Positions 1-64,000 of a stretch of 64,000 nt of DNA are shown here, in pieces. The position numbers and the translations under genes were made by a program. The notes under the pieces were generated by a model. It saw only the letters and a list, made by a program, of their open reading frames with translations. It was not told where the DNA came from and searched no databases. The stretch's first letter is position 1. The number at the start of each line of letters is the position of its first letter. Origin of the DNA: a virus. Taxonomy: Duplodnaviria > Heunggongvirae > Uroviricota > Caudoviricetes. Location: positions 44,218 to 108,217 of IMG/VR virus record IMGVR_UViG_3300032205_000001. One strand, given 5' to 3'.

Positions 1-57
1 AACCGCCTCAGCCTGTGGTGCAGTTGGTTATCGAACCGCCTCAGCCTGTGATGCGGT
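1..57 (+). repeat. 22-nt direct repeat (AACCGCCTCAGCCTGTGgTGC / ...GaTGC), 33-nt period
   Basis: Encodes an EPPQPV peptide repeat at the start of ORF 15..458. Confidence 0.5.
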
Positions 58-458
58 CCGAGCCGCTCGTTCAGATTCGTAAGAAGGCCGACATCTCGCC
101 CAATCCGACCGAGGTTGATCCCGACACTGCACGCAAGCTGCGAGTTCGTGTGCGGCTTGGCGGTGATGTCGATGCGGTTGCCAAGGTGAAGCGGCTGGAC
201 TGCGCCTTCTACGGTGCGTGCCTCGATCAGGCCATTGCGGGCTCGTGGGCTGGCTTCAGCTGCAACAGCTGCACGGCCTATGCGTTGCCCGACAAGGACG
301 AGAAAGAGAGCGACATGCTCGCTCTGAGGGCCATGGACAAGGCATCCGAGATGCTGCACGAGTACGGCAAGGTGATGCGCGTCCGTGGTGTGAAGCCCGG
401 CGCCGATGCCAAGCGTACTACCGAAGAAGAGACCGAGGATTTCGCCGAGGCGATGTAG
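15..458 (+). CDS. hypothetical protein (147 aa; may start upstream of the window)
   Basis: ORF track; the N-terminus is encoded by a 22-nt direct repeat (EPPQPV x2); followed by two hairpin terminators. Confidence 0.45.
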   Translation: MVQLVIEPPQPVMRSEPLVQIRKKADISPNPTEVDPDTARKLRVRVRLGGDVDAVAKVKRLDCAFYGACLDQAIAGSWAGFSCNSCTAYALPDKDEKESDMLALRAMDKASEMLHEYGKVMRVRGVKPGADAKRTTEEETEDFAEAM

Positions 459-467
459 AGCGGCAGC

Positions 468-503
468 GCGCAAGCGCTTGCGTTGGAAAACTCAAGAGTT
501 TTC
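468..503. terminator. tandem hairpins between convergent genes: CGCAAGCGCTTGCG palindrome plus GGAAAACTC-AA-GAGTTTTC
   Basis: Perfect inverted repeats. Confidence 0.55.
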
Positions 504-591
504 TAAACAACAGAAGGTCCCGCCGACCTGAGCCTGCTGAACACAACGACGGAATTGCCTTTGTGAGCCCAAGCCGACGGGACATCCCATC

Positions 592-1002
592 CTAGCTACA
601 ATCGATGGGGGTGTACATTCCAGACGAGTAGCGCCCGGACTGATACTCCACGCTCTTGCGCGGCATGGCCACGAGCCGCTCTTCACCGAATTCGCCTTGC
701 ATCTTGCCGATTTCGATGACGTAACCGTAGTCATAGGACTGCGGAGCGCGCGTGCGCAGAAGCTTGTAATCCGCCGTGATGTCTTCGATGAGGTGCGGCG
801 GGTCACCCACAAGCGAGCGCAGATACTGCTCTGCCACGAAGAATTTGGCGCTCGTCGTCGATAGAGGCGGCGAGATGTAGAACCCATCACGACGAGCAAG
901 GTCGCCAGCTTCATCGTAGAACCGACGAGCCGCATCGCTGCTACGTTCGATGAGAGCATCGAATTGCTTGATTGGAATCTTGAATTGGACGATTCGGAAC
1001 AT
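592..1002 (-). CDS. hypothetical protein (136 aa)
   Basis: ORF track; start codon abuts the divergent cassette at 1000-1073; convergent with the 15..458 gene over shared hairpins. Confidence 0.5.
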   Translation of the reverse strand: MFRIVQFKIPIKQFDALIERSSDAARRFYDEAGDLARRDGFYISPPLSTTSAKFFVAEQYLRSLVGDPPHLIEDITADYKLLRTRAPQSYDYGYVIEIGKMQGEFGEERLVAMPRKSVEYQSGRYSSGMYTPIDCS

Positions 1003-1073
1003 GCTCTTACTACCGTCGGCGTGGCCAACGATTTCACGAAAGATTTGAGGTTTGCGGTTGTAGTGAGAGCATG
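1000..1073. promoter_or_regulatory. divergent promoter/operator cassette, copy 1 (CAT-N6-ACTAC...TTCACGAAAGA...GGTTGTAGT-N6-ATG)
   Basis: Shared architecture with copies at 2158, 2806, 3667, 5143, 7234, 8574 and 9478. Confidence 0.5.
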
Positions 1074-1328
1074 CCCAGAACCCTCAAAGAACTTGCGAAG
1101 GAAGCGCTCGATGTCCAGGATGCCTGCAACCTATCGGGTGTGGCCCATGGGTTTGCTCGGGCGATGACAGACCTCGGCGAGCACACGAACGGCACGGACG
1201 CACGCAACAAGCATCCCGTGGCCGTGCTTTGGGCGGATAAGATCGCTCATCTCACGGGCACGCAAGACCTCGGCAACGACGTCACGACGAAGGCCTACTC
1301 GTGGGCCTACGATCTGCTCAAGACCTAG
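1071..1328 (+). CDS. hypothetical protein (85 aa)
   Basis: ATG 6 nt after the GGTTGTAGT cassette half-site; ends before the palindrome at 1393-1413. Confidence 0.45.
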   Translation: MPRTLKELAKEALDVQDACNLSGVAHGFARAMTDLGEHTNGTDARNKHPVAVLWADKIAHLTGTQDLGNDVTTKAYSWAYDLLKT

Positions 1329-1392
1329 ACTTGTGGTCGCCGTGTCTTCGGCGGGCAATCGGGCCACAGAGGTGACCCGGCCACTCATATAA

Positions 1393-1413
1393 GAGAAAAC
1401 TCCAGAGTTTTCC
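1393..1413. terminator. GAGAAAACTC-CA-GAGTTTTCC palindromic hairpin
   Basis: Between convergent genes 1071..1328 (+) and 1543..2160 (-). Confidence 0.55.
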
Positions 1414-1542
1414 GTTTAGGTTCCTGAGGAGTGGTAGCCCTCCTCAGGTTCAAATCGCTGGCCACCCAACGGCGTGTGATGTGCAGCGCTTTGCTATGCA
1501 CACGCTCACAGAGCCCGGTTTTATCACCCGGGGCACGTCAAC

Positions 1543-2160
1543 TTAGGCGGCGTCGCCTTTCGACCACTGGCGAAGCTCGCCGAGCCGCTCACGCTTGCGA
1601 ACCGTCCAACCTTCGAGGATACGGCACGACTCCTCGCAGGCCGAGATGATAGCCAAATCCTTTTCGGACTTGCCCCGGCCGCTCATCTTCGGCAGGTCGC
1701 AGAAGTGAACCGGGGGCCAGTAGCCGAGCGCGATGAATGCCTCGGCGATTTCCCACGAAAGGTCCATCCCTCCGCCCGTGAGTGCGATTCCGGTTTCGCC
1801 GTCGTCGAACTCGACCACGCACAGAGGCAAGTGCGCCAGCTTGAGCGCAGCCTCGGCGCAGTCGTCGATACGCACGGGGTACCAGTACGACATCATCGGG
1901 CCCTCGGGATACATCGTACCCCGGCACGTGTTCGGGACTTCGAGCGTTTCGCCGTCGATTTCCTCTTCGACGTCCGCGAGCATGTCACGGCACTCGCACT
2001 CACCGAAGGACGAGCACACCACGGTGCGCTTGCACTCGGGGCACTCGAACGCTTCGAACACCTGGTAACCGTCGCAGTTCTCGCCGATGCGCTCCTGCCA
2101 GTCGATGGTCTGGGGCTTCATCTCCACCGCATCACAGTTCAGTCGGTCGATGTTCAGCAT
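1543..2160 (-). CDS. Cys-rich hypothetical protein (205 aa, begins MLNIDRL)
   Basis: The track ORF 1543..2250 is trimmed to the ATG at 2160 that abuts the cassette (CAT-N6-ACTACAA); CxxC pairs present. Confidence 0.5.
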   Translation of the reverse strand: MLNIDRLNCDAVEMKPQTIDWQERIGENCDGYQVFEAFECPECKRTVVCSSFGECECRDMLADVEEEIDGETLEVPNTCRGTMYPEGPMMSYWYPVRIDDCAEAALKLAHLPLCVVEFDDGETGIALTGGGMDLSWEIAEAFIALGYWPPVHFCDLPKMSGRGKSEKDLAIISACEESCRILEGWTVRKRERLGELRQWSKGDAA

Positions 2161-2222
2161 GGTTTGACTACAATCCTCGTTGGTGCGTTTTTCAGAAAAA
2201 CAGAGGTTCGATGGTTGTAGTG
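2158..2222. promoter_or_regulatory. divergent cassette, copy 2; the right half drives the tRNA-like element
   Basis: GACTACAAtcc...TTTTCAGAAAAA...GGTTGTAGTG. Confidence 0.5.
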
Positions 2223-2264
2223 TGGGTGTGGCTTGGTGCGTACGAGGCATCAGCCCTCTCGAAG

Positions 2265-2332
2265 TAGTAGACGCTGGCTGGCGTTGAATCTGACAGAGGC
2301 CTCGTATCAGGGTTCGATTCCCTGCTTACTAT
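2265..2332 (+). ncRNA. tRNA-like non-coding element (acceptor-like stem plus perfect T-arm CAGGG-TTCGATT-CCCTG); not a canonical tRNA
   Basis: GGTTCGATTCC T-loop with a 5-bp T-stem; a 6/7-bp acceptor-like pairing TAGTAGA/CTTACTA; no anticodon or D arm can be folded; driven by the right half of the cassette at 2158-2222 and ended by the palindrome at 2334-2352. Confidence 0.25.
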
Positions 2333-2333
2333 A

Positions 2334-2352
2334 GAAAACTCAAGAGTTTTCC
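2334..2352. terminator. GAAAACTC-AA-GAGTTTTCC palindromic hairpin
   Basis: Ends the tRNA-like transcript and the 3' end of the leftward gene 2362..2808. Confidence 0.5.
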
Positions 2353-2361
2353 ACTAAGGGC

Positions 2362-2808
2362 TCACGCCCACGCGATGAGCCTGTCGCCAGCCTTCTCGCA
2401 GACCTTGAGCATCTGCTCGGTGATTTGCCGAAGGCGGCCATCGGGGCGGCCACCCATGATCACGCGCGGACCCGTGGGGCCCTTGAAGTCCTCGAACGAA
2501 GTACCGGCATCATGGTTGCGCGCTTCGTTCCAGAGGCGACGACGGCACAGAGCCGCTAGCTCGGTGGCCTTGATTTGGCCCATGGGCGCAGAGACGAGCC
2601 CAACCCAACGCATCCAATCACCTGCATTCTGACTGTGCAGGTTGACCGAAACGTCCGTGCAGTTCTCGCACGTGAACATCTCGGGCGAGTCCTCACCCTT
2701 TTCCGAAGCGATGTCACAGGCATCGCACCAGCGTTCGCTGCAATCACAGCGATACACGTAGCGCGTTCCACCCTCGACCTCGACTGCGATGTAGAAGTCC
2801 ACGCTCAT
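2362..2808 (-). CDS. Cys-rich hypothetical protein (148 aa)
   Basis: The long track ORF 2362..3396 is trimmed to Met197 (ATG at 2808) directly adjoining the cassette at 2806-2880. Confidence 0.5.
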   Translation of the reverse strand: MSVDFYIAVEVEGGTRYVYRCDCSERWCDACDIASEKGEDSPEMFTCENCTDVSVNLHSQNAGDWMRWVGLVSAPMGQIKATELAALCRRRLWNEARNHDAGTSFEDFKGPTGPRVIMGGRPDGRLRQITEQMLKVCEKAGDRLIAWA

Positions 2809-2880
2809 GCTCGTACTACAAGGAACGAATCTCGGATTTTCAGAGAAAATGCAGGCTGCCTCGGTTGTAGTGCAGGCATG
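2806..2880. promoter_or_regulatory. divergent cassette, copy 3
   Basis: CAT-gctcgt-ACTACAAgg...TTTTCAGAGAAAA...GGTTGTAGT-gcaggc-ATG. Confidence 0.55.
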
Positions 2881-3441
2881 GGCGTCTACATCTACACGAT
2901 GCGCACGAAGACCCTGCCACTCAACGTGCTTGGCACGGGAACGGTCCAGGCGAACCTCTATAGCTTCGCCTACCGTTACACGAGCTATTGGAAGGGAGAC
3001 AGGGGATACAACAGCTACAACCTGATGTGCAGCAACGCTCATCGTCATGCACACGATGCGTTCGCCAAAGATCGGAGCGGCTACGTCATCGTGGGTGACC
3101 TCGACGATGGGAAGCTGAAGCTGGAAGGGCACAACGTCTACAGGAACGTGCGGGAAGCCATCTGGACGGATACAGAGCGCTTTCCCGGTGAACTCGTGGG
3201 ATGGGTCGGGGTGCAAGGAAAAGGCTTGTACCTCGCAAAGCAGACGCCATGGCGCAACGTGCAGACGCTCGAAGGAGACACGTGGATTGCCAAGCGCCAG
3301 CGCAGTGTGATGGATGCGCTCGGACAGGTGACGATCGAGGAGATCGTCGGCGATGATGTTCGGCGTGTGTGCCATTGCTGCGAGAACAATCCACACACCG
3401 AAGGCTGCCCATACAAAGAGTATCTCAACCTGCGGGCGTAG
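2878..3441 (+). CDS. hypothetical protein (187 aa)
   Basis: In frame with track ORF 2575..3441; ATG at 2878 lies 6 nt after GGTTGTAGT; TAG stop, then hairpin 3431-3448 and palindrome 3451-3469. Confidence 0.5.
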   Translation: MGVYIYTMRTKTLPLNVLGTGTVQANLYSFAYRYTSYWKGDRGYNSYNLMCSNAHRHAHDAFAKDRSGYVIVGDLDDGKLKLEGHNVYRNVREAIWTDTERFPGELVGWVGVQGKGLYLAKQTPWRNVQTLEGDTWIAKRQRSVMDALGQVTIEEIVGDDVRRVCHCCENNPHTEGCPYKEYLNLRA

Positions 3442-3469
3442 CCCCGCAAGGGAAAACTCAAGAGTTTTC
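3431..3469. terminator. TGCGGGC-gta-GCCCCGCA hairpin plus GGAAAACTC-AA-GAGTTTTC
   Basis: Between convergent genes. Confidence 0.55.
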
Positions 3470-3480
3470 TACTGCATGCC

Positions 3481-3669
3481 CTAGCGGGCGGTGAACTCAC
3501 CACTCGCTACTTCGGGTGCTGTACGGATGACAGGCTCCGGCATCTCGCCGTCCCATCCCAGATACAGCTGCGCCGCAATCACCAACATGCGAGGCTGCTC
3601 GGTAACCGGCTGCTCGTATGCCAGAAGGTTGGCAACGCGGCGAACATCCTGATTGAATGTGTCCAGCAT
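3481..3669 (-). CDS. hypothetical protein (62 aa)
   Basis: ORF track; start abuts the cassette at 3667-3741. Confidence 0.35.
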   Translation of the reverse strand: MLDTFNQDVRRVANLLAYEQPVTEQPRMLVIAAQLYLGWDGEMPEPVIRTAPEVASGEFTAR

Positions 3670-3741
3670 GGTTCTACTACCGAAGAGAATCCTCTGAATT
3701 TCAGTGAAAAGCCAACGCCCCTAACCTGTAGTGAAGGCATG
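3667..3741. promoter_or_regulatory. divergent cassette, copy 4
   Basis: ACTACcg...AATTTCAGTGAAAA...TGTAGTgaaggcATG. Confidence 0.5.
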
Positions 3742-4158
3742 AGCAACGAAACCCAACAGCCGAAACTGATCAACATCCTGTCCATCGACGCGTGGGCCGA
3801 CGGTGAGGACGGTTGGAACTGGAACATGTGGACGAAGGTCGGCACGTGCGACGTGTCCCTCTGCGACAAGCCCGAGGCTGAAATCCTCGCGTTTCTCGTG
3901 GCGTGGGATTTCCTCACGGAGAAAGCGCTGACCTCGTGCTACGTCGAAGATGATCAGTACAACATGGTCATCTGCGACAAGGAAACGCATCAGCCCCTTT
4001 TCGCGTTGGAGTACGGCGCACTTCAGGATGTGCCCGATAACCAGCCTCCTCCGGGCTCGTGGGCTGATGTGGCTCGGATGATGGCAGCTACCAGCGACGA
4101 TCCCTCGATCGACTGGGATGCGTGGAAAGATGAGATGAAAGAATCTGACCTGGATTAA
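3739..4158 (+). CDS. acidic hypothetical protein (139 aa)
   Basis: ORF track; cassette-driven; followed by a 10-bp hairpin at 4164-4186. Confidence 0.5.
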   Translation: MSNETQQPKLINILSIDAWADGEDGWNWNMWTKVGTCDVSLCDKPEAEILAFLVAWDFLTEKALTSCYVEDDQYNMVICDKETHQPLFALEYGALQDVPDNQPPPGSWADVARMMAATSDDPSIDWDAWKDEMKESDLD

Positions 4159-4163
4159 CCAAG

Positions 4164-4245
4164 GAATCTCACAGCTTGTGAGATTCTTACGATTGCCCGT
4201 GAGTTTTCCTTGGTGCGCCGACATATAAGCCGGTCGCCGGCTAAA
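4164..4245. terminator. 10-bp hairpin GAATCTCACA-gct-TGTGAGATTC, an orphan GAGTTTTCC half-site (4201-4209) and a GCCGG-tcg-CCGGC hairpin
   Basis: Between convergent genes 3739..4158 and 4251..4817. Confidence 0.5.
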
Positions 4246-4250
4246 ACCCG

Positions 4251-4817
4251 CTAGCCTCGGTTGGCCCACGCCGCTTCGAGCGCCTCGTGATACTTCGGGT
4301 CGACGTGCTCTTTCATGCCCTGAAGGTCATCGCCGAAGAAACCAAAGCACGAATCTTCGTGCTCCTCTTCGTGGACCTTCGAGCCACACTCGCCGCAATC
4401 GTGCGTTGACTCGATGGTGAATCCCCACACGTTGCCCGTGAGGAAATCATCGTAGATTTTTACTTCGCTCTTGAGCACAGCCTCGGCAGTCTCGCGAATC
4501 TTCTTTGTGATGCGCTTGACCATGTAGCACTTACGAATCGCCTCGGGCGTGGCCACGATGTAGCCGACCTGCCCTGAATCCCACGGGCAACCAAACGAGC
4601 CCGTGCTCATGGTGATGCCCGAGTGATCGTAGAGATACAGAGGGAGCACGATGCTGCCCTTGGGCGCATTCTCCTTCAGCCACTCTTGCGGGTCTTGCTT
4701 GGGCTGCACGTCACCGAGGTTATAGCGACGGTGCCAGCAAGCCATCACGCCGAGGTTATCCCATTCGCGTGGTGAGCCAGGGTCGGTGTCTTGAATGACT
4801 TTGACGATGATGCTCAT
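4251..4817 (-). CDS. hypothetical protein (188 aa)
   Basis: ORF track; start abuts a half cassette at 4815-4860. Confidence 0.5.
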   Translation of the reverse strand: MSIIVKVIQDTDPGSPREWDNLGVMACWHRRYNLGDVQPKQDPQEWLKENAPKGSIVLPLYLYDHSGITMSTGSFGCPWDSGQVGYIVATPEAIRKCYMVKRITKKIRETAEAVLKSEVKIYDDFLTGNVWGFTIESTHDCGECGSKVHEEEHEDSCFGFFGDDLQGMKEHVDPKYHEALEAAWANRG

Positions 4818-4860
4818 GGTCGTACTACAACTAGCCGAGGTTTGTTTTTCAGGATTTCTG
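4815..4860 (-). promoter_or_regulatory. half cassette (left half plus centre) upstream of gene 4251..4817
   Basis: CAT-ggtcgt-ACTACAAct...TTTTTCAGGATTTC; no right half, palindrome 4879-4899 follows. Confidence 0.45.
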
Positions 4861-4878
4861 AGGTTTGCTGCACACGAA

Positions 4879-4899
4879 TAGAAAACTCAAGAGTTTTCC
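4879..4899. terminator. GAAAACTC-AA-GAGTTTTCC hairpin downstream of the hicA-like gene
   Basis: Perfect inverted repeat. Confidence 0.5.
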
Positions 4900-4935
4900 G
4901 TTCTCTGGACTGGGGCTGCTGAGGACCCCTAGCCT

Positions 4936-5145
4936 CTAGGCAGCGAGGATTGTCTTCAGCATGCGCCGTGCGACGTTACGGCCCATGCGCTTGCCCCCTG
5001 GGATGGTGATCGTCGGCGAGCCCGGTTTGCTCATGACGATGTGAGAACCCTTGCCCCGACCGGGGAGCACTTCGTAGCCGTTCTCTTTTGCGAGATCGAC
5101 TAGATCCCTCGGTGTTGCCGTGTGGACTGAGATCGTTTTGCTCAT
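4936..5145 (-). CDS. HicA-like (YcfA family) putative mRNA-interferase toxin domain protein (69 aa)
   Basis: KGSH..PG..TIP..G..R.ILK pattern typical of the HicA fold; the start abuts the cassette at 5143-5216; no HicB-like partner seen. Confidence 0.45.
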   Translation of the reverse strand: MSKTISVHTATPRDLVDLAKENGYEVLPGRGKGSHIVMSKPGSPTITIPGGKRMGRNVARRMLKTILAA

Positions 5146-5216
5146 GCTCGCACTACAAGATCTCAGCTCGTCGTTTTCATGAAAAACAAAGCGTGCGAGG
5201 TTGTAGTCGAGACATG
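5143..5216. promoter_or_regulatory. divergent cassette, copy 6 (hicA-like gene on the left, 266-aa gene on the right)
   Basis: CAT-gctcgc-ACTACAAga...TTTTCATGAAAAA...GGTTGTAGT-cgagac-ATG. Confidence 0.55.
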
Positions 5217-6014
5217 CTGAATCGAACCATTGCCGGAATGCTCAAAGAGAACACGGGCTCGCATTTCCTCGATTCGGGGAGCGCGTACGGTCGCAATCAC
5301 GAGCGTAACCAGAAACGCACGTTCGAGAATGAGCCGGAGGCAACGGTCGATTTCAAGTATGGGGTTGAGGTGACGATCAACGTCTACCATTTCCTCAAGG
5401 ATCGGCTCACGCTTTCCACGGCGATGGATCGCAAGTTTCAGCGGTTCTGTAACCGCAAGGAGCACGCGAGCGAGACCTACTTTTCTCTCATCGATACGTG
5501 GCTCGCTACGTTCGATGAGGTTAGCGGCCTGTACGGCGAAGGTTCGCCGATGACCGTCAATACCTACAACGGCGAAGATCTGCTTTCCCAGGTCATTCAG
5601 TACACGCTGTTTCGCATCGATGACACCGATTACGTGGCTCTCATGATCCACGGTGGGTGCGATGTCCGTGGTGGCTACACTCGCCCGCGCATCTTCGAAG
5701 TGAACGGCGATGCTGCATGCATGTTCGATAACGCTCGTGCGTCGATCTACTGCACGCGCACGGGCAAGGTTCCCGGCCTGTTTGGTGAGATGGATGCGTG
5801 CGGTGCGTACTGGGACACGGAAAACGGCCACTCGTGGCACCGTGAAGGCAACTACGCCAGCGCTGGCGGTACGCAGCTTCAGGACTACGATCGCACCGAA
5901 GAGGAAAAGGGCGAGACCTGGGAAGCGGGCAAGCTTCACGTCCTGAAGGATGGATCGGCGCTTTGTCCGTGCTGCGGTGCGGCATTGGGCGTGAGCCACA
6001 TGGGCGGATACTGA
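5214..6014 (+). CDS. hypothetical protein (266 aa, begins MLNRTIAG, C-terminal CPCCG)
   Basis: In frame with track ORF 5088..6014 (Met43); ATG lies 6 nt after GGTTGTAGT of the cassette. Confidence 0.5.
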   Translation: MLNRTIAGMLKENTGSHFLDSGSAYGRNHERNQKRTFENEPEATVDFKYGVEVTINVYHFLKDRLTLSTAMDRKFQRFCNRKEHASETYFSLIDTWLATFDEVSGLYGEGSPMTVNTYNGEDLLSQVIQYTLFRIDDTDYVALMIHGGCDVRGGYTRPRIFEVNGDAACMFDNARASIYCTRTGKVPGLFGEMDACGAYWDTENGHSWHREGNYASAGGTQLQDYDRTEEEKGETWEAGKLHVLKDGSALCPCCGAALGVSHMGGY

Positions 6015-6093
6015 AACCTCCAAAGTTCCGAGGATTGTAGTTCTCGGATATTCCTTGGAATTTCAGAAAAGCGCAGCATCGGTGCGTATTTAG

Positions 6094-6131
6094 TTGACTT
6101 TGACAATGCGCTCTGATAGGTTGTGTACATG
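6094..6131 (+). promoter_or_regulatory. sigma-70-type leaderless promoter of the sigma-factor gene (TTGACT-N17-TAGGTT-N6-ATG) with an overlapping TTGACAAT box
   Basis: Same hexamer-N6-start geometry as seven other sites in the window. Confidence 0.45.
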
Positions 6132-6650
6132 CTGAATACGACGCACCAAGAAATCCTCGGGCTCCGCAACGAAATCCGCCGTGTGGTGGCGATGGTGTTG
6201 CGCACGTCGCGCTACTTCGCCGATGACCACATCGAAGAGTGCATGTCCGACGTCATGCTCCAGGCTTTCGACTACGGTGCGCGTACGTTCGATCCGAGCA
6301 AAGGCTCGGCGAAGTCTCATTTCACCACGTTCGCTAAGCACCGTGCCAAGAATTGGCTCAACCGGGCGTGCCGTCGGTTCGAAGTAGCCGACGAGTCTAC
6401 TACCGAGGACGGGGAGACTGTTTCTCACACGGCGAGCGTGCCGGCCGATGGAAACCCGGCGCTATCCCTCATGGCATCGCAAGAGCGTGCCCGGGTGCTC
6501 GCCGCAGTCGAGACCCTAGAAGACCGTGAGCGTGCGCTCGTACATGCGTTCCTTCGGCTGGGCTCGTGGATGCTCGCCGCAAAGGAAATCGGCGTTTCGC
6601 CGGCTACGGCTAGCCGAATGAAGGCCGATATCGTGGCGAAGCTTCGCTAG
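6129..6650 (+). CDS. ECF-like sigma-70 family sigma factor (region 2 + region 4 HTH)
   Basis: HFTTFAKHRAKNWLNR (region 2.x) and ERALVHAFLRLGSWMLAAKEIGVSPATASRMKADIVAKLR (region 4); TTGACT-N17-TAGGTT-N6-ATG promoter at 6094-6131. Confidence 0.7.
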   Translation: MLNTTHQEILGLRNEIRRVVAMVLRTSRYFADDHIEECMSDVMLQAFDYGARTFDPSKGSAKSHFTTFAKHRAKNWLNRACRRFEVADESTTEDGETVSHTASVPADGNPALSLMASQERARVLAAVETLEDRERALVHAFLRLGSWMLAAKEIGVSPATASRMKADIVAKLR

Positions 6651-6658
6651 GTAGGTCG

Positions 6659-6729
6659 GGCGCGCAAGCGCTTGCGCCGCTCACGGCCAACAGAAAACTC
6701 TTATTGAATGGGTCTAAGGGGAGTTTTCC
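6659..6729. terminator. GCGCAAGCGCTTGCGC palindrome plus split GAAAACTC-N20-GAGTTTTCC
   Basis: Between convergent genes 6129..6650 and 6739..7236. Confidence 0.5.
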
Positions 6730-6738
6730 CTTAGGGGC

Positions 6739-7236
6739 TCACAGCCCGAACGCTGCATCATCGAAGGTGCATTGCGAGCACTCGATGTCCGGGATTTCGA
6801 TCTCGAAGTCCCCGTGATCATCGAACCACGAGACACCGTGGCCCATGGCCTGCATTGCGAGGTAGTGGCCGAATTCCTCGGCGTCGAACCCATCCCGATC
6901 ACACTTCGCGCACTTGCTCTTGTGCTCGACGTCGGCTTGCTCGGCACGCTCGGCGAGCACATACACACTGACCTTGTTTGCCGCTTCCAGAGCGGCCCAC
7001 AGTTCGCCAGCGAGCGCGAAAGCAGCCGGCGGGGTCTGGGGTGCGTAGTCACTCCAATTCTCGCCAGCGCCCGGCCTAGGAAGGCTCAAGCGAGCCTTAC
7101 GCTCTGCCTTGGTTAGCTCGTTATCGGTCGAATGACCCTCTTCGACGAAATCGGCGTAAGCCGAAACGAAGAAAGCCTTCGCCGCAGCGAGTAGGAATTC
7201 ATCCTTGAAGATCGAGCTAGAGCCGATGTTCGTCAT
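6739..7236 (-). CDS. hypothetical protein (165 aa, acidic, CxxC pairs)
   Basis: Track ORF 6739..7527 trimmed to Met98 (ATG 7236) abutting the cassette at 7234-7308. Confidence 0.45.
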   Translation of the reverse strand: MTNIGSSSIFKDEFLLAAAKAFFVSAYADFVEEGHSTDNELTKAERKARLSLPRPGAGENWSDYAPQTPPAAFALAGELWAALEAANKVSVYVLAERAEQADVEHKSKCAKCDRDGFDAEEFGHYLAMQAMGHGVSWFDDHGDFEIEIPDIECSQCTFDDAAFGL

Positions 7237-7308
7237 GTTCGTACTACAACCATCGTGCGATTCGTTTTCTCTGAAAATTAGAGGATTGATGCTTGTAGTA
7301 CTGACATG
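7234..7308. promoter_or_regulatory. divergent cassette, copy 8
   Basis: CAT-gttcgt-ACTACAAcc...TTTTCTCTGAAAAT...TTGTAGTAC-tgac-ATG. Confidence 0.55.
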
Positions 7309-7599
7309 AGCAAAGCTGACGAACACATCCAGTACCATCTCACCATCCCCACGGGTCACATCCGACTCTTCACGATCCTCAGCGGCCTCAAGCTGGAGAT
7401 CAAGTTCCCGGGCATGCGCATGACCCGCAAGGCCCCGAAGTGCAGCACGATCCTCCGCCAGGAGTTCGGCCTCAGCGGCAAGCCGCAAAAGCTGTACGAT
7501 CAGTTCCTGGGGCTGCTCGTGAAGCATGGCGTGCCGCTCCCCGGCGAATACGTCAACCCCACGCCGCCGGCACCGACGACCGAGCCCGAGGTGAACTGA
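7306..7599 (+). CDS. hypothetical protein (97 aa)
   Basis: ORF track; cassette-driven; ends before the palindrome at 7631-7657. Confidence 0.4.
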   Translation: MSKADEHIQYHLTIPTGHIRLFTILSGLKLEIKFPGMRMTRKAPKCSTILRQEFGLSGKPQKLYDQFLGLLVKHGVPLPGEYVNPTPPAPTTEPEVN

Positions 7600-7630
7600 G
7601 AGCCCGGCGCTCCGGCGCCACCGGCCAACA

Positions 7631-7672
7631 GAAAACTCTTATGGCCTAGAGTTTTCCTCTATTGGCCTTGCG
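7631..7672. terminator. GAAAACTCT-tatggcct-AGAGTTTTCC hairpin plus GGCC-ttgc-GGCC
   Basis: Between convergent genes; GGCCTTGCGGCC recurs at 11357-11368. Confidence 0.5.
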
Positions 7673-7681
7673 GCCTGCTCC

Positions 7682-7864
7682 TTACTCGTCCCAGTAGTGG
7701 CGCGTTGCCGCGTCGTACTCCTGGTCAAGCTCGTGCTCGTCGAGGAGTTCAGCCTGCACGTTGCGAGCGCCACCCCTGGGCTGATTGCGGTGACGCATGT
7801 AACCGGCGTTGCGGTGCTGTGCCGCTACTGCAACCCCGGACCGTTTGTTGATGTATTTCGCCAT
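7682..7864 (-). CDS. hypothetical protein (60 aa)
   Basis: ORF track; start abuts a half cassette at 7862-7905. Confidence 0.35.
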   Translation of the reverse strand: MAKYINKRSGVAVAAQHRNAGYMRHRNQPRGGARNVQAELLDEHELDQEYDAATRHYWDE

Positions 7865-7905
7865 GGTGACACTACAACCGTGCGCATTGGGTTTTTCAGT
7901 CTACC
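7862..7905 (-). promoter_or_regulatory. half cassette upstream of gene 7682..7864
   Basis: CAT-ggtgac-ACTACAAcc...TTTTTCAGTCTACC. Confidence 0.4.
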
Positions 7906-8257
7906 CGAGCGGATTGGTTTTGCCACCACAACACGGGCCACCAATGGGCCAGTAGTCGCACGTCCAGCCTAGCCGCTCGTGGTCGATGGATGAATGGTGG
8001 CAGTGACCGTGCCCATTGGCTTGGTTTGCCTCGCATTCCTCGTGGTGCGCCTTCAACTTGCGCCGATGGATGATTTCGCAATAGCGATGGTTCACGTACT
8101 GAAGCATCGCAGCGAGGATCCGATCACCCTTTGTGATGGTGCCCGTCCATTGCTTGATCTCCAATTCGCGCAATAGCTCTTCGTACTCTTCGGCTGTGAG
8201 ACAGATCGAAGAGTCGAAGTAGAGCCGGATCAATGGTTCAACTGGCTTATCCGCCAT
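7901..8257 (-). CDS. His/Cys-rich hypothetical protein (118 aa)
   Basis: Track ORF 7901..8443 trimmed to Met63 (MADKPVEP); 11-nt overlap with the upstream gene. Confidence 0.4.
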   Translation of the reverse strand: MADKPVEPLIRLYFDSSICLTAEEYEELLRELEIKQWTGTITKGDRILAAMLQYVNHRYCEIIHRRKLKAHHEECEANQANGHGHCHHSSIDHERLGWTCDYWPIGGPCCGGKTNPLG

Positions 8258-8576
8258 TGGACACCGGCCCGAGCACAGCAAAGCGGTGACGGCTACCACC
8301 GAGGTTGGAGCGGCAGCACGAGCACATGCGCCAGCTGAATTCGTTGATACCGTCGCCGGTTTCGGAGTCGAAGTCCGGCACGAGGTTGGGCCCGAGGCGT
8401 GCGAGACCAGCATCGATCTCAGCAGCGCGCTCCTTGGCGCCATCCCTCAGCTCGCCACGGCCCGGGGACTCACCCTTGCCATAGTGCTCGTCGATACCCG
8501 AGTAATCGCCGTTGACGGCAACGAACAGGCAATCCTGGCACAGTTGGAGGTCATCCATCACGACTTGCATCGCCAT
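8247..8576 (-). CDS. hypothetical protein (109 aa)
   Basis: Track ORF 8247..8843 trimmed to Met90; CAT-N6-ACTACAA at the cassette 8574-8648. Confidence 0.4.
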   Translation of the reverse strand: MAMQVVMDDLQLCQDCLFVAVNGDYSGIDEHYGKGESPGRGELRDGAKERAAEIDAGLARLGPNLVPDFDSETGDGINEFSWRMCSCCRSNLGGSRHRFAVLGPVSNGG

Positions 8577-8648
8577 GCCTGTACTACAACCGAGCAATCT
8601 CCAATTTTCAGAGAAAACGCGGACCGGGTTGGTTGTAGTCGAGGCATG
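8574..8648. promoter_or_regulatory. divergent cassette, copy 10
   Basis: CAT-gcctgt-ACTACAAcc...TTTTCAGAGAAAA...GGTTGTAGT-cgaggc-ATG. Confidence 0.55.
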
Positions 8649-8831
8649 CTGCACACATTCATCATCCTGTTTCTCAACACCCCAGGTCCGCACGTTCCGC
8701 ACAAGGTCGATCACAAGGCCGACATGCGCGTGAGCGAGCACATCATCGACTCGTCCAAGAATGGCGAGAACTCGCGCAAGCGGCAGCTCCACAGCATGTG
8801 GCGCGACGAGTACAAGCTGGCGCGGAAGTAA
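8646..8831 (+). CDS. hypothetical protein (61 aa, begins MLHTFII)
   Basis: In frame with track ORF 8286..8831 (Met121); ATG lies 6 nt after GGTTGTAGT. Confidence 0.35.
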   Translation: MLHTFIILFLNTPGPHVPHKVDHKADMRVSEHIIDSSKNGENSRKRQLHSMWRDEYKLARK

Positions 8832-8835
8832 TCCC

Positions 8836-9036
8836 ATGGCCAAGCGTAGCGATGCTCAAATCCTTCGGGACCTTCAGGGTGTGGAAAACGGGCTGAGTCC
8901 AGAGAACCTCTGGTGTGATGGGGAAGCGAGCCCGGCTTACGTGCGCAAGCGTGGCGCAGAACTGAGGCGCCAGCGTGCAGCTCTGATCAAAGAGCTAGGA
9001 CGTGAGCCCACTACATCCGAGCTGTATGGGTTTTGA
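8836..9036 (+). CDS. hypothetical protein (66 aa)
   Basis: In frame with track ORF 8761..9036 (Met26); followed by hairpin 9039-9058 and palindrome 9092-9111. Confidence 0.35.
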   Translation: MAKRSDAQILRDLQGVENGLSPENLWCDGEASPAYVRKRGAELRRQRAALIKELGREPTTSELYGF

Positions 9037-9038
9037 TC

Positions 9039-9111
9039 CCTGAGCTGAGTCGCTCAGGTAGATCTCGCACCGTGCTGTGAAGCCCTGTGACGGAAAACTC
9101 TAAGAGTTTTC
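9039..9111. terminator. CCTGAGC-tgagt-c-GCTCAGG hairpin plus GGAAAACTC-TAA-GAGTTTTC
   Basis: Between convergent genes 8836..9036 and 9202..9480. Confidence 0.5.
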
Positions 9112-9201
9112 TAAATACAATAGCTGATTGGATCTGGTGATCCTTCCGGCCTTGGTAGGCGGCTCAGCTGGCAGCTCTATATACAGATCGTGAGCCACCC
9201 A

Positions 9202-9480
9202 CTACGGTGCCGTCGCCACACCTTCGCTGCCATCGTCATAGGTGATTTTGTCGTACTCGCCGCACACCTTGAACTTGTCGAGAAACATCAGCTCGCCACG
9301 GTCCATCACCCATGGCTTGTAGGTGATCTCGGTGTCGAGTGGAACGTCGATCGACTCGGTGATCGCATCCAGATGGAGCGTATCGCCGTTCACGGTCAGC
9401 TTGCGCGCGAGGTGTCCCGTGTAAGCGCAGCGAATCTCGCAGCTCTTGTGCCCTGCCATCAGCGTGCGGAAGGTCATCAT
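9202..9480 (-). CDS. hypothetical protein (92 aa)
   Basis: ORF track; start abuts the cassette at 9478-9551. Confidence 0.45.
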   Translation of the reverse strand: MMTFRTLMAGHKSCEIRCAYTGHLARKLTVNGDTLHLDAITESIDVPLDTEITYKPWVMDRGELMFLDKFKVCGEYDKITYDDGSEGVATAP

Positions 9481-9551
9481 GGTCTGACTACAACCATCGA
9501 GCCCGTCGTTTTCACGAAAATCCCGAGGTTCGCGCTTGTAGTACGGACATG
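9478..9551. promoter_or_regulatory. divergent cassette, copy 11
   Basis: CAT-ggtctg-ACTACAAcc...TTTTCACGAAAAT...TTGTAGTAC-ggac-ATG. Confidence 0.55.
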
Positions 9552-9746
9552 CTGCAATTCGTTCTCACCATCAACGTCGAGGGGCTGTCCTACGCTGACG
9601 TGGCGAGTGCGCTACGTGCCACGGCTTCCCATCTCGCAGCTGGCCGCTACAGTGCGCTCATCGCCGAAGGCGGCGACTCTGGCCGCATCATGGCCGAGGA
9701 CAAAGAGACTCGCATTGGTGGCTGGCACATCACCGAGGACAAGTAG
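9549..9746 (+). CDS. hypothetical protein (65 aa, begins MLQFVLT)
   Basis: ORF track; cassette-driven. Confidence 0.4.
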   Translation: MLQFVLTINVEGLSYADVASALRATASHLAAGRYSALIAEGGDSGRIMAEDKETRIGGWHITEDK

Positions 9747-9748
9747 CC

Positions 9749-9928
9749 ATGTATCGCACGTTCAAGCGCAGCTGTACGGACTGGCAAAGCTTCGCCAGCG
9801 CTCGCAAGATGACGGTTGATACCCATCTCAGCTACGCGCAAGCGCTCGAAGCCTGCGAGCAATTCAACAACAATCGGACCCCGCGCCAGATTCGCAAGGG
9901 GACTAAGCTCGAATTCGAGCGCATGTAA
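9749..9928 (+). CDS. hypothetical protein (59 aa; below the ORF-track size cut-off)
   Basis: Manual ORF MYRTFKRSCTDWQSF...EFERM; starts 3 nt after the previous stop; followed by a 12-bp long-range hairpin and the perfect palindrome at 10012-10029. Confidence 0.35.
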   Translation: MYRTFKRSCTDWQSFASARKMTVDTHLSYAQALEACEQFNNNRTPRQIRKGTKLEFERM

Positions 9929-9933
9929 GTTAC

Positions 9934-10068
9934 GCCAGGCACGGGGCACGAACACACTGGAACGTCGATCGTGCGGCGCCCAGTGATGCCCGTGCCTGGC
10001 TCTATATAACGGAAAACTCTAGAGTTTTCTTTCTACTAATCAACTACTAGTTCCTACTAAATTAGTAG
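9934..10068. terminator. 12-bp long-range hairpin (GCCAGGCACGGG ... CCCGTGCCTGGC), perfect 18-nt palindrome GAAAACTCTAGAGTTTTC (10012-10029) and CTACTAA-a-TTAGTAG
   Basis: Between convergent genes 9749..9928 and 10073..10522. Confidence 0.55.
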
Positions 10069-10072
10069 CAGC

Positions 10073-10522
10073 CTACGAGTACAGCACCGTGATCGATGCG
10101 GCGTAGGGGTTCGGGCTGAACTCCAGCCGGAGGCTCTTGATCGAGCAGTGCTCCAGCTTCTGCAGGCGAGCGATAAGCCGCTCGGCGGCATGCTGCGCCA
10201 GTAGCTCGCACGAGAGCGTAGTGGGCTCGCTGGCGATGCGATCCATGAACACCCCGAGCATGGCCTGGTCGAAGAGAAAGCCCCGGGAATCGAGCTTAGG
10301 CTCGCACTCCACGCTGACGTTCCAGCGGACGGGAATTGCCTTGCGGCCACCGTCGACCCGAACGAGCTGATCAGCCGGACCACAGTGATTGGTGCCCGGG
10401 GTCACGATGAAATTCGACAGCCCAGCGCGCTGGATCGTCATCGTGCGGAGGGAGAGGGAGATCGTGCGCACGGGCGCAGCAACCGGCTTAACAACCTTCG
10501 TCGTCGTGTGTTGGTTCAGCAT
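10073..10522 (-). CDS. hypothetical protein (149 aa, begins MLNQHTT)
   Basis: ORF track; preceded on the minus strand by TTGACA-N17-TAAAAC-N8-ATG (10523-10559). Confidence 0.5.
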   Translation of the reverse strand: MLNQHTTTKVVKPVAAPVRTISLSLRTMTIQRAGLSNFIVTPGTNHCGPADQLVRVDGGRKAIPVRWNVSVECEPKLDSRGFLFDQAMLGVFMDRIASEPTTLSCELLAQHAAERLIARLQKLEHCSIKSLRLEFSPNPYAASITVLYS

Positions 10523-10559
10523 GACAACCGTTTTATCAGGTCATGCGGCGATTGTCAAG
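10523..10559 (-). promoter_or_regulatory. leaderless promoter CCTTGACAATCG-N17-TAAAAC-N8-ATG
   Basis: Reverse complement read of 10523-10562. Confidence 0.5.
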
Positions 10560-10566
10560 GTATCAT

Positions 10567-10791
10567 TTACTTGGAATCCCGAGGTTTCCTGATCATCCGT
10601 TTGGCGCTTGCGAGCCCGCACTCGAAGCATCGCCGGCATGGGTAGAGACTACAGATCGGCAGCACGGGAATTTCAGCCTGGAAAACTCTTCCACGTCGAT
10701 CTTCAGATCGGTAGTTAAACCAGGTGATCTCGAAGAGCGCCATCCACTCGGGATCGATCTTTAGCTCAAGCTTCTGTGAGGAGTTTTCCAT
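10567..10791 (-). CDS. possible small protein (74 aa)
   Basis: ORF track; its start overlaps a GAGTTTTCC half-site; sits inside a split palindrome (10689-10789); weak. Confidence 0.2.
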   Translation of the reverse strand: MENSSQKLELKIDPEWMALFEITWFNYRSEDRRGRVFQAEIPVLPICSLYPCRRCFECGLASAKRMIRKPRDSK

Positions 10792-10799
10792 AACGGGCC

Positions 10800-11225
10800 C
10801 TAGGCCGCGATGCCCTCGGCCGGTTCGTCCACGTCAGAGAGTGAGGTTCCGCTTTGCGCGGCAAGCCACACCTCGCGGGAGAGCTGTCCCTCGTCGATGA
10901 TCTCCCAGTAACGATAGCCCGATTCGGCTTCCCACTCCACGGCGATCATGCGCCCGGTGTAGCTCGACGGGGGCTCCGGGCGATACGCGTGGCTCGCTTC
11001 CCAGGCCGCACGATGCTCAGCCTCTTGAGCCCAGAAACGGGCCTCCTCGCCGCACTCGTCGCACGTGACGAGCATGCAACAGCACGGCGCATCCATCCAA
11101 AACGGTTGTAGATCGACGTCCCGGCCATTGTCGACCACGAGCGAAGCCTTACGGGCTGCGATCTCTGCGAGATACAGCTTGTGACCGACGTAGCGGCGGA
11201 AGCGCTTTCCGAAGGTGCGAGCCAT
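10800..11225 (-). CDS. hypothetical protein (141 aa)
   Basis: ORF track; start abuts a half cassette at 11223-11268. Confidence 0.45.
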   Translation of the reverse strand: MARTFGKRFRRYVGHKLYLAEIAARKASLVVDNGRDVDLQPFWMDAPCCCMLVTCDECGEEARFWAQEAEHRAAWEASHAYRPEPPSSYTGRMIAVEWEAESGYRYWEIIDEGQLSREVWLAAQSGTSLSDVDEPAEGIAA

Positions 11226-11268
11226 GCCTGTACTACAAGCCAGGGAGAAACGTTTTTCAGGGATTCGA
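11223..11268 (-). promoter_or_regulatory. half cassette upstream of gene 10800..11225
   Basis: CAT-gcctgt-ACTACAAgcc...TTTTTCAGGGATTC. Confidence 0.4.
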
Positions 11269-11305
11269 AGGATTCACAGATCGTGATCACGCCACAGGGG
11301 AAGAA

Positions 11306-11368
11306 GAAAACTCTAGAGTTTTCCACTCCCCAAAGCGCGCAAGCGCTTGCCCCGTAGGGCCTTGCGGC
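11306..11368. terminator. GAAAACTCTAGAGTTTTCC palindrome, GCAAGCGCTTGC palindrome and GGCCTTGCGGCC, downstream of the leftward sigma gene
   Basis: Perfect inverted repeats. Confidence 0.55.
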
Positions 11369-11905
11369 CTAGGCCTCGTCGGCGAGATCCGCCACGATGG
11401 CTTTCATCCGGCGGGTTGCCGTGGCAGGCGACCATCCGACGAGCGCTCCGGCCTCGGTCTGTCCCATGCCGTCCAGCATGGCGCCCACGAACGTACGAGC
11501 GTCCGAGTCGAGCGTATCGAGCGCAGTGGCAAGCCAAGCCATCTCCGACCGACGCTCGACATCGAGGCGACCATCGGGGCCCACGAACGAACCACACTCG
11601 GCCACGTTCGTGCCGAGGGTATCGACGAGCATGCTCGTGTTCCCCTCGTCGTCGGAAGCTTCCGACACGTGGCCATTGTTGGCGCTCGCCTTGCGCCAGT
11701 TACGAGCGGTATTGCTGGCGATACGGAGCGCCCACGACTCGAACGAACCACGGGACTCGTCGAAGGTTTCGACGGCCGACAGGATGCGCACAACCGCATC
11801 CGACACGATGTCATCGGTGGCCGACGTGGGGCCAATGGCCCGCTCGACGGCGCGCGACATGGACTTGAGTAGCTTCGCGTTCAGTGCAGCGTTGATGTTC
11901 AGCAT
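11369..11905 (-). CDS. ECF-like sigma-70 family sigma factor (paralogue of 6129..6650)
   Basis: FESWALRIASNTARNWRK (region 2) and ARTFVGAMLDGMGQTEAGALVGWSPATATRRMKAIVADL (region 4); promoter TTGACA-N17-GATAGT-N6-ATG at 11906-11940 on the minus strand. Confidence 0.7.
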   Translation of the reverse strand: MLNINAALNAKLLKSMSRAVERAIGPTSATDDIVSDAVVRILSAVETFDESRGSFESWALRIASNTARNWRKASANNGHVSEASDDEGNTSMLVDTLGTNVAECGSFVGPDGRLDVERRSEMAWLATALDTLDSDARTFVGAMLDGMGQTEAGALVGWSPATATRRMKAIVADLADEA

Positions 11906-12043
11906 GTAGAGACTATCTCATATCATCGCCCGATTGTCAAGCATTCCGAGCATACTCAAATACGCCATATTGCTCGAGAATCTAAGATTGTCGAGGTATC
12001 GACGGACCTTGACAATCGAGCGGGACCGTGCTACCTTCTGTCT
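11906..12043. promoter_or_regulatory. divergent control region: leftward TTGACA-N17-GATAGT-N6-ATG and rightward CCTTGACAATCG-N17-TACCTT-N6-ATG, with the imperfect inverted repeat GATTGTCgAGG-N10-CCtTGACAATC
   Basis: Read directly from the sequence; the inverted repeat overlaps the rightward -35. Confidence 0.55.
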
Positions 12044-12307
12044 ATGCTGAACCACAACGATTCCCTGGTGAAGATGGCTTCCGAGCGCTACGAGCAAGCT
12101 GCGGCCGATCTGGAAAAGGCCTGCAAGGCTTACCGTAAGCATGCCTCGGGCCCGATGGCCGATTTCTACGATCTCCGTATGGAGGAGGCGTTCACGGCAT
12201 TGGAGATCGCAGCGGACGATCTGAGGGAGATCCGCGATGGCTACCGCCACACCTACCCCCATCCCGTGGCCATGGCGCCGCATGGCTCACGCTACCCGGT
12301 ACGCTAA
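12044..12307 (+). CDS. hypothetical protein (87 aa, begins MLNHNDS)
   Basis: ORF track; promoter TTGACA-N17-TACCTT-N6-ATG at 12009-12046. Confidence 0.5.
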   Translation: MLNHNDSLVKMASERYEQAAADLEKACKAYRKHASGPMADFYDLRMEEAFTALEIAADDLREIRDGYRHTYPHPVAMAPHGSRYPVR

Positions 12308-12699
12308 GCAGGCCTAGATCCTAGCAGATCTGGCATGCATTGTCAAGATCTCGCGTATGCATAGGAAAACTCTAATGTATACACGGCATATAGCGTGCCA
12401 ATATAGGAGTTTTCCATGGCTATGCATGCAACACATTGATATCATTGGCGCGAAAACTCTCCGCGCATAGGGATTTCAGCCTATTGGAGGGCGTGCCGGT
12501 CCCCACGTCTAATCACGACACCTTTTCACCCTCTAATAGGTCATTCCGCGATTGTCAATTTTCGTTTCAAAGGGGACCCTATTTCCATTTCCAATAGGAA
12601 ATCGAAAATATTGGAGAACTATTTTTCACCTGGAACACCTATTAACGCATTGTCAATGGCGCTCTTGACAATGAAGCCCGCCCCAACGAACCTCTTCCC
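12308..12699. promoter_or_regulatory. AT-rich repeat-dense intergenic region (candidate origin or regulatory switch)
   Basis: Five CCAATAGG/CCTATTGG-type boxes; the split palindrome GGAAAACTC (12364-12372) ... GAGTTTTCC (12407-12415) flanked by TATGCATA; a GCGCG-AAAACTCT-CGCGC hairpin; CATTGTCAA-N9-TTGACAATG (12647-12673); an A/T-rich stretch at 12580-12625. Confidence 0.4.
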
Positions 12700-12939
12700 A
12701 TGATGGAGACGCTCTTTATCCAGTTGGGCGATTTGATGGTGAACATCGCCAAAGTGAACTACTTCAAGCCCGCCGTGGTCCCGCACAAGTGCTACATGTT
12801 CCTCCACGGGACGCAGAACCCCGTAGAGCTGGACATCGGGCTCGATGGAGTGAAGTCCGCCCTCGCCGAGACCTACCAGCAGATGGCGATGATGCAGGCC
12901 GCTGCCAACAAGGCGTATGGCTCGAAAGGCAGCTCGTGA
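12700..12939 (+). CDS. hypothetical protein (79 aa)
   Basis: ORF track; CATTGTCAA-N9-TTGACAATG inverted repeat lies just upstream. Confidence 0.45.
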   Translation: MMETLFIQLGDLMVNIAKVNYFKPAVVPHKCYMFLHGTQNPVELDIGLDGVKSALAETYQQMAMMQAAANKAYGSKGSS

Positions 12940-13133
12940 TTGAAATCGCCGTCATCGAGTGCGCTCCAGGCCATCCCCAGCATCAGGTCGTCCTGAACGT
13001 GAACGGTGTGATTTTCTGGCTGCAAACGCCCTCCCCTGACAAAGCCAGCGCTCATGCGGTCGCTGACCAGGTGAAGTCCAACATCTCGACGCAGGTGGCT
13101 CGCCTCAAAAAGGACGAGGGTGGCAATGGGTGA
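12936..13133 (+). CDS. hypothetical protein (65 aa, GTG start overlapping the previous TGA)
   Basis: In frame with track ORF 12789..13133; GTGA overlap suggests translational coupling. Confidence 0.3.
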   Translation: MIEIAVIECAPGHPQHQVVLNVNGVIFWLQTPSPDKASAHAVADQVKSNISTQVARLKKDEGGNG

Positions 13134-13359
13134 TGTCCACTATGCCCTCGTAGGCCGCTCGCACCTCATCAACTTGGATAAGGTCATCCATATCGAATAC
13201 GACACGGAGGAAGACCGAGACGACGGGGATATCCACTTCTACTTCGAGAACGGCAAGCAGGTCATCATCACCGAGGTCTCGTGGAAGGAGTTCATTGCGA
13301 ACCTAACCAGCGCTCAAGGTGAGAAACGCCCGCCATCGTCCGTTGAAGGTACACCATGA
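13126..13359 (+). CDS. hypothetical protein (77 aa)
   Basis: Track ORF 13120; ATG 13126 after GAGGGTGG; overlaps the previous stop. Confidence 0.4.
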   Translation: MGDVHYALVGRSHLINLDKVIHIEYDTEEDRDDGDIHFYFENGKQVIITEVSWKEFIANLTSAQGEKRPPSSVEGTP

Positions 13360-13544
13360 CTATGCCTGGCCACGCCCGTCTCCTTCGCCTCGTCGAGCTG
13401 ACCAAGAAGGGTCACATGGAGGAGTTCACGATGGAGGACATGGAGACCATCAAGTCGGATGTTAGCGCGTTGTTCACGCACGAGGTCCGCGACCTGGTGT
13501 CCGTCCTCATGGACCAGATTCTTGTTCTGAAATCACGTACCTGA
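13356..13544 (+). CDS. hypothetical protein (62 aa)
   Basis: ORF track; ATGA overlap. Confidence 0.4.
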   Translation: MTMPGHARLLRLVELTKKGHMEEFTMEDMETIKSDVSALFTHEVRDLVSVLMDQILVLKSRT

Positions 13545-13650
13545 ACAATTCCTCCATCACCTATGAAAGTCCAACGTCAGACGCTTGTAGTACGACTATC
13601 ACTGCCAACCGGGACCCACTTCGGAATCCCTACCGGCACTGGAGTCAACG

Positions 13651-14037
13651 ATGACGGATAAGATGGACCCCAAGAAGACCACGAGCGCCAACCCGCCTCT
13701 GTTTGTGCCCAAGCAAGAGGACCCGAACAAGGTCGAGCTGACCCTGGACGAAACGCTGCTCAAGCTGGCCGACCTCTATCGGCAGTTCGCTCCGCTGAAG
13801 AAGCAGCTGGAGAACCTGAAGGGCGTTGCTAAGGCGCACCTCAAGGCTCAGGGCAAGACGAGCTACCAGATGGAGAACGGCATCAAGGCCCAGTTCTACG
13901 ACTCGCAGAAGTCGCAGCTCAACAAGGAGCTAGCCAAGGAAATCTGCGGTCCGCGTTGGGCCGAGGTCGAGAAGTTCGTGACCACCACGAGTTTCAAGGT
14001 CACGGTGCCCGGCGTGAAGAGCCCGGACGCCGATTAG
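13651..14037 (+). CDS. hypothetical protein (128 aa, coiled-coil-like)
   Basis: ORF track; a TTGTAGTAC half-site at about 13586-13597 lies upstream. Confidence 0.5.
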   Translation: MTDKMDPKKTTSANPPLFVPKQEDPNKVELTLDETLLKLADLYRQFAPLKKQLENLKGVAKAHLKAQGKTSYQMENGIKAQFYDSQKSQLNKELAKEICGPRWAEVEKFVTTTSFKVTVPGVKSPDAD

Positions 14038-14303
14038 TTCAACCCATCCTGCTACGTCAATACGAAGGAAGCGTACGGACCGTAAGAGGCAGGTCGAGAT
14101 AATACTCGACGTATGCAACCAGTCGGTCCAGGATGGCCATCTCTGGAGCTGATGGGAGTACGACCCTTGGACGCAAATACTTTCCTTCCACCCGGGAAAG
14201 TAGTCCTTGCTAGGCCCATCGGTAATTAGCAGCAGGCCCGCTCCGCCTGGGGAGGCAAGAGAGCAATCGTGTCGGGCGCCGGCCACGCTAACGAGGCGCA
14301 CTT

Positions 14304-14389
14304 GGATTTACCCCGGAAGGATACTGCTCTCCTGGCTTCGGCCGAACCAGTGAAATGTCCGGCAGGCGTGGAAGACGCCAGGTAAATCC
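14304..14389 (+). ncRNA. candidate structured small RNA
   Basis: Closing stem GGATTTACC/GGTAAATCC encloses a GGC-UUCG-GCC tetraloop hairpin (nested in a CTGG/CCAG stem) and a GGCG-N7-CGCC hairpin; it lies in a 449-nt ORF-free, lower-GC gap (14038-14486) in an otherwise gap-free operon. Confidence 0.3.
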
Positions 14390-14486
14390 GCTACTTGTAA
14401 AATAGTTGAAGTTTTTTCGGCAAAAGGGTTCCGGCTTGTAGTTCCCACGACGATTGACCCCGTGAAACACAGGAGGTCTACGCGTC

Positions 14487-14729
14487 ATGGAGAACGACTA
14501 CGAAATTCCGACGAGCCCGATGGTTGCCCGCGCGATGCTCCGCTTCTATCGCCTGATGGAAAAGCAGGAGCCGGGGCGCTGGGCCAAGTACATCGAGTTC
14601 TACGAGGCACTGGTGGAGGCGCTAGGCTCGCCCGCCATCAGCCCGCAGGAACGGCTGCTCAGGCACATCTTCGACCATCGGCAGGAAATTCTCGACGAGC
14701 TAGACGACGAGGACGACCTGGACAATTGA
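14487..14729 (+). CDS. hypothetical protein (80 aa)
   Basis: ORF track; AGGAGG Shine-Dalgarno at 14471-14476. Confidence 0.5.
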   Translation: MENDYEIPTSPMVARAMLRFYRLMEKQEPGRWAKYIEFYEALVEALGSPAISPQERLLRHIFDHRQEILDELDDEDDLDN

Positions 14730-14753
14730 GCAAATATTTGCGACGACAACGCC

Positions 14754-15101
14754 GTGTCCTGTAAGGCCGCACAGACCCCGTACGACCGGATTTGCTGGGA
14801 GGGAGATTGGCGCGAACTGCCGACCCACTGCCCTGGCCAGCCGGAGGTATGGGACCAGACGATTGGCTGCCCGGTCTGCGGCATGAACATCTGGTACCTG
14901 CCGGCGTTTGGTCAGTGGCCCGAATGGGATAAAGCAAACGAGCCGCCGGCTGATTGGTGGCAGGGTTGGAAGGGCACGGAGCGCAACCCCTACGACCCGT
15001 ATGTGAACCTGTTCGACCGCATTCACCCATTTGCCTGGGCGGACTGCCATGATCCGGGGGATGAGGACCGAGACGAAGAACCGTGGAATCAAGGTCCGTA
15101 G
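14754..15101 (+). CDS. hypothetical protein (115 aa, Trp/Pro-rich, CxxC)
   Basis: ORF track. Confidence 0.45.
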   Translation: MSCKAAQTPYDRICWEGDWRELPTHCPGQPEVWDQTIGCPVCGMNIWYLPAFGQWPEWDKANEPPADWWQGWKGTERNPYDPYVNLFDRIHPFAWADCHDPGDEDRDEEPWNQGP

Positions 15102-15107
15102 GGCCCA

Positions 15108-15140
15108 TGTAGGATGTCGGATAAATTTCAAAAATTCGGG
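15108..15140 (+). repeat. 33-bp dispersed repeat TGTAGGATGTCGGATAAAtTTCAAAAATTCGgG, copy 1 (second copy at 16931-16965)
   Basis: About 85% identity; copy 1 encodes the 9-codon ORF MSDKFQKFG*, copy 2 supplies the start of gene 16937. Confidence 0.5.
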
Positions 15141-15152
15141 TGATGAAAAGAC

Positions 15153-15305
15153 ATGCTGGATTTGGACGCGATGGAAAAGGACCGGCTGGCTGCTCAAATC
15201 GACAAGAGCGACTTGTTCGATTTCTACAACCACTACTACTTCGAGCTGTTGGAGGAGGTGCAGGAACTTCGTCAAAAGCTCAAGAAGCCGCAGGGGAAGA
15301 AATGA
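15153..15305 (+). CDS. hypothetical protein (50 aa; below the ORF-track size cut-off)
   Basis: Manual ORF MLDLDAMEKDRL...; its stop overlaps the next ATG (ATGA); the alternative long frame 15140..15508 looks over-extended. Confidence 0.3.
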   Translation: MLDLDAMEKDRLAAQIDKSDLFDFYNHYYFELLEEVQELRQKLKKPQGKK

Positions 15306-15508
15306 AGGTAGACCTCAACAAGCTCGCCAGTTACATCGACCAGGAATTCACCGGGGAAGCGCATCTGACCTCGGATGAAATGCGGTCCATCATTGCCGAG
15401 CTGCGCGCATCCCGACAGCAAGTTGCAAAGATTTGCGATTGGCTTCGTGGGTGGGGCCTCCACGACGAAATCATCCACGGCGTCGAGACGGGAAAGTACC
15501 TCGGATGA
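15302..15508 (+). CDS. hypothetical protein (68 aa)
   Basis: Met55 of track ORF 15140..15508; ATGA coupling. Confidence 0.35.
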   Translation: MKVDLNKLASYIDQEFTGEAHLTSDEMRSIIAELRASRQQVAKICDWLRGWGLHDEIIHGVETGKYLG

Positions 15509-15696
15509 TCAAGCACCACACCGGCTTCTTCGTGTCCGTCTGGCACGACGCCGACGAGACCCCGATGAAGTTCATCGTCAACGCCACCTGTGGTCGGTGC
15601 GGCAAGGCCGTGGCGCCGGAGAAGTACACGTCCGAGACGCTGACCACGGCGATGATGGATCACCACATGGACTGCTTCATCACGAGCGACAAATGA
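15505..15696 (+). CDS. hypothetical protein (63 aa, CGRCG zinc motif)
   Basis: In frame with track ORF 15433..15696; ATGA overlap. Confidence 0.4.
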   Translation: MIKHHTGFFVSVWHDADETPMKFIVNATCGRCGKAVAPEKYTSETLTTAMMDHHMDCFITSDK

Positions 15697-15875
15697 TTCC
15701 ACGACTCAAAGACCCAACCATCCAGCACCACGACCCCGGCGACGAAAACGATTGGAACCCAGCCGATTCCATTCTGGTCGACACCCTCGTGTATATGAAC
15801 CCACTCGGCAAACAGCCACCGTGGAAAATCGACCTGATGTTGAAAACATTTGCGCGAATGTGTGCGAGGCCGTGA
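15693..15875 (+). CDS. hypothetical protein (60 aa)
   Basis: In frame with track ORF 15375..15875; ATGA overlap. Confidence 0.35.
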   Translation: MIPRLKDPTIQHHDPGDENDWNPADSILVDTLVYMNPLGKQPPWKIDLMLKTFARMCARP

Positions 15876-16181
15876 GTGACCGCTGCTACTGCAACGAGCT
15901 TGGACCCCTCAGTCTCCGAAGCGGGGATATCTGCGGATTCTGCGAGCGAGCCGCTCAACATTACGATCTTGAACGAGCCGGCCAGGGAGTATCGCCGGTA
16001 CTACGAGACGCCCAATCGCATCCGGGTGGTGATGACCCAAAACCTGGCGATGTGGAGCTACATCATTCACGTCGAGACGCTGCCGCCCAAGCCACCAAAA
16101 CCGCCCAAGGATTTTCCGGTAGCGAAAGTCCTGCCCCGCTCGACTGTAGGAAGGATATGGACGAGGCTCCTGACCCGCTAG
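15876..16181 (+). CDS. possible protein (about 100 aa, GTG start; start uncertain)
   Basis: Track ORF; a competing frame exists. Confidence 0.25.
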   Translation: MTAATATSLDPSVSEAGISADSASEPLNITILNEPAREYRRYYETPNRIRVVMTQNLAMWSYIIHVETLPPKPPKPPKDFPVAKVLPRSTVGRIWTRLLTR

Positions 16182-16465
16182 AGATGCCCATCGGCGACGA
16201 GGACATCAGCGACCTCCAGAAGCTGGCCGATAAGTGGTACCGGCATCACTGGGGCGCAACGATGCAGCCATCGACGTCACGGGGAATGGCCAAGGATGCG
16301 GCCCGGCTGGTTCGTCAGTATCGGGCGCTGGAGAGGGAAAACGCAGCGCTCAAGGAGCAGCTTGAAGCGGCGTTTGCCACGGGGACGAACACCAGGGAAG
16401 AGTTCGAGAACAACCCCTGCACCATCTGCGGATCGCCTCCAGGAGTTCATTGCCCCCATGACTAA
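16155..16465 (+). CDS. hypothetical protein (103 aa)
   Basis: ATG after AGGAAGGA Shine-Dalgarno; in frame with track ORF 15752..16465. Confidence 0.4.
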
Positions 16466-16733
16466 CAAGCAGTTCGTACGAAAGCGGCTGCAGGAGATGC
16501 ACGACCGGCCAGGGATGTGGGCGTCGACGCAGGAGGCCTTTGGCCTTCAGCTGGCACTCTTGGTGGAGGTTTACGAGCTGGATATTGAGCCTTCGTCGAA
16601 GATGCCGCAGCACGTGATCATGCAGCGCATCTTTGGACCGGGAAATTCAGTCTCGGTCGAGCCGCTGGAGGAGAGCTGGGCGCAGTCAACCGCTGCCATG
16701 ATTATGGCGATGATCAAGGTGGAACTCGCATGA
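16458..16733 (+). CDS. hypothetical protein (91 aa)
   Basis: In frame with track ORF 16296..16733; overlaps the previous stop. Confidence 0.4.
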   Translation: MTNKQFVRKRLQEMHDRPGMWASTQEAFGLQLALLVEVYELDIEPSSKMPQHVIMQRIFGPGNSVSVEPLEESWAQSTAAMIMAMIKVELA

Positions 16734-16930
16734 TTCACCCCTGCATCTGGGTCTCTTCGAGCTGGGTCCTCATCAACGGGGAAGTTCAGGCCGCCGAGTG
16801 CTTCACGTGCGGGGAAGAATTGCCAGGCGCCAGGTACGTCGTGAGCACCAGGTCGGGAAATCCGATGTACTGCTTCATTTGCCACGCCTGCCAGGAACGA
16901 CGGATGTATTTCAACAACAATCCACCGTGA
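16730..16930 (+). CDS. Cys-rich small protein (66 aa)
   Basis: ORF track; ATGA overlap. Confidence 0.4.
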   Translation: MIHPCIWVSSSWVLINGEVQAAECFTCGEELPGARYVVSTRSGNPMYCFICHACQERRMYFNNNPP

Positions 16931-16965
16931 TGTAGGATGTCGGATAAAATCAAAAAATTCGAGGG
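16931..16965 (+). repeat. 33-bp dispersed repeat, copy 2
   Basis: See copy 1. Confidence 0.5.
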
Positions 16966-17164
16966 CAAGACTCTACAGGACATGCTGGCCGTATCCGACA
17001 CGGATGACGTCGTTCTCGTCATGGCCAAGCTCGCCTTCAAGAACCACCAGGACGGTCATCTGACTCGTGACCAGCTTCTCTACATTCTCAAGAAGTGCGT
17101 CAACGCGCGGGCCCTTGAGAATGGCTACACCGAACGGCATGGCCTTCCATTCGGTGGTCTATGA
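16937..17164 (+). CDS. hypothetical protein (75 aa)
   Basis: ORF track; its start lies inside the 33-bp repeat that also occurs at 15108-15140. Confidence 0.45.
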   Translation: MSDKIKKFEGKTLQDMLAVSDTDDVVLVMAKLAFKNHQDGHLTRDQLLYILKKCVNARALENGYTERHGLPFGGL

Positions 17165-17328
17165 AGATCCAAATCGAACACGATAACGAGCCATCGGAAT
17201 TCACCGAAGAAGAAATCATCGAGGAATTCTCTTGGCATAACATGCGGGACAGTAATCACTCGCGTGTCGTTCGGCGGAAGATCTTCGAGGCGGTTCTCAA
17301 GGCCGCCAAGGCAAGTCAGGAACGATGA
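17161..17328 (+). CDS. hypothetical protein (55 aa; below the ORF-track size cut-off)
   Basis: Manual ORF MKIQIEHDNEP...; ATGA overlaps on both sides. Confidence 0.35.
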   Translation: MKIQIEHDNEPSEFTEEEIIEEFSWHNMRDSNHSRVVRRKIFEAVLKAAKASQER

Positions 17329-17492
17329 AGATCACCGAACAGCATCACAAGCAGCTGCCCTACCTGAAGCGTCTGACTAAGTCGCTTGATACGGAACAGA
17401 TGGCCGTGCTCGAAAGCCTGCTGGACCTGGTTTATCGAGAAGGCCAGAGCTGCGGCTATCGCCAGGGCAACCCGAACTGGGACGAGGACTAA
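17325..17492 (+). CDS. hypothetical protein (55 aa; below the ORF-track size cut-off)
   Basis: Manual ORF MKITEQHHKQLPYL... Confidence 0.35.
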   Translation: MKITEQHHKQLPYLKRLTKSLDTEQMAVLESLLDLVYREGQSCGYRQGNPNWDED

Positions 17493-17788
17493 TGGGGATG
17501 TACGACACCGTCAACGTTCCGTGCCCGAAGTGCGGCGAGGTGCAGGGATTCCAGAGTAAGAGCGGGCAGTGTCTGCTGCAGGAGTTCGATCTGGATAATT
17601 GTCCTCCAGATGTGCTTCAGGACGTCAACCGTCACTCGCCTGCGACCTGCACCAAGTGCAACACCAAGTTCTGGGTCGGCGAGAAGAAGGTCCCGGCGTC
17701 GGTCGTGTGGGTCGAGCGGAAGTGCCTGGGCTGCGGCGACCTGGTCACCGGCTCGTTCGACTGGTGCAAATGCATGGAGAAGCGCTGA
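17492..17788 (+). CDS. zinc-ribbon protein (98 aa)
   Basis: ORF track; CPKCG...CTKCN...CLGCG. Confidence 0.45.
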   Translation: MGMYDTVNVPCPKCGEVQGFQSKSGQCLLQEFDLDNCPPDVLQDVNRHSPATCTKCNTKFWVGEKKVPASVVWVERKCLGCGDLVTGSFDWCKCMEKR

Positions 17789-18081
17789 TGCACACGACGC
17801 ATGATCATATGACCAAGGAGCCCAAGCTGTGGCTGATCCACAACTCGGACTTCTCCGGCGAGGTTGAGGTTCACTGGACCATCAAAGGCTCCGAGAAGGA
17901 TTTCTCGTACGTGTGGCGGGTGCCGATGGGCGAGGATTTGCTCACCGGCAACATCATCGGTACGCAGATCGAGGACAATACCTGCGCGCCGGTTCCGGCC
18001 TGGGTGATCGCTCGGGCGGTGGCGACGGCACTTCATCACCATCTGACGATGAAGATCGTCTCGTTTGTCGAGGGTCTATGA
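17785..18081 (+). CDS. hypothetical protein (98 aa)
   Basis: In frame with track ORF 17599..18081; ATGA overlap. Confidence 0.4.
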   Translation: MMHTTHDHMTKEPKLWLIHNSDFSGEVEVHWTIKGSEKDFSYVWRVPMGEDLLTGNIIGTQIEDNTCAPVPAWVIARAVATALHHHLTMKIVSFVEGL

Positions 18082-18500
18082 ACTACGTGCTTTGGATCTT
18101 TCTCGCCGTTGCCTGGGCAGCCATCTATGAGGGCATCAAGCACATTTACACCCTCCGCAAGGAGAAGATTCTCAAGGCGCAGGAGGTCCGGGAATCTATC
18201 GAGGCCGATGGTCACTACGTGCAGGTCGATTGCTCCGAGTGCGGGAAGATGAACCGGATCGCCGCCGTCAATATTCGGCGCCGGCCCATCTGTGGTGGCT
18301 GCAAGAAGAAGCTTCTGCCCAAGAAGCGGATTTCCATCCTGCGGGTTCGCAACCTGCCGTTCGACCAGAAGCTCGATGCTGCTCTAGATAGCTCGACGAT
18401 CAAGGACTACGACAAGTTCTGGGCGGTGATTGCCGCGCACTTCCGGGACCGCAGCTTCGAGAAGAACGAGCCCATCAACCCGAAGGACTTGCCCAATTGA
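18078..18500 (+). CDS. membrane protein with zinc ribbon (140 aa)
   Basis: Hydrophobic N-terminus; CSECG..CGGC. Confidence 0.45.
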   Translation: MNYVLWIFLAVAWAAIYEGIKHIYTLRKEKILKAQEVRESIEADGHYVQVDCSECGKMNRIAAVNIRRRPICGGCKKKLLPKKRISILRVRNLPFDQKLDAALDSSTIKDYDKFWAVIAAHFRDRSFEKNEPINPKDLPN

Positions 18501-18772
18501 AGGAACGCAAAGAAACGTTCGAGGTCATCTCCTATCTCGACGAGACGATGTCGGCTGGGCGGTTTCCAGAGGTCGACAAGTTTCTCGCGGAGATGGATGT
18601 CGACAAAATCGACAACGCTTCCTACCTCTTGGGTGTCGTGAACTACGTGTACCTCGCCAAGCGCAACGGCGACATTCTTGTCAATGGGGCTGCTTTCAGG
18701 GAGAAAGCATTTGCGCGGATGCGCCAGCTCGTCGGCGATGAACGAGCCGAGAACCTGTTCAAGCATCGATGA
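18497..18772 (+). CDS. hypothetical protein (91 aa, TTG start?)
   Basis: ORF track. Confidence 0.35.
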   Translation: MKERKETFEVISYLDETMSAGRFPEVDKFLAEMDVDKIDNASYLLGVVNYVYLAKRNGDILVNGAAFREKAFARMRQLVGDERAENLFKHR

Positions 18773-18951
18773 TGGTCCAAGTCCCTCCCAGGAACGACGA
18801 AAGCCCTTGCGTGGTTCAGTGCAACGGGCAGTACAGCGAGATTTTGCCCTTCAAGGAGGCAAACGAGCTGGCGATGTTCTACGCCGCCAAGGGACAGAAG
18901 GCCTACGTCTTCCGGCTCATTCAAGAGACGATGTATGGAGGGCGCTGATGG
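18769..18951 (+). CDS. hypothetical protein (60 aa)
   Basis: Manual ORF; ATGA overlap. Confidence 0.35.
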
Positions 18952-19463
18952 AGGAGATCGCCTTCACCAAGGTCAAGCTGCCGTACGGCTGGCTGGGCAA
19001 CATGGCTCCGTACCCCATCGTCTACCAGAAGCAGGTCTGGAAGACGTCGGAGGCGCTGTTTCAAGCTCTCCGCTTCGCCGACGAGAGTGCCTCTGAAACC
19101 TCGGAAAGGCGCGCAAAGATTCGCGCAGAAATTATGCTGCTCGGATCGCCCATGGCCGCCAAGATGGCTGCCAAGAAGAACCTCAGCCTGATGACGATCA
19201 CGCCTCGCTCGCCCGAGGACGTCAACAACATGCGCCGGGTGCTTTGCATCAAGCTCAACCAGCACATCGAGCTGGTGAAGCGGCTGCTCGACACCAAGGA
19301 CGCGAACATCGTCGAGGACTGCACGGCACGTCAGAACGAATCAGGCCTGTTCTGGGGCGCTGCCAAGGTCGATGGCAAATGGACCGGACAGAACATGCTC
19401 GGGAAGCTCTGGATGGAAATTCGCTACGAAATGACCAGGGAACTACCAAACGGGGAAGAATGA
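18948..19463 (+). CDS. NADAR (YbiA-like, DUF1768) domain protein
   Basis: YGWLGNMAPYPI...W.TSEALFQALRF matches the NADAR signature; in frame with track ORF 18678..19463. Confidence 0.6.
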   Translation: MEEIAFTKVKLPYGWLGNMAPYPIVYQKQVWKTSEALFQALRFADESASETSERRAKIRAEIMLLGSPMAAKMAAKKNLSLMTITPRSPEDVNNMRRVLCIKLNQHIELVKRLLDTKDANIVEDCTARQNESGLFWGAAKVDGKWTGQNMLGKLWMEIRYEMTRELPNGEE

Positions 19464-19714
19464 ACGACGAAATCGAAGATAGAGCTGAAGATACCGGCTA
19501 CGCCAGAGCAATCAACGACGTCATTAAGTGGCACACCGACCAGATCGAACAGCTGACGACCAAGGCCAAAGAAGCGTGGGCGCCTGGTGGTATTCACATT
19601 GGAGCCATCTGGGAAGGCAAGCACGTCTCGGCAACGCAGCTGATGGACCTCGCCATCTTTCACACGGGAATCCTCAAGGCACTCGACGAGAAATTCGTCA
19701 AGGCGGTCAAATGA
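19460..19714 (+). CDS. hypothetical protein (84 aa)
   Basis: In frame with track ORF 19244..19714; ATGA overlap. Confidence 0.4.
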   Translation: MNDEIEDRAEDTGYARAINDVIKWHTDQIEQLTTKAKEAWAPGGIHIGAIWEGKHVSATQLMDLAIFHTGILKALDEKFVKAVK

Positions 19715-19869
19715 AGATCAGCGACCTCATCAAGCAATTGGAGAAGCTCAAGGAGGAGCACGGCGACATTCAAGTCATCGTGCAGACGCTCTCGCATGCG
19801 TGGGCGCCCGAGCCTGAGGTTCGTCCGCATGCGCCCAAGAAAGCCGAATTCGTCCTTCTGAACCCATGA
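19711..19869 (+). CDS. hypothetical protein (52 aa; below the ORF-track size cut-off)
   Basis: Manual ORF MKISDLIKQLEKLKEEHG. Confidence 0.35.
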   Translation: MKISDLIKQLEKLKEEHGDIQVIVQTLSHAWAPEPEVRPHAPKKAEFVLLNP

Positions 19870-20069
19870 GCAAGGACGACAAATTCTACGCGGTGATCTA
19901 TGAATCCGCTGGCCGGATGTATCCGTGCAAATGCGGCCACGAGACGCCGGAGAGCGCATTCGAGTGCGTAAAGGCGAAGAAGGGCCTATCCATCATGGAA
20001 TGGGTCAAGAATCGCAATCCGCAGTTCCAAGAGTTCTGGCGCAGCGACAAAGTGGCCGAGCCGTCGTGA
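19866..20069 (+). CDS. hypothetical protein (67 aa)
   Basis: ORF track. Confidence 0.4.
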   Translation: MSKDDKFYAVIYESAGRMYPCKCGHETPESAFECVKAKKGLSIMEWVKNRNPQFQEFWRSDKVAEPS

Positions 20070-20272
20070 GCGACGTCTCCTACGAATGGATCTGGATGAC
20101 GTTCAAGGCGCAATTCCCGGGCAAGTATCTCTCGATGACCGTCGTCGGGCGGGAGATCTCTATCCACGATTCGAAATACCTCCAGAAGGGCGAAACGATG
20201 CAGCGCCCTCGCGGTGCGTTCATTATGTACGTCGCCGAAGAGCCTGGTCCCGATGAGGAAGACGGCAAGTGA
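20066..20272 (+). CDS. hypothetical protein (68 aa, GTG start)
   Basis: In frame with track ORF 19925..20272; GTGA overlap. Confidence 0.35.
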   Translation: MSDVSYEWIWMTFKAQFPGKYLSMTVVGREISIHDSKYLQKGETMQRPRGAFIMYVAEEPGPDEEDGK

Positions 20273-20315
20273 GCTGCAGGCGTGGCGTCCATGATTTCCC
20301 GGACCCCACGTATCG

Positions 20316-20510
20316 ATGCGTGTGTGGAAGATTCGTCCTACTGATCTGGCCTCCGATCAACCCGACGAGCTGGGAGTTAAAGAGATGGCGGACCAAGCGC
20401 TCATTGAAGCCGTTGCGCTCATCAACAAGCTGCAACGCCAACACAGAATCGAAAGGTTCTGCTACTCCGTGATCCTCATCATCGCCGTAGCGCTGGCGAG
20501 GGCCCTATGA
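20316..20510 (+). CDS. small membrane protein (start uncertain)
   Basis: ORF track; C-terminal hydrophobic helix. Confidence 0.3.
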   Translation: MRVWKIRPTDLASDQPDELGVKEMADQALIEAVALINKLQRQHRIERFCYSVILIIAVALARAL

Positions 20511-21076
20511 AGAAGGAAGAAGCGAGCGTCGGCGACTGGGTCTCGTGGACTGGGTGGAGACAGTTCGGAACTATTCCGCATCGCTGCACAGGGACCATCG
20601 AGAGCCTTGAATGCGGAGTTCCCTATTATACCGACCCGCCAGAGTACACGACCGATGGCTTCCACAAGGAAGCCGGGCGATATCCTGCAGCGCTGATCAA
20701 AACAGACCGAGTTCAGCAGCCCGGCGAAGCGCCGCTTGTGATCAAATTCGACGACCTGACGCTCATCATGAACACTAAACAGATGCTGGGAGTTGAGCCA
20801 GCCGAGTACCTACGCGGAAATTCGCCTATTGAGGCGATTCGGTGGCATGGTCACAACTACAGCGAGGTCTACACCTGGGTCATGAAATGGGGCCTTGCAG
20901 ATCCAGGGATCGATCAGCTTGGTGACGGGAACCTGCGGGTTTCTGTTCTACAAGTCGAAATGTGGGCGAAACCAGGGCAGTGGATTGTTCGCGACATCGC
21001 CAACGAATTCTTCTATCCATGCGACGACGACACTTTCTCGAAAATCTTCGAGCCCACGGATGTAGATAGGACATGA
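20507..21076 (+). CDS. hypothetical protein (189 aa)
   Basis: ORF track. Confidence 0.5.
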   Translation: MKKEEASVGDWVSWTGWRQFGTIPHRCTGTIESLECGVPYYTDPPEYTTDGFHKEAGRYPAALIKTDRVQQPGEAPLVIKFDDLTLIMNTKQMLGVEPAEYLRGNSPIEAIRWHGHNYSEVYTWVMKWGLADPGIDQLGDGNLRVSVLQVEMWAKPGQWIVRDIANEFFYPCDDDTFSKIFEPTDVDRT

Positions 21077-21375
21077 GCATGCGCAAGGGATTCGTTCAGG
21101 AGCTGGTCAATCTCGGGCAAGAGCTGTCCGACGAGCAGGATAAGGCTCACGATTTGTGGACCTGGCTGCCGTCATATCAGGTCGCTCAAAAAAACCACGG
21201 CGACTACGCCTCCGAGTTCAGCCCGACGCCGAAGGACATCATGATCGAGGCGTCGATGTACATCTCGTATCTGAAGGATTGCACAGGACCAAACAGCGCC
21301 AATCGTCAATACACGCCCGAGGAGACGGAGTGGTTCACGAAGTGCTCGTGCGGTGATGACCATGTCGGCGAGTAA
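21073..21375 (+). CDS. hypothetical protein (100 aa)
   Basis: ORF track. Confidence 0.45.
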   Translation: MSMRKGFVQELVNLGQELSDEQDKAHDLWTWLPSYQVAQKNHGDYASEFSPTPKDIMIEASMYISYLKDCTGPNSANRQYTPEETEWFTKCSCGDDHVGE

Positions 21376-21378
21376 TCA

Positions 21379-21777
21379 GTGATCGGTCTCCTTCGCAGAC
21401 TGTTTCGTCGGAAACCACCGTTCAAGAAGCTGACCGACGAGGAACTATCGGCAGCTCTCCGGCGGGGCGAGGAGAGGCTGCCGTGCTGTCGAGGAATGCG
21501 CCGTGTGCATGTAAGCTACCGCTCCGGCGCGCTGAAGTGCCCGAATATGTGGCGGACGCCTGAGGGTTACATCGTCGAAGTCAGGCAGAAGCTAGATCTC
21601 CGCTACAATCCGCTAGAGACCGACGAATGCTTCTATCCGCCATGGGGCGAGCTACATTTCAAGTGCGACCGTTGTGGTTGCCCACGCGGTCTTCACGCAT
21701 ATCGTGAAGATGGCAAACGTGGAGACTGCACCGACCCGGATTGCCCTGGGTGCCCTGGAGGTTTACTTTGGCGATGA
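21379..21777 (+). CDS. Cys-rich hypothetical protein (start uncertain)
   Basis: ORF track; CDRCGC...CPGCPGG. Confidence 0.35.
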   Translation: MIGLLRRLFRRKPPFKKLTDEELSAALRRGEERLPCCRGMRRVHVSYRSGALKCPNMWRTPEGYIVEVRQKLDLRYNPLETDECFYPPWGELHFKCDRCGCPRGLHAYREDGKRGDCTDPDCPGCPGGLLWR

Positions 21778-21989
21778 ACGGCAATAACCAAATCGATGCG
21801 TCCGATTGGACCGAAGAAGACAAGCACTGGTATAGGTGCCTGTCGACGTTGTTCGATCGCAGGCGTATGGCAGACGGCGTCTACCAAACCGAAGACTGGC
21901 GCCGAGCCCGTATTGACTGCCGGCCCAGGTGGCGACGGTGGATGAGCATGCTACGCAAGGACTTTTGGCGCACCATTAGCGGTTGGTGA
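21774..21989 (+). CDS. hypothetical protein (71 aa, Trp/Arg-rich)
   Basis: In frame with track ORF 21741..21989. Confidence 0.35.
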   Translation: MNGNNQIDASDWTEEDKHWYRCLSTLFDRRRMADGVYQTEDWRRARIDCRPRWRRWMSMLRKDFWRTISGW

Positions 21990-22020
21990 AAGTTAAGTTC
22001 ATGTGGATTGTAGGTAAGAG

Positions 22021-22725
22021 ATGCGTTTTTACGAAGTTGGCGGCTGTGTTCGTGACCAGCTGATGGGGCTCACGTCGAAGGACGTGGACTTTGCCGTCGA
22101 GGCCGAGTCGTTCGAGGCCATGGAAGCGGAGCTGCGCAAGCGTGGCTTCAAGATTTTTCTGTCGACGCCAGAGTTTCTGACGATTCGCGCACAAGTGCCT
22201 GCACACGAGGAGAAGCTGCGCGCCCGGTCCAAGGATGCCGACTTCGTGCTCTGTCGGAAGGACAGCGCCACCGGGGATGGTCGGCGGCCGGACTTTGTCG
22301 AGCCAGGGACCATCCTGGACGACCTGGCTCGTCGTGACTTCACGATGAACGCCATCGCCGTGGACGTGGAGACGGGCGATATGATCGATCCGCACAACGG
22401 CCGGCACGACATCAAGCAGAACCTCCTCCGGTTCGTCGGTGACCCGTACAAGCGGATCAACGAGGACGGCCTGCGCGTTCTTCGTGGGCTGCGGTTCCTC
22501 ATCACCAAGGGACTGCAGGCCGAGATGGAGACCGGCGATGCCCTCATCAGCTTCGATTCACACAAGATGCTGATGAAGGTGTCGATCGAGCGGGTGCGCG
22601 AGGAGCTGGAGAAGATGTTCAACTACGACACCATCGCGTCGTTGGAGCTTCTCCACGGCTATCCGAACCTGCTTCCGGCCATCTTCCGAGAAGGTCTACG
22701 TCTGGCGCCGACGCTGCGCCAATAG
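22021..22725 (+). CDS. minimal class-II CCA-adding/poly(A)-polymerase-type nucleotidyltransferase (head domain only, 234 aa)
   Basis: GGCVRDQLMG..DVDFAV (GGxVRD, DxD), RRDFTMNA (RRD) and LRVLRGLRFLITKG (RxLRxxRF) motifs; no tRNA-binding body/tail domain. Confidence 0.65.
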   Translation: MRFYEVGGCVRDQLMGLTSKDVDFAVEAESFEAMEAELRKRGFKIFLSTPEFLTIRAQVPAHEEKLRARSKDADFVLCRKDSATGDGRRPDFVEPGTILDDLARRDFTMNAIAVDVETGDMIDPHNGRHDIKQNLLRFVGDPYKRINEDGLRVLRGLRFLITKGLQAEMETGDALISFDSHKMLMKVSIERVREELEKMFNYDTIASLELLHGYPNLLPAIFREGLRLAPTLRQ

Positions 22726-22757
22726 ACAATAGGGCTATTTCGGCGGAGGCTTGGCCT

Positions 22758-23357
22758 ATGAACGAACAGAGCCTGGCCGAACCCATCGCGCTCCACGACC
22801 TGGACGGCAATCTTGCCGACTTCGACAAGAGCATGGCCCATCATCTCGCCGAGCTTCGTGGTCCAACGGAAGATCCGAAGCACGACGAGACGGCCTATGA
22901 GGGTGCGCCGCACATGCGTGCCCGTCGCCGGCTCATCAAGAAGATGCCTGGTTTCTGGCGCAAGCTGGAGCGGCTTAAGGCTGGTTTCGAGCTGCTCCAG
23001 CTCTGTGAGGAGCTGAAGTTCAGCAATCACATTCTCTCGAAGTCTCCGCGCAAGATGCCGCAGGCTGCGGGCGAGAAAATCGAATGGTGCGTCGAGAACG
23101 TTCCACACCTTCCGATCATTCTGTCCGAGGACAAGGGTCTGGTCTACGGCAAGGTGCTCTGCGATGACTGGCCCGAGTACGTGGAGCGTTGGATTCAGTG
23201 GCGTCCTCGTGGCCTGGTGATCTCTGTTGCTCAGCGCTGGAACGAGGGCATCGAGAAGCTCTCACCTGCGGGCAACGTCATTCGCTACACAGGCCCGGAG
23301 ATGCTGCCGGACATCAAGGCTCGCCTGCAGGAGATTCGAGCGAAGTGCCGCCCGTAA
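22758..23357 (+). CDS. HAD-superfamily 5'(3')-deoxyribonucleotidase-like (NT5C family) protein
   Basis: N-terminal LHDLDGNLADFD resembles the NT5C motif MDGVLADFE. Confidence 0.5.
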   Translation: MNEQSLAEPIALHDLDGNLADFDKSMAHHLAELRGPTEDPKHDETAYEGAPHMRARRRLIKKMPGFWRKLERLKAGFELLQLCEELKFSNHILSKSPRKMPQAAGEKIEWCVENVPHLPIILSEDKGLVYGKVLCDDWPEYVERWIQWRPRGLVISVAQRWNEGIEKLSPAGNVIRYTGPEMLPDIKARLQEIRAKCRP

Positions 23358-23470
23358 AGAAGCCAAAGAAGCGCCGGGTCATGTGCTTCAGCTGCGGCAA
23401 GCGGCGCATCAAGTATGTTGACGGCCTCTGTGTGACCTGCCACAAGATCGCAATCTCGGTCTATCCGTAA
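23349..23470 (+). CDS. tiny zinc-ribbon protein (40 aa, GTG start?)
   Basis: CFSCG...CVTCH; in frame with track ORF 23189..23470. Confidence 0.25.
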
Positions 23471-23658
23471 TGTTTGGCGACCCAGTCGAGAATCTTCAAT
23501 ACGACCTCGCAGCTGCGCGGACGGAAGTGGAGAAGTTGCGTCGACTCGTTCACGAGGCCTGCAAGCTGGCGTTCGAGCACGGCGGAGCCAGGTGTGATCC
23601 TCACATCGCCCGCATCCTTCGCGAAGCCGGGCTCATGCATTCAGGAGAACGTATATGA
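23470..23658 (+). CDS. hypothetical protein (62 aa)
   Basis: ORF track. Confidence 0.4.
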   Translation: MFGDPVENLQYDLAAARTEVEKLRRLVHEACKLAFEHGGARCDPHIARILREAGLMHSGERI

Positions 23659-23948
23659 TCACTGCAAATCTGAAAAGAATTGTTCCGCTCGAACCAAACG
23701 CCCAGCTCGATATCAAGACGCAGGACGGTGAGGCCAAATCGTTCGACGTCATTGAATTCCAGCCTGGACCCAGCAAGCGCTACATGGTCTCGATCGAAGT
23801 CGGCAACATGCCACCGAAAGAGGCCGTTTCGTATCTGAACAAGATGCGCGAGCATCTCAAGAACTTCTTCCCTGAGGGAACGCTTCTGGTGTCTCCAATG
23901 CGAAATGGCCATCCGACGGCCGGCATCTACGAGATCGACATCCAATGA
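23655..23948 (+). CDS. hypothetical protein (97 aa)
   Basis: ORF track. Confidence 0.45.
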   Translation: MITANLKRIVPLEPNAQLDIKTQDGEAKSFDVIEFQPGPSKRYMVSIEVGNMPPKEAVSYLNKMREHLKNFFPEGTLLVSPMRNGHPTAGIYEIDIQ

Positions 23949-24172
23949 GCGAGAAGCTCGTTGCGTGCCCATCATGCTCAGGCGAGGGCTGCGAGGGTCA
24001 CGCTATCGCTTCAGATCCTGAAGGAAGGTGCGACGGTGGCGGCGAGGTGACCGAGAAGCGACGAATCGAAATCATTGCCTGGCACAATTCCGATGCTTAC
24101 AAAGAGCGGTGGCATAGGCGTGATCTTGGTCTTGATGATGAAAACGACTGGGACCCCATGGAGTGCGACTAA
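23945..24172 (+). CDS. hypothetical protein (75 aa, CPSCSGEGCEG)
   Basis: ORF track. Confidence 0.4.
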   Translation: MSEKLVACPSCSGEGCEGHAIASDPEGRCDGGGEVTEKRRIEIIAWHNSDAYKERWHRRDLGLDDENDWDPMECD

Positions 24173-24402
24173 TGACCGTCGAAGAAGCAATTGCCCTGGC
24201 ATCTGAGACGATTCGCAACAAGAAGTGCGACTGCCTTGACTGCCAAGCCATCAAGCTCCTCATGAACGAAATTTGGAACCTTAACGAAAAGGTTCGTATC
24301 GCAGAATCCGTTCGGGACGATGCTCGTTCCGCTAGCCAGAGATACCTGGACGAAAAACGTGCGCTCGCTGCGGAGCTGAACGAGCTGCGCAGCAAAAGCT
24401 AG
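24172..24402 (+). CDS. hypothetical protein (76 aa)
   Basis: In frame with track ORF 24163..24402. Confidence 0.4.
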   Translation: MTVEEAIALASETIRNKKCDCLDCQAIKLLMNEIWNLNEKVRIAESVRDDARSASQRYLDEKRALAAELNELRSKS

Positions 24403-24446
24403 CCAATTCGGTGAGGCGCCGCTAATATGCGCGGCGGAGGTGGATT

Positions 24447-24680
24447 ATGGGGCTGTATCCAAGGCTTTGGACGTACAGAACAATCACAGACCATGTCGTG
24501 GCCGGTCAAAGGTTCCGCATTGAAGAGGCGATGAACCAGCACGGCGTGGGCGGCTATGGCTACGAGCACTTCGTCGATGAGGTTGAGGTGACGCCTGGCG
24601 TGTTCGAGCGAGCGCTGCAGCTGGCGAAGCTCAAAATCGAGGAGCAGGCTGTCAGGGAACCGAAGCGAAAGGTTGCTTGA
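24447..24680 (+). CDS. hypothetical protein (77 aa)
   Basis: ORF track. Confidence 0.4.
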   Translation: MGLYPRLWTYRTITDHVVAGQRFRIEEAMNQHGVGGYGYEHFVDEVEVTPGVFERALQLAKLKIEEQAVREPKRKVA

Positions 24681-24716
24681 GGTTGATAATAGAGCCAGGC
24701 GTTGATAGAGGGCCTC

Positions 24717-25055
24717 ATGCCGAAATACCGCAAGAAGCCAGTCGTGATCGACGCAATTCAGTGGACCGGGATCAACGTCCAGGAGATGTTGAAGTGGTTT
24801 GCTCATGTCTCATCGGCGGAAGATCCTGCCAAGCTGGCGTCCGAGGATGGCGCCGCTGAGCTGGTCGTCGAGATGGAAGTCGCCAAGTGCAAGGTGACGT
24901 TCGACATGACGAAGAAACCGGCCATCCAGCTACTGATCAAAACGCTGGAGGGAACCCACGAAGCCTCGCATGGCGACTTCGTGATTTGCGGTGTCCAGGG
25001 CGAGATTTATCCCTGTAAACCGGACATCTTCGAGAAGACGTACGAGCCGGCGTGA
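24717..25055 (+). CDS. conserved phage protein (KKPVVIDAIQW motif, 112 aa)
   Basis: In frame with track ORF 24702; ATG 24717 chosen. Confidence 0.45.
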   Translation: MPKYRKKPVVIDAIQWTGINVQEMLKWFAHVSSAEDPAKLASEDGAAELVVEMEVAKCKVTFDMTKKPAIQLLIKTLEGTHEASHGDFVICGVQGEIYPCKPDIFEKTYEPA

Positions 25056-25086
25056 AATTCTGCCCTGCCTAGTCTGTAGGTAGGGC

Positions 25087-25377
25087 ATGGAACTAGAGCC
25101 GCGCGAACACGACAACGTCACCGACAAGAGCACGCAAGTGCTTGCGCCATTCGGCACCGACCAGCCGAACAGCGTCATGTTCGTGTGGGAATTCTACGAG
25201 GCTCCCAAGCACGTCCGTGAGCACTCCACGCACGGCGGCGACGAGGACGGCGTTATCTGGATTCCCACAGGTGTCCATCAGCCGTACTGGCTGGAGCGCC
25301 TTTGGATGACCTTTGGCCCTGGCCAGGACTTCATCCAGTTCAAGGACGGCCTTCTGATTATCTGGGCTCACGCGTGA
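25087..25377 (+). CDS. hypothetical protein (96 aa)
   Basis: ORF track. Confidence 0.45.
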   Translation: MELEPREHDNVTDKSTQVLAPFGTDQPNSVMFVWEFYEAPKHVREHSTHGGDEDGVIWIPTGVHQPYWLERLWMTFGPGQDFIQFKDGLLIIWAHA

Positions 25378-25634
25378 GCGACTTCCGCATCAAGGTGGAC
25401 TTCGTGCGTGGGTGGGCCGCAATGACGCTCCCAGAGCGATACCAGGACGTCGTGGGGCCTACCTATATCACGGCCGACGAGTTCATGCGGCTCGCCTACG
25501 ACTACGACGCGGCGATCATGCACCACCCGCAGACCCAGCCTACGCGGAAGGAGCGTGGTCAGGGTGCGCAGCCGGTTCCTGACAAGATCGGTCTCTGGCT
25601 TGACGTCAAGGGTAAGCACTTCAGCCAGAGATGA
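25374..25634 (+). CDS. hypothetical protein (86 aa, GTG start)
   Basis: In frame with track ORF 25302..25634; GTGA overlap. Confidence 0.35.
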   Translation: MSDFRIKVDFVRGWAAMTLPERYQDVVGPTYITADEFMRLAYDYDAAIMHHPQTQPTRKERGQGAQPVPDKIGLWLDVKGKHFSQR

Positions 25635-25749
25635 TCATGTCGAGAATTCTCATCAGTCCGAAGATCACGAACGCTACAGCCAGGAACAATCCAATAGCTA
25701 TCGGCACGACGAGAAAGAAGTCGAATTTGGTCCGCTTTGGTTTTTCCAT
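25621..25749 (-). CDS. minus-strand micro-protein (42 aa, single transmembrane helix)
   Basis: Manual ORF: AGGAG-N6-ATG then MEKPKRTKFDFFLVVPIAIGLFLAVAFVIFGLMRILDMIISG; it is the only leftward gene inside the rightward operon. Confidence 0.4.
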   Translation of the reverse strand: MEKPKRTKFDFFLVVPIAIGLFLAVAFVIFGLMRILDMIISG

Positions 25750-25827
25750 GGAATTCTCCTATCGGCGTGAGCGACATCGAGAACATCCAGGTTCGGAAAT
25801 CCTAGCCGTCTAAGAGGACACGCGCAA

Positions 25828-26226
25828 ATGACCCACGAAGAGGCACTCAATCAGCTGAATACGCTCAAGGAAGCACTTCTTGAGGCACACAAGGTGGAGA
25901 TCTCAAAGCACCGCTGTGAGTTCCATATCCCCACAAGCGATCCAACGATCTCCCCAAAAGACCTTCCGACGTGTCGGTGTACCGTCACCTGCATTGGCGA
26001 GACGCCAAACAAGCGCAACCAGTACTGGCTGTGCGAGGAGCACGGCAAGGAGTGGACGGAGCTGTGCAAAGACACCGAAGGCGTCAAGCCAGGTCGCGAG
26101 GGTCGAGTCATCGAGCCCTGGACCCGTTTCATCTCTATCCTCTCAGAAATAGACGATACTCTTGTCTTTGACAATGGCGCCGTCACCCGTAAGGATGCGA
26201 CTGAATGCGCGACGCCTTCGACCTAA
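25828..26226 (+). CDS. hypothetical protein (132 aa)
   Basis: ORF track. Confidence 0.45.
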   Translation: MTHEEALNQLNTLKEALLEAHKVEISKHRCEFHIPTSDPTISPKDLPTCRCTVTCIGETPNKRNQYWLCEEHGKEWTELCKDTEGVKPGREGRVIEPWTRFISILSEIDDTLVFDNGAVTRKDATECATPST

Positions 26227-26528
26227 TGGAACCCCGCAAGATTGCCGATGAGGTCTCTCACGGCAAGCTGCGCGTTGGCCGTCGTGACCTGACGTTGCTG
26301 GCGGAAGGATTCCAGCTCTGTGACAAGCTGCGATCGGAAGCCGTCCAGCAGGTTCAGGACATCGAGCTGTGGTTCCGTGAGGGGAATGTCGCCGCCGAGA
26401 TGGAGAAGTCTTCGATTTCACCGTACGGGGAAGGCACGCTTGCGAACCACTGGTGGACGCGCGGCTACTCGTACGTCATCCGTTTGATGCGAGCGCATGT
26501 ATCAGAGGCTGCGCTCAAGGGGAAGTGA
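26205..26528 (+). CDS. hypothetical protein (107 aa)
   Basis: ORF track. Confidence 0.4.
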   Translation: MRDAFDLMEPRKIADEVSHGKLRVGRRDLTLLAEGFQLCDKLRSEAVQQVQDIELWFREGNVAAEMEKSSISPYGEGTLANHWWTRGYSYVIRLMRAHVSEAALKGK

Positions 26529-26923
26529 TGGAGGATTCAGCTCTAGCGTTTTGCAACAAGTGCGGAATGGGCCTTCGCTGCGAGGGCTGTTCGTCGATGG
26601 CGAAGGAGCTTGGGCTTGCCAAGGCTCACATCGAGGAGATGTCCGGTCATATGCGAAGCGTCGAAAAAGAGCGAGACCTCGCTATCGCCCACGACCGACA
26701 GCCGTATCCTACCGCTGCAGCCTACGAGGCGGTTTGTCTGGCCAACGAGGCGAAGGACAAAGAACTGATCAAGTCGCACAACAGCCTAGCCAGGGCTGTG
26801 AACCAGCGTGCCCATCTTATCCAGGCGCTGAGGAATATTTTGAAGAGCACAGGTGGCACTTGGCGCGAAATTGCGCGTGACACGCTTGATGCTCTCGAAG
26901 CCGAGATGAAAGCGAAGGATTAA
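26528..26923 (+). CDS. hypothetical protein (131 aa)
   Basis: In frame with track ORF 26453..26923. Confidence 0.4.
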   Translation: MEDSALAFCNKCGMGLRCEGCSSMAKELGLAKAHIEEMSGHMRSVEKERDLAIAHDRQPYPTAAAYEAVCLANEAKDKELIKSHNSLARAVNQRAHLIQALRNILKSTGGTWREIARDTLDALEAEMKAKD

Positions 26924-26925
26924 AG

Positions 26926-27396
26926 ATGGGCGTTTCGACTGATGCAATGTTGTTCTACGGATACTGCTGGGACGAGGAGACGAACACCCCGTGGACGATC
27001 GGCAGGGATGACGAAGACGATGAAGCTTCGGGTTCCGATGACGAAGAAGACTGGGAGGAGCGCTACGCACGTCTCAAAGGCGGCTTGGTGAAGCCGGACA
27101 CGGGTGACGGGTACGATCAGAAGGCGTACAGCGACTACCTGAACAAGAAGATGGAAATCGTCAAGGACTGCCCATGCGAGGTCGGAACGCATTGCCACAG
27201 CGATGCGCCGATGCCGTATGTCTGCATCAAGGCAACGTATACCTGCAATTCGCGCGGCGATATGACGCGCTTGAATCCAGCAGATTTCGAAGTCGACGAA
27301 GACTGGGATATCAAGCTGAAGCAATTCTGCAAGCTGATGGGAATCACGCCGCCGGCCGAAGGGCCTGGCTGGTACATGGTCAGCTACTGGGGATAA
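26926..27396 (+). CDS. acidic hypothetical protein (156 aa)
   Basis: ORF track. Confidence 0.45.
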   Translation: MGVSTDAMLFYGYCWDEETNTPWTIGRDDEDDEASGSDDEEDWEERYARLKGGLVKPDTGDGYDQKAYSDYLNKKMEIVKDCPCEVGTHCHSDAPMPYVCIKATYTCNSRGDMTRLNPADFEVDEDWDIKLKQFCKLMGITPPAEGPGWYMVSYWG

Positions 27397-27398
27397 TC

Positions 27399-27554
27399 AT
27401 GGCGAAGAAGTTCAAGCTAGATCGCGCAGCCGTTGAGGCTGCCAAAGAGATGGTCAGGATGCCGAACACGAACTGGGACGAGCCCAGGCGGCGTGACGAG
27501 GTTCTGGCCGTAGCTCGGAATTACCTGGCGCTGATCGAGTCGCTCAAGAGCTAG
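27399..27554 (+). CDS. hypothetical protein (51 aa)
   Basis: Manual ORF MAKKFKLDRAAVEAAKEM... Confidence 0.3.
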   Translation: MAKKFKLDRAAVEAAKEMVRMPNTNWDEPRRRDEVLAVARNYLALIESLKS

Positions 27555-27736
27555 CGCAGCAGCGGCCCGGAGTATCCAAGCGCCTTCATCAGGTCGCTCA
27601 CGATCCCACTGAAGGCGAGATCGAAGTTGCACCAGTCTCGCTTCATGTACTCGCCGTCCTTTGCCTGGCCCCACAGCTTGTGCATCAGGTTGTGGGCGTT
27701 CTTGTAAGCTGCTAGGATTTCATCTGTATTGTTCAT
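27551..27736 (-). CDS. minus-strand small protein (61 aa)
   Basis: ORF track; start faces the AT-rich palindrome CATGTAG-N9-CTACATG at 27734-27760. Confidence 0.4.
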   Translation of the reverse strand: MNNTDEILAAYKNAHNLMHKLWGQAKDGEYMKRDWCNFDLAFSGIVSDLMKALGYSGPLLR

Positions 27737-27770
27737 GTAGGATATATACTACATGTAGGTGTTGAAGTCA

Positions 27771-27953
27771 ATGTCCGATTACACTAGCGAATTTTTTGCC
27801 CGGCTGCGCAAGGCATTGGAGGATGTTCGCGAGGAGTGCCGGCGACGTGGATGGGCGGATTACATTTACACGCCCTACGTTCCGCTGGTAATTACCCAGG
27901 TGTTCGATGAGCGAAAAGAAGAGAGAGATCGTCTGCCATCTGATCAAGGCTGA
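27771..27953 (+). CDS. hypothetical protein (60 aa)
   Basis: In frame with track ORF 27759. Confidence 0.35.
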   Translation: MSDYTSEFFARLRKALEDVREECRRRGWADYIYTPYVPLVITQVFDERKEERDRLPSDQG

Positions 27954-28314
27954 CGTACCGACGCAGAACGGTCGCATCTACTCCCAGCACGCCCTGGAAA
28001 AGATGGCCTACGAATCGAACAAAGCTTCCAAGCGAGGCACGAATTTCGTGGTGAAGGACTGCCCGCCCGATGGGAGAGTCCTTCTTGCGAACGTGGTTGG
28101 GAAAGTTCACGAAACTACGGTCCGAGACGGACAGCTCGTGTGTCAGGTCGAGATGCTCGATACTCCAGTCGGCAAGGAAATCAAAAGAGCGATGCTTTGG
28201 GAGACGGCGTCGATTGAGCCAGTCGCCTACGGTACGGTTAAAGATGGCAGGGTCGTCGAAGAAGACCTGAAGATTGTCGGATTTAGCTTCGTTTACAATA
28301 AGCCGGAAAAGTAG
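27907..28314 (+). CDS. hypothetical protein (135 aa)
   Basis: ORF track. Confidence 0.45.
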   Translation: MSEKKREIVCHLIKADVPTQNGRIYSQHALEKMAYESNKASKRGTNFVVKDCPPDGRVLLANVVGKVHETTVRDGQLVCQVEMLDTPVGKEIKRAMLWETASIEPVAYGTVKDGRVVEEDLKIVGFSFVYNKPEK

Positions 28315-28337
28315 GACGGTGCGCCTGTAGATAGGTC

Positions 28338-28583
28338 ATGAGAGCAGACCTCCAGGCGCAAATCGATGCCACCAAGAATCTCGTGCGGCGCGCAGTTCAG
28401 GCTGCCACCGACGGCATGATTCACGCTTTTCTGTGGGGCACCGTCGAGGTGAAGCTCAAGAACAAGAAGAGCAAGTACTACCGTTGCCACTTCGGTAGCG
28501 TGCGTGTTCGCGACCTGAACGAGGTCATGAAGCTCGCTGGCTCGGTTCCAGGCGTCTCGCAGGTCTACTACAACCTGGACTGA
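28338..28583 (+). CDS. hypothetical protein (81 aa)
   Basis: ORF track. Confidence 0.4.
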   Translation: MRADLQAQIDATKNLVRRAVQAATDGMIHAFLWGTVEVKLKNKKSKYYRCHFGSVRVRDLNEVMKLAGSVPGVSQVYYNLD

Positions 28584-28586
28584 GAG

Positions 28587-28772
28587 ATGGTCGTCCACAA
28601 AGGTAATCCGCCCAAGTGCCCTACGTGGAACATCTGCCACTGCCTCGTGGTCGAGGAGACCAATTTCTTCCAGTGCTGCGGGCATTACCACACGGCCTGT
28701 CGTGGTCGCGTGAACGACGAGCGCAAGTACAAGGACCCGAAACTAAAAGTCCACTGGGACAACCACGTCTGA
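28587..28772 (+). CDS. Cys/His-rich small protein (61 aa)
   Basis: ORF track. Confidence 0.4.
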   Translation: MVVHKGNPPKCPTWNICHCLVVEETNFFQCCGHYHTACRGRVNDERKYKDPKLKVHWDNHV

Positions 28773-28779
28773 GGAGAAT

Positions 28780-29025
28780 ATGACTGACCGCATCCGGCAT
28801 CTAACCGTCGTGCTTGACCGTGATTATCGAGACGACGACCTCCAGGAGATCATCTCGGCCATCAAGCACATTCGCCCCGTCGCGTCTGTGAAGGCACACG
28901 TCGTAGAAGGCGGGGACATCATCGCCCGTGAGGTCGCCAGATCGGAGATGGAATTGAGGCTATATGAGGCCATCAGGGAAGTCTTTGATGACGTCAAGAA
29001 CGGGAAGAAGAAGCGAGAACGATAA
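28780..29025 (+). CDS. hypothetical protein (81 aa)
   Basis: ORF track. Confidence 0.4.
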   Translation: MTDRIRHLTVVLDRDYRDDDLQEIISAIKHIRPVASVKAHVVEGGDIIAREVARSEMELRLYEAIREVFDDVKNGKKKRER

Positions 29026-29261
29026 TGGGTTGCTCCGTCTGCAGAGGCCACGCGCACCAGGTCTGTAGCGCACCTGGCTGCCATGACGAAAACGAAGACC
29101 TCCGGGCGGAGGAGCGGGAGTCGATGCGGCTTTCGAACATGTGGCAGCGCTTGCCGAACATCATCGCCTGCACCAAGTGTCGGGTGAAGCCGGCGCTTTA
29201 CTATAACGGCTTTGGCGGGTATCGCTGTGATACATGCCCTCGCGACGGAAGCTATGACTAA
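29025..29261 (+). CDS. zinc-ribbon protein (78 aa)
   Basis: ORF track; CSVCRGH..CTKCR..CDTC. Confidence 0.4.
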   Translation: MGCSVCRGHAHQVCSAPGCHDENEDLRAEERESMRLSNMWQRLPNIIACTKCRVKPALYYNGFGGYRCDTCPRDGSYD

Positions 29262-29754
29262 GCTGTCGGCGCTTCTTGCGTGGCGCCAGAGATTGCTCCC
29301 CAACGGTCTGAACGGAAGTGAGTCGAGCTTCGCCAAGCAGCTCGCCAACCATCTGTCCGTCGAGAACGTAGAGAAGGCAGGAATCAAGGTTCCCAAGCAG
29401 CTCTACGAAGTACTCGTGGCGTTCAGGCATCTTCGGCAGGACGCGAGGGTAGCCGCCATCAGTCGTGCGCTCGATGGGAAGCCGGTCGCCTCCAAAAAGA
29501 AGTCGACAATCATTGCTGTTTGCGGCTATGTGTCCCAGGAATTCGAATCGGTGACAGACGCAAAGGAGTGGGTACGGTATCGCCTGGAACGGGCACTTTA
29601 TCCACGTGGCTTTGTCGTCGAAGGCAAGGTCACCGCCATCGAGAAGAACTTCAAGCAGCCGCTCAAAGGACGCAATGACGGACAAGAACAAAGGCGAAAG
29701 CCCAATGGAAGGTCGATTCAGCGTCGACCTCAGCGAGCTTCGCCGCCCGGTTGA
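29258..29754 (+). CDS. hypothetical protein (about 165 aa)
   Basis: Met16 of track ORF 29212..29754. Confidence 0.4.
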
Positions 29755-29992
29755 CGACATCTTCCCGGGTGCAAATCGCCAGGTCTCTATAGCCACTGCG
29801 CACTGTGTTTCTCCGCCATTCGGCTGCGGAAACCCGATCACCGGGTTCAACGACTCGCTCTCGGCGAAGGAATACAAGATCACCGGCATGTGTCAGGCCT
29901 GCCAGGACAAGATGTTCGCAGAGCCCGAGGAAGGCGAGTTCGACCGATTCCTCGATCCAGACGCTAAAGGCGACACTGGTGGCGAAGCCTGA
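29675..29992 (+). CDS. hypothetical protein (about 105 aa)
   Basis: Internal Met of track ORF 29606..29992. Confidence 0.35.
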   Translation: MTDKNKGESPMEGRFSVDLSELRRPVDDIFPGANRQVSIATAHCVSPPFGCGNPITGFNDSLSAKEYKITGMCQACQDKMFAEPEEGEFDRFLDPDAKGDTGGEA

Positions 29993-30035
29993 GCTGACTG
30001 TCCGCTGGAGCAAACGCGAAAAGGCTTTGATCTAC

Positions 30036-30263
30036 GATGGGTCGAAGCCGACTGGCGGCTGGCTCTCCGGCATTTTCGAGCGCATCACGATAGCCGAGAT
30101 GAACGGCTATCTGTGCAGCCACGAATGCAAGCAGAACGGTCTTATCGCTCGCATTCACCGGCCCGAGGAAAGCGACAAGCGGACGGTAGCTCAAGAGCTA
30201 GACGCCCGTGGTTACGACCTGACGACGCTCAGGTTCTCAATCAGGAAGAAGCAAGATGCCTAA
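30036..30263 (+). CDS. possible protein (start uncertain, TTG?)
   Basis: C-terminal part of track ORF 29805..30263. Confidence 0.25.
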   Translation, partial: DGSKPTGGWLSGIFERITIAEMNGYLCSHECKQNGLIARIHRPEESDKRTVAQELDARGYDLTTLRFSIRKKQDA

Positions 30264-30516
30264 GTACAACGTATGGCAGTCGTACATGGAGCAGTGGGAC
30301 AAGGACAACATTGACCCACCGGATCTGGTCGTTGAAGCGCGAGATCCCTCGGCTGCGGCCATCGAGTTCGCCACCAAGAGACACGTCTCCCCTGGCGATG
30401 CCGCCATGATCGTTCAGGAGGTCGACACCACAAAGTACTTCGAGATCGAACTGGAGCGCGAGTGGGTGGTTGACCAGTACAAGCCAACCACACTCGAAGA
30501 GCTGTGCTCGCCATGA
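30256..30516 (+). CDS. hypothetical protein (86 aa)
   Basis: ORF track. Confidence 0.45.
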   Translation: MPKYNVWQSYMEQWDKDNIDPPDLVVEARDPSAAAIEFATKRHVSPGDAAMIVQEVDTTKYFEIELEREWVVDQYKPTTLEELCSP

Positions 30517-30680
30517 CCTACGACACCTGGGTTCTACAGTTGAAGCTGTACCTGATGCTCAACGGTTTCATGTCGTGGGATGACGCAACCAGGTTTCTGT
30601 CGATGTTCGACCTCAAGAAGACCTGGAGTGGTCACGAGACGGCCAGGAACTTCTTCGACAAGTACGCGAGGGTCTAATGC
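30513..30680 (+). CDS. hypothetical protein (55 aa)
   Basis: Manual ORF MTYDTWVLQLKLYLML... Confidence 0.35.
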
Positions 30681-31015
30681 ACTTCGTTTCAGTATCGGCC
30701 GGCGGCGAAATCTGCTCCATGTGCAACAAGCCGGCAACGCACAAAGTAGGCGAGGAGATCATGCACGACGAACCGTGCATGTCATGCGGCGAGCGGTTCA
30801 TCTCCGATGTGATTGACCCGGACGGCGCAAAGGCCGCTAAGGCGAAGTGCAACAGCTTCTTTCACATCAGCGGCCCACACGCTCAGCGTCACAACCTGAC
30901 TGCCTACGTCTGCTGCGGATGCTTTACTAAGATTTTGGGACCAGCCACTGGCTGTCCCTCGGAACCAACAACCCCGACTGTTCAAGCACCCTGGAGACCA
31001 AATGACGCTCAATAA
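30677..31015 (+). CDS. Cys-rich hypothetical protein (112 aa)
   Basis: ORF track. Confidence 0.45.
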   Translation: MHFVSVSAGGEICSMCNKPATHKVGEEIMHDEPCMSCGERFISDVIDPDGAKAAKAKCNSFFHISGPHAQRHNLTAYVCCGCFTKILGPATGCPSEPTTPTVQAPWRPNDAQ

Positions 31016-31223
31016 GGATAAGGCAGTGTTCTGGCTCAACCGCAGAATTCGTGAGCTGGAAGCGAAAACGTCCCCGCCCGATCAGGAGGAAATGGCGAGG
31101 TCCGGGCTCTCCTACGCGGACCGCCAAACCCTGATGGAGAAGAAGGCGAAGGAAAGCGAGAACGTTCATGGCGAACTATCGAGCCTTCGCGAGGTTGTGA
31201 ACTTCATCAATGAGAAGGCCTAG
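31002..31223 (+). CDS. hypothetical protein (73 aa)
   Basis: ORF track. Confidence 0.4.
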   Translation: MTLNKDKAVFWLNRRIRELEAKTSPPDQEEMARSGLSYADRQTLMEKKAKESENVHGELSSLREVVNFINEKA

Positions 31224-31284
31224 TTCAGGGCCATTGACAGTGGCTGCGTAGTCCCTACGTTGGCCGCGCATTGAGGGTGAAGCG

Positions 31285-31575
31285 TTGCTAGGCATTGATA
31301 TCGCCGTTGGCCTCGCTGTGGTGAGCTTCGTGGCAGTTGGGATTTCCATTATCCGCGCTGCGAGGAAAAAACAGCAAGCGTCTGATCCAGACGCCCAGGC
31401 GAAGTCTGCCCGAAATCAGGGCGCTGAGAATCTCCACCGCATGGAAATCAAAGAGAAGATGCGGTGTGTAAGCTGTGAGGAATTCGTCGATCCTAAGACG
31501 GATTTGTTTGTAAATGGACGGACGTGGTGGCACGAGAGCTGTTACAGAAAGCACGTAATAGGAGATCTAAAATGA
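31285..31575 (+). CDS. membrane protein with C-terminal Cys cluster (96 aa, TTG start)
   Basis: ORF track; hydrophobic N-terminus; overlaps the SPFH gene start (ATGA). Confidence 0.4.
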   Translation: MLGIDIAVGLAVVSFVAVGISIIRAARKKQQASDPDAQAKSARNQGAENLHRMEIKEKMRCVSCEEFVDPKTDLFVNGRTWWHESCYRKHVIGDLK

Positions 31576-32507
31576 GAAATTCTCAGCGCGGCAGCGCAGC
31601 ACCAGCAGTAATTGGGACAATCGTCGGAGTCGTGGCTCTGTCTATCGGCATGGTCACGTGCGCGAAGCTGGAAAAGGTTCACCCAGGACACGTTGGTGTA
31701 TCCGTCAAGAAGTGCAGCGGGGGTGGTGTTTCGCCAGACCCGATTCCGACCGGCTACTACTGGCGTGAGTTGTTCTGTGAGGACGTCGTCGAGTACCCCA
31801 TCTCGATGCAGAGTCTCATCCTCACCAAGAACCCGCATGAAGGAACCGGCGGCACGAGCGGCAACGAGACAGATCAGTCCATCACCGTGACGTCGTCGGA
31901 GGGTCTCGGCATCGAAGTCGATGTGGCGCTGAATTTCACGCTCGACGCCAAGAAGGTTCCAGAGATCTACTCGAAGTGGCGCGACAACATCGAGAATATC
32001 GAACACAAGTACATCCGCCAGACCATCCGCGAGGGCCTGCAGGACATCTTCGCCAAGTACACGGCCGAGGAACTGTACTCGACGAAGAAAGAGACGGCTC
32101 GTGCTGAGGTCCAGACGTTCCTGGAAGGCAAGTTGACGCCGTTCGGGTTCATCATCTCTCAGTTCACGATCAATCGCATTGAGCCGCCAGCTCAGGTCAT
32201 TCAGGCCATCAACGCCAAGGTTGCGATGGTGCAGCAGGCCCAGCAGAGCGCTCAAGAGGTCAAGAAGAAGGAAGCGGAGGCGAACCAGCAGGTTGCTGTC
32301 GCAAAGGGCAAGGCTGACGCGATGAAGGCCGAAGCCGAGGGCGAGGCAGCTGCTATTACTCTCAGAGCCGATGCGCAGGCGAAGGCCAACAGGATCTTGG
32401 CCGAGTCAGTAACGCCGCAGCTGATCCAGTACCAGCAGGCGCTCAAGTGGGACGGCAAGCTACCGACGATGACCGGCGGTGCTGTTCCAATGATTCAAAT
32501 GAAGTAG
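31572..32507 (+). CDS. SPFH/Band-7 (HflK/C, stomatin-like) membrane protein
   Basis: TM helix followed by a Band-7 core and an Ala/Gln/Lys-rich coiled-coil tail; Met17 of track ORF 31524..32507. Confidence 0.65.
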   Translation: MRNSQRGSAAPAVIGTIVGVVALSIGMVTCAKLEKVHPGHVGVSVKKCSGGGVSPDPIPTGYYWRELFCEDVVEYPISMQSLILTKNPHEGTGGTSGNETDQSITVTSSEGLGIEVDVALNFTLDAKKVPEIYSKWRDNIENIEHKYIRQTIREGLQDIFAKYTAEELYSTKKETARAEVQTFLEGKLTPFGFIISQFTINRIEPPAQVIQAINAKVAMVQQAQQSAQEVKKKEAEANQQVAVAKGKADAMKAEAEGEAAAITLRADAQAKANRILAESVTPQLIQYQQALKWDGKLPTMTGGAVPMIQMK

Positions 32508-32631
32508 CGGCAACGTGCTACCTTGGGTGCATGCGGGGCCATTCTTTCATGTGCCTTCGTTGTATCGTGGACTGGTTGCTCAGCTGGTGGTTTCATAGGG
32601 CTCCGCTTCCTCGCGCTCAGGTCAATCGGAA

Positions 32632-33009
32632 ATGAAAGTCTTAGACCCTGGCCACCACTACGAGTTGGCTAGCCTCGACGAGGCGCAGCCGCCCAACGGC
32701 GTTTTGCTCCCTAATCGCCTGTTCTTCGTGAAGCGCGAGGGCCCTGGTTACCCCGGGAACATCGGGCACCATGCAGGAACAAATCTTCAAGAAGTTCTTA
32801 GGGTTCTGATCGATCGGGTCCAGTACCTGGACTGGCAGATTCCAGATCCGGCGAACCAGGCGGTTATCAAAAACCTACGTGAATGCATTCTTCAACTCGA
32901 ACTTCGAGCCGCAGAACGTCATGGTCGCGTGCTACCTGATACTAGGCTCGACATCGAGCGCGAGCCGGTTTGCAACGTATGCGGTCACATCGGATGCAAT
33001 CAGCATTGA
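32632..33009 (+). CDS. hypothetical protein (125 aa)
   Basis: ORF track. Confidence 0.5.
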   Translation: MKVLDPGHHYELASLDEAQPPNGVLLPNRLFFVKREGPGYPGNIGHHAGTNLQEVLRVLIDRVQYLDWQIPDPANQAVIKNLRECILQLELRAAERHGRVLPDTRLDIEREPVCNVCGHIGCNQH

Positions 33010-33059
33010 TTGACAATCGTGGGTAGCACCCCTACGGTGGCCGCACTGAGGTAAAGGAC
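33010..33059 (+). promoter_or_regulatory. promoter TTGACAATCG-N17-TACGGT with a 21-nt leader and GAGGTAAAGG Shine-Dalgarno for the ParB-like gene
   Basis: Same extended -35 as the other TTGACAATCG sites. Confidence 0.45.
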
Positions 33060-34028
33060 ATGTCCTTGAAGCTGGTGAAGCCACAAACGGCTGCCGAAAA
33101 GGCAACCCGTACCGTTACGGACACCGTCGTGGTGACGCCCGACGATGTGAAGCTTTGGAAAAAGCCACCGTTTCAGCGTCAGTTCACGAACAACGATAAG
33201 GTTCAGGAAGTCTCCGAGGAGATCGCCGAAACCGAGGTCATCCCTGGCGTTATCACATTGGGCTGGCTCAGTGGCGAAAAATACCTCATCGATGGCCAGC
33301 ATCGTGTCGAAGCCTTCCTGTTGAGTGGTCTACCCAAGGGTTACGTCGACACGCGAACCGCGCACTACAAGACGATGGCCGAAATGTCTGCGGAGTTCGA
33401 CCGACTCAACTCCAGCATTTCGAAGATGAAGCCGGACGACCGACTGCGGGCGTTGGAGTACAACGAGGACAACCACCTCGCCAAATTTCGCAAGCAGTGT
33501 CCATTCGTCGGCTACAACAAGAGCGGCAAGGGCGAAGACGGCGGAAGCGTTATTCTCTCGATGGGAAGCACGATTCGCTGCTGGAATATGTCCTCTAAGG
33601 AGGTCCCGATTTCCGGCGGTGGCGCTTCGGCAGGTGGCATCGTCGAAATCGCCAAGCGATTCACCGCCGAGGATGCCGACCTGCTCTCGGAGTTCCTGAA
33701 CACGGCGTACGACGCTTGGGGAACCGACAAGGAGTATCGGGGTCTCTGGAAGAACCTGAACCTGACCATCTGCATGTGGCTGTACCGTCGCCTGGTCATT
33801 ACCGGCCATTCCGCCAAGAGCGTCAGGATCTCCAAGACGCTTTTCCAGAAGTGCCTCATGTCGCTCTCGGCGAACGAATCGTACTTGGCCTGGCTCGTGG
33901 GTCGGAACAGCTCGGACCGCACCCGCTCGCCGGCCTACAAGAAGATCAAGGACATCTTCTCGAAGCGCATCAACGAGGAGTCTGGCTCCAAGCCGAAGCT
34001 GCCGCAGCCCAAGTGGAGTGCGAGCTGA
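33060..34028 (+). CDS. ParB-like nuclease domain protein with DGQHR motif
   Basis: YLIDGQHRVEAF motif (DGQHR / ParB N-terminal-domain family); own promoter TTGACAATCG-N17-TACGGT plus GAGGTAAAGG Shine-Dalgarno. Confidence 0.6.
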   Translation: MSLKLVKPQTAAEKATRTVTDTVVVTPDDVKLWKKPPFQRQFTNNDKVQEVSEEIAETEVIPGVITLGWLSGEKYLIDGQHRVEAFLLSGLPKGYVDTRTAHYKTMAEMSAEFDRLNSSISKMKPDDRLRALEYNEDNHLAKFRKQCPFVGYNKSGKGEDGGSVILSMGSTIRCWNMSSKEVPISGGGASAGGIVEIAKRFTAEDADLLSEFLNTAYDAWGTDKEYRGLWKNLNLTICMWLYRRLVITGHSAKSVRISKTLFQKCLMSLSANESYLAWLVGRNSSDRTRSPAYKKIKDIFSKRINEESGSKPKLPQPKWSAS

Positions 34029-34399
34029 TGGCGGACTGGAAGGAAGTTCTCCGCGTTCTTGTGCTCGAAGAAGGCGCAATCGACCGCAAGGTCTACGTTG
34101 CGCAGGCGCTCGAACAAGACATGGCTACCCAGGTATCGCCCGGAGAATCGCTACAAGGCGTCATCGAGGCTCTTGGTTTCATGTTCGATGCTAGCGACAA
34201 GATTCGCGCTGAGCATCCAGATGCCGAGCCAATTCCGAGGACGCCTCAGGCCTACTGGGACGGCTGGCAGAACAACTCGTTCAGGATCGGACTCTTCGAT
34301 CTTGGTGCCAAGAGAATGGCCGATGTTCGTCTTCTGCGCGACAGCTATGCCATCGCAGTTGGCGGCAGAAAGCCTCCTGAGTTATTGAAGCGGACATGA
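34028..34399 (+). CDS. hypothetical protein (123 aa)
   Basis: Met105 of track ORF 33716..34399; TGATG overlap. Confidence 0.4.
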   Translation: MADWKEVLRVLVLEEGAIDRKVYVAQALEQDMATQVSPGESLQGVIEALGFMFDASDKIRAEHPDAEPIPRTPQAYWDGWQNNSFRIGLFDLGAKRMADVRLLRDSYAIAVGGRKPPELLKRT

Positions 34400-34761
34400 A
34401 TATGGAAGACGAAGACACGCCAGTTGTGCCGTTAGATCACCGTATGGAGGTCGAGCAGCTCAAGGCACAGATCGATTCCCTTCGTGTCGAGCGCGATAAG
34501 CTCGCCAAGCGAGACGGCCTCCTCAAGATGTACGAGGTTGCGCTCAAGGTCCCGATTGGTCACATCGTCGAGTTGGTCAAGGCCGGCATCGAATGGCGCC
34601 ACAATCAAGGCGACAAGCTCGCCAACGAGCGTCTTTGTGCTGCCATCGATCATGCGGCACGAGAAGAAGCAGACCGTGGAAAGCCCACGAAGTGCCAGAA
34701 GACCGGCGTTCACGAGTTCGTCAACGATGTCTGCCGTCACTGCGGAATCGTCGATGACTGA
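34396..34761 (+). CDS. hypothetical protein (121 aa, coiled-coil plus C-terminal CxxC)
   Basis: ORF track. Confidence 0.45.
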   Translation: MNMEDEDTPVVPLDHRMEVEQLKAQIDSLRVERDKLAKRDGLLKMYEVALKVPIGHIVELVKAGIEWRHNQGDKLANERLCAAIDHAAREEADRGKPTKCQKTGVHEFVNDVCRHCGIVDD

Positions 34762-35044
34762 ACGCAAGCTTGGTCCTCACATGAAGAGCCTCATCGCCCA
34801 ATTCATGGCGAATCTCGCGATTCCGCCGGGCGGCGGCTTTCATGACGGCATCAAGGCAATCATGACGCCGGGCAAGCTTGGAGAGCATTTCAAGATTGCA
34901 ATGACGCAAGCGTTTGCGTCGGTTGACGCCGTGAAGGCCACGCACGACAACCCATATGGAAACGACGACGAGAAAATTGCCGAGGCTCTGATCAAGATGG
35001 TCAAGCAGCGCCAAGAAGAACGGATGGCGCGTCTTCGCAAATGA
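34754..35044 (+). CDS. hypothetical protein (96 aa)
   Basis: Met91 of track ORF 34484..35044. Confidence 0.4.
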   Translation: MTERKLGPHMKSLIAQFMANLAIPPGGGFHDGIKAIMTPGKLGEHFKIAMTQAFASVDAVKATHDNPYGNDDEKIAEALIKMVKQRQEERMARLRK

Positions 35045-35646
35045 CGGCGAGCAAGGCCCATCGAAGACGTAAACGAAAGGGCTGCTGGGTCTGCGGCATC
35101 CGGTTCGAGCGTGACCACACGCTTCCGACGGCACAGCGAAATACGTGCGGAGGATGCTTCTATGATCGAACGCTTCTGGATTACTGCACGACTCGTCTCG
35201 ACGAGACCTATTTTCTCATCGTCGATGGTTCATTTCTGACGTTTAGCGGCGAACGAAACGTCTCTGAACCTGGCTTCGGTGGTGCTGGTTTGGTTTTGAT
35301 CAATGCGGAAGGAAAGGTCATAGCCACGAAGTCTTGTGGTTTCGAGGCCGAGCACAGTGCTGACGCAGAATTTGAAGCGATTCGCAGGGGTGGTCGATGG
35401 ATGCCGATCGTAACCATCTATTCGGACAGCCAGAGCCATGTTGAGCGGATGCGCGGCGAGATGTCTCGCGATGTTCGGTACCTCAAAAAGAAACAGCGAT
35501 TCGAAGCGTTCGAGTTGGCCCATAAGCTCAGCGTTGAAGGCCGGCTTCGATTCCAACAATGGTTTTTAGCGCAGACGGAGGAAAAGGATGACGCGGCAGG
35601 AGAAAATCGAGGACATCAAGAAGAATCCGCACCTGCACGAACATGA
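35041..35646 (+). CDS. RNase H-like protein with N-terminal zinc ribbon
   Basis: CWVCG...CGGC followed by FLIVDGS..GGAGLVLINAEGK..AEHSADAEFEAI..IYSDS, an RNase HI-like pattern. Confidence 0.5.
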   Translation: MTASKAHRRRKRKGCWVCGIRFERDHTLPTAQRNTCGGCFYDRTLLDYCTTRLDETYFLIVDGSFLTFSGERNVSEPGFGGAGLVLINAEGKVIATKSCGFEAEHSADAEFEAIRRGGRWMPIVTIYSDSQSHVERMRGEMSRDVRYLKKKQRFEAFELAHKLSVEGRLRFQQWFLAQTEEKDDAAGENRGHQEESAPART

Positions 35647-35797
35647 CTTCGCTGGCCTTCAGCGTTGCTGTTTCATCAACGGTGCGATGGATCTAGGCGT
35701 GATGGACGCCCACTCTCAGTACGTCAATATGGGAACGAACGGCGGAACGCGCTGCGACGTGCGCAGTGGCCCTTGTGCGTGCGGAGCCTGGCATTGA
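35588..35797 (+). CDS. Cys-rich hypothetical protein (69 aa)
   Basis: ORF track; GGAGGAAAAGG Shine-Dalgarno. Confidence 0.4.
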   Translation: MTRQEKIEDIKKNPHLHEHDFAGLQRCCFINGAMDLGVMDAHSQYVNMGTNGGTRCDVRSGPCACGAWH

Positions 35798-36012
35798 AGC
35801 CAGAGGCAATCGCTGAAGACTTTGATGCGGTATGTCCTGAGTGCGGGTCGTCGCAGGTGAAGCTCGTATCCGTAGGAGATCCTTCGAAGGCTGGGTCAAC
35901 GAATACGACCAAGGCCGTGGATATTTCGATCACAGTCATGGAGTTTCTGCAGTTTCTGTCCTGTCGTGGCTGTGGCCATTCATGGAATCTTCCTCTAAGA
36001 GGGAGTGCATGA
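35794..36012 (+). CDS. zinc-ribbon protein (72 aa, TTG start?)
   Basis: In frame with track ORF 35665..36012. Confidence 0.3.
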   Translation: MKPEAIAEDFDAVCPECGSSQVKLVSVGDPSKAGSTNTTKAVDISITVMEFLQFLSCRGCGHSWNLPLRGSA

Positions 36013-36284
36013 CGGTCGATCGCTACAAACTTGAGGACAGATCGCACGAGCTAGCAGCTCAATGCCGCTGCTACAGCTACAACGGACCCTGTCGTTTTTG
36101 TCGTGAGCTGGAGAAAGTTCACCGTCAGCTCGACAGGATGGACGCCGAGGAAGACGTGATCAAGGAGATCACAGCCTGGATTACCAGCGCGAAGTTCCAG
36201 GCGATAAGCACCAGAGAGTTCGTCGATGCGGTGAGTTACGGGCTCGCCACGCGGGCGTGGAAGAAGACTGAAGGTGAACTGTAG
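36009..36284 (+). CDS. hypothetical protein (91 aa)
   Basis: Met57 of track ORF 35841..36284. Confidence 0.4.
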   Translation: MTVDRYKLEDRSHELAAQCRCYSYNGPCRFCRELEKVHRQLDRMDAEEDVIKEITAWITSAKFQAISTREFVDAVSYGLATRAWKKTEGEL

Positions 36285-36291
36285 ATAGGGC

Positions 36292-36522
36292 ATGCCCTGC
36301 TACATCCGCTATAGCAGTCCAACTCGACAAGGTTTCGTGAAGCGCCTCCATGGGCTGGCCAACGAGGTCTTCCTATCCGAGCATGCCGGAAGCGGCGAGA
36401 TGTTCGATACCCGTGAGGCGGCGGTAGCTTGGGTGCTCCACTACTTGGACGCTCGCATCGTGAAGAATGCCAGCGACCTCAGCACGCTCGAACCGACTTG
36501 CTTCATCCAGGAAATTAGGTGA
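36292..36522 (+). CDS. hypothetical protein (76 aa)
   Basis: ORF track. Confidence 0.4.
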   Translation: MPCYIRYSSPTRQGFVKRLHGLANEVFLSEHAGSGEMFDTREAAVAWVLHYLDARIVKNASDLSTLEPTCFIQEIR

Positions 36523-36531
36523 AGGAAGGGG

Positions 36532-36801
36532 ATGCACATCAACACCCCAGATGCTGCCAACCAGTTTCGCTCGTTCATTCAGGGCTGGAAGGACGGCGCC
36601 AGTAGCAAGGCAATGCAGCCGAAGTTCACGGAGCACACCAACAAGCTCATCGTGGCCGCTTACAACGCTGGCTATGGGCGAGGTCGGCAAGATCTCAACG
36701 CTGTAGCTCAGACGGCAGCAGAGGCCTACGGCTATACAATCTCCGTTCTTCGTCTTATGGATGGAGACCATGGAGAAGTCAGGACCGACGATCTTTCTTG
36801 A
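36532..36801 (+). CDS. hypothetical protein (89 aa)
   Basis: ORF track. Confidence 0.4.
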   Translation: MHINTPDAANQFRSFIQGWKDGASSKAMQPKFTEHTNKLIVAAYNAGYGRGRQDLNAVAQTAAEAYGYTISVLRLMDGDHGEVRTDDLS

Positions 36802-36991
36802 TTACGCTGAGCAACAGGGTGGTTTCGAGAAGCCGCCGGATGGTCTCAATCAGGAAAAATGCCCAAAGTGCGGTGACGAGACGATCGCAGGATTCGGCCT
36901 GCTAGGCGGTGGATACGGGCCGTATATCTGCTGCAACAGCTGCGACTGGTTCTACAAACGGCAAGAGGAAATCAAAAAGGGACCCGACTAA
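36761..36991 (+). CDS. zinc-ribbon protein (76 aa)
   Basis: ORF track. Confidence 0.35.
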   Translation: METMEKSGPTIFLDYAEQQGGFEKPPDGLNQEKCPKCGDETIAGFGLLGGGYGPYICCNSCDWFYKRQEEIKKGPD

Positions 36992-37221
36992 TGGAGCTGT
37001 CTGAGATTTGGACTTGCGGCTGCGGCGCTGAAAATACCGGCGACGTCTTCTACGGGACGTGCTGGAAGTGCGGCGTATCGTGGGCCAAAGAACCGCTCAA
37101 GATAGAAACCGCTGAAGAGCTGAATATGTGCCCGGAGTGCAAGTCGACGGATGGCTTCCACACGATGAACTGCACGAAGGCCGAATGGCCAGACTGGTAC
37201 AAAGAACAGCTCAAGAAGTGA
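36991..37221 (+). CDS. zinc-ribbon protein (76 aa)
   Basis: ORF track. Confidence 0.4.
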   Translation: MELSEIWTCGCGAENTGDVFYGTCWKCGVSWAKEPLKIETAEELNMCPECKSTDGFHTMNCTKAEWPDWYKEQLKK

Positions 37222-37258
37222 CCTAGACAATTCGGGTTATCGGTGGGATGGTCGGCGG

Positions 37259-37732
37259 GTGATTTACGAAATCGTCAATCCGTCGGATGCAGTGACCATC
37301 GAAGCCGAGGATAGTTTCCTGGCTTCTGTAGCCGTCATCGTCCTCGGCCATGGCGCGTACGGGTTGTACGACGAAGACGACAGGATGGTTCTTCCGCTGT
37401 TCCGCTTCGAGAACGGCGAGAAGCTCGTCGCCTGGCTTCATGAGAACGGCGTCAACCCCGACGAGATGAAGCAGTTCTACGTCAAGCACGGGGAAGAACT
37501 GGCGACCATCATGGAGTCGGTCGTCTACGGCAAGATTGCCGACCGGAAGGCCATCCTGGCGATGACCGAGAAGATGACGAAGGCAGACAAAATCAAGGCG
37601 TTGGCCAGATATAACGACGAGAAGCGTAGCTCGACGAACGATATCGGTGCCGCTGCGCTGGAACTTGCTAAATTCTTTCGCAAGGCGGCAGCTGTAGAAG
37701 CTCCGACGCCTCCGCCCACGAAAGTGGCGTGA
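37259..37732 (+). CDS. hypothetical protein (157 aa, GTG start)
   Basis: ORF track. Confidence 0.45.
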   Translation: MIYEIVNPSDAVTIEAEDSFLASVAVIVLGHGAYGLYDEDDRMVLPLFRFENGEKLVAWLHENGVNPDEMKQFYVKHGEELATIMESVVYGKIADRKAILAMTEKMTKADKIKALARYNDEKRSSTNDIGAAALELAKFFRKAAAVEAPTPPPTKVA

Positions 37733-37763
37733 AACAACCACGACTCTCAACTGTAGGTACGCG

Positions 37764-38537
37764 ATGGCTCTTTCTAACTGGGATACGCTCGCCGTAGACG
37801 AAAACGGCGAATCCACCAACGGCATTTTCACTTCGCCTAACGGCGTTTCAGTCGAGTTCTACAAGAACTGGCTGTACGTTCGAGACAAGAAGGGCTGGCA
37901 GGAGGGCGGCCGGTTTGTCGAGCCGACCGTGATGCAGGTCGACAACGGGACCCTCTCGTACAAGGACGTCAGCATCTGTGCCATCCGTGGCCCGCAGAAC
38001 GGCGTCTATGCCGTCGTGGAGAGCACGATCTATCCGCCGCACCTCACCGAGGACTGCGCGAAGTGCAAGGCCAAGGCGAAGTCATACTGGCACGAGAAGA
38101 ACTGCGCAGACTTCGTCGACACCAAGCATCTGGTGATGATCGGATGCGGCGTCTACGGCTACGACGGCGAGGAGTGGGTTGGAGTCGATGACGAGAGCAA
38201 GAAGTTCCTCGCCAGCTGGATTCAGAAGGCCGATCAAGATGAACTGGCGATGCCTCGTTCGCTGTTCAACAAGCTTTCTGGCGAAGCGGAAATCAAGGCG
38301 CACTTCGCCACCAAGGGTCAGACCGTGACCAGGGTGACCGAGGAGAACGTCTTCATCGCCTACGAGAGCTTCGGTTTCGAGGAACACGTTCGCAAGATCG
38401 ACCTCTCGAAGGCGCTCCGGTTCAACCAGGGTGATGCATTCTTCGCAAACAAGGTCGGAACCGACATCCCGGCTACGCCGACCGGCACGGCCGAGGAGCC
38501 TTGGCTGACGAAGATGCTCAAGAACGATGCACCCTGA
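37764..38537 (+). CDS. hypothetical protein (257 aa)
   Basis: ORF track. Confidence 0.5.
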   Translation: MALSNWDTLAVDENGESTNGIFTSPNGVSVEFYKNWLYVRDKKGWQEGGRFVEPTVMQVDNGTLSYKDVSICAIRGPQNGVYAVVESTIYPPHLTEDCAKCKAKAKSYWHEKNCADFVDTKHLVMIGCGVYGYDGEEWVGVDDESKKFLASWIQKADQDELAMPRSLFNKLSGEAEIKAHFATKGQTVTRVTEENVFIAYESFGFEEHVRKIDLSKALRFNQGDAFFANKVGTDIPATPTGTAEEPWLTKMLKNDAP

Positions 38538-38790
38538 TCCGAAAGTCACGCACGCCTACCTGGGCTTCCTGCGCTGCGGCCACCTGAATTGGATGGGCGT
38601 CGACGAACGTGATCCAGAAGAGGCTGACAGCCTCGCTGACGACGTTGCGGAGGTTATCCGTGGTGGCGGGTGGGTCACACGGGTGACGCTGGAAGATGCC
38701 CGTGCGACGCCGTTCGGGTGCCCGGACGACTGTCCTCTTTCAATTAAGAACAGCCTGGCGTACAGAGCCAAGAGTGCTGATAAACGCTGA
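38527..38790 (+). CDS. hypothetical protein (87 aa)
   Basis: ORF track. Confidence 0.4.
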   Translation: MHPDPKVTHAYLGFLRCGHLNWMGVDERDPEEADSLADDVAEVIRGGGWVTRVTLEDARATPFGCPDDCPLSIKNSLAYRAKSADKR

Positions 38791-39163
38791 CCAGCTGCTG
38801 GCTCACGCCGTAGGCGACTACATCATCCAATCGGACTGGATGGCGACCGAGAAGACCAAGAAGTCTCTTGCGGCAATCGTCCACGTGGTGACCTACACGT
38901 TGCCGTTCCTGCTGCTCACGACGCAAGTGCTTGCGCTGGCCGTTATCTGCGTGACGCATTTTGTGATCGATCGTTGGCGACTCGCCAGATACGTCATCTG
39001 GCTCAGGAACGGCATCTGGTCTCGACAGAAGCCGTGGAGCGAATGTCAGAAGTTCGGGACACCGCCGACGACGCCGGATTGGCTGGCTGGTTGGCTTTTG
39101 ATCTTCACAGACAACATCATGCACGTGCTTATCAACGGCGCTGCCCTGAAGTGGCTCACATGA
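38774..39163 (+). CDS. multi-pass membrane protein (DUF3307-like, GTG start)
   Basis: DYIIQSDWMATEKTK plus three hydrophobic helices; in frame with track ORF 38696. Confidence 0.4.
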   Translation: MLINADQLLAHAVGDYIIQSDWMATEKTKKSLAAIVHVVTYTLPFLLLTTQVLALAVICVTHFVIDRWRLARYVIWLRNGIWSRQKPWSECQKFGTPPTTPDWLAGWLLIFTDNIMHVLINGAALKWLT

Positions 39164-39552
39164 CCGTCGACCCCGCCAAGCTGAAAGCGATACTTTACAG
39201 CGCAACACGCTTTCCGTGGAAATACACGTATGCGTACAACAACGGCGGGATGCCGACAGCCGATTTCTACATCCCTGGCCACAACGGCAATGCCACAGTC
39301 GAAATATTGGCCGACGATGCCGCACTGATTGTTGAAGGCTTGCCGATGCTGCAGGAGCTGCTGGAGCTGTACGAGGCGGCGATCAAATTCAAGCAGGCGC
39401 ATCTCAGCGGTGAAGAAATTGAACTGCTGGACGAGGTAGATCGACAGCTTGCCAGTGGCAAGGTGTTCGCTAGACGAGACGATTTGCTCGACATCGTCAA
39501 CCGCATGTTGCCGGAGGCAGAGGATGACACTGGTGCCGAAGAAGAAACCTAA
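39160..39552 (+). CDS. hypothetical protein (130 aa)
   Basis: Met63 of track ORF 38974..39552. Confidence 0.4.
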   Translation: MTVDPAKLKAILYSATRFPWKYTYAYNNGGMPTADFYIPGHNGNATVEILADDAALIVEGLPMLQELLELYEAAIKFKQAHLSGEEIELLDEVDRQLASGKVFARRDDLLDIVNRMLPEAEDDTGAEEET

Positions 39553-39784
39553 GCACATCGTGGAATACGTGAAGCAGACGGGTGGCTTCACTGATCAGTT
39601 CAAGTGCAGCTGCGGATGGCTGAGCAACGGTTACTGGGACCTTCCAGAAGCCGCCTGGGACGAATGGCTGGTTCATGCCTTCGATACCAAAACCGAAGTC
39701 CGTGAAGTCGATAAGGCCTCACAGGCGCGAGCCGTCAAAGAACGAGACGACCACGCCGAATTTCGCAAGAGGTTCGTACGATGA
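39524..39784 (+). CDS. hypothetical protein (86 aa)
   Basis: Met26 of track ORF 39449..39784. Confidence 0.35.
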   Translation: MTLVPKKKPKHIVEYVKQTGGFTDQFKCSCGWLSNGYWDLPEAAWDEWLVHAFDTKTEVREVDKASQARAVKERDDHAEFRKRFVR

Positions 39785-40083
39785 AACCGTTGCCAGCAGG
39801 AATCTACAAGCACTACAAGGGTCACTTTTATCAGGTCATCGGGTATGGTCATGACGCCAACTACGAGGACCGGATCACGGTGATCTATATCGGGCTCCAA
39901 CTGATCGATGCCCACACGGGACCCAGGTTTGCCACCAGGACCGCCGAGAGCGACGACCCGACGGTGGATGCCTGGTTCGACTACGTTCATGCCGATGGGT
40001 CGAAGTGCGTCCACACTGAAATCGACGACTGCTCGGACCGCAAACAGCGCTTTGCGTACGTCGGTCCAGCATGGAACCCATGA
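39781..40083 (+). CDS. DUF1653-like protein
   Basis: GIYKHYKGHFYQVIG matches the DUF1653 signature. Confidence 0.5.
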   Translation: MKPLPAGIYKHYKGHFYQVIGYGHDANYEDRITVIYIGLQLIDAHTGPRFATRTAESDDPTVDAWFDYVHADGSKCVHTEIDDCSDRKQRFAYVGPAWNP

Positions 40084-40310
40084 GCCAGAAGCCAAATCCA
40101 CGGCGTGGCCAGAAGCGACACCAGGACAACGGTCCCACCTGGGAGGGTGGGCCTCCAAATTCTGGAAGTAACAGCACCCATGTCGCGCGTGCGCGGAAGA
40201 AGTGGAAGCGCAGGGCGAACCGCAGCTTGCGCCGTACGGGGACAGTAACGCCGAAGTTCATGTCGATGGCCGGCAGCAGTGCTCGTCGACCTAAGCCGCC
40301 GGAGGAGTAG
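40080..40310 (+). CDS. very basic small protein (76 aa)
   Basis: Met4 of track ORF 40071; Lys/Arg-rich. Confidence 0.35.
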   Translation: MSQKPNPRRGQKRHQDNGPTWEGGPPNSGSNSTHVARARKKWKRRANRSLRRTGTVTPKFMSMAGSSARRPKPPEE

Positions 40311-40712
40311 ATGGGCTACACAGATATCTTCAAAACGATCGATCCAGAAGAGATCGAGAAGAAACGTCCTGAGGTCCCTAATGCAGCTCTGATCGCCAAC
40401 ACCAGGAATGGCGGCGTCGTTCTTCATGCGAGACCAGGCTGCACCCTGTTCTACGAGATGCACGAGGTCGGATCATCACGGGTTGACGACTACGGCTTCG
40501 ACGACGCGCCTGAGGGGCTGACGGTCTGGGAGGGTACTGCCGCCTGGCAGCCTGGCGGTTACGAGACGCCACAGGACGGGATGACTATCTATGAGGGTAC
40601 CTACCGTCGTCTGACCGACGAGGAAATCGCCAAGGTCCAAAAAGGCGAGCAGCTCTGGCCACCACTAACGGAGTACATCGATGGCGACGAAGACGAAGGA
40701 ACGGAAGTCTAA
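40311..40712 (+). CDS. hypothetical protein (133 aa)
   Basis: ORF track. Confidence 0.45.
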   Translation: MGYTDIFKTIDPEEIEKKRPEVPNAALIANTRNGGVVLHARPGCTLFYEMHEVGSSRVDDYGFDDAPEGLTVWEGTAAWQPGGYETPQDGMTIYEGTYRRLTDEEIAKVQKGEQLWPPLTEYIDGDEDEGTEV

Positions 40713-40977
40713 GGAGACCTACCGTCAGTGCGAGATGGTTTCAGTCCCCGGTGGCAAGCGCTATGTCGCCTGGCTTCCAACCAAGGAAGTCAAAATTGGG
40801 CGCGTCATCCGCATCGATGATGTTGAAGGTATCTGGAAAATCGTTGACGCTGGCACGCCACGTCCCGATTACATCGTTGAGGCGTACGCAGAAAACGGTC
40901 GCAAGGGGCTTCCAGATGGCTCAGGCCCAAGCACGCCCATGAGGGATGCTGATGAGCAGCGACGAAAAGGAACGTAA
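40681..40977 (+). CDS. hypothetical protein (98 aa)
   Basis: ORF track. Confidence 0.35.
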   Translation: MATKTKERKSKETYRQCEMVSVPGGKRYVAWLPTKEVKIGRVIRIDDVEGIWKIVDAGTPRPDYIVEAYAENGRKGLPDGSGPSTPMRDADEQRRKGT

Positions 40978-41158
40978 GATCCTGCTGCCTACCCGCGAAG
41001 AAATACTCGCGGCGGTGCTCCCAGTAGAGCGTCATGGCTGGTCTCGTGTTGGAGATCAGATTCTTGGTCGTGTTGTTTATCGGTACGCCACCGAAGAAGA
41101 TGCGGACAACCATCTCAAAGAAGAAGCTCGTGTTCTGGCGGAGGGACGAAAGAGATGA
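40946..41158 (+). CDS. hypothetical protein (70 aa)
   Basis: ORF track. Confidence 0.35.
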   Translation: MLMSSDEKERKILLPTREEILAAVLPVERHGWSRVGDQILGRVVYRYATEEDADNHLKEEARVLAEGRKR

Positions 41159-41442
41159 AGTGCGACCACGGGTGCGAGATGGAATCAACGCAGTTGCCAT
41201 CAGGTGGCTGGATGGGCGGCGTTGGCCACTGTCGGTGTTGCCGTTCCAGCTACGGCTACATCAATTCTTCTACGTACGGAGAAGAGGGTCTGATCCAGTC
41301 GAAAACGTACCCGTCTGATCTGTGCCAGGCGTGCGGCGGAAATCGAATTGACTATGTCCATCCAGACTACGAGCGTATCGAAGAAGAGAGCGCCGAACTT
41401 CCAGGATGGACGGTGGTCCGTTTTCAAAAGAAGGCTAACTGA
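41155..41442 (+). CDS. Cys-rich hypothetical protein (95 aa)
   Basis: ORF track. Confidence 0.4.
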   Translation: MKCDHGCEMESTQLPSGGWMGGVGHCRCCRSSYGYINSSTYGEEGLIQSKTYPSDLCQACGGNRIDYVHPDYERIEEESAELPGWTVVRFQKKAN

Positions 41443-41726
41443 TGCCGAAGTATCGATATTGGCTTCTCGTCGACGAGGAAGACGACAACTGCGACACCGT
41501 CCGGGCCGATGATTCCGCCGAGGCTGCCGAGATTGCAGCTTCTGAAATCTACTCCGATGATGGTCAGCCGCCGAAGGCGACGACGATCGAGCTTGCTGTT
41601 CGAATGGTCGGCGAGAACGGATTTCCCGAGGGCCCGGTTCAGATGTTCGAGGTGTACATTGACTGGGAGGTCCACTACAACGCTGCCTACCGTGGCATCA
41701 AGGGATCCGAGCATCACGAAACCTGA
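41442..41726 (+). CDS. acidic hypothetical protein (94 aa)
   Basis: ORF track. Confidence 0.45.
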   Translation: MPKYRYWLLVDEEDDNCDTVRADDSAEAAEIAASEIYSDDGQPPKATTIELAVRMVGENGFPEGPVQMFEVYIDWEVHYNAAYRGIKGSEHHET

Positions 41727-41912
41727 AGACCTGTTCCGTCGCATCGACGAGTTCCGTATCCGTGCGGAGGTCGAAGAGCGAACCGAGAAGCAGACCATCT
41801 ATCTCATCGCATGCTGGCTTCGGATTCTCGATCATGAAGAGCTGGCCAAGCGTGTCGAAGCGAAAGAGTGGTACCCTAGCGAATGGCGCGATGCCGATGG
41901 TAATCCTCGTCC

Positions 41913-42278
41913 ATGAGGATTTTCGTCTTTGGATCAAACCTGGCCGGTCGTCACGGCAAGGGTGCGGCTCTCGACGCCAAAGAGCTGTGGGGCGCTGAAT
42001 ACGGCGTTGGCGAGGGGCCCACGGGTCGTGCGTATGCGATCCCAACCAAAGATGAGAAGCTGAAGCGCAGGACGCTCTTCCAAATTGGTGCCTCGGTAAA
42101 GAAGTTCATCGAGTACGCAAAGGGACACCCGGAGCACGAGTTCTTCGTGACCAGGATCGGATGCGGCCTCGCCGGCTACACCGACAAGGACATTGGTCCG
42201 ATGTTCGAGGGCGCTCCGACGAATTGCGAGCTGCCACCTGGCTGGGGCAAGCCCGTGGAGTCGGGGTACTATGGATAA
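41913..42278 (+). CDS. hypothetical protein (121 aa; possible Rossmann/SLOG-like FVFGSNLAGRHGKGAA)
   Basis: ORF track. Confidence 0.45.
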   Translation: MRIFVFGSNLAGRHGKGAALDAKELWGAEYGVGEGPTGRAYAIPTKDEKLKRRTLFQIGASVKKFIEYAKGHPEHEFFVTRIGCGLAGYTDKDIGPMFEGAPTNCELPPGWGKPVESGYYG

Positions 42279-42537
42279 GACAGACTTCTCGAAGATTTGT
42301 GGCGTCGCAGTCTACGTAACCTGCTCGTACTGCAAGGGAAAAAGGCGCTTTCCTGGCGGCAAGTACAAGGATCAGGGCGAGGTGATCAACTGCCCGATCT
42401 GTAACGGAACTGGGGCCGAGCGAGAATTCCTGGACCTTGATGGCTTTCAGCGGCTGGTGACAATCGTGATGAACAAGTCTAGATCTCGTTTACGATGGAA
42501 ACCGAAGCAAAGCCCAAAGCGGAAGAGTCGCATCTAG
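42271..42537 (+). CDS. zinc-ribbon protein (88 aa)
   Basis: Met27 of track ORF 42193..42537; CSYCKG...CPICNG. Confidence 0.4.
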   Translation: MDKTDFSKICGVAVYVTCSYCKGKRRFPGGKYKDQGEVINCPICNGTGAEREFLDLDGFQRLVTIVMNKSRSRLRWKPKQSPKRKSRI

Positions 42538-42992
42538 ATCGTCTTGATTTCTGTCCCGGATGTTTCGCCACAAACGAGGACGGTTCCTGGGGCTCTACGG
42601 TCCTTGGCGATTACTGCATGAATTGCGGCGCCGGAGGGACGGTCAACATCCCTCGGTGGGCTGTTAAATCGATTCGCCGGCAAGCGAGCTGGGTCGGCAA
42701 GCGTTACTACCCACACGAAGAAGACTTCGAGAAGCACGAGGAGATGAAGGCCCTCAGGTCGCTTCCAAAGGCCTTCCCTGGAAGGACGGCAGAGCCGTGC
42801 AACAACGAACACAATCGGTTCTGGGTTAAGCAGCAGCTGACCGAGAACAAGAGCGTGACGGTCTCGGTGACCGCTTCATCAGTCGAAGAAGCGATCGAGG
42901 CATCTCGCTACTCGCTTCCGTACGTCCCTGAGTACCCTCCCAAGGATGAGAAGAAGGCAGATTCTATTGCCATCACGGAGACGAAGAACTGA
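42495..42992 (+). CDS. hypothetical protein (165 aa, N-terminal Cys cluster)
   Basis: ORF track. Confidence 0.45.
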   Translation: METEAKPKAEESHLDRLDFCPGCFATNEDGSWGSTVLGDYCMNCGAGGTVNIPRWAVKSIRRQASWVGKRYYPHEEDFEKHEEMKALRSLPKAFPGRTAEPCNNEHNRFWVKQQLTENKSVTVSVTASSVEEAIEASRYSLPYVPEYPPKDEKKADSIAITETKN

Positions 42993-43201
42993 TGGAAGAC
43001 CGCCACTGGCAACAGTCCGCCGAGCAATGGGAATCCGCCTACAAGATGGTGAAGGCGGATCGTGATAAGCTCCTGGCTAAGATCGAAAAGATCAAAGCTC
43101 TGGCAGACGAATGTCGGCGCGGGTGCGAATGTGACTACGACTTCAGGTGCCGATCTTGTTCGGCGCTCATACGTCTAAAAACCGAGATCTTTGAGGAGTA
43201 A
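42992..43201 (+). CDS. hypothetical protein (69 aa)
   Basis: ORF track. Confidence 0.4.
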   Translation: MEDRHWQQSAEQWESAYKMVKADRDKLLAKIEKIKALADECRRGCECDYDFRCRSCSALIRLKTEIFEE

Positions 43202-43204
43202 ACG

Positions 43205-44188
43205 ATGATTCTAAGGCCGGGTGACAAGGGTCCAGAAGTTGAGCAACTCCAGCTGAAGCTCAAGGCTGCTGGCTATGATCCGGGTGATATCGATGGCGAT
43301 TATGGCCCCAAGACCACAGCCGCCGTGCTCGCTTTCCAGATGGATCGCCCAGATATCGATGATGACGGTGTAGCTGGCCCTCAAACGATGGGCTCTCTCA
43401 ATGCTGCCATCTCGAAGATGAACCAGCCGTCGCCGCCACCACCGAGCGACGTTGTTCATTGCGACGACGACACGTGGAAGAAATTCCAGGTACTCGTGGA
43501 TGCGATCACAACCCGTCCCGTACGGTACGGTCCTGGTCGCGGTCTGTGGGTCAACGACAAGTTCGTGGTGACCTACGGTGCTGGGACGATGGGTGGAACG
43601 GTAGCGCAGTGGCCGAACGTGCTTGGGAAGCCATATCCGAGCTTCCACTGCACGTCTTGGTGCAACTTCTTCATGAGCTGGCTCTGCAGGCGCAACCAGG
43701 ACTACACGCACGCCGGCAACTGCCCTGAGATCTGGGAGCTGCTCCTCAGCAGCCCAGATGTGCATCAGAACCCAGGCGCCGGTCCATATCGCGGCTTCGG
43801 CGACGTCTGCTACCAGATCCCGCCGGATGGCCATGCCGTCAAGCGGAGCGGCGTGCCGAAGGTCATGGACGCACGAGAGCTGTACGACCGTCGTGGTGAC
43901 CTTCCGACGTTCATGGTGTTCGGTCAATCCACGAGAACGGCCGGCGGATGGAATTGGTGGCACCACACGGGCGTGTACGTGACGCGCGATAACAGGCTGT
44001 TCCGAATCGCTGCTGATGGGTGGCGTGGTGCGAGCGGCTATTCAGCGAGCCCGATGAAGTACATCGAGATCACGCCCAGCAATGTGAGCGCGTTCGACAA
44101 CTGCATCTATCGCATGTACGGCGTCAAAACGGCGGATGGCACCTACGGAGACAAGAGTCGGCCATACGCGATGGTGACCTTCGAGTGA
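43205..44188 (+). CDS. endolysin-like cell-wall hydrolase (N-terminal peptidoglycan-binding domain plus C-terminal putative Cys/His peptidase)
   Basis: GDKGPEVEQLQLKLKAAGYDPGDIDGDYGPKTTAAVLAFQ is a PG_binding_1-type repeat; the C-terminal half has conserved Cys (FHCTSWC) and His (WWHHTG). Confidence 0.55.
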   Translation: MILRPGDKGPEVEQLQLKLKAAGYDPGDIDGDYGPKTTAAVLAFQMDRPDIDDDGVAGPQTMGSLNAAISKMNQPSPPPPSDVVHCDDDTWKKFQVLVDAITTRPVRYGPGRGLWVNDKFVVTYGAGTMGGTVAQWPNVLGKPYPSFHCTSWCNFFMSWLCRRNQDYTHAGNCPEIWELLLSSPDVHQNPGAGPYRGFGDVCYQIPPDGHAVKRSGVPKVMDARELYDRRGDLPTFMVFGQSTRTAGGWNWWHHTGVYVTRDNRLFRIAADGWRGASGYSASPMKYIEITPSNVSAFDNCIYRMYGVKTADGTYGDKSRPYAMVTFE

Positions 44189-44445
44189 CCGTCGGTGACT
44201 TGCTCAACGAATGCGATCGGGCCCGTAAACAGGGACTGAAGTACGTCGTTCTCCGCATCGAACGTCACGGTGGTGCGTGGATGCAGGTCATGAAGGGTCT
44301 GTTGGGAAACGTCATTGGCTCAGACAAAACCGGCTCCTTCGTATCTGTCGACATTCTGAAGGCAGAATCGAAGGCGGTCGGAATTGATCCAGCCACAGAG
44401 ATTCCGAAGGTGTCAGCACATCGGTCTAAGGTGACAATGGGCTGA
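44185..44445 (+). CDS. hypothetical protein (86 aa, GTG start)
   Basis: In frame with track ORF 44020..44445. Confidence 0.35.
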   Translation: MTVGDLLNECDRARKQGLKYVVLRIERHGGAWMQVMKGLLGNVIGSDKTGSFVSVDILKAESKAVGIDPATEIPKVSAHRSKVTMG

Positions 44446-44457
44446 TGACATGGTCCT

Positions 44458-44649
44458 GTGCCAGCCATGAAAGCATCCATCGTCTACAACACCAAAGAAG
44501 AGCCACGAGTTCTCATCGAGCTGGAGTCGGCCGAGGAGCGCAGAATTCTCACCGACAAGGTTGATGCGCTCAAGCTCATCAGGGTTGGCTACAACAACGA
44601 GGTCGTCTCAGACCTAGCGTTCGAGGTGATTCAGGAGTCAGATGCGTAG
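44458..44649 (+). CDS. hypothetical protein (63 aa)
   Basis: ORF track. Confidence 0.35.
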   Translation: MPAMKASIVYNTKEEPRVLIELESAEERRILTDKVDALKLIRVGYNNEVVSDLAFEVIQESDA

Positions 44650-44890
44650 CTCGTGGGCGATAGGATTCAACGGATTCATCGAGGTCCACACGGACCAGTT
44701 CGCGCGCAAGTTCGATGACAACGGCAATAAGCGCCTGTTCCAGTGGAACCCGTACAAACAGGCTGTCCACGTCCACCCAGATTACTGGGATGAGTTCTGC
44801 GAGCGCTTCGAGGCCTTATCGGCTCCGATTGGCGAGACCGCCGCTCCAAATGGCGAAGCTGCCGGTGACGAAGGGATGAACAACCCATAA
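44642..44890 (+). CDS. hypothetical protein (82 aa)
   Basis: ORF track. Confidence 0.4.
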   Translation: MRSSWAIGFNGFIEVHTDQFARKFDDNGNKRLFQWNPYKQAVHVHPDYWDEFCERFEALSAPIGETAAPNGEAAGDEGMNNP

Positions 44891-44925
44891 GATGCCGAAC
44901 TTACGTGTCTTGACCATCGGCATGC

Positions 44926-45165
44926 GTGTTGCTGATGGTCACCTGCATGATGCGCTTAGAGCTTCGGCTCTCTCAGGTCTGCAAGGTGTGCGAGCTTGAA
45001 ATTGACCCCATTCCGATTCGGCCGCATGACCCGCTGACCGGAAAGATCAACATCGGCTTCTGTATCGCGATGGGGGTCTGCCCGTGCTGCCTGACGTCGA
45101 TCGAGTATTATCCCATCGACTGGAAGAAGTTGATGCGTCGATACAGGCGAGTCAGAAAGAAGTAG
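44926..45165 (+). CDS. Cys-rich hypothetical protein (79 aa)
   Basis: ORF track; last gene of the rightward operon. Confidence 0.35.
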   Translation: MLLMVTCMMRLELRLSQVCKVCELEIDPIPIRPHDPLTGKINIGFCIAMGVCPCCLTSIEYYPIDWKKLMRRYRRVRKK

Positions 45166-45220
45166 ATGTTCTCCTGCTCCTCACGTTCGACCGTATGCGA
45201 CCGGACCTGCGAGAGCTGTC

Positions 45221-45547
45221 CTAGGAAGCGCGCTTCTTTGCTAGCCACAGCTTCCGACCAAGCTTCGGAAACCCGTGGTCGTCAGCTACTACTTCGTATG
45301 CCTTTACCTGCCACTCGGGACCAGCCCTCGGATCGTCCAGCGGCTCCAAGGCGGCGGTCTCGGCGTCCTTAGCGTGTTCAGCGCAGGCAGGCCAGCCGTC
45401 ACCGTGGTAAGTGATGCCAGAGAAGATTCTGATCACCGCACGAACCCGCCGACCTTGCCGCCGGCAGACGTAGCAGCACATTCGGCTGCCCCAGTACTTT
45501 ATCGTGGGGTCTTCGGCTTTCTCGGCGGTCTCGTCTGAGGCTGGCAT
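45221..45547 (-). CDS. Cys-rich hypothetical protein (108 aa)
   Basis: ORF track. Confidence 0.4.
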   Translation of the reverse strand: MPASDETAEKAEDPTIKYWGSRMCCYVCRRQGRRVRAVIRIFSGITYHGDGWPACAEHAKDAETAALEPLDDPRAGPEWQVKAYEVVADDHGFPKLGRKLWLAKKRAS

Positions 45548-46146
45548 GACGCTTCATTTCTGTGCCAAACGCCGGCCGGTAGAGCAACCGGCGCAGTATT
45601 GGGAGGCGGTTTTGGCTTAGGCGGTTGAGGACGCCTGTTGATGAGGTCTTCGGCGAACTTGACTTTCCTTCTGTGCTCTCTCTGTTGGAGTATTTGCAAC
45701 AGTCGGAGGTCGGCATCTGACATGCCGGAGAATTCCTCGGCAGTCGTTGGCGGTCTTCGATTTCTCAGTTCGGCGATGATCGCTTCGAGCCTACTGTCCC
45801 TTTTGTAGAAGCCGAACGGGTCGAAATCATCCGCTCCCATCTGCGTTCTGCTGCGTTCTGGCCCTCGATAACGAGACTCAAGAAACGAATCATGGACAGA
45901 TCGTAGGCGCTTGAAGCGTTCTTCTTTTGCTTTGAGTTCATTGGGAGGAAGGTGCTGGTTCTGATCAGGGTGATACCTGCCGGCGATGGCCCTGAAGCCC
46001 TTGCGGCAAGTTTCCTTGGCTTCTGCCAAGAGCTTTTCCCCGTCCGTGTGGTTACTGGCGGACTTGACCTTGGCGAGCACCTCGTCGGTGACACCCATCT
46101 CAGCGAGGCACTCGCGCACCTCGCTGGTCATGCCGGTCTTCCGCAT
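45499..46146 (-). CDS. J-domain (DnaJ-like) protein
   Basis: GFRAIAGRYHPDQNQ...FKRLRSVHDSF carries the HPD tripeptide in a J-domain context; Pro/Lys-rich C-terminus. Confidence 0.55.
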   Translation of the reverse strand: MRKTGMTSEVRECLAEMGVTDEVLAKVKSASNHTDGEKLLAEAKETCRKGFRAIAGRYHPDQNQHLPPNELKAKEERFKRLRSVHDSFLESRYRGPERSRTQMGADDFDPFGFYKRDSRLEAIIAELRNRRPPTTAEEFSGMSDADLRLLQILQQREHRRKVKFAEDLINRRPQPPKPKPPPNTAPVALPAGVWHRNEASCQPQTRPPRKPKTPR

Positions 46147-46149
46147 CAG

Positions 46150-46389
46150 TTAGAAGAAATCCTTCGGCCATGGCGACTTGTCAACTTCGATGTTGACGGC
46201 CTTGCGGAACTGCTCCTCCTGCTCAGGCGTGAGCGGGCAAACGCCTTTGGCACTACGCATAGCAAGCGAGATGCAGTCGCCCGAAGGATGGTTGCGGATC
46301 AGCGCTCTGGTAAAGGCGATGAGGAATTCGACCGGAGCCGCAGCTTGACCAGCATCTCTCTCCGATCGCTGTTCAGGGAGCTGCAGCAT
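46150..46389 (-). CDS. hypothetical protein (79 aa)
   Basis: Internal Met of track ORF 46150..46461. Confidence 0.3.
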   Translation of the reverse strand: MLQLPEQRSERDAGQAAAPVEFLIAFTRALIRNHPSGDCISLAMRSAKGVCPLTPEQEEQFRKAVNIEVDKSPWPKDFF

Positions 46390-46604
46390 CCCGCTCCGAT
46401 GTGCAGGTCGTGCTTCAGCTCCTCTTTTTGCGAGCCCTCTGCTTTCAGTACTTCTCCGCACCAGTGACGCTCCCCATCGAAAACGAGGCTAGGACAAGGC
46501 CCAGGCATTGTGCCGTGAACCCGCAAGCCGACCCAGCAAAGGGACTTCTTGCAGCAATATCCGCTTCCGATACACGGAGCGATGGGCCACGGCAGCTCAT
46601 CCAT
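46299..46604 (-). CDS. Cys-rich hypothetical protein (about 101 aa)
   Basis: ATG 46604; leaderless promoter TTGACA-N17-TTGTAT-N5-ATG at 46605-46638 on the minus strand. Confidence 0.4.
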   Translation of the reverse strand: MDELPWPIAPCIGSGYCCKKSLCWVGLRVHGTMPGPCPSLVFDGERHWCGEVLKAEGSQKEELKHDLHIGAGCCSSLNSDRREMLVKLRLRSNSSSPLPER

Positions 46605-46638
46605 GGCTAATACAATCACCTCATAAAGCGATTGTCAA
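46605..46638 (-). promoter_or_regulatory. leaderless promoter CCTTGACAATCG-N17-TTGTAT-N5-ATG
   Basis: Reverse complement read. Confidence 0.45.
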
Positions 46639-46642
46639 GGAA

Positions 46643-47089
46643 TCACTTCTTGAGGGAAAACGGCAAGACGAAATCCAACGGCATGACCCAGACATGGGCG
46701 AGGTTTGCTTGGTCTACCAGATCTTCCTCCTTCGGGAAGACCTCAAGCCCGATACGGTTGTCACCGATGAGTTCGTTCTTGATGCGCTGCATGTCGGACC
46801 ACGAGCGAACCATTTCACCGTCGTGGCGCCTGATCCAAAGGTGGATGACCAGGCCCCATTCAGTTGGCTCGTCTGAGATCTGAACCGAATAGCGGTTGTT
46901 TAGAAAGCCGTAGGGCCGGAAGTTCGACTCGGTCCGGCTCCAGTCCTTCATCTGCTGCGGGGTCGTCGCTCTCTTCTCCCACGGCTGCCATGGCTGCCTG
47001 GAAAGTCGACGCAGGGCCATCTTGTTCATCGCCTTGCCAATGCCCTGTTTTGGCGCGATTGTCCAGCCGATGCTGGAGATGAAGACCAC
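46643..47089 (-). CDS. hypothetical protein (148 aa or shorter)
   Basis: ORF track. Confidence 0.4.
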   Translation of the reverse strand: MVFISSIGWTIAPKQGIGKAMNKMALRRLSRQPWQPWEKRATTPQQMKDWSRTESNFRPYGFLNNRYSVQISDEPTEWGLVIHLWIRRHDGEMVRSWSDMQRIKNELIGDNRIGLEVFPKEEDLVDQANLAHVWVMPLDFVLPFSLKK

Positions 47090-47303
47090 CCAATGCGAGT
47101 ACGAACTTGCCGATGCCTCTGGCTACAAGTTCAAGATCACTGCCAAGCAGCACCAGGATGGCAGCTGGAAGGGCGGTTGGTATGCCGACGTGACGTTCTC
47201 GGCCGATGGAATGAATTCGGCCGAAGCCGCCGTGATGAGGCTCCTGTCGGCCGCCGAGCAATTCGTTAGGATGCTCAAGGAGGCCCGAGATGGACAACCC
47301 TAG
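47070..47303 (+). CDS. hypothetical protein (77 aa)
   Basis: Met17 of track ORF 47022..47303. Confidence 0.3.
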   Translation: MLEMKTTQCEYELADASGYKFKITAKQHQDGSWKGGWYADVTFSADGMNSAEAAVMRLLSAAEQFVRMLKEARDGQP

Positions 47304-47508
47304 AAAAGATCCGATCAATCTGCAGCACGTCGCATATGGTCAGCATGCCATCAGTCTCGGTCCCCAGAAGCTCGGACAGATCTTGTCTAAGTGTCTGACT
47401 GAGATCAGCCTCATCATGAGCATTCCGCCTGGACCACAATCCCAGAACGTGATGGCGATCTTGAAGGACAATCTTCAGAAAGCCACCGGCATTTCACAAG
47501 ACGACTAA
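47290..47508 (+). CDS. hypothetical protein (72 aa)
   Basis: ORF track. Confidence 0.4.
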   Translation: MDNPRKDPINLQHVAYGQHAISLGPQKLGQILSKCLTEISLIMSIPPGPQSQNVMAILKDNLQKATGISQDD

Positions 47509-47518
47509 GGGCCGTCTA

Positions 47519-48448
47519 CTACAAAGTCGTTCGATCTACTGCGAAATCGCAGAAGATGTAGTCGACAAACACATCAACCGTTTGTCCAGTCGCAACCCAC
47601 ATGTTCATGCTTGGCAGCAAAGATCCGAACTGCGCGGTTGAGTCTGTTGCCACGAGCGTTCCGTCGATATACCACTGCGTAAGCGGTCCGGCTGGATCGC
47701 ATACAACTTTGAATACGTGCGGATGAAAATTGAGATTGTCGATAGCGACGCCCGTATCGTGCTGAATCAGGCTATCAACCCCTCCGCCTGCGTTGCCTGT
47801 GAGAGCCCACCAATGATTATTGCCGAAGGCATCCTTGTTGATGCCAAACCCAAGTAGATTCCATCGGCTGGAGAAACCAGAAGCTGGTTGGGTATATTGT
47901 CCAAACGCAAGACCTACGTGCGGAGGACTTCCGCTTGCTTCATCGTCGCCTTGCCATGAGAGACGAAATTCGAGTGTGAGTACGCCTTGCGTGATGTCGT
48001 TAGCGATCTCGCCAAGAATTGGGCCAGCAGGGTCTACGTGACCAGTGACCGGCGCGATGTCAACATACACTTCAACAGCGCCACCGGCTGAATCGACGCG
48101 AAAACGCAAAACGCCGATCGGGGTTTTCGCCCAACCGTTTGGGCCAGAAAAAGATGAATCGACAAGTTTGACTTCAGTTGACGACCCAGGCGTGATCACC
48201 TGCATATTCGACGTCGCGTTATTGATGAAGTCTTCCATCCATGTGAAGCGAGCTGGCGTTGTTCCGCCGCCTCCTCCACTGGCGCCAGTGAGCTGGTCGA
48301 TAGTCCCATCGCTTCGTCGTGCAAACAGATGCGTGACGCCAGATGCTAACTTGGCATAGAGCTGTACCTGATCCACGATCGCGGCTGGATCTGTAGTTTG
48401 TCGCAGGAACTTTGCGATTCCAGCGCCAGCTCGACGAAATAAGCTCAC
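47519..48448 (-). CDS. tail-fibre/receptor-binding protein with ConA-like lectin (LamG-type) C-terminal domain
   Basis: N-terminal Gly-rich stretch (GASGGGGG); C-terminal W..G/LAFG/WWALTG/WYIDG/VDYIF jelly-roll pattern. Confidence 0.5.
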   Translation of the reverse strand: MSLFRRAGAGIAKFLRQTTDPAAIVDQVQLYAKLASGVTHLFARRSDGTIDQLTGASGGGGGTTPARFTWMEDFINNATSNMQVITPGSSTEVKLVDSSFSGPNGWAKTPIGVLRFRVDSAGGAVEVYVDIAPVTGHVDPAGPILGEIANDITQGVLTLEFRLSWQGDDEASGSPPHVGLAFGQYTQPASGFSSRWNLLGFGINKDAFGNNHWWALTGNAGGGVDSLIQHDTGVAIDNLNFHPHVFKVVCDPAGPLTQWYIDGTLVATDSTAQFGSLLPSMNMWVATGQTVDVFVDYIFCDFAVDRTTL

Positions 48449-49053
48449 GGTCCCTCCAGCATTTCAAGCCACGCTTCGAGATCGGTGGTGTTTGGCAAAA
48501 AGCCAGACGTGGTTGTTAGCTGAACTCCGATTAGATCCCCGGCAATGTACGTATCGATACCAGGAGCCTGTGTAGCGTTGCCACCAGTGCCAGTGGTGTG
48601 GACGACCGACAGCGTTCCTGGTGAACCGTTTTTAGTAACCCTCACCGTCAGCGTGCCAGCGGTAATTGCCTGAGTGAGCCTGGTGCCGAGGCCGGTGATT
48701 GATCCGGCCCTGATCATCTTCACTGTATCGAAGCTGGTAGAAACCAAGGCTGACAGAGCCACGCCGGTTTGATTAGCGGCAACATTTGCTTGCGCCCATA
48801 GCTCAGGCATGGTCTCGACTCCTTGAACTTCAACAGGAACAGTGATGATGATCTCCTGTCCAATGACATTTGAGACGACGATGTCCGTGAGTGGCCCAGG
48901 TCCAAGGTATGCCACGCCGGCTGCATCCACAAATGCTGTGCTCCAATAGACAACCCGAGCCAACGTTGTGTCGTTAGCTCGCATCCGGTAAGTGACGCCA
49001 CTTACTGGTCCGAGGTCGATGCCCTCGGTTGTTAATGGAACAGCACTGCTCAT
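48445..49053 (-). CDS. tail-fibre-associated structural protein (202 aa)
   Basis: Thr/Gly/Ser-rich beta-type composition; overlaps its neighbours by 4 nt. Confidence 0.45.
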   Translation of the reverse strand: MSSAVPLTTEGIDLGPVSGVTYRMRANDTTLARVVYWSTAFVDAAGVAYLGPGPLTDIVVSNVIGQEIIITVPVEVQGVETMPELWAQANVAANQTGVALSALVSTSFDTVKMIRAGSITGLGTRLTQAITAGTLTVRVTKNGSPGTLSVVHTTGTGGNATQAPGIDTYIAGDLIGVQLTTTSGFLPNTTDLEAWLEMLEGP

Positions 49054-50468
49054 AGCTCTTTGGCGTATTCGTATGTTTTGAGCGTTCCGTCCGTGTTGTA
49101 CGTGGCGGTAACGCGGAAGCGCTCAACCTCTCCGTGGGCTCCGTCGGCATCACTATCCGAAGCTGTGTCTGCCGTCGCTTTGTTGGCGAAGACGCGCATA
49201 CGGCAGCTCGTCATCTTTCCGGTCACATCGTAGACGTACTTGTCGTTAAACGAGTTGGCCTTGATCTGACCGCCCGGACCTTGGCCAACGGCTGTGATGA
49301 CGGCAAGTCCGCCAACTGCGCCAGCGACACCTGTAGCGCCAGCTGGAATTGTGGCTACGCCAGTTAGGACCTGATAAACGGTCGTGCCGTCTGGGATGGC
49401 GCCTGTCGCCCACGGCACGTAGAACGTTGCGATCTTCGTGGTGCCGTTGTAGGTCTTGCATTGCCTGCTCTGACCCGAGCCGGCGCCTGCGCTCAGCTGG
49501 AACCATACATCTTTGTAGATGTCGTCGGTCGACGAGTCATTTGCCCGAAGGGTCATTGTATTAGAGCCGCCAGCCTGTGCGAGGCCTTCATCAAGCAGGC
49601 TGTTGGACGCCCCAACGATCTCAAAGACCGACGTACCGTCTGGTTGTGTGCCCCAGTTACGGTTGACCGTAGCCATCTTGTTGGAACCCGCGTACGAGGC
49701 GATGAACCTAGATTGGTTAGATCCTGTGCCACCAATGATGGAGATTAGAGAACGAGAATAGGTGCCATCTACGGATGAGGCGCCTGCATCGAGCTGGATC
49801 TGGTTGATGCCGTTTCCAGCGCCTTGTGCTGTTCCAGTTCTGATTGCGTTGGTCGCAAGACCGCCCATGCTGCCAGCGTTGACATTCGGCAAGGCCGTTA
49901 GGCCAGCACGAACCGAATCTGTGAACTTATTGAGTGCAATCACGTCGAGAACGAGATCGTCTCGCGTCAATGCATTCGTCGCAGCGATTTCCATCGGAGC
50001 CTTGCCAAAGGTATCCGTATGCGAAGCTGTGATGGCAAGGTCATACCAGCCAAGGCCAGTATCAGTTACGGTTGGCGTGATCGTGGAAAAGACGACCTGG
50101 TTGGACTTCTTCAGCTTGATCGTAAACGCCGATGGGGCGATGCCTGGAAACCCAAGTCCGGTCGCACCATCGCGCATGAACACGCTGACGGTTGTGGCGG
50201 TGTTCTGCAGGACTTGAACGACAGTCATAGGGGTCTCCAGATCGGGCAGAAACCCGGAATTGAACGTGCGTGACCAGGCGCCTTGGCGGTTTTGAGAGAA
50301 TGGAAAGAAGTAAGGGTTACCGGAGCTGACAAGCGACGCAAAGCTCGCTTTCGAAAACGATCCAAAATAGACGGTCTCGACTGGCATCAACGATGCGAAG
50401 CTCGCATGGGAGAAGTTGCCGAAGAACGGACCAGAGACCGTCGTAAGACTGCCAGTACGTGCCGTCAT
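49050..50468 (-). CDS. tail-fibre protein (472 aa, Gly/Thr/Ala-rich)
   Basis: Low-complexity G/T/A/S-rich composition typical of fibre shafts. Confidence 0.5.
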   Translation of the reverse strand: MTARTGSLTTVSGPFFGNFSHASFASLMPVETVYFGSFSKASFASLVSSGNPYFFPFSQNRQGAWSRTFNSGFLPDLETPMTVVQVLQNTATTVSVFMRDGATGLGFPGIAPSAFTIKLKKSNQVVFSTITPTVTDTGLGWYDLAITASHTDTFGKAPMEIAATNALTRDDLVLDVIALNKFTDSVRAGLTALPNVNAGSMGGLATNAIRTGTAQGAGNGINQIQLDAGASSVDGTYSRSLISIIGGTGSNQSRFIASYAGSNKMATVNRNWGTQPDGTSVFEIVGASNSLLDEGLAQAGGSNTMTLRANDSSTDDIYKDVWFQLSAGAGSGQSRQCKTYNGTTKIATFYVPWATGAIPDGTTVYQVLTGVATIPAGATGVAGAVGGLAVITAVGQGPGGQIKANSFNDKYVYDVTGKMTSCRMRVFANKATADTASDSDADGAHGEVERFRVTATYNTDGTLKTYEYAKEL

Positions 50469-51451
50469 GCGACCGCCGGCCAGGTAACGCCATCCCAGGG
50501 ATGGATTCCGGTGCCCATGAATACATGGGTGAAGTCTCCGAGTGCGTCGCCCTGCGACGGGATCACATTCCAGAAGCCATACCAGCAGTCGATTCGATTT
50601 CCGACCTTGCCGGCAGCGTTATTTGTTGAGGAAGCCCATCCAACAGGAACGATGATTGCTCCCATTCCTTGCAGATCGTTGGCGTACGGGTTGCTGAAGC
50701 TGTTCAGATACCCTTCGCCACAACCGCCAACGGCAACCGAGTTGATACCGTTGATGCGGGCAACTCCACCGTTAACTCCTGGGCTCGATCCTCCGACGAC
50801 GCTGCCTACACTTGCTGTTGAAATCGTCGAATTGCTTGCACCCCATCCCACCACAGTCGGAGAAAAACCGACGCCAGGCGTCAGAACGCCTACGGTGTTA
50901 CAGAATTCCAGCCCCCATGAGAATGACATTGTGGTGGCTCGGTAGACAAAAACACGGAATAGTTTCTTGTCTGTTGTGGCCATCGCATGCCAGACGCGAT
51001 CGAGCGACGCTGTGGCGTTGATCAGCGACTGAGCTGAGGCCATCACCTGTTCATCAGTTGCAGTCGGTTGCTGGTTTGATGTGCCAGCTGGCGTGAATAA
51101 TCCGCCCGGAGAGAACGAGATGCGTGCGACGTCATCCGTGTTGCCCTGATAGGTCAACAGGAGATCGCAGCCGTTGCCATCGGTCAGTACTGCGAAAGAC
51201 TGAGCTGCGCCAGCGATCGATGCTCTGGTCGTGACATTGGAGAATGTTGTCCATCGATCTGTATGATCAGATCCGCTGGTTGGACCCGTCGTGCCGTTGC
51301 ACGTGTACTTGACCGTGTACCCCATCGTCGCAACGAGGAAGTTCTTCACGCCGAATAGCAAACGCGCCATCGTGTCATTCAGCGACACAAATGAGATCCG
51401 ATTGTTCGGACTGAACAACCACGAATGCGTGACAGGCGGTAGATGCTGCAT
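50465..51451 (-). CDS. tail-fibre/receptor-binding paralogue A (328 aa)
   Basis: Shares an N-terminal 70-aa module (W.FS.NNRISFVSLNDTMARLLFG.KNFLV.T.GYTVKY.C.GTTGPTS..DHTDRW) and C-terminal module with the 51458 and 52830 genes. Confidence 0.5.
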   Translation of the reverse strand: MQHLPPVTHSWLFSPNNRISFVSLNDTMARLLFGVKNFLVATMGYTVKYTCNGTTGPTSGSDHTDRWTTFSNVTTRASIAGAAQSFAVLTDGNGCDLLLTYQGNTDDVARISFSPGGLFTPAGTSNQQPTATDEQVMASAQSLINATASLDRVWHAMATTDKKLFRVFVYRATTMSFSWGLEFCNTVGVLTPGVGFSPTVVGWGASNSTISTASVGSVVGGSSPGVNGGVARINGINSVAVGGCGEGYLNSFSNPYANDLQGMGAIIVPVGWASSTNNAAGKVGNRIDCWYGFWNVIPSQGDALGDFTHVFMGTGIHPWDGVTWPAVA

Positions 51452-51457
51452 CTTGAT

Positions 51458-52825
51458 CTACGAAAGGATAACAGGACCGCCATTCCACGGATGGATGGCC
51501 GTTGCAAGCAACACCCATTGAGAAGTGCCGAAAACGTTTCCTTGCCCGGCGCCGAATGCCCAGGCGGCGTAGCAATCGATTCGATCTCCGATTTTGCCCT
51601 GAAAGTTGGTGGTGCTTGAATAGAGACCTAACTGGGTAATTGGTGTGGCAGCTTCTAGATCTAGATTGGCCTCAGCCCAGATACCAATGAGGTTGGTTGA
51701 GTTTCCGAAATTATATCCACCACCGTTGGCGGGGATGTTTGAGCCAGAGAGACGTATACATCCTCCGGCTCCGTTGCCGACGCCGCCACTAATGATCAAC
51801 ACATGGCCGTTGGTGCCGCTGCTCAGGGTGGAGTTATTCGTTGCCCAGCCATACACCTTGGAAAGCCAAGTAAATGCAGTAATCGAGGAGTTGCATGCCT
51901 CAAGACCACCCCATCCGATCATCGCGTTTTGACGGTAGACAAAGAACCGGAATCCTTGTTTGTCTGTCGTGGCCATGATGTGCCAGATACGATCGCCGCT
52001 AGTCGTGGCGTTGATGACGGTACCTGTATTGCCAAAGCCTGACGAAGCCACGAAAATATCCGTAGAGTCGGTAGCGGTTGGCTGGTTGGTTGGCGTTCCA
52101 GCAGGTACGTATTTGGCTCCGTCGGAGAACGCAAAATAACATTTGTCGTCTGTGGTTCCCTGGTATGCGAGCAGAATGTCGACGCCAGATCCGCCGGTCA
52201 GCGTTGCTGTAGCAAACGATGCGTTTGCAGCTGTCTCCGTTGTCGCGATCGTATTGCCGTTGGGGCCACCTGTAATCGCAGTAAGACTGAGCGTGCTGGC
52301 GCCAGACGTTGCCGTGACGAACGTATTCGCCGTGGTAGCTGCCGCGTAGACCGTTCCAGATCCAGCGCCGAGGATGATTGCGTTGGCGAGGTTCGCCAAC
52401 GAGTTGGCAGCCGTAGCTCCGATGAGCACATTTCCATCGACGTTCGTGAGAACGGTTTGGAACGTGTACGTCTTTGTTCCTGTGGTGACCGTTTCGCCGT
52501 TGCTAAAGTTCGCCGTGGTGGTCAGCGTGCCGGTCGCTTGAACTGCGGTGTTCGAATCTGTGAGCACTATAAAAGACTGTGGGTTACCTGCGGCTGCTCC
52601 ACGTGTGGTGCAAGATGAGAAGCTCAACCAGCGATCTGTGTGATCGTTTGCTGACGTTGGACCCGTTGTGCCGTCACAGGAATATTTCACCGTGTAGCCA
52701 ACCGTGCCAACGAGGAAGTTTTTGATTCCGAAAAGCAACCTCGCCATCGTATCGTTCAACGACACGAACGAGATCCGGTTGTTTGTCGAGAACAGCCATG
52801 ACTTTTGGAGTGCTGGTAGGGTCAT
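51458..52825 (-). CDS. tail-fibre/receptor-binding paralogue B (455 aa, expanded central region)
   Basis: Same conserved termini; about 130 aa of extra Thr/Ala/Gly-rich central repeats. Confidence 0.5.
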   Translation of the reverse strand: MTLPALQKSWLFSTNNRISFVSLNDTMARLLFGIKNFLVGTVGYTVKYSCDGTTGPTSANDHTDRWLSFSSCTTRGAAAGNPQSFIVLTDSNTAVQATGTLTTTANFSNGETVTTGTKTYTFQTVLTNVDGNVLIGATAANSLANLANAIILGAGSGTVYAAATTANTFVTATSGASTLSLTAITGGPNGNTIATTETAANASFATATLTGGSGVDILLAYQGTTDDKCYFAFSDGAKYVPAGTPTNQPTATDSTDIFVASSGFGNTGTVINATTSGDRIWHIMATTDKQGFRFFVYRQNAMIGWGGLEACNSSITAFTWLSKVYGWATNNSTLSSGTNGHVLIISGGVGNGAGGCIRLSGSNIPANGGGYNFGNSTNLIGIWAEANLDLEAATPITQLGLYSSTTNFQGKIGDRIDCYAAWAFGAGQGNVFGTSQWVLLATAIHPWNGGPVILS

Positions 52826-52829
52826 ATGT

Positions 52830-53795
52830 TCACGCGATTACCGGTGTTGTGGTGCCGTCCCACGGTAGAATGTAAGAGCCGAGCCAAGCGAACTGAAGCG
52901 ATCCAAAGGTATCGCCCTGTCCAAAGTTGTTCCCAGCTGGACTGCCCCAACAGTCAATTCGATCGCATACACGACCAAACAGATTGGCTGTGTTGTTGTT
53001 GAAATACCCAGTAGGCACAATCGGCGAAAATGCCTGAAGCTCAGGTTGAGCAACGCTGATGTTCCAGGTTCCCTCGCCGCATCCAGTCATTTCGACGTTA
53101 GTTGCCGAGATGCGGGCGAAGCCTCGCTGGTTGGAGGCTGAATTTCCGAGCGGGCCACCGTTAGAGGTAAAGGTAGTTCCGCTTGATGCCCAGCCAACTA
53201 CAGTCGGAGACCACACGAAGCTCGCAAGCATGTTTGGCTCGCGCACAACTTGTTCCACGCCAAAGCCGTAAAGGAATGTGCTGCTGCGGAAGATTTGGGT
53301 TCGGAAGATCTTCTTGTCGGTCGACGCCTGGATGCTCCAAACACGGTCGAGCGTTGCTGTGGCGTTGATGATCGTGATCGCGCTCAGAATGATCGCTTCA
53401 TCAGTGGCTGTTGGCTGTTGGTTCGATGTGCCGGCTGGCGTGAACAGACCGCCGTTCGAAAACGAAATGCGTGCGATGTCATCAGAGGCGCCTTGGTACG
53501 TAAGCATGATGTCAACGCCGTTTCCGTCTGTGAGCACGGCGAATGACTGAGCAGTGGTTGCGTTGGCTCCTCGTGTGGTGGCGTTCGAGAAGGTTGACCA
53601 ACGATCGGTATGGTCGGCGCCACTCGTAGGCCCGGTCGTACCATCGCACGTGTACTTGACCGTGTACCCCATCGTTGCGACCAAGAAGTTTTTGATGCCG
53701 AAGAGGTACCTCGCCATCGTGTCGTTCAGCGACACGAATGAAATCCGGTTGTTGTTGCTGAAGCTGTAGGTTTTGACAAGTGTCGGTAGAGGCAT
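52830..53795 (-). CDS. tail-fibre/receptor-binding paralogue C (321 aa)
   Basis: Same conserved termini. Confidence 0.5.
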   Translation of the reverse strand: MPLPTLVKTYSFSNNNRISFVSLNDTMARYLFGIKNFLVATMGYTVKYTCDGTTGPTSGADHTDRWSTFSNATTRGANATTAQSFAVLTDGNGVDIMLTYQGASDDIARISFSNGGLFTPAGTSNQQPTATDEAIILSAITIINATATLDRVWSIQASTDKKIFRTQIFRSSTFLYGFGVEQVVREPNMLASFVWSPTVVGWASSGTTFTSNGGPLGNSASNQRGFARISATNVEMTGCGEGTWNISVAQPELQAFSPIVPTGYFNNNTANLFGRVCDRIDCWGSPAGNNFGQGDTFGSLQFAWLGSYILPWDGTTTPVIA

Positions 53796-54047
53796 CGTGC
53801 TCCCCAGATCTTCAGATCACGTAGGCAGATCTGGTTATGGCACGTAAGCCCTGAATTGATCAAGCGACCATAACCCCAGCTAGGGATGTGATCAGCCGAT
53901 CAACGGCCTCCAGTGGAGAAGTTGTGGAAGGCTGTGAAAAAGCTGTGACTACGCGAAATCGTTTGACAAGGAGGTGGTCGGGCAGTTAAGTGGCGCCCTC
54001 GTTATCAAATTCGCACGGCTGACTCGGGTGGGTCGGCCAAAGGATGA

Positions 54048-54377
54048 ATGAAGATGCTTGCTACGATGACTGAACCAGCCGAATTCACTGACCAGGCCCC
54101 AGCAGTTGTAGGCCTCCAAAGCAACAGTGCGCAAACGCTTGCGTCCAAGATTGCCGACCACTTCGGCGAGGCGCTGACGAGTCTCTTCGGCCACGACCCG
54201 GTGTGCGACTTCCTGATCAACTCGATCAGGGACCACATCGAGGAGTGTGGCGTCGACGTCGACTACAACGCTGCTGAGCTTCGCGAGAAGCTCGCTGACG
54301 TCTCGAACCTCTGCATGAAGCTCCACAACGTCGCGGGCAACATCAACCCACGTCGGTCAAATCAAAGCGTGGCTTGA
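54048..54377 (+). CDS. hypothetical protein (109 aa)
   Basis: ORF track; TTGACA-N17-TTAAGT promoter at 53963-53991; its 3' end overlaps the DHFR 3' end. Confidence 0.4.
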   Translation: MKMLATMTEPAEFTDQAPAVVGLQSNSAQTLASKIADHFGEALTSLFGHDPVCDFLINSIRDHIEECGVDVDYNAAELREKLADVSNLCMKLHNVAGNINPRRSNQSVA

Positions 54378-54891
54378 CGAAGAATTCGTCCTGGTCCTTC
54401 AGGGTCCAGCGCTCCATGCGGAAGTCGATTCCATCTTCGCTTCCAGTCTTGAGCACAGAGTCCAACTTGAATCTGTGTTCGTACGGTGGGAAAAATACAT
54501 CGCAGGTGTAGACGCCACTGACCTTCGTGATGATCAATTCTGAGCACTGGGGATGCTCGACGGCCATTGCGTAGACTTCGCCACCACCGATGACGAACGC
54601 CTTGCCAGCAGGCCACTGCAGGGCTTCGTCAAGGTTTGCCGCTGGTGTTGTTCCAGAGAAATTTACGCCGCTGCGGGATAGGACGATGTTGATCCTGTTC
54701 GGCAGCGGCCTGAACTTGGGCGGAATCGAGTCCCAGGTTTTTCTGCCCATGATGACGGTGTTCAGCTCTGAACCCTCCGTCGTCAGCTCGCGGAAGTGCT
54801 TCATGTCCTCTTTGAGGCGCCATGAAAGGCCGTTGGCCTTGCCGATGCCACGCGCCTCATCGTGTGCGACGACGATCGTGAACCGCTGCAT
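54343..54891 (-). CDS. folA: dihydrofolate reductase
   Basis: IVAHDEARGIGKANGLSWRL...VIMGRKTWDSIP...PLPNRINIVLSR...VIGGGEVY is the classic DHFR signature. Confidence 0.8.
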   Translation of the reverse strand: MQRFTIVVAHDEARGIGKANGLSWRLKEDMKHFRELTTEGSELNTVIMGRKTWDSIPPKFRPLPNRINIVLSRSGVNFSGTTPAANLDEALQWPAGKAFVIGGGEVYAMAVEHPQCSELIITKVSGVYTCDVFFPPYEHRFKLDSVLKTGSEDGIDFRMERWTLKDQDEFFVKPRFDLTDVG

Positions 54892-55569
54892 GGGCGCATT
54901 GGGGACGAGTCAGACCGATTTGTCAACGGGCACACGGGTCAAATCTGCAGTAGTATCAGGGCCGTGTATCCGATCGAGCAAGACGGACAATACTTCGTGC
55001 GATACGGAGTGGAGTCGTGGCTTGGCGGTCCCGAAGATGACCCCCTGACCATTCAGATCGAGGGTGTGATCTTGCACGCCTCTGAGGGAAATGAAGACGG
55101 TGACATCTGCGGGCGCATCAGGGCCCACGTCATGCTTGCAGAAACCAGAATGGATTCCGATGAATTCGACCGGAGCGCCTGGTCGGATGATGACGAACTG
55201 GACGATATTGCTCGGGCTGTGTTCTCACCGTCTGGCGCTTGGTCAGATTCGCTCAAATCTCTTTGGAGTGACATCAACAACATGGATGTCTTCGTAATTG
55301 AAGAGATATTCCTGGAGCGGCAATACCGTGGCGGAGGCTTAGGTCTGGCCATCGCCGAGCGAACGCTCTCGTTGTTCTCTAGGGGATGCGGGCTGGCGGT
55401 AGTAAGTCCATGGCCAACAGAGGTGAAGAATCCCGGTGACGAAGATGAGATGCGATCTGCTCACCGCAAGATTGGCAAATACTCCGAACGACTAGGATTT
55501 CGCCATCTACCCAATACTGATCTGTGGGCTAGATCGCTTGAGCATTCGATGATGCGGGACAGCAACTGA
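54862..55569 (+). CDS. GNAT-like acetyltransferase-fold protein (start uncertain)
   Basis: FLERQYRGGGLGLAIAE resembles GNAT motif A (Q/R-x-x-G-x-G/A); the long N-terminal extension overlaps the folA start. Confidence 0.4.
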   Translation: MCDDDREPLHGRIGDESDRFVNGHTGQICSSIRAVYPIEQDGQYFVRYGVESWLGGPEDDPLTIQIEGVILHASEGNEDGDICGRIRAHVMLAETRMDSDEFDRSAWSDDDELDDIARAVFSPSGAWSDSLKSLWSDINNMDVFVIEEIFLERQYRGGGLGLAIAERTLSLFSRGCGLAVVSPWPTEVKNPGDEDEMRSAHRKIGKYSERLGFRHLPNTDLWARSLEHSMMRDSN

Positions 55570-55600
55570 CTATCAACTCCCTGGAATTCGAAACGTTTCC

Positions 55601-55870
55601 ATGGAGAAGTCAGAACCATTGATGGAGGTCCAGATGAAAGAAGAGATTCTGGCGCAAATCAGGTCGTTCGTGTTCCCGGACGTCTGTAGCAAGGTCTCAG
55701 CGATGATTGATCAATATCAACGCGAAAGACATGCGCTTCTCAAAGATCAAATCGAGCACCTTACGAAGGCGCTCTCAATGATCAAAGAGGTGCCTGCTTC
55801 TGTTGAAGGGGCTAAGATGGCTCGTGGACTTGCCGAGGAAGCAATCTCGGTAATTTCTGCTGAGCAATGA
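55601..55870 (+). CDS. hypothetical protein (89 aa)
   Basis: ORF track. Confidence 0.4.
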   Translation: MEKSEPLMEVQMKEEILAQIRSFVFPDVCSKVSAMIDQYQRERHALLKDQIEHLTKALSMIKEVPASVEGAKMARGLAEEAISVISAEQ

Positions 55871-56055
55871 GCGATCCAGAGATCAAAGCGCTTCTGGGCG
55901 ACATTCTTCTCCAGATGAACCGTTTAGCTACGGCCATCGAGAGACAAAACACCTTGGCGGAGAGAGCCAACAAGTGTCCCAACTGTTCCGGCGACGGCAA
56001 AGGGTACGACGGTCTTCGTTGTATTCGATGTGGCGGGACCGGCGTTCGAAAATAG
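55867..56055 (+). CDS. zinc-ribbon protein (62 aa)
   Basis: CPNCSGDG...CIRCGGTG. Confidence 0.4.
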   Translation: MSDPEIKALLGDILLQMNRLATAIERQNTLAERANKCPNCSGDGKGYDGLRCIRCGGTGVRK

Positions 56056-56073
56056 ACGCAAGATGTAGCGATC

Positions 56074-56361
56074 ATGGGTATCTGCGTGGGATACATCGGC
56101 TGGAGAACACCGAGGATTATGATGGACCTTCCAGCTGATGCCCAAAGCGATGAACAGGTCATTTGGCCAAAGCCAAGTACAAAGCAGAGACTGATCTGCA
56201 CTGGCTCGCGCACCGATCAGGACCCGGCGTTCATCACGTGTCACGGGTCATGCGGGAAACCGACCATCCGCTGGACGATGCATCACGGGATTGGCTCGTC
56301 GATGTACAAGTGCGCCGATTGTGGGAACACCAGGCGTTGGGGATTCAAATTTTCGTTCTGA
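56074..56361 (+). CDS. Cys-rich hypothetical protein (95 aa)
   Basis: ORF track. Confidence 0.35.
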   Translation: MGICVGYIGWRTPRIMMDLPADAQSDEQVIWPKPSTKQRLICTGSRTDQDPAFITCHGSCGKPTIRWTMHHGIGSSMYKCADCGNTRRWGFKFSF

Positions 56362-56374
56362 TACGATCTCGTCC

Positions 56375-56698
56375 ATGGACGAAGTCAGAACGCCGCCGAG
56401 GAAGCTGACCGATCTGCATCCAATTTGGATGGGTGTTCACGGAAGCGATCGAAAGGGTGTAGCCCTTGCCTTCCAGTGTCCGTGCCTGGACCCTCAGTGC
56501 GCATGGGGCGGCCAAATCGTCGTCGACCTTGAGAACCCACTCGATGGCGGCGAACGAATGAGCTGGCGTGGTGTCGAGGCCAAGACCTACTGGCAGCGAA
56601 CCGGAGAAACGTTCGAAACGTTGACCCTATCGCCATCCATCCATGCGGTTGGCCATTGGCATGGTTGGGTTCGGGACGGTCAGGTCATCTCCGTGTGA
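56375..56698 (+). CDS. hypothetical protein (107 aa)
   Basis: Met29 of track ORF 56291..56698. Confidence 0.4.
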   Translation: MDEVRTPPRKLTDLHPIWMGVHGSDRKGVALAFQCPCLDPQCAWGGQIVVDLENPLDGGERMSWRGVEAKTYWQRTGETFETLTLSPSIHAVGHWHGWVRDGQVISV

Positions 56699-56702
56699 AC
56701 GT

Positions 56703-56740
56703 TTGACAATTTACTAATCCCCGTATATCGCAACAGAATG
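56703..56740 (+). promoter_or_regulatory. TTGACAAT promoter (TTTGACAATT-N15-TATATC-N8-ATG)
   Basis: Read from the sequence. Confidence 0.4.
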
Positions 56741-57052
56741 GTTGATGTCCCGGATGATGAGGAGCTGCGCGGGGAATCTGAGATCTTCGACCTCTGGTTA
56801 GACCTCGAAAAACGCGTCGTTGAATTGGTCGACAGCATGGAACTGACCGACGAAGAGCTGCACCGCATCGAGGTTAGGTGGCTCAGGATTGGCCGAGAAC
56901 AGCATTCGGAAGGCCACGCAATGCACGCGCTCGTCAAACACGCGCTGGTCATCCGCAACCTTCGCAAAATGACCAGCATGATGAGACCAGGGGAAGAGAT
57001 GGTCCCGCTGGTTGAATTGGCCGCGAGAATGCGCGGTAAGGGCGACGCCTAA
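56738..57052 (+). CDS. acidic hypothetical protein (104 aa)
   Basis: ORF track; TTGACAAT promoter at 56703. Confidence 0.45.
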   Translation: MVDVPDDEELRGESEIFDLWLDLEKRVVELVDSMELTDEELHRIEVRWLRIGREQHSEGHAMHALVKHALVIRNLRKMTSMMRPGEEMVPLVELAARMRGKGDA

Positions 57053-57060
57053 GCCCTTGT

Positions 57061-57162
57061 GACCTTATCGGATTTTCTGATAAGCGACCTATATCCGATT
57101 TCCTGATATTGCGGTAAGTTCATGCAGTCGGCTGGGCTTTTTATAAAAACCCAGTCTTGACA
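57061..57162 (+). promoter_or_regulatory. iteron-like control region: two 27-nt direct repeats (gACCTtATcgGATTTtCTGATAaGCG / ACCTaTATccGATTTcCTGATAtTGCG), a 23-nt near-perfect palindrome CTGGGCTTTTTATAAAAACCCAG, then the TTGACAAT -35
   Basis: Read from the sequence; lies upstream of the basic Zn-ribbon gene 57220..57630. Confidence 0.45.
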
Positions 57163-57219
57163 ATCCGGTCCACTGATTGTTTGATGGGCCCTGGCGCCGT
57201 GACTACGGCCAGAGGCTCC

Positions 57220-57630
57220 ATGGCAGACAAGACGGAAAAGAAAGAATGCAAGGGCTGTCATCAGCCCAAGCCCCTTAAGGACTTTGTTAAGTCGAAGGTC
57301 GCGAAGAGCGGACGCCTCGGGTACTGCTACGAGTGCTGGTCGGGAATGGTCTCGCACAAGAAGGGCGGCCCGAAGAAGCACAAGCCCAAAATCAAGGGCA
57401 AGCACCGTGCGACGAAGAACAGCAAGCTCGTCGACATCGCCAACGATGCTCTAGCGGCTGCGAACAAGGGCAAGGAGCAGTTTCTGGTTCGAGCTGACGA
57501 CCAAGAGGTGATCGTCTTCAAGAACGAACAGAAGGCGCTTCGTCAGGCCATGGAGTGGAAGATGAAAGGCCACGCCGTCAGTGTTTGGCGGCAGTGCGAA
57601 TTCGAGATGGTTCTCAGGATCATCGGGTAA
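57220..57630 (+). CDS. basic zinc-ribbon protein (136 aa), possible DNA-binding regulator
   Basis: CKGCH...CYECW plus a Lys-rich stretch; AGAGG Shine-Dalgarno; upstream iteron-like repeats and TTGACAAT promoter. Confidence 0.45.
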   Translation: MADKTEKKECKGCHQPKPLKDFVKSKVAKSGRLGYCYECWSGMVSHKKGGPKKHKPKIKGKHRATKNSKLVDIANDALAAANKGKEQFLVRADDQEVIVFKNEQKALRQAMEWKMKGHAVSVWRQCEFEMVLRIIG

Positions 57631-57636
57631 GGAAAA

Positions 57637-58053
57637 ATGCGCGAAATCAGGCTCAAGGCATTTGCTCACGTGAACTTCAACAAGTCGGAGAAGACTCACT
57701 TCGCCGAGTTCATCAAGACGAAGTACGGGTCGACCATCCAGAAGGGCGAGGGCGTCCTCTTCATCAGCCTCGGTGAGACCATGTATCAGTTCGTCGAGCC
57801 CCCGGAGGAGTGGGACTCGCGCAACGGCAACAACAAGAAGGTCCGAGTCAAGGTCATCGCCTCGCAGCGGTTCCGAATCGAGGGCACCAAGTGGAGCGTG
57901 CAGACGTTGCAGTACTGGGCGGAAAGAGCTGGCTATCGCATCATCGGGATCAAGCGCTTCGAGTGGTACCTCAAGGAGCGCATCCTCGAAGCCGCCAAGG
58001 AAGTGAAAAAGGAGTCCAGGGAAACCCGGCGCGATGTGAAAAAGGCTGCGTAA
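57637..58053 (+). CDS. hypothetical protein (138 aa)
   Basis: ORF track. Confidence 0.5.
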   Translation: MREIRLKAFAHVNFNKSEKTHFAEFIKTKYGSTIQKGEGVLFISLGETMYQFVEPPEEWDSRNGNNKKVRVKVIASQRFRIEGTKWSVQTLQYWAERAGYRIIGIKRFEWYLKERILEAAKEVKKESRETRRDVKKAA

Positions 58054-58075
58054 GCGCTTGCGTGGATCCTGACCG

Positions 58076-58104
58076 TTGACAATCAGCGCTTGAGAGATGA
58101 GTAT
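58076..58104 (+). promoter_or_regulatory. TTGACAATC-N17-GAGTAT promoter
   Basis: Follows the near-palindrome CGTAAGCGCTTGCG at 58049-58062. Confidence 0.35.
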
Positions 58105-58144
58105 TTCCGGGCTATTCCACCGAAGATGGAAGCGATGGTGATGA

Positions 58145-58660
58145 ATGCCAGGTGCTGACTTTGATCCATTTCAGGGTCTAGACGAAGAAGAGAAGGCCTA
58201 TCTCAACGGCCAAAAACAGGCTTTTGCGAAGCAGAAGGCTGTCCACGACGCTCACAACGCCGCAACCATGGGCGACGACGACCGACGCAGGGCAGCCGAA
58301 GAGCACATGCGCGCGACTCAGATTGCGGCTGGGATGACCCCAACCGACCCGGCCAAGCTGCCGCCTACCCCAAGAGCGGCTGCGACACCTGGAAACATCT
58401 CAATCTTGATTGCCAGGCCGGATTCGGCGCCAAACAGTCTGCCGTCAACGACTGAGAAGTTTGCGCCTGACTGGGCGGCAATGAAGGAAATCATCGCCAA
58501 ATACGACGGGACCTGGGTCGTCGCCCAACACGAATTCCTTGGCAACGTTTCGAACATTCTCGGCTTCTTTGGAAAGGAAGGCTGGGAGAAGCCGGCCGAA
58601 TCCGAGAAACAGAAGTTCGAGGTCATCGTCAAGAATGGTCGGGTCTTTAGAACCGACTAG
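58145..58660 (+). CDS. hypothetical protein (171 aa)
   Basis: ORF track; TTGACAAT promoter at 58076. Confidence 0.45.
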   Translation: MPGADFDPFQGLDEEEKAYLNGQKQAFAKQKAVHDAHNAATMGDDDRRRAAEEHMRATQIAAGMTPTDPAKLPPTPRAAATPGNISILIARPDSAPNSLPSTTEKFAPDWAAMKEIIAKYDGTWVVAQHEFLGNVSNILGFFGKEGWEKPAESEKQKFEVIVKNGRVFRTD

Positions 58661-58716
58661 GCTGAGTCGTACATCTGTAGACTCTGTGGTCAGTTCAGCT
58701 ATAAGATCTGCCATTG

Positions 58717-59061
58717 ATGAGACCAAGCGATGCGTTGAGAAAAGTTGCCGAGACGATCTCAAGGAAAAAGAACGCCGCTGCGGTTGTTGTTCCCAGAAAG
58801 ATCGCTGTCGTTCTTGCTGATGAGATGTACCAGCCGATGTACGACGGATTCGATAACGTCATCGACCGAGCCCGAGCAAAGTACATGCAGCTCGTAGAGC
58901 AAGGCGGTTACATAGGCACCATCATGCAGATGCCGATGGTGGTCGCCGATGACGTCGTCATCTGCTCGTTGACTGAGCAGGAGCTACGGGAATCTGCCTC
59001 AAGGCTCGGAGTCGACATGGCCGAGCTACAACGTGATCTCATGCGAGTTGGAGCTGCCTGA
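58717..59061 (+). CDS. hypothetical protein (114 aa)
   Basis: ORF track. Confidence 0.4.
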   Translation: MRPSDALRKVAETISRKKNAAAVVVPRKIAVVLADEMYQPMYDGFDNVIDRARAKYMQLVEQGGYIGTIMQMPMVVADDVVICSLTEQELRESASRLGVDMAELQRDLMRVGAA

Positions 59062-59534
59062 TGTGGTCTAGGCCTGGTTGCATCAAAGATCCCATCCAGC
59101 CGACCGAACGCCTCCTGCCGACACGCGGCAGCGACCATCACGCGTTTGTGGACATGCTGTTCCTATGGGGGGATCCCAACCAGGACGACCAGAACTTCCG
59201 GGCCGTGGTTCTCCCACACGGGTTCTCGCTGACCAAGGTGTCGGATGGTCAATGGGATGTCAGGGACGTTTCCGATTTTACTAGAGCATCGGTCAGCGTT
59301 CCTGGTGGAAAATTGATTCCATCGATCGTGCCACTCAAGCGATTTTCGTATAATTCTCACGCCGTAGACCGATTTTTCATCGGAACAGTGACCGATTGGT
59401 CTGCGATCGTCTACCGGACGCAAAGGCTGTCTACGCAGACGGAAGCAATAGCAGCTGCAAAGAAATGGCTTGATGACCACAAGCCAAAATGGGATAGCTA
59501 CATATCTGCAGTCAATTTCGAGAGACGCCCTTAG
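59061..59534 (+). CDS. hypothetical protein (157 aa)
   Basis: ORF track. Confidence 0.45.
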   Translation: MWSRPGCIKDPIQPTERLLPTRGSDHHAFVDMLFLWGDPNQDDQNFRAVVLPHGFSLTKVSDGQWDVRDVSDFTRASVSVPGGKLIPSIVPLKRFSYNSHAVDRFFIGTVTDWSAIVYRTQRLSTQTEAIAAAKKWLDDHKPKWDSYISAVNFERRP

Positions 59535-59565
59535 ATCTTAGACAGGCGACTCTCTTTTCTTCCAA

Positions 59566-59931
59566 ATGAGAGTTGCTATTGTAGGCTCAAGAGGTTACTC
59601 AGACCTGGACGCTGTGGTCGATTACGTTAATTCCTTGCCCGAAGACACCGTGGTGATCTCGGGCGGCGCAAAAGGAGTAGACCAAGCCGCAGAGACTGCG
59701 GCCAGGCGTCGAGGTCTTGAGATGGTCGTCCATTTGGCCGACTGGGAGGCTTTTGGCAAAGCGGCAGGCCAAATTCGCAACCAAAAGGTCGTTGATGACT
59801 GTGAGAAATTGGTGGCCTTTTGGGATGGCGTAAGTCCTGGCACAAAAGGAGCAATTTCGATGGCTTCTAAGGCTGGGAAGCTGGAAAAGGTCTTCAGAGA
59901 GAAGAACCCAAACCAAGGGTCGCTCTTTTAG
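59566..59931 (+). CDS. DUF2493 / SLOG-family Rossmann-fold protein
   Basis: RVAIVGSRGYSD...VVISGGAKGVDQAAETAARRRG...AGQIRNQKVVDDCEKLVAFWDGVSPGTKG matches the DUF2493 (SLOG) pattern. Confidence 0.5.
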   Translation: MRVAIVGSRGYSDLDAVVDYVNSLPEDTVVISGGAKGVDQAAETAARRRGLEMVVHLADWEAFGKAAGQIRNQKVVDDCEKLVAFWDGVSPGTKGAISMASKAGKLEKVFREKNPNQGSLF

Positions 59932-59935
59932 AGTA

Positions 59936-59973
59936 TTGACAATTCTTTTGTTAAGAAAAATAATCCAACTGTG
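59936..59973 (+). promoter_or_regulatory. leaderless promoter TTGACAAT-N17-AATAAT-N6-GTG
   Basis: Best match to sigma-70 consensus in the window. Confidence 0.5.
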
Positions 59974-60189
59974 AGCTACTCTCAGAGAGACATGAAATGG
60001 ATGGCGCTAGGCGAAATCGGCGCCTTCGTTGTAGGTCTCGCAGTTGCCATCTTCGCCGTGATGTTCTTCAGCGATCTAATCACGCCCATGAAGATTGCGG
60101 TTTTTCTGGCTGCCTGGTTTCAGGCGACCAAGCTTGGCCTCTGGTTCATTCACCTCGGCTATGACCCGAAGGCGAACCAGACCTCATGA
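59971..60189 (+). CDS. small membrane protein (72 aa, leaderless GTG start)
   Basis: TTGACA-N17-AATAAT-N6-GTG; two hydrophobic helices. Confidence 0.4.
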   Translation: MSYSQRDMKWMALGEIGAFVVGLAVAIFAVMFFSDLITPMKIAVFLAAWFQATKLGLWFIHLGYDPKANQTS

Positions 60190-60257
60190 TTTGAGTTACC
60201 GTTGGCAACTTTGACCAACGGATGATTACGTGGTAACGCAACAGAGGAGACAGAGCT

Positions 60258-60722
60258 ATGAAGAAGAAAGACGAAGTCGAGGTTATTCTGGACGGGCTGC
60301 GCCCGGCAATCACGCTTCAGCTGGAGAAGATCCGGCATGACGCAGCTGTCAAGGCGCACAGCAATGTGGTTTCTCAGCTGCAGAAGGCTGGCGTCAACCT
60401 GACCGGCAAGGCAACCGCAGCAGCTCCGGTCAAGCGTGGCCCTGGTCGGCCCCGCAAGAACCCGCAGCCCGAGGCCGTCGCAGCTCCGGTCAAGCGGAAG
60501 CCTGGTCGCCCCCGCAAGAACCCGCTCCCAGAGACGGTGGCTGCGTCTGCCGACAAGCCCAAGAAGAAGGCCAAGGCGAAGCGTGTTCTCTCCGAGGACG
60601 CGCGCAAGAAGCTGGCTGCGAATCTGGCCAAGGCTCGTGAGGCCAAGGCTGCCAAGGCGAAGCCGGCGAAGCGGAAGACCAAGGAGTCGTCCGAGGCTGC
60701 CGCAGCTCCTGCCCAGGCTTAA
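60258..60722 (+). CDS. AT-hook DNA-binding protein (two PGRPRKNP motifs, Lys/Ala-rich tail)
   Basis: KRGPGRPRKNPQPE and KRKPGRPRKNPLPE are encoded by a 60-nt tandem repeat; histone-H1-like AKAKPAKRK tail. Confidence 0.5.
   Translation: MKKKDEVEVILDGLRPAITLQLEKIRHDAAVKAHSNVVSQLQKAGVNLTGKATAAAPVKRGPGRPRKNPQPEAVAAPVKRKPGRPRKNPLPETVAASADKPKKKAKAKRVLSEDARKKLAANLAKAREAKAAKAKPAKRKTKESSEAAAAPAQA
60418..60537 (+). repeat. 60-nt tandem direct repeat x2 inside the AT-hook gene
   Basis: CAGCTCCGGTCAAGCG(T/G)...CCCCGCAAGAACCCGC repeated in phase. Confidence 0.6.
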
Positions 60723-60725
60723 CGC

Positions 60726-60911
60726 ATGGGACGCAGGCCAGCGGCAGACGTCGAGGAGAACCTGACGTATCGCCAGGTGGAGGAGTTCGTCTCCGGTATC
60801 GGAAAACGAATTCCAGGACTCAAGACCCTTAAGGTCGACGTCTCCGAGGACGGTTCTGTCTCCTTCGAATTCGAAGTCATTCGAGTCATCGGCGGCAAGG
60901 GCAAGGTCTAG
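60726..60911 (+). CDS. hypothetical protein (61 aa)
   Basis: ORF track; followed by a bidirectional terminator. Confidence 0.35.
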   Translation: MGRRPAADVEENLTYRQVEEFVSGIGKRIPGLKTLKVDVSEDGSVSFEFEVIRVIGGKGKV

Positions 60912-60933
60912 CCACCAAGTTGGCCGAAAACGA

Positions 60934-60962
60934 AAAGGCCCTAGCGATTTGCTAGGGCCTTT
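60934..60962. terminator. bidirectional intrinsic terminator AAAGGCCCTAGC-gattt-GCTAGGGCCTTT
   Basis: 12-bp perfect stem flanked by A and T tracts, between convergent genes. Confidence 0.65.
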
Positions 60963-61746
60963 AGTCGTTGCCGGCGTTGTTGCGTGCCCACGGGTAGTAC
61001 TCGCGCTTGGCTTGGACCTGCGCAAACGTTGGCGCAGATCGATCGACAAGAACGAGCGCCGTCAAACGGCCACCGAACACGCATCCCGTGTCGATTCCAT
61101 AACAGCCGTAGCCGTCATGGAGGTCGACGCGGGGATCTTCTCGGCTGTGAACAGCATGGCCGTAGATGACATTCTCTGGACCGCTCCAGCGCGTTCCCCA
61201 CGGCACGGCGCCGGGCACCGACTCCAGGGGGTTCTTGTGGTTCGAGGCCATCTTCCCGGTGACCGGATCGACATCACGAACACGACAGACCGTATCTTTG
61301 GCTTGGCCGTCTGGCCGAGTGCCATCGCATTCGAATCCAGCGTGAACGACGAGCCACGTCGGACTGTCGTGCCCCAAACCGATGGTCTTGGGCATTGCTC
61401 GAAGGAAGTTGATGTCTTCGTCCGAGAGGGCCATGTGCTCTTGCATGCGCTGCTCATCGAACCGCCGCATGGGGTTCTTCTTTGCCTCGCCTGACTTGAT
61501 ACGGTCCTCCCAGTTGCGCCAGCGGATGTGCTTCTCCTCGTGGTTGCCCATGACGCAGGAAGCTCCCAGCTCGCGCGCACGACGAACGCAGCCGACAGGG
61601 TCGGGGCCCCGATCGACAAGGTCTCCTGCGAAGACGAGGCAATCCTTCATGCCGTCCTCGCGGTATTCTACGACCTTGAGCAGCTCGTTCAGCTCCTCAA
61701 GGCATCCGTGGACGTCTCCAACTACTATGTACCTTTCGTAATTCAC
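60961..61746 (-). CDS. PPP-family Ser/Thr protein phosphatase (calcineurin-like metallophosphoesterase)
   Basis: GDVHG...GDLVDRGPD...GNHE metallophosphatase motifs I-III. Confidence 0.75.
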   Translation of the reverse strand: MNYERYIVVGDVHGCLEELNELLKVVEYREDGMKDCLVFAGDLVDRGPDPVGCVRRARELGASCVMGNHEEKHIRWRNWEDRIKSGEAKKNPMRRFDEQRMQEHMALSDEDINFLRAMPKTIGLGHDSPTWLVVHAGFECDGTRPDGQAKDTVCRVRDVDPVTGKMASNHKNPLESVPGAVPWGTRWSGPENVIYGHAVHSREDPRVDLHDGYGCYGIDTGCVFGGRLTALVLVDRSAPTFAQVQAKREYYPWARNNAGND

Positions 61747-61880
61747 TTTCGTTCTCTTCTCTAGCTACAGCTAGTTCGTTGAAAAATTTCATTTTGCTCC
61801 CGAAAAAACTGAAGCCGCCAGGTGTTACCCTGACGGCCCCGGAACGCTCTTCTACCCTTGGTAGATGCGCAGGTCTTGTT

Positions 61881-62234
61881 CTAACCGATGAAGCGGTAGA
61901 TAGCAACGGTCACGTTGGATGGAACGATTGGGGCGCCGTCCGGGTTGACGATCATCAGCTCGTTATTGCTGTCGAGATAGTCGACCGCTACTTCGTCGTT
62001 CCGGTGAAGCATCAGGAGCGCGTCCTTCACGACCTGGGATGCCGGGTAGTAGTTGCCGGAATCCTTACCGGGCTCGCCGTGATCGGTCACCAGGCGAGTC
62101 CTGGTTGCGCTGTGGAGGCGAGTGAAAACCTGGATCGCAGTGACCCAAGCAGGCGTCTTGCGCTTGCCGTGGAATGCCTGGCTGATGACGGTACGAACTT
62201 CGTCGAGAATTGCTTCGGCGGTGATCTTTGACAT
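61881..62234 (-). CDS. hypothetical protein (117 aa)
   Basis: ORF track. Confidence 0.4.
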   Translation of the reverse strand: MSKITAEAILDEVRTVISQAFHGKRKTPAWVTAIQVFTRLHSATRTRLVTDHGEPGKDSGNYYPASQVVKDALLMLHRNDEVAVDYLDSNNELMIVNPDGAPIVPSNVTVAIYRFIG

Positions 62235-62246
62235 TGGTCTCCCTTG

Positions 62247-62480
62247 TTAGTCGCTCAGGTCAATTCCAAGAGGATTTTCTCTGAGGCTGAACCCGAGGCT
62301 GGCGATTTCGCCGCCCTTGATGCCGTGAAGTGCAATGTAGTGACGCGGAACGTTGTAGGTTTTGTTGCCGACGGTCACGGCGATGAATTCGCCGAGCTTT
62401 TTGATCATGCGCTCGACTTGCTCTTGAGCCGCCGGATCACTGTAGTGGAGCGGTTTCCCGCAGTGGCACATCTTGGTCAT
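62247..62480 (-). CDS. hypothetical protein (77 aa, HCGKPLHY zinc motif?)
   Basis: ORF track. Confidence 0.4.
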   Translation of the reverse strand: MTKMCHCGKPLHYSDPAAQEQVERMIKKLGEFIAVTVGNKTYNVPRHYIALHGIKGGEIASLGFSLRENPLGIDLSD

Positions 62481-63589
62481 GCAGCGCGCAGCTGAGTCAT
62501 GTTGGCGATGCGCAGGAAGTCCTGTTCGTTCGCTTCCAGAAGGAGCTTCTGTGCCAGCATCTGGTCCTCGTACGGCAGCCGGCTGTCGGCGTGGATGCAG
62601 TAGCGGCGGACCGGCTGGCCGTCAGCTCCGAGGAGCTTCACGTTGCCGGCGTAGCCGTGCTCGATGCGGTACGTCTTCTGCGAACCATCCTGGCTGTGGA
62701 CAGTCAGGTCGAAGTAATTCTTCTCGTCGAGCTGCTTCTGCTGCATCGGGTTCAGCATCGAGAACAGGAGACGACGGGCCCTGCTCTTGGCGGTGTCCGT
62801 GAAGACCTTCCGCTCTGCGGCCTCACGCTCGCGCTGCTGACGAGCCAGCTCTTCCCTGGCCCTGCGCTCGACCAACTGCTCTGGCGTCTCCTTAGCGACC
62901 ACAGAGGGCGTCCAGCGGACCTTGTGGTGGTTGCATTGCTGCCAGCCCGAGGTCCGCCACACAGCGTTTGCCGCCGCTGTGCATTGGTCGGCAATCCAAC
63001 CGTAGGTGTTGGTCGTCGACGAATTCGTCACCGCCCAGCTGTCGCTTGGGATGGTTAGGACATTCGTCGTGCCTGACGTCCCGGTTGTTACCCAGGTTCG
63101 GAAGACGCGATCTTGCATGATCTTCATTGCGACCTGCTGCGCCCAGTGCTGAACCTCGGCGTTCATGGTCGTTCCTGTTGTTGAAGTGGTTGTGACTCGA
63201 ACGTTCTGAACGAGACCGTAGTAGTCGTCTTCTTCGATCTCGTATTCGACCGATTCGACGCCGGCAGGTGCTGGCGGAATTGACGACACGGGCCCGCGAT
63301 CTAGTCCATCGTAGATGGGTGCCGCGATGTTCTCGATGAAGGTTCCAGGTTGGAGGAGCTGGGATCGTTCCAGGCTCGCACGTTGAGCATCGAGGTTTGC
63401 TTCGCCTGCAGCAAGTCGTTGTAGCTCGACGTCAGGAGAAACTGGCTCTACTTGTGGAAGCTGGTCTGTAACGGTGACAGACCTAAGGTTTCTGACCGGA
63501 CCTCCGTCAGAGACATCGTTGTCCACGAATTCTAGATCGACGGCCGGCAGCGGCTGTGGCTGCGCCCGAGCTAGACCGAAGGTTGGCAT
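62477..63589 (-). CDS. hypothetical protein (370 aa, Thr-rich central region, Arg/Glu coiled-coil)
   Basis: ORF track. Confidence 0.5.
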   Translation of the reverse strand: MPTFGLARAQPQPLPAVDLEFVDNDVSDGGPVRNLRSVTVTDQLPQVEPVSPDVELQRLAAGEANLDAQRASLERSQLLQPGTFIENIAAPIYDGLDRGPVSSIPPAPAGVESVEYEIEEDDYYGLVQNVRVTTTSTTGTTMNAEVQHWAQQVAMKIMQDRVFRTWVTTGTSGTTNVLTIPSDSWAVTNSSTTNTYGWIADQCTAAANAVWRTSGWQQCNHHKVRWTPSVVAKETPEQLVERRAREELARQQREREAAERKVFTDTAKSRARRLLFSMLNPMQQKQLDEKNYFDLTVHSQDGSQKTYRIEHGYAGNVKLLGADGQPVRRYCIHADSRLPYEDQMLAQKLLLEANEQDFLRIANMTQLRAA

Positions 63590-63590
63590 C

Positions 63591-63890
63591 TCAGCCTCCG
63601 GCGACCGGCGGCACGAGAATCATCTTCCCGGCTTCCGGGTTGAATTCCCGAATCTGCTCGCCCTTGTCACCAGAGTCGGTGACTTTGAATGCCAGATACT
63701 TCTTCTTCTTGACCAGGTCGTCGAAGGAACGACGCGCGTCCTCCACCTCGTCCCTGTTTGCGGCGTTCCACACCTTCTTGATGTCGCCGTAGCCACTGAG
63801 GACCGAAATCATGATTTGACCAGGCTCAGGCTGGTCAGGGAGGTCAGGTGACCAGCCGTCCTTGGTCAGGTCAGTACCGAGCGTTTCCAT
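63591..63890 (-). CDS. hypothetical protein (99 aa)
   Basis: ORF track; CGATTGTCAAGG (-35-like) at 63961-63972 on the minus strand. Confidence 0.45.
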   Translation of the reverse strand: METLGTDLTKDGWSPDLPDQPEPGQIMISVLSGYGDIKKVWNAANRDEVEDARRSFDDLVKKKKYLAFKVTDSGDKGEQIREFNPEAGKMILVPPVAGG

Positions 63891-64000
63891 CTTGTCTCCA
63901 TCGTTGGGCGGTCAGCGCGCCCGCATCAAGGTTGAGGTGCCACTCCGCCAGAGTGGCCAGCGATTGTCAAGGTTCTTTGAGGCGCTTGACGTACTCATCT

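Follow-up and report, generated by a model that had tools for sequence, protein, structure and literature searches.

Phage-encoded sigma factors are known from several lytic phages. phiEco32 gp36 and gp47 of Salmonella phage 7-11 are small, divergent sigma-70-family proteins that bind the host core polymerase, recognise promoters specific to the phage and direct starts 6-9 bp from a conserved -10-like element (PMC8948821, PMC12276001). The target of the 7-11 protein is bipartite, GTAAtg-N16-aCTA; that of phiEco32 gp36 is tAATGTAtA, and transcription begins 6-8 bp past it (PMC8948821). In Bacillus phage SPO1, host sigma-A drives early genes, among them one for a phage sigma that moves the polymerase on to the next promoter class (PMC13401047).

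Other features of the locus described here have precedents of their own. In leaderless genes of Deinococcus-Thermus and Actinobacteria, the -10 element adjoins the ORF, with 6-7 nt between it and the start codon, and the mRNA carries AUG at its 5' end without a Shine-Dalgarno (SD) sequence (PMC12340547, PMC3160421); A+C-rich, unstructured 5' coding ends favour leaderless translation (PMC8459731). In T4-type phages, PeSL promoter-terminator cassettes are much-repeated conserved modules that flank small accessory genes of unassigned function in plastic regions, where they possibly promote modular shuffling (PMC2839356, PMC4122927).

We analysed a stretch of 64,000 nucleotides (hereafter the window) from a large, probably lytic, uncultured phage whose own contig spans 175 kb. 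Sequence kin were sought among 50,697 catalogued phage records without a match. Our comparison set for the early promoter class consists of the window and nine related loci from eight metagenomic relatives (L018 is a second stretch of the contig that carries L002). Two sigma genes and their predicted promoters anchor the analysis:

6094..6128, plus strand: predicted leaderless housekeeping-type promoter of the sigB-type gene, predicted start A6129
6129..6650, plus strand: sigB-type ECF-like sigma factor gene, 173 aa, N-terminus MLN
11369..11905, minus strand: sigA-type ECF-like sigma factor gene, 178 aa, N-terminus MLN
11906..11940, minus strand: predicted leaderless housekeeping-type promoter of the sigA-type gene, predicted start A11905

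Judged by sequence, both proteins are two-domain (sigma2 plus sigma4) ECF-type sigma factors. The sigA-type protein matches Pfam Sigma70_r2 above the cut-off (E=1.8e-11, 44.1 bits) and the sigB-type protein slightly below it (E=9e-5, 22.6 bits against 24); TIGR02937, the sigma70-ECF family, covers the full length of both (50.9 and 40.5 bits, respectively; cut-off 42.9). Profile searches of PDB matched the sigA-type protein to SigE/SigW, CnrH, SigH and RpoE. We accept the more weakly matching sigB-type protein as a sigma factor because its family profile matches the Rhodobacter sphaeroides ECF factor RpoE (E=2.3e-6), because the best 50 PDB matches of its AlphaFold model (pLDDT 82) in Foldseek are all sigma factors, albeit weak ones (E at least 2.5e-3, TM 0.29-0.40), and because its profile matches that of the sigA type with 99.6% probability (E=2.4e-24). 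In the sigB-type protein, a disordered linker (residues 86-109) separates sigma2 from sigma4. The two proteins are homologous over their full length with 30% identity. These results uphold the initial annotation, which had described two paralogous, phage-encoded, ECF-like sigma genes with MLN starts: the ORFs are exactly as it gave them, and the contig is viral, judging by a relative that is an IMG/VR UViG and by a set of genes such as large phages usually have.

Both subfamilies are confined to one clade of metagenomic large phages (contigs of 97-295 kb), where each large relative examined has both of them; one relative carries up to five sigma-like genes. Orthologues of the sigB type occur in L005, L001, L003 and L018. 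No relatives of either sigma were found in 185,579 species genomes.

The sigB-type gene is preceded by TTGACT (6094-6099)-N17-TAGGTT (6117-6122)-N6-ATG6129, with TG at 6114-6115 and an overlapping second TTGACAAT at 6100-6107; this tandem TTGAC(T/A)TTGACAAT is kept in L005 and L018. Ahead of the sigA-type gene, on the minus strand, stands TTGACA (11940-11935)-N17-GATAGT (11917-11912)-N6-ATG11905, with TTGACAAT at 11940-11933 and TG at 11920-11919, a layout that recurs ahead of the orthologues in L001, L003 and L005. Every sigma orthologue with a clear start shows the TTGACA-class layout, and no purine-rich SD sequence precedes either gene in the window. The strings reported by the initial annotation are thus correct as written, but its term 'near-identical' does not fit: the two promoters have a common architecture, not a common sequence. 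Three further members of the class lie nearby, and several unannotated small proteins next to the sigma genes have early-type promoters:

10523..10558, minus strand: predicted leaderless promoter of the TTGACAAT class, for gene 10073-10522 (minus, 149 aa, start ATGCTGAAC)
12009..12043, plus strand: predicted leaderless promoter of the TTGACAAT class, for gene 12044-12307 (plus, 87 aa, start ATGCTGAAC)
12665..12699, plus strand: predicted leaderless promoter of the TTGACAAT class, for gene 12700-12939 (plus)

The class consensus comprises TTGACA(AT) at -35 to -28, TG at -15/-14, TA at -12/-11 and T at -7, with the A of ATG as the predicted start. Across 36 sites (the window and nine related loci), information exceeds 1 bit exactly at -35 to -28, -12/-11 and +1 to +8. 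The window holds 16 copies of TTGACAAT (1.9 expected) and seven of ATGCTGAAY (1.06 expected). An ATGCTGAAC start follows 26 of the 36 class sites, across 11 unrelated protein families, and only 9 of 126 leaderless starts in general. The earlier proposal that the first codons belong to the initiation signal therefore holds for the TTGACAAT class and not for leaderless starts at large, and two entries in its list of recurrent starts, 8646 and 9549, have ATGCTGCA rather than ATGCTGAA.

As had been proposed, these predicted promoters are host sigma-70-like, carrying all hallmarks of recognition by a housekeeping sigma. One could instead suppose that one phage sigma reads the TTGACAAT class, including its own gene in a positive autoregulation like that of cellular ECF sigmas, and the other the cassettes described below, with host polymerase only priming the system. 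The conservation of the class well past the ordinary -35 and -10 (gATACCTTGACAAT upstream, ATGCTGAAC at +1 to +9), the parity of two sigma subfamilies with two promoter classes and the special tandem -35 on sigB-type genes would all fit this idea. We nonetheless consider it improbable: TTGACA, TG at -15/-14, A at -11, T at -7 and a 17 bp spacing make up a full housekeeping signature (regions 2.4, 3.0 and 4.2), and both phage proteins lack the region 3 that could read the extended -10 TG. Host holoenzyme thus remains the preferred reader of this class.

The second class, TGAAAA-N16-TGTAG-N6/7-ATG, has at least 22 members in the window. Most cassettes are back-to-back pairs of 68-71 bp whose -35 hexamers abut as TTTTCA|TGAAAA. 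Between 1 and 11.3 kb, cassettes would drive the majority of the small genes, and the class also heads and punctuates a long rightward gene block from 13.6 kb. The sites, and terminator-like palindromes near them, are as follows:

1003..1070: divergent cassette, genes 592-1002 (minus) and 1071-1328 (plus); left arm with variant -10 GGTAGT
2161..2227: divergent cassette, left arm for the gene starting at 2160 (minus), right arm at GTG 2228, whose ORF of only 19 codons is probably non-coding
2809..2877: divergent cassette, gene starts 2808 (minus) and 2878 (plus)
3670..3738: divergent cassette, genes 3481-3669 (minus) and 3739-4158 (plus); variant -10s GGTAGT and CTGTAGT
4818..4851, minus strand: single cassette-class promoter without palindrome, gene 4251-4817 (minus)
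5146..5213: divergent cassette, HicA-like gene 4936-5145 (minus) and gene 5214-6014 (plus)
7237..7305: divergent cassette, genes 6739-7236 (minus) and 7306-7599 (plus)
7865..7898, minus strand: single cassette-class promoter, gene 7682-7864 (minus)
8577..8645: divergent cassette, genes 8247-8576 (minus) and 8646-8831 (plus)
9481..9548: divergent cassette, genes 9202-9480 (minus) and 9549-9746 (plus)
11226..11259, minus strand: single cassette-class promoter, gene 10800-11225 (minus), directly 3' of the sigA-type gene
13564..13598, plus strand: cassette-class promoter with leader at the head of the rightward block, TGAAAG-N16-TGTAGT, predicted start A13598, ATG at 13651
21987..22020, plus strand: cassette-like leaderless promoter, GTGAAA-N16-TGTAGG-N6-ATG, ahead of the CCA-adding/poly(A)-polymerase-family gene 22021-22725; kept ahead of its orthologue in L001 and L003, with siblings ahead of ATG 16157, 25087 and 37764
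10010..10031: conserved terminator-like palindrome GGAAAACTCTAGAGTTTTC between convergent genes
about 6691-6729, 7629-7658, 9091-9113 and 11304-11325: further palindromes of the GGAAAACTCTAGAGTTTTC type

The elements lie at T-34GAAAA-29 and T-13TGTAG-8, the latter ending 6-7 nt ahead of ATG. TTGTAGT-N6-ATG is found 15 times (0.00 expected). The motifs of both classes exceed chance, and the window does contain two promoter classes, as first annotated. Among 131 GAAA-N17-TGTA-N8-ATG sites in 10 genomes, the spacer is exactly 17 in all but one, in a search that permitted 17-19; spacing in 37 divergent pairs is 68-71 bp in 35 and 80-81 bp in two. The source pipeline, in its independent gene calls, put gene starts at the predicted cassette starts. 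The 5' coding ends are A+C-rich and unstructured (A+C fraction 0.62-0.65 versus 0.50). The paired cassette was found in only one of 2.9 million IMG/VR contigs, which also carries both sigma types, and a search of 185,579 species genomes of bacteria and archaea gave no instance. Shared ancestry alone would also give such a co-occurrence of sigmas and cassettes in one lineage.

The pair centre TTTTCA-TGAAAA is a near-perfect 12 bp palindrome in the 37 pairs, as would suit the operator of a dimeric transcription factor from the phage or its host; alternatively, a sigma-independent phage RNA polymerase could read the cassette, and many phage ORFs in the window have no recognisable function. We regard either version as very improbable. 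Single promoters, at 4817 (minus), 7864 (minus), 11225 (minus) and 13586 (plus), keep the TGAAA(A/G) distance without the palindrome, and since they retain one half-site alone, the unit is the half-site. Two conserved elements around a spacer that is fixed in length but not in sequence are the hallmark of sigma-dependent recognition, and no RNA polymerase domain was detected among ~40 of the ORFs in the window, although the remainder of the 175-kb genome could encode such a polymerase or contain a third promoter class.

A sigma-dependent reader need not be phage-encoded. The cassettes could be read by host polymerase through an alternative (ECF-type) host sigma, or through the housekeeping sigma after a small phage protein has redirected it, in the manner of AsiA/MotA in T4; the phage sigmas would then read other promoters, such as late structural ones outside the window. 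Each cassette hexamer matches TTGACA/TATAAT at 4 of 6 positions, at canonical -35/-10 sites with the optimal 17 bp spacing. Several unannotated small proteins with predicted early promoters adjoin the sigma genes. The block of large unannotated genes at 47.5-53.8 kb showed neither type of promoter ahead of it, so there may be one further class or more. An argument against host reading is the invariant G at -11 of the cassette -10, a position at which A is the key base for group-1 sigmas. The bases 3' of TGTA vary among phage genomes (TGTAGT, TGTAGG, TGTATTAG) whereas TTGACAAT is constant, as one would expect of a cassette read by a phage factor that evolves with it and a TTGACA class read by a conserved host sigma. 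It would be surprising for the motif of a host regulon to be absent from all the species genomes, as the paired cassette is, and precisely the cassette-bearing lineage has both sigma subfamilies among its core genes. Host reading of the cassettes therefore seems unlikely to us. The predicted cassette promoters are ECF-like in their -35 and -10 elements with a rigid N16 spacer; this bipartite form, the lack of A at -11 and the lineage restriction strengthen the case that a phage sigma may be the reader.

The account we favour, and think reasonably probable, is a cascade that begins with expression of the phage sigmas by host RNA polymerase and continues with recognition of the cassettes by one or both of these sigmas. 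Early genes would lie behind near-consensus housekeeping promoters, with transcription from the A of ATG yielding leaderless mRNAs; as both sigma genes belong to the TTGACA class, their expression by host holoenzyme would come first. One phage sigma or both would then bind host core RNA polymerase and direct it to the cassettes. We infer the start sites, the pairing of enzymes with classes and the temporal order; sigma homology, domain layout, the two subfamilies, the geometry and conservation of both motif classes and the lineage restriction are established directly. Because both sigma genes have the same early-type promoter, that promoter neither orders them nor assigns the cassettes to one of them. 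Two sharply defined sets of start sites, placed directly on the ATG, would represent a new variation on the textbook phage takeover of host transcription.

In their sigma2-linker-sigma4 layout and length of ~175 aa, the phage proteins resemble cellular group 4 factors (B. subtilis SigW, E. coli RpoE, R. sphaeroides RpoE, C. metallidurans CnrH), and they score best against ECF families and structures. Their candidate target TGAAAN-N16-TGTA likewise has an ECF layout, close to the SigW consensus TGAAAC-N16-CGTA. Unlike cellular ECF factors, they are virus-encoded, fall under every subfamily cut-off and have no recognisable anti-sigma partner. Neither gene has a cassette promoter, so they lack the autoregulatory loop that cellular ECF factors typically show.

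The phiEco32 and 7-11 factors are likewise small divergent phage sigmas; the 7-11 promoter shares the 16 bp spacer of the cassette, and the cassette TGTA core resembles phiEco32 tAATGTAtA. Here, by contrast, each genome has two conserved paralogous subfamilies, the sigma genes have early-class promoters of their own, the candidate target promoters are leaderless and mostly back-to-back, and no gp79-like partner was identified. SPO1 (gp28, then gp33/34) similarly has more than one phage sigma per genome, and its cascade via an early phage sigma resembles the one proposed here. Its second sigma is a middle gene, whereas here early-type promoters precede both sigma genes and give no sign of a strict relay.

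Like PeSLs, the cassettes are repeated, sequence-conserved regulatory modules beside small genes of unassigned function. A PeSL combines a stem-loop and, behind it, a sigma-70 early promoter in one composite unit, whereas in this phage the promoters stand apart from the palindromic terminators. The promoters here are also bidirectional and leaderless, and the cassettes, unlike PeSLs, are probably not read by the host sigma. The 6-7 nt from -10 hexamer to start codon and the A+C-rich 5' coding ends match leaderless genes of Deinococcus-Thermus and Actinobacteria. Departing from those systems, two promoter classes in one virus share this leaderless geometry, and one of them adds a conserved sequence at +1 to +9.

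The initial annotation proposed two paralogous ECF-like sigma factors, and homology searches bore this out. The gene at 11369-11905 on the minus strand (178 amino acids, here called sigA-type) encodes a protein that matches Pfam Sigma70_r2 (E=1.8e-11, 44.1 bits; cut-off 24 bits) and, across residues 18-175, the sigma70-ECF model TIGR02937 (50.9 bits; cut-off 42.9 bits). The protein encoded at 6129-6650 on the plus strand (173 amino acids, sigB-type) when searched alone scores slightly below each cut-off (22.6 and 40.5 bits, respectively); a profile of its 15-member family finds RpoE, an ECF sigma of R. sphaeroides (2q1z, E=2.3e-6), as well as SigK of M. tuberculosis. An AlphaFold model of the sigB-type protein, built from the same family alignment, has a mean pLDDT of 82 and two helical domains connected by a disordered linker (residues 86-109), with helices 110-172 at pLDDT 82-92. 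The best 50 Foldseek matches of this model in the PDB are all sigma factors, topped by ECF sigmas L, H, K, and E – though they score weakly (best E 2.5e-3, with no hit reaching 1e-3; TM 0.29-0.40), which is unsurprising when a flexible linker joins two domains. The sigA-type profile aligns with CnrH over residues 27-165, and a profile search placed SigW and RpoE among the best structural relatives of the family.

The two proteins share 30% identity (E=3e-10), and hhalign matches their family profiles over the full length (probability 99.6%, E=2.4e-24). Both carry the sigma2 motifs FD..(R/K)GS and NW, both cover positions 16-162 of the 165 in TIGR02937, and a C-terminal SPATA(T/S)R recognition helix is equally conserved in the two families. 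Region 1.1 and sigma3 are absent from both, their lengths lie within the roughly 170-200 amino acids usual for ECF sigmas, neither gives an above-threshold match to Pfam Sigma70_r4, and neither comes near the cut-off of any named ECF subfamily model. A sigma2 domain (regions 2.1-2.4) is predicted in both proteins, as is a sigma4 domain whose helix-turn-helix would contact the -35 element, the latter drawing on modelling as well as sequence. Both thus have the predicted structure of ECF-type sigmas outside any named subfamily, and we are highly confident that they are sigma factors. The reading frames and MLN starts, translated from ATGCTGAA(T/C), lie exactly where they were first placed.

The window belongs to a contig of 175,284 bp, with relatives on contigs of 97, 197, 275, and 295 kb. 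Its gene content fits a large lytic phage: it encodes a PG-binding endolysin-like protein, an SPFH protein, a ParB/GmrSD_N-like protein, a CCA-adding/poly(A)-polymerase-family enzyme, a 5'-nucleotidase, a NADAR protein, DHFR, and many ORFans. Neither a capsid nor a terminase gene turned up in these 64 kb, and no tRNA or Rfam gene was matched in the window. Within a collection of 5.8 billion proteins, the sigA-type protein has 71 relatives and the sigB-type protein 43, metagenomic without exception and some of them from Hainich groundwater assemblies. One IMG/VR viral genome (UViG_3300037042_004723, 197 kb) carries both sigma types, and the same contig is the only one of 2.9 million in IMG/VR to contain the paired promoter cassette described below. 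Neither a sigma profile search nor an exact search for the paired cassette found anything in 185,579 species genomes of bacteria and archaea, giving no candidate host; the Hainich contig names are the one environmental clue. Searches of 50,697 catalogued phage records with the sigA-type protein (tblastn) and 8 kb of DNA (blastn) returned nothing useful.

A local phmmer comparison of all ORFs from the window and four related metagenomic phage loci placed the sigma genes in two orthologous groups. The window, with two sigma genes only, and loci L001, L003, and L005 each encode both types, L001 and L003 having an extra sigA-like copy. Locus L002 has four sigA-like genes in 20 kb, and the sigB-type gene of its contig lies elsewhere on that contig, at L018.

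Two promoter classes precede genes in these phages. To define the first, we collected TTGAC(A/T)(A/C/T)T-N27-ATG sites that open an ORF of at least 35 codons, which yielded 36 sites in the window and nine related loci (eight separate relatives plus L018, from another part of the L002 contig). Counted from the A of the ATG, the positions with more than 1 bit of information are -35..-28 (TTGACAAT), -12/-11 (TA), and +1..+8; the alignments further show that most sites carry TG at -15/-14 and T at -7. Judged by sequence, this is a complete housekeeping-sigma promoter signature (-35, 17 bp spacer, extended -10, A-11, T-7), and its predicted transcription start falls on the ATG. The 6 nt separating the -10 element and the ATG contain no purine-rich SD, and the gene starts agree with independent source-pipeline calls. 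This layout stands ahead of all sigma orthologues with an unambiguous start. The promoter strings first quoted for the two sigma genes are correct; their description as near-identical holds for the architecture, but the spacer sequences differ. We consider it probable that a host sigma reads this class.

Within the window TTGACAAT occurs 16 times (1.9 expected), most densely at 10.5-12.7 kb and scattered up to 64 kb, and some copies have an ordinary leader and SD (e.g., 33010 to ATG 33060). A generic scan for sigma-70 promoters and terminators was uninformative (5 promoters versus 4.8 expected, 15 terminators versus 10.7), because it demanded a TATAAT-like -10 and a T-run.

A tandem -35, TTGAC(T/A)TTGACAAT, is restricted to sigB-type genes (6094-6107 in the window, near 12689(-) in L005, 5965-5978 in L018) and is conserved down to 50% protein identity; its upstream copy is spaced correctly for use as the -35, whereas the canonical 8-mer is displaced 6 bp into the spacer. 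This arrangement may set a different strength or timing for the sigB-type sigma. In the gene-free stretch 12310-12700, three TTGACAAT promoters stand on the minus strand (at 12346, 12558, and 12656); none opens an ORF, and one runs antisense into gene 12044-12307. These are candidate sources of small or antisense RNAs. Positions 9069-10001 of L003, beside a sigA-type gene, are likewise rich in TTGACAAT and have no called gene. A near-perfect leaderless sigma-70-type promoter (27737-27771(-), TTGACT-N17-TATATA-N6-ATG) lies ahead of gene 27551-27736(-), within the near-palindrome TGTAGGATATATACTACATGTAGG.

The second class, which we call the cassette class, is built on TGAAAA-N16-TGTAG. TTGTAGT-N6-ATG occurs 15 times in the window (0.00 expected), always inside 1-11.3 kb; aligned on the ATG, these sites have TGAAAA at -34..-29, TTGTAG at -13..-8, and C at -1. 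The relaxed pattern GAAA-N17-TGTA-N8-ATG finds 22 sites there, and the window holds at least 22 members of the class. The first four sites listed here are among the 22; the fifth is a leadered copy:

ATG 16157, plus strand: cassette-like site in the long rightward block, -10 TGTAGG
ATG 22021, plus strand: the same
ATG 25087, plus strand: the same
ATG 37764, plus strand: the same
Predicted start A13598, ATG 13651, plus strand: leadered copy, TGAAAG-N16-TGTAGT, heading the rightward block

Over ten genomes the relaxed pattern gave 131 sites and, in a search that permitted spacers of 17 to 19, the spacer was exactly 17 in all but one. Divergent pairs account for 74 of the 131 sites (37 pairs); in 35 pairs the predicted starts are separated by 68-71 bp, and in the other two by 80-81 bp. 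The two longer cassettes (L002 17165-17246, L003 17276-17356) exceed the others by exactly one helical turn, and there are hints that the two promoters of a divergent cassette must hold a fixed rotational relationship.

Within pairs the -35 hexamers abut, TTTTCA running directly into TGAAAA, and the resulting palindrome TTTTCATGAAAA could be read either as an operator or as a pair of -35 elements. Single promoters at 4817(-), 7864(-), 11225(-), and 13586(+) have the half-site at the same distance and lack the palindrome, which argues that the half-site is the unit and the palindrome a by-product. We therefore favor the -35 reading, in which each half-site would serve its own promoter.

We also considered two subclasses, TGTAGT and TGTAGG, one for each sigma, and found no clean split: in relatives such as L001 and L009, the variable position can be G, A, or T within one kind of divergent cassette. 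The right arm of cassette 2161-2227 begins at a GTG (2228) that opens an ORF of only 19 codons. Its predicted transcript of ~115 nt (2228-2345) ends at the palindrome GAAAACTC and holds a tRNA T-arm-like hairpin, CAGGGTTCGATTCCCTG (2308-2324); ARAGORN and Rfam make no call there, the hairpin scoring as a fragment only, and the transcript folds no better than shuffles (z=-1.2). Similar T-arm-like motifs lie beside the CCA-adding enzyme gene in relatives. Another cassette promoter precedes a HicA-toxin-like gene (4936-5145(-)) adjoining the sigB-type gene, a position kept in L003 and L005, with no HicB partner recognized or called.

The cassette has the makings of a phage promoter, a conserved and apparently non-host motif that precedes many phage genes. 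From its sequence and by analogy, we infer that a phage sigma reads it. Sigma factors recognize DNA through bipartite motifs whose spacer is fixed in length but not conserved in sequence, and the cassette, TGAAAN-N16-TGTA, is laid out like an ECF promoter, two bases away from the B. subtilis SigW consensus TGAAAC-N16-CGTA. The base at -11 is G without exception, which argues for a phage sigma rather than a group-1 sigma, since the latter depends on A-11. The bases after TGTA drift among genomes (TGTAGT in the window and L005, TGTAG(G/A/T) in L001 and L009, TGTATTAG in L003, TGTAGTAG in L002 and L013), whereas TTGACAAT is unchanged in all genomes compared, as predicted if the cassette co-evolves with a phage factor and TTGACAAT is read by a conserved host factor. 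The co-occurrence of cassette and sigmas in IMG/VR, together with their absence from species genomes, points the same way, although it is confounded by common descent. Direct precedent comes from two phages (PMC8948821): gp47 of 7-11 reads GTAAtg-N16-aCTA, and gp36 of phiEco32 reads tAATGTAtA, with transcription beginning 6-8 bp downstream of it.

Other observations count against a phage sigma as the reader. The cassette hexamers each match the sigma-70 consensus at 4 of 6 positions with 17 bp spacing, the two sigma genes have the same early-type promoter, and the window is about one third of the genome. ECF sigma genes typically, though not universally, come with a co-encoded anti-sigma factor and an autoregulated promoter. 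Neither sigma gene here is autoregulated in this fashion, both promoters being of the TTGACA type and not of the cassette type, and the neighboring early proteins have no recognizable domains, with no Pfam match suggesting an anti-sigma or polymerase-binding role. A search for a third, late motif ahead of the large unannotated genes at 47.5-53.8 kb found nothing convincing. On balance, we lean toward the full cascade, in which host RNA polymerase would make the phage sigmas and at least one of these would then read the cassettes.

The first codons had been suggested to form part of the initiation signal, a proposal that is supported for the early, TTGACAAT class and finds no support for the cassettes: ATGCT(G/C)AAY opens 26 of 36 genes in the former versus 9 of 126 in the latter. 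In the window ATGCTGAAY occurs seven times (1.06 expected), six of them at predicted leaderless starts; two positions originally listed with the recurring start, 8646 and 9549, actually read ATGCTGCA. The 36 early-class genes fall into 17 BLASTP families, and because 11 of these have the motif, protein homology does not explain it. Nor does the amino acid alone, given the excess of CTG over other Leu codons: where the second codon is Leu it is CTG in 25 of 29 early-class genes, compared with 33% in bulk window genes (p=6e-9, with orthologues included and sites not fully independent). The A+C fraction of 5' coding ends is 0.65 and 0.62 in the two leaderless classes versus 0.50 genome-wide, in agreement with the low-structure preference of leaderless mRNAs (PMC8459731).

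Whether ATGCTGAAC at +1..+9 of the early class is a functional nucleic-acid signal and not a protein motif is a tentative matter, and we put its chances at somewhat below even. Such an element, specific to the class and acting as initially transcribed sequence or as the 5' terminus, would place the start on the A of the ATG and would tune leaderless translation or stability of early mRNAs, those of both sigmas included. If so, promoter class, start site, and translation start would lie together in one ~45 bp unit, and with the 68-71 bp cassette would make up a fully leaderless two-tier viral expression system.

A further repeat, GAAAACTCT, occurs 17 times in the window (0.45 expected), and each 20 kb locus of the relatives L001-L005 has 12-46 copies. 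It belongs to palindromes of the form GGAAAACTCT...AGAGTTTTCC, found at gene 3' ends and between convergent genes at these and other positions:

6691-6729: terminator-like palindrome
7629-7658: terminator-like palindrome
9091-9113: terminator-like palindrome
10010-10031: terminator-like palindrome
11304-11325: terminator-like palindrome
12363-12418: terminator-like palindrome

Terminators whose sequence is conserved across diverged genomes are unusual. These palindromes share the hexamer GAAAAC with the cassette -35, which suggests possible recognition by a protein. Elsewhere, TGTAGGATGTCGGATAAA(A)TTTCAAAAATTCG has two copies in the rightward gene block (15108-15140 and 16931-16963), and AGATCTG repeats near promoters are not above chance in the window.

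The unusual feature here is how cleanly the system is laid out, with two sigmas of the ECF type, an early promoter class of host type, and another class specific to the phage. It yields one or two sigma/promoter pairs that can be tested, and these could be used as orthogonal parts because ECF sigmas frequently function with a heterologous core polymerase. The more than 130 leaderless starts are a natural set for studying the translatability of 5'-AUG mRNA, and they hint at efficient translation of leaderless mRNAs in the host.

The repeated regulatory modules around ORFans resemble the PeSL cassettes of T4-type phages (PMC2839356, PMC4122927). A PeSL is a fusion of a terminator stem-loop with an early promoter, however, and in the phages described here the promoters and GAAAACTCT palindromes stand unfused at opposite gene ends. 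In principle, phage sigma cascades are textbook knowledge: SPO1, phiEco32, and 7-11 follow the same strategy, with host polymerase making a phage sigma that redirects the enzyme. Three details are new: a clade of large, uncultured phages carries a conserved pair of sigma subfamilies; both promoter classes are strictly leaderless in design; and a back-to-back module of 68-71 bp recurs across the clade with base-pair precision. A fourth is the early-class +1..+9 element.

Follow-up and report, generated by a model that had tools for sequence, protein, structure and literature searches.

What does a strand switch, followed by some 390 nt without open reading frames, do in the genome of a giant phage? 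An earlier note, made from the DNA alone, described such a stretch (11906-12699) and proposed that it was an origin with iterons and a DNA-unwinding element, a repressor-controlled switch, or both. The window analysed here is 64 kb of an uncultured giant phage genome of ~175 kb. Pattern scans of IMG/VR and a metagenome collection with block F and box G gave no match; hence, relatives were instead collected through protein homology searches, giving metagenomic contigs that are labelled L001, L037 and L116 to L138. A blastn and tblastn comparison with 50,697 records of cultured phages produced no match that could be used, so there is no annotated relative. No tRNAs were found in the window.

We conclude that the stretch is probably a transcription control hub at the border where a mosaic early "cassette" arm, to the left, meets a 33-kb array of rightward genes, and that the hub is probably put together from regulatory parts reused across the phage lineage plus one conserved non-coding block. 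The sequence features that the earlier note listed are mostly real and mostly not local, and no feature of the stretch is specific to a replication origin or to a lysogeny switch.

The strand switch and its predicted promoters

The strand-switch control region with its back-to-back leaderless promoters held up on inspection and is conserved in the relatives, with the leftward 178-aa gene facing the rightward 87-aa gene (Table 1). A codon-usage gene caller found 62 plus-strand genes in the rightward run from 12044 to ~45.2 kb, as had been described, yet four weak minus-strand ORFs were called there as well. For the genes to the left of 11905, the description as leftward or paired was loose, the left arm being a mosaic of seven plus-strand and 11 minus-strand genes.

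The product of the leftward gene matched Pfam Sigma70_r2 (E=1.8e-11) and PHROG 1740 "RNA polymerase sigma factor" (E=3.2e-11) and had 71 metagenome homologues; an exact look-up of the window's sigma protein returned no record. For the 87-aa protein 22 homologues were found, together with an AlphaFold model (pLDDT 78) that gave no significant fold match in a structure search, and the family had no relative in 185,579 bacterial and archaeal genomes. In L001 and L126-L129 the 87-aa gene is co-directional with the sigma gene or lies elsewhere.

Two stereotyped host-type promoters placed back to back would transcribe the sigma gene leftward and the 87-aa gene rightward. Both have the form TTGACAAT-N15-TAnnnT-N6-ATGCTGAAC, and their mRNAs would be leaderless. 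The putative sigma-gene promoter matches the consensus at 10/12 positions and is conserved in L117, L121, L125 and L116; a 21-nt stretch of it is identical in L001, where it precedes a different gene. The geometry of the 87-aa gene promoter is identical in L118, L121, L117, L125 and L116. The imperfect inverted repeat GATTGTCGAGG-N10-CCTTGACAATC that the earlier note called operator-like was confirmed, and it is kept, with the same spacing, in only two (L117 and L121) of six syntenic relatives. These "operator-like" repeats are probably the -35 boxes of the divergent promoters plus degenerate copies. A further promoter-like sequence just past the 87-aa gene is an orphan: it points leftward, on the strand opposite the 3' end of that gene, and has no ORF behind it. 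It is kept as TTGACA-17-TAGGAT in L125 and TTGACA-17-TATGTT in L119, and is absent from L116, L117, L118 and L121.

Table 1 Features at the strand switch and in the adjoining gap (window positions)
Feature	Position	Strand	Description
Sigma-70-family phage sigma factor gene	11369..11905	-	ECF-sized, 178 aa; leaderless, start ATGCTGAAC
Predicted leaderless sigma-70-type promoter of sigma gene	11906..11940	-	-35 TTGACA(AT) 11940-11933 (TTGACA 11940-11935), 17-nt spacer, -10 GATAGT 11917-11912, 6 nt, ATG 11905
Inverted repeat GATTGTCGAGGT / ACCTTGACAATC	11986..12017		Degenerate leftward box facing rightward putative -35 box; 92% complementary
Predicted leaderless promoter of 87-aa gene	12009..12046	+	-35 TTGACA(AT) 12009-12016 (TTGACA 12009-12014), 17 nt, -10 TACCTT 12032-12037, 6 nt, ATG 12044
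87-aa early gene	12044..12307	+	Two-helix hairpin and invariant C-terminal tail (DDLREIRDGYRHTYPHP)
Putative orphan promoter, sigma-70-like	12318..12346	-	TTGACA-17-TAGGAT, TG-extended -10; 10/12 matches
Gene-end inverted repeat ("hairpin A")	12364..12415		GGAAAACTC-N34-GAGTTTTCC; rightmost of 12 window copies
Conserved block with block B	12437..12464		TGATATCA palindrome (TGAWWTCA in relatives), then invariant CTCTCCGC (block B, 12457-12464)
Conserved block C	12486..12516		GGAGGGCGTGCCGGTCCCCACGTCTAATCAC; single copy in window
Block D, promoter-like	12526..12558	-	TTGACAAT(12558-12551)-N..-ACCTATTAGAGG; homologous to the family's putative leaderless promoters
Block F	12563..12584	-	AAAGGGGACCCTATTT; ACG (12565-12563, minus strand) where sisters have the leftward zinc-ribbon gene ATG
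AT-rich conserved stretch	12587..12648		CCAATAGGAAATCGAAAATATTGG...TATTTTTCACC; GC 0.36
Block G, back-to-back boxes	12648..12673		CATTGTCAA-N8-TTGACAATG; left box faces the lost leftward unit, right box is the putative 79-aa gene promoter -35
Predicted promoter of 79-aa gene, the first in the long rightward array	12665..12702	+	-35 TTGACA 12665-12670, 17 nt, non-consensus -10 GAACCT 12688-12693, 6 nt, ATG 12700
79-aa gene	12700..12939	+	Conserved right neighbour of module; small beta-sheet plus helix (model)

A probable promoter box used throughout the phage family

The box ATTGTCAA/TTGACAAT, which had been read as an operator or iteron, occurs 16 times in the window against 1.4 expected. Thirteen of these boxes lie upstream of co-oriented genes; the other three are orphans, namely the leftward boxes within the gap. 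We collected 77 distinct promoter-gene junctions from the phage family. TTGACAAT was present in 74 of them, the distance from box to ATG was 35 nt in 59, and the gene start was ATGCTGAAC in 59. The -10 element had A at position 2 in 64/77 and G at position 6 in just 5/77. On this evidence the box is most probably the extended -35 of a stereotyped leaderless-mRNA promoter. It is also a near-palindrome (ATTG-T/A-CAAT) that often stands in inverted pairs, and the boxes could act as promoters or as protein-binding sites. As the enrichments of ATTGTCAA and of the palindrome core GAAAACTC are family- or arm-wide, they do not single out the interval.

A palindrome closing the early units

The split palindrome GGAAAACTC...GGAGTTTTCC, flanked by TATGCAT, was found as described (hairpin A), and it folds as RNA at -19.5 / -17.4 kcal/mol. 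Every relative has a copy at the equivalent place. It had been taken for an element of an origin; however, it is a dispersed gene-end element with 11 other copies in the window. There are 26 occurrences of GAAAACTC in the window (2.2 expected), all at or before 12459, and these form 12 inverted pairs in the left 12.4 kb, each 10-90 nt past a stop codon. The window (eight copies) and the related loci together gave 76 distinct palindromes, with spacers of 2-34 nt and a single spacer of 92 nt, the 9-nt arms being invariant. The consensus is RGAAAACTC-N(2-92)-GAGTTTTCY, the 20-bp form being GGAAAACTCTAGAGTTTTCT. The palindrome is found also in a third lineage (L037), whose promoter consensus differs.

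In early units a separate GC-rich hairpin (-13 to -20 kcal/mol) usually precedes the palindrome. Palindromes with short spacers form only weak RNA folds (-5 to -8 kcal/mol) and have no U-tract past the stem, and thus are not classical intrinsic terminators. The invariance of the 9-nt arms implies a sequence-specific reader. We propose the palindrome as a mark of transcript ends; the 87-aa unit would end at GGAAAACTC...GAGTTTTCC, the last copy of a terminator-associated palindrome that would close every early transcription unit. These promoter and terminator assignments are drawn from consensus and position. The asymmetry of the arms (G..T) was also considered as a strand marker relative to the side of the GC-rich hairpin and was dropped as too weak (five agree, two disagree, three tie).

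A conserved non-coding module in the gap

The gap of about 390 nt without ORFs is real: it measures 392 nt (12308-12699) and contains only non-conserved ORFs of 30-53 aa. Its greater part is a single-copy, non-coding module of ~265 nt (~12436-12699). The earlier note had tied its proposals to conservation of the repeats in related genomes, and the blocks of the gap are indeed ordered alike in at least 14 related metagenomic contigs. L116, L117, L118, L119, L121, L123 and L125 keep the whole arrangement of leftward sigma gene, rightward 87-aa gene, gap of 340-610 nt and next gene, and the block order is found also in L126, L127, L001, L132, L134 and L138. Blocks B to D span 129-131 nt in 9/11 sequences and have stop codons in all six frames across the relatives.

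Conservation within the module is well above that of synonymous sites. Relative to L119 there are identical runs of 19/19 (GAAATCGAAAATATTGGAG) and 26/26 nt (block G), though third-codon, synonymous positions are only 52% identical. Block G is 26/26 identical in L125 as well and has a different spacer in L126; the 26-bp sequence for the block-G-type element is CATTGTCAATGGCGCTCTTGACAATG. AATCGAAAAT is retained in the distant relatives L126, L127, L001 and L134. CTCTCCGC is invariant in 11/11 aligned relatives and is present too in L132, L134 and L138. Other elements of the earlier description fared less evenly. The GCGCG/CGCGC mini-hairpin at ~12448-12466 is present, but relatives keep CTCTCCGC and not the hairpin. 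The perfect repeat CATTGTCAA/TTGACAATG exists, with a spacer of 8 nt rather than 9. Of the "five CCAATAGG/CCTATTGG boxes" two were exact and one had a single mismatch, and the window as a whole shows no enrichment (31 versus 27.6 expected). Two of these boxes are arms of a 13-bp inverted repeat (12479-12491 / 12528-12540) that the window shares with L125, its closest relative, and with no other contig. The AT-rich stretch was confirmed, with a GC content of 0.36 at 12550-12649 versus ~0.57 overall.

Comparison with sister phages suggests where the module came from. L116, L117, L121 and L123 carry a leftward zinc-ribbon ORF directly after block F, with a conserved core of 64-81 aa and longest ATG-initiated readings of 100-104 aa (L121/L123). 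The window phage has lost this gene, and block F is very probably its scar. The sister leftward unit would consist of box G, an AT-rich leader, the zinc-ribbon ORF, the promoter-like box D, ~100 nt of non-coding sequence of invariant length (C, B) and the palindrome. The module would then be the remnant of a transcription unit running leftward towards the hairpin-A palindrome, in which the zinc-ribbon ORF has been lost and the non-coding blocks would be kept under purifying selection. Two observations bear on this scheme. Box D has a -10 ending in G (TAAGGG, conserved in relatives) with no ATG following, and box G has no -10; as neither has a proper -10, the proposed transcription of the leftward unit may not occur. 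Moreover, L127 carries the whole of D in inverted orientation and still conserves B and C, so B and C are not simply the product of promoter D.

At its right edge the module abuts the long array. Box G and the promoter of the array's first gene would stand back to back, and the geometry and non-consensus -10 of that candidate promoter recur before the homologous gene in L126, L127, L128, L001 and L119. As it keeps its -35 and a non-consensus -10 in every relative, we infer a need beyond the host primary sigma; it may need, for example, the adjacent phage sigma factor. The 79-aa protein gave weak LytTR/PH-like fold matches (E ~0.2), a lead that is not significant. Both flanking small proteins (87 and 79 aa) thus have confident structure models without a significant fold match.

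An RNA gene in blocks B to D?

A strongly conserved non-coding module could be a non-coding RNA gene comprising C and B (~12457-12520) with the palindrome as its 3' end, expressed either as a leftward sRNA of ~110-170 nt from D or G or as a rightward leader. We consider this possible, though on balance unlikely. The promoter-like D has the family geometry, lies ~100 nt from the palindrome and lacks a start codon at the usual ATG site, the distance from D to B is invariant, and the sequence is non-coding with conservation well above that of synonymous sites. However, RNAalifold of 10 relatives gave only short helices (-1.9 kcal/mol on the minus strand and -4.2 on the plus strand), and neither strand showed a consensus structure or convincing covariation. 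There was no gathering-score match to Rfam in the 64 kb, and a permissive search of the interval (E<=5) gave only noise at E>1. The 13-bp stem CCTATTGGAGGG/CCCTCTAATAGG was set aside as an RNA structure, since it is specific to the window and L125. Against expression from D are its -10, which ends in the G that is rare among the family's working promoters, and L127, where D is inverted with B and C in place. Such an RNA might act by base-pairing, the invariant CUCUCCGC (GCGGAGAG on the other strand) resembling an anti-Shine-Dalgarno or Shine-Dalgarno sequence; this too is an unlikely, tentative idea. Two other roles for these blocks were discarded. GCGGAGAG is not a convincing Shine-Dalgarno sequence of a small ORF, since the ORFs downstream of it in the window and in L125 agree in neither frame nor length. 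An ECF-type promoter for the phage sigma factor in block C (GGAGG-N15-CGTCTAA) also failed, CGTCTAA occurring three times in the window with upstream sequences that share no -35. On the reading that we favour, blocks B to D would act as DNA, or as an unstructured transcript.

A replication origin?

If the module acts as DNA, an origin of the promoter plus unwinding element type (T7, T4) has to be weighed, in which the module (12436-12660) is the origin, a leftward box (G or D) fires into the AT-rich tract and the transcript or a bound initiator opens the DNA. The module is single-copy per genome and non-coding, its spacing is invariant and its blocks are strongly conserved; the AT-rich minimum lies directly downstream of a leftward box, and the want of a conserved RNA fold argues for a role at the DNA level. 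Strict conservation, a single copy and a nearby AT-rich tract would be expected of origins too, although a GC content of 0.36 beside repeats is also typical of any intergenic leader. The cumulative GC skew, which the earlier note had suggested calculating across the full genome, has its minimum within the window at ~13-14 kb. However, when genes were split by orientation the strand-independent skew was ~0 on the left and ~+0.03 on the right, which is not a sign inversion.

The origin with iterons and a DNA-unwinding element was not supported in the form proposed. Iterons are direct repeats of 17-22 bp that form phased tandem arrays within the gene for the initiator or beside it. Like the iteron origins of P1 (oriR), lambda (ori) and plasmids, the gap has short repeated boxes beside an AT-rich tract. 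However, these boxes are of 8-10 bp, of mixed orientation and irregularly spaced (start-to-start 54, 352 and 212 nt, on both strands), and they are identical to the putative -35 of promoters used genome-wide. Tandem Repeats Finder found no tandem repeats in 11500-13200, and the interval contains no TTATCCACA-like DnaA box. GATC (the Dam site) occurs eight times in the 794 nt, as compared with ~6 per kb genome-wide, a density that is not notable, and its clustering was dropped as an origin mark. No replication domain was detected in 44 window proteins and one large L116 neighbour, a weak absence given that many neighbours lack a detectable family.

The T7 primary origin and T4 oriF/oriG are the closer comparison: they too have promoter-like boxes followed by an AT-rich tract in conserved single-copy non-coding DNA near early genes. 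They differ in that the gap boxes lack a proper -10, that neither skew nor gene context indicates replication here, and that sister phages carry a gene of 250 nt inside the module. As that gene lies mid-module, the two halves of the module need not be contiguous. Taken together, an origin at this site seems to us clearly unlikely.

Cassette mobility or immunity?

The palindromes could alternatively be sites of site-specific recombination or cassette mobility, the interval then being one junction of an array. Serine-recombinase sites such as hix and gix have a TA- or AA-type crossover centre, and the commonest short spacers of the palindromes are TA, AA or TAA, between 9-nt arms that stay invariant while the spacers range from 2 to 34 nt and in one case reach 92 nt. 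The gene order and orientation of the relatives diverge exactly at palindromes, and "swapped-arm" palindromes (GAGTTTTCC-N8-GGAAAACTC) exist. However, when the 64-kb window was searched for a serine recombinase with Hin as query, the best match had an E of 0.07 and the catalytic motif was not found, and the position of every copy past a stop codon suits a role at transcript ends. Homologous recombination between repeated cassettes, as described for the promoter-stem-loop elements called PeSLs (PMC2839356), explains the shuffling without a dedicated enzyme. We therefore regard recombination sites, those at 12364-12415 included, as quite improbable. A broader version is likewise improbable, if a little less so: that the palindromes are sites for a dedicated phage factor, recombinase-like or hairpin-binding, that moves, inverts or co-silences early cassettes, the early arm being an integron-like array that has 12436-12660 as a fixed anchor or as its origin.

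We consider an immunity switch very unlikely. In the lambda immunity region PR and PRM are divergent and controlled by tripartite operators, and the present locus shares with it divergent promoters and an inverted repeat overlapping one -35. It would be scarcely credible, however, that the inverted ATTGTCAA pairs of the near-palindromic box are the operators of a dimeric repressor in a lysis-lysogeny switch: the pairs are unevenly spaced (14, 8 and 66 nt), the repeat at 11986-12017 is not kept in most syntenic relatives, the divergent genes encode a sigma factor and a helical-hairpin protein rather than a repressor or a Cro-type protein, no HTH repressor was detected at the flanks and no integrase or recombinase signal in the 64-kb window of the ~175 kb, no relative was found in the bacterial, archaeal or cultured phage genomes searched, and the 175-kb genome is a virulent-type mosaic of small genes with no sign of lysogeny.

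Discussion

The transcription hub that we favour resembles the PeSLs of T4-like phages, in which a strong sigma-70-consensus early promoter is combined with a stem-loop (Arbiol et al. 2010, PMC2839356; Comeau et al. 2014, PMC4122927) and for which promoter and terminator activity has been shown experimentally. As those reports describe them, PeSLs are dozens of near-identical composite motifs that separate small ORFan genes within an early region of plastic gene content; the neighbouring genes differ from one related phage to another, and the motifs form the boundaries of indels and rearrangements. The present family likewise has many near-identical sigma-70-consensus promoters (77 junctions, 74 of them with TTGACAAT), and its cassettes lie at the break-points of shuffling. 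The shuffling is seen in the varying contexts of the 87-aa gene, in an identical promoter piece before different genes, in the presence or absence of the zinc-ribbon gene and in the inversion of D in L127. The differences from PeSLs as described are also clear. Homology to T4-like phages is lacking in both DNA sequence and proteins, the mRNAs would be leaderless with a ATGCTGAAC start in place of the Shine-Dalgarno sequence and start codon that the PeSLs of T4-like myoviruses have at the 3' end of the motif, and the arms are A/T-rich and of 9 nt (GGAAAACTC) with a variable spacer and a separate GC-rich hairpin, in contrast to G/C-tract stems in or beside the promoter. Given the lack of similarity in 50,697 phage records and the leaderless mRNAs, the system appears PeSL-like in its working and is not a member of that group.

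Fixed-sequence inverted repeats are known also from chromosomes: the inverted DNA-uptake-sequence pairs of Neisseria, REP elements and the mycobacterial TRIT motif have known or suspected readers (the uptake machinery, RAYT transposases). As in those systems, a fixed-sequence inverted repeat, more than just a structural hairpin, lies immediately downstream of many genes here, but the element is phage-borne and limited to the early arm. A fixed-sequence palindrome would close every early unit across lineages with differing promoter consensus.

Dozens of unrelated early genes share the first nine bases ATGCTGAAC, located exactly 35 nt from the putative -35 box. These shared starts suggest that the opening bases of leaderless mRNAs are under selection, and they bear on both leaderless translation and transcription initiation. 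The 265-nt module offers a clearly delimited target for mapping an origin or testing protein binding. If our reading is true, it would provide a map of the promoter grammar, of the mark at transcript ends and of the boundary between the early and the next class of genes in a lineage of wholly uncultured soil and groundwater phages of 150-295 kb that encode several sigma factors, and the expression programme of this lineage would become predictable from sequence.

Putative leaderless promoters at the strand switch

On sequence grounds, the interval 11906-12699 is best seen as a hub of transcription control, assembled from promoter and gene-end cassettes found throughout the lineage together with a conserved non-coding module, which we read as what remains of a leftward unit and as its regulatory core. 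What the earlier note observed is largely real. The strand switch lies between 11905 and 12044, and its back-to-back leaderless promoters were correctly identified, each having TTGACA, a TAnnnT-like hexamer and ATG in leaderless geometry. At both flanking genes the hexamer stands 17 nt past the -35 and 6 nt ahead of the ATG, and the first bases of the gene are ATGCTGAAC, 35 nt downstream of the TTGACA start.

The window contains 16 copies of the box ATTGTCAA/TTGACAAT versus 1.4 expected; 13 of them precede a gene of matching orientation, and seven of the 13 have the exact leaderless geometry. A set of 77 distinct promoter-gene junctions, collected from 29 related loci as well as the window, gave the consensus gatacc-TTGACAAT-N15-TA(a/t)(a/g)GT-ctctac-ATGCTGAAC. 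TTGACAAT is present in 74/77 junctions, the ATG lies 35 nt from the box start in 59/77, the gene start is ATGCTGAAC in 59/77, and the -10 hexamer has A as its second base in 64/77 and T or C as its sixth in 69/77. The box that had been read as an operator or iteron would be a promoter element in use everywhere in this phage lineage. The 21-nt promoter piece before the window sigma gene is identical to one before a different gene in the related locus L001. What is selected seems to be the opening bases of the leaderless mRNAs rather than the proteins. The ATGCTGAAC start has five window copies versus 0.6 expected and recurs in relatives L001 and L116-L140; unrelated early proteins open with Met-Leu-Asn encoded by these identical nine bases.

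Several inverted repeats had been claimed. As the box is near-palindromic (ATTG-T/A-CAAT), degenerate or inverted copies beside real promoters yield repeats that look like operators. The repeat in the strand-switch gap is present (11986-12017), but of six syntenic relatives only two retain it, which together with the unequal gaps between boxes of inverted pairs (14, 8 and 66 nt) argues against a dimeric repressor of fixed geometry. The CATTGTCAA/TTGACAATG repeat also exists, with a spacer of 8 rather than 9, as do a small GCGCG hairpin and the AT-rich stretch (GC 0.36). Of the "five CCAATAGG boxes", two are exact copies and a third is a near copy, and the motif shows no enrichment; two copies make up a 13-bp inverted repeat seen only in the window and its closest relative.

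Features of the window and its relatives
Feature	Position	Strand	Remark
ATGCTGAAC starts	2152-2160, 10514-10522, 11897-11905, 12044-12052, 62750-62758
Palindrome pairs	485-12415		RGAAAACTC-N(2-92)-GAGTTTTCY, 12 inverted pairs
GCAAGCGCTTGC palindromes	470-481, 6664-6675, 11339-11350
Sigma-70-family sigma factor, ECF size	11369-11905	-	Sigma70_r2, E=1.8e-11
Palindrome	12364-12415		GGAAAACTC...GAGTTTTCC
Small palindrome	12437-12444		TGATATCA
Block B	12457-12464		CTCTCCGC, invariant in all relatives
Block C	12486-12516		GGAGGGCGTGCCGGTCC..CGTCTAATCAC
Block D	12526-12558		promoter-like unit, faces left
Block F	12569-12584		AAAGGGGACCCTATTT
AT-rich stretch	12587-12648
Block G	12648-12673		back-to-back boxes
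79-aa gene	12700-12939	+	ATG at 12700
Zinc-ribbon gene	L117:~300-500	-	gap position homologous to window 12558-12566
NADAR-domain protein	18678-19463	+	in rightward array
Poly(A)-polymerase/CCA-type nucleotidyltransferase	22021-22725	+	in rightward array
NT5C 5'-nucleotidase	22758-23357	+	in rightward array
Endolysin with peptidoglycan-binding domain			phage-like
SPFH/Band 7 protein			phage-like
Metallophosphatase			phage-like

A palindrome at gene ends

The GGAAAACTC palindrome noted past the 87-aa gene is there, and it is a dispersed gene-end element. GAAAACTC is found 26 times in the window versus 2.2 expected, as 12 inverted pairs and two single arms, all at or before 12459, and the other 51 kb are without any. 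Every pair lies 10-90 nt past a stop codon, either between convergent genes or past the upstream gene of a tandem pair, and is usually preceded by a GC-rich hairpin. The copy past the 87-aa gene is simply the last array member and would end that unit. Among 76 distinct copies from the window (8) and related loci, the 9-nt arms never vary and spacer lengths are 2-34 nt; one window copy (10680-10789) has a spacer of 92 nt. The palindrome occurs in L001, L037, L078, L104, L107 and L116-L140, its arms invariant across three phage lineages that are unlike in promoter consensus and G+C (52-61%). As the third lineage, L037 (52% G+C), has a different promoter consensus (TATAAT... ATGAGCAAC), whatever reads the palindrome is independent of the promoter. 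Short-spacer RNA hairpins are weak (-5 to -8 kcal/mol) and no U-tract was found after them, and hence we call the palindrome a terminator-associated element, a putative terminator at most.

A second perfect palindrome, GCAAGCGCTTGC, occurs three times in the window versus 0 expected; it adjoins GGAAAACTC elements as part of GC-rich hairpins and lies inside palindrome spacers in L001, L127 and L128. A second ORF-poor stretch (10523-10799, 277 nt) contains a leftward promoter box (10551-10558) and the widely spaced GGAAAACTC/GGAGTTTTCC pair, and is overlapped by a weak 74-aa ORF that starts inside one palindrome arm (ATGGAAAACTCC).

A conserved non-coding module and a lost gene

The remainder of the gap is a conserved single-copy non-coding module. 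The order of leftward sigma gene, rightward 87-aa gene, 340-610-nt gap and next gene is kept in seven syntenic relatives, and in six more distant relatives these blocks are found again, flanked by the sigma gene and the 79-aa gene homologue. The stretch from block B to block D is of fixed length (129-131 nt in 9/11 sequences). Between the window and L119, third-codon identity is 52% in a flanking gene, and GAAATCGAAAATATTGGAG (19/19) and GCATTGTCAATGGCGCTCTTGACAAT (26/26) are unchanged in the gap. Stops fall in every frame of both strands of the module in most relatives; no conserved RNA secondary structure was found (RNAalifold -1.9 and -4.2 kcal/mol, covariation unconvincing) and Rfam at E<=5 gave only noise. 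Clusters of GATC/AGATCT (3-4 sites in ~40 nt) occur at 12305-12350 and at equivalent sites in L116, L118, L121, L126 and L127, in most relatives either next to the palindrome or just past the 87-aa gene; across the interval as a whole GATC shows no enrichment (8 in 794 nt versus ~6 per kb).

In four sister contigs (L116, L117, L121 and L123) the module is ~250 nt longer, the additional sequence being a minus-strand gene for a small zinc-ribbon protein (...WDNGRACFxCHxCGAxWQRRVV...GAPCxCG...). The protein has a conserved core of 64-81 aa, reaches 100-104 aa in the longest readings from an ATG (L121/L123) and has no Pfam or PHROG match. The ATG is directly past block F, where the window has ACG (12565-12563). 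The gene is absent from the window, L125, L118 and L119, and was lost from the gap in the window's clade. It gives context to three orphan leftward boxes: in the sister phages box G lies ~95 nt upstream of the gene, the AT-rich stretch is its leader and box D follows it. This layout allows the gap to be read as a leftward transcription unit that would converge with the 87-aa gene on a common palindrome, its ORF having been deleted in the window's clade. Box D is recognisably homologous to the family's standard promoters (TTGACAAT..atcACCTatTAAGGG versus TTGACAAT..atcACCTgcTAAGGT-N6-ATG); its -10 ends in a conserved G, rare in working promoters (5/77), and it has no start codon behind it. Blocks B, C, D, F and G persist after the ORF deletion, and in L127 block D is inverted and B and C stay where they are; both findings show that these blocks have a function of their own.

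Putative promoter of the rightward array

On its right the module is always followed by the 79-aa gene or a homologue, with TTGACAAT invariably at the standard distance from the ATG of that gene. The -10 is non-consensus (GAACCT, GACCTT, GAAGTT, GAATTC or TTAACT). We infer that the long rightward array has something other than a plain host-sigma early promoter; activity might depend on the neighbouring phage sigma factor or on an activator that binds the module, and no recurring alternative promoter motif backing such dependence was found. The 79-aa protein is confidently predicted to form a small beta-sheet and a long helix (pLDDT 84), with weak best fold matches (E ~0.2, TM 0.44) to the LytTR DNA-binding domain of AgrA and bacterial PH-like domains, a lead to DNA binding rather than evidence of it.

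Origin or immunity switch

The T7 primary origin and T4 oriF/oriG are built as a promoter-like box with a downstream AT-rich tract. The module has such a tract behind a promoter-like box, is single-copy, conserved and of fixed spacing, and appears to act at the DNA level, all of which would suit a replication origin. We nevertheless consider an origin unlikely, and the iteron form proposed earlier found no support: there are no tandem repeats or DnaA boxes, the boxes recur in ordinary promoters, a scan of 44 window proteins and one large L116 neighbour detected no replication gene, and strand-independent GC skew (genes split by orientation) is ~0 in the left arm and ~+0.03 in the right, with no sign change. 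An immunity switch, the other function proposed, is very unlikely, as the window gave no repressor or integrase, the bacterial and archaeal genomes searched gave no prophage relative, and operator geometry is not uniform.

The phage and its gene cassettes

The window (~57% G+C; no tRNA genes or Rfam families found in its 64 kb) is part of an uncultured large and probably virulent phage, since relatives are on 150-295-kb contigs from soil and groundwater metagenomes, and a search of 185,579 bacterial and archaeal genomes gave none. The window proteins that could be identified are all of phage type. A protein identical to the window's sigma factor is on record from a metagenomic contig of 175,284 bp, and 50,697 deposited phage genomes gave no usable DNA or protein match to the window. 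L107 (IMGVR_UViG_3300037042_004723), L117, L119, L121 and L128 have 2-4 paralogous sigma genes within 10 kb, 38-53% identical to that of the window, each behind a leaderless promoter. Three large neighbouring genes at 50465-53795 (-; 328, 455 and 321 aa) are tandem paralogues with a common N-terminal motif (..SWLFSxNNRISFVSLND..) and no Pfam or PHROG match, and their products are possibly structural or host-recognition proteins.

Among described systems, the palindrome/promoter cassettes come closest to the PeSLs of T4-like phages. These are described as composite early-promoter/stem-loop motifs, ~50 per genome, located between ORFans in plastic regions where recombination between them shuffles genes (PMC2839356; PMC4122927). 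The hub would work like the PeSL system without belonging to it. Gene shuffling is visible in the window lineage as in the PeSL phages: the window and L116-L125 have the 87-aa gene divergent from the sigma gene, L001 and L126-L129 have it co-directional or displaced, and the 21-nt promoter piece stands before different genes in the window and L001.
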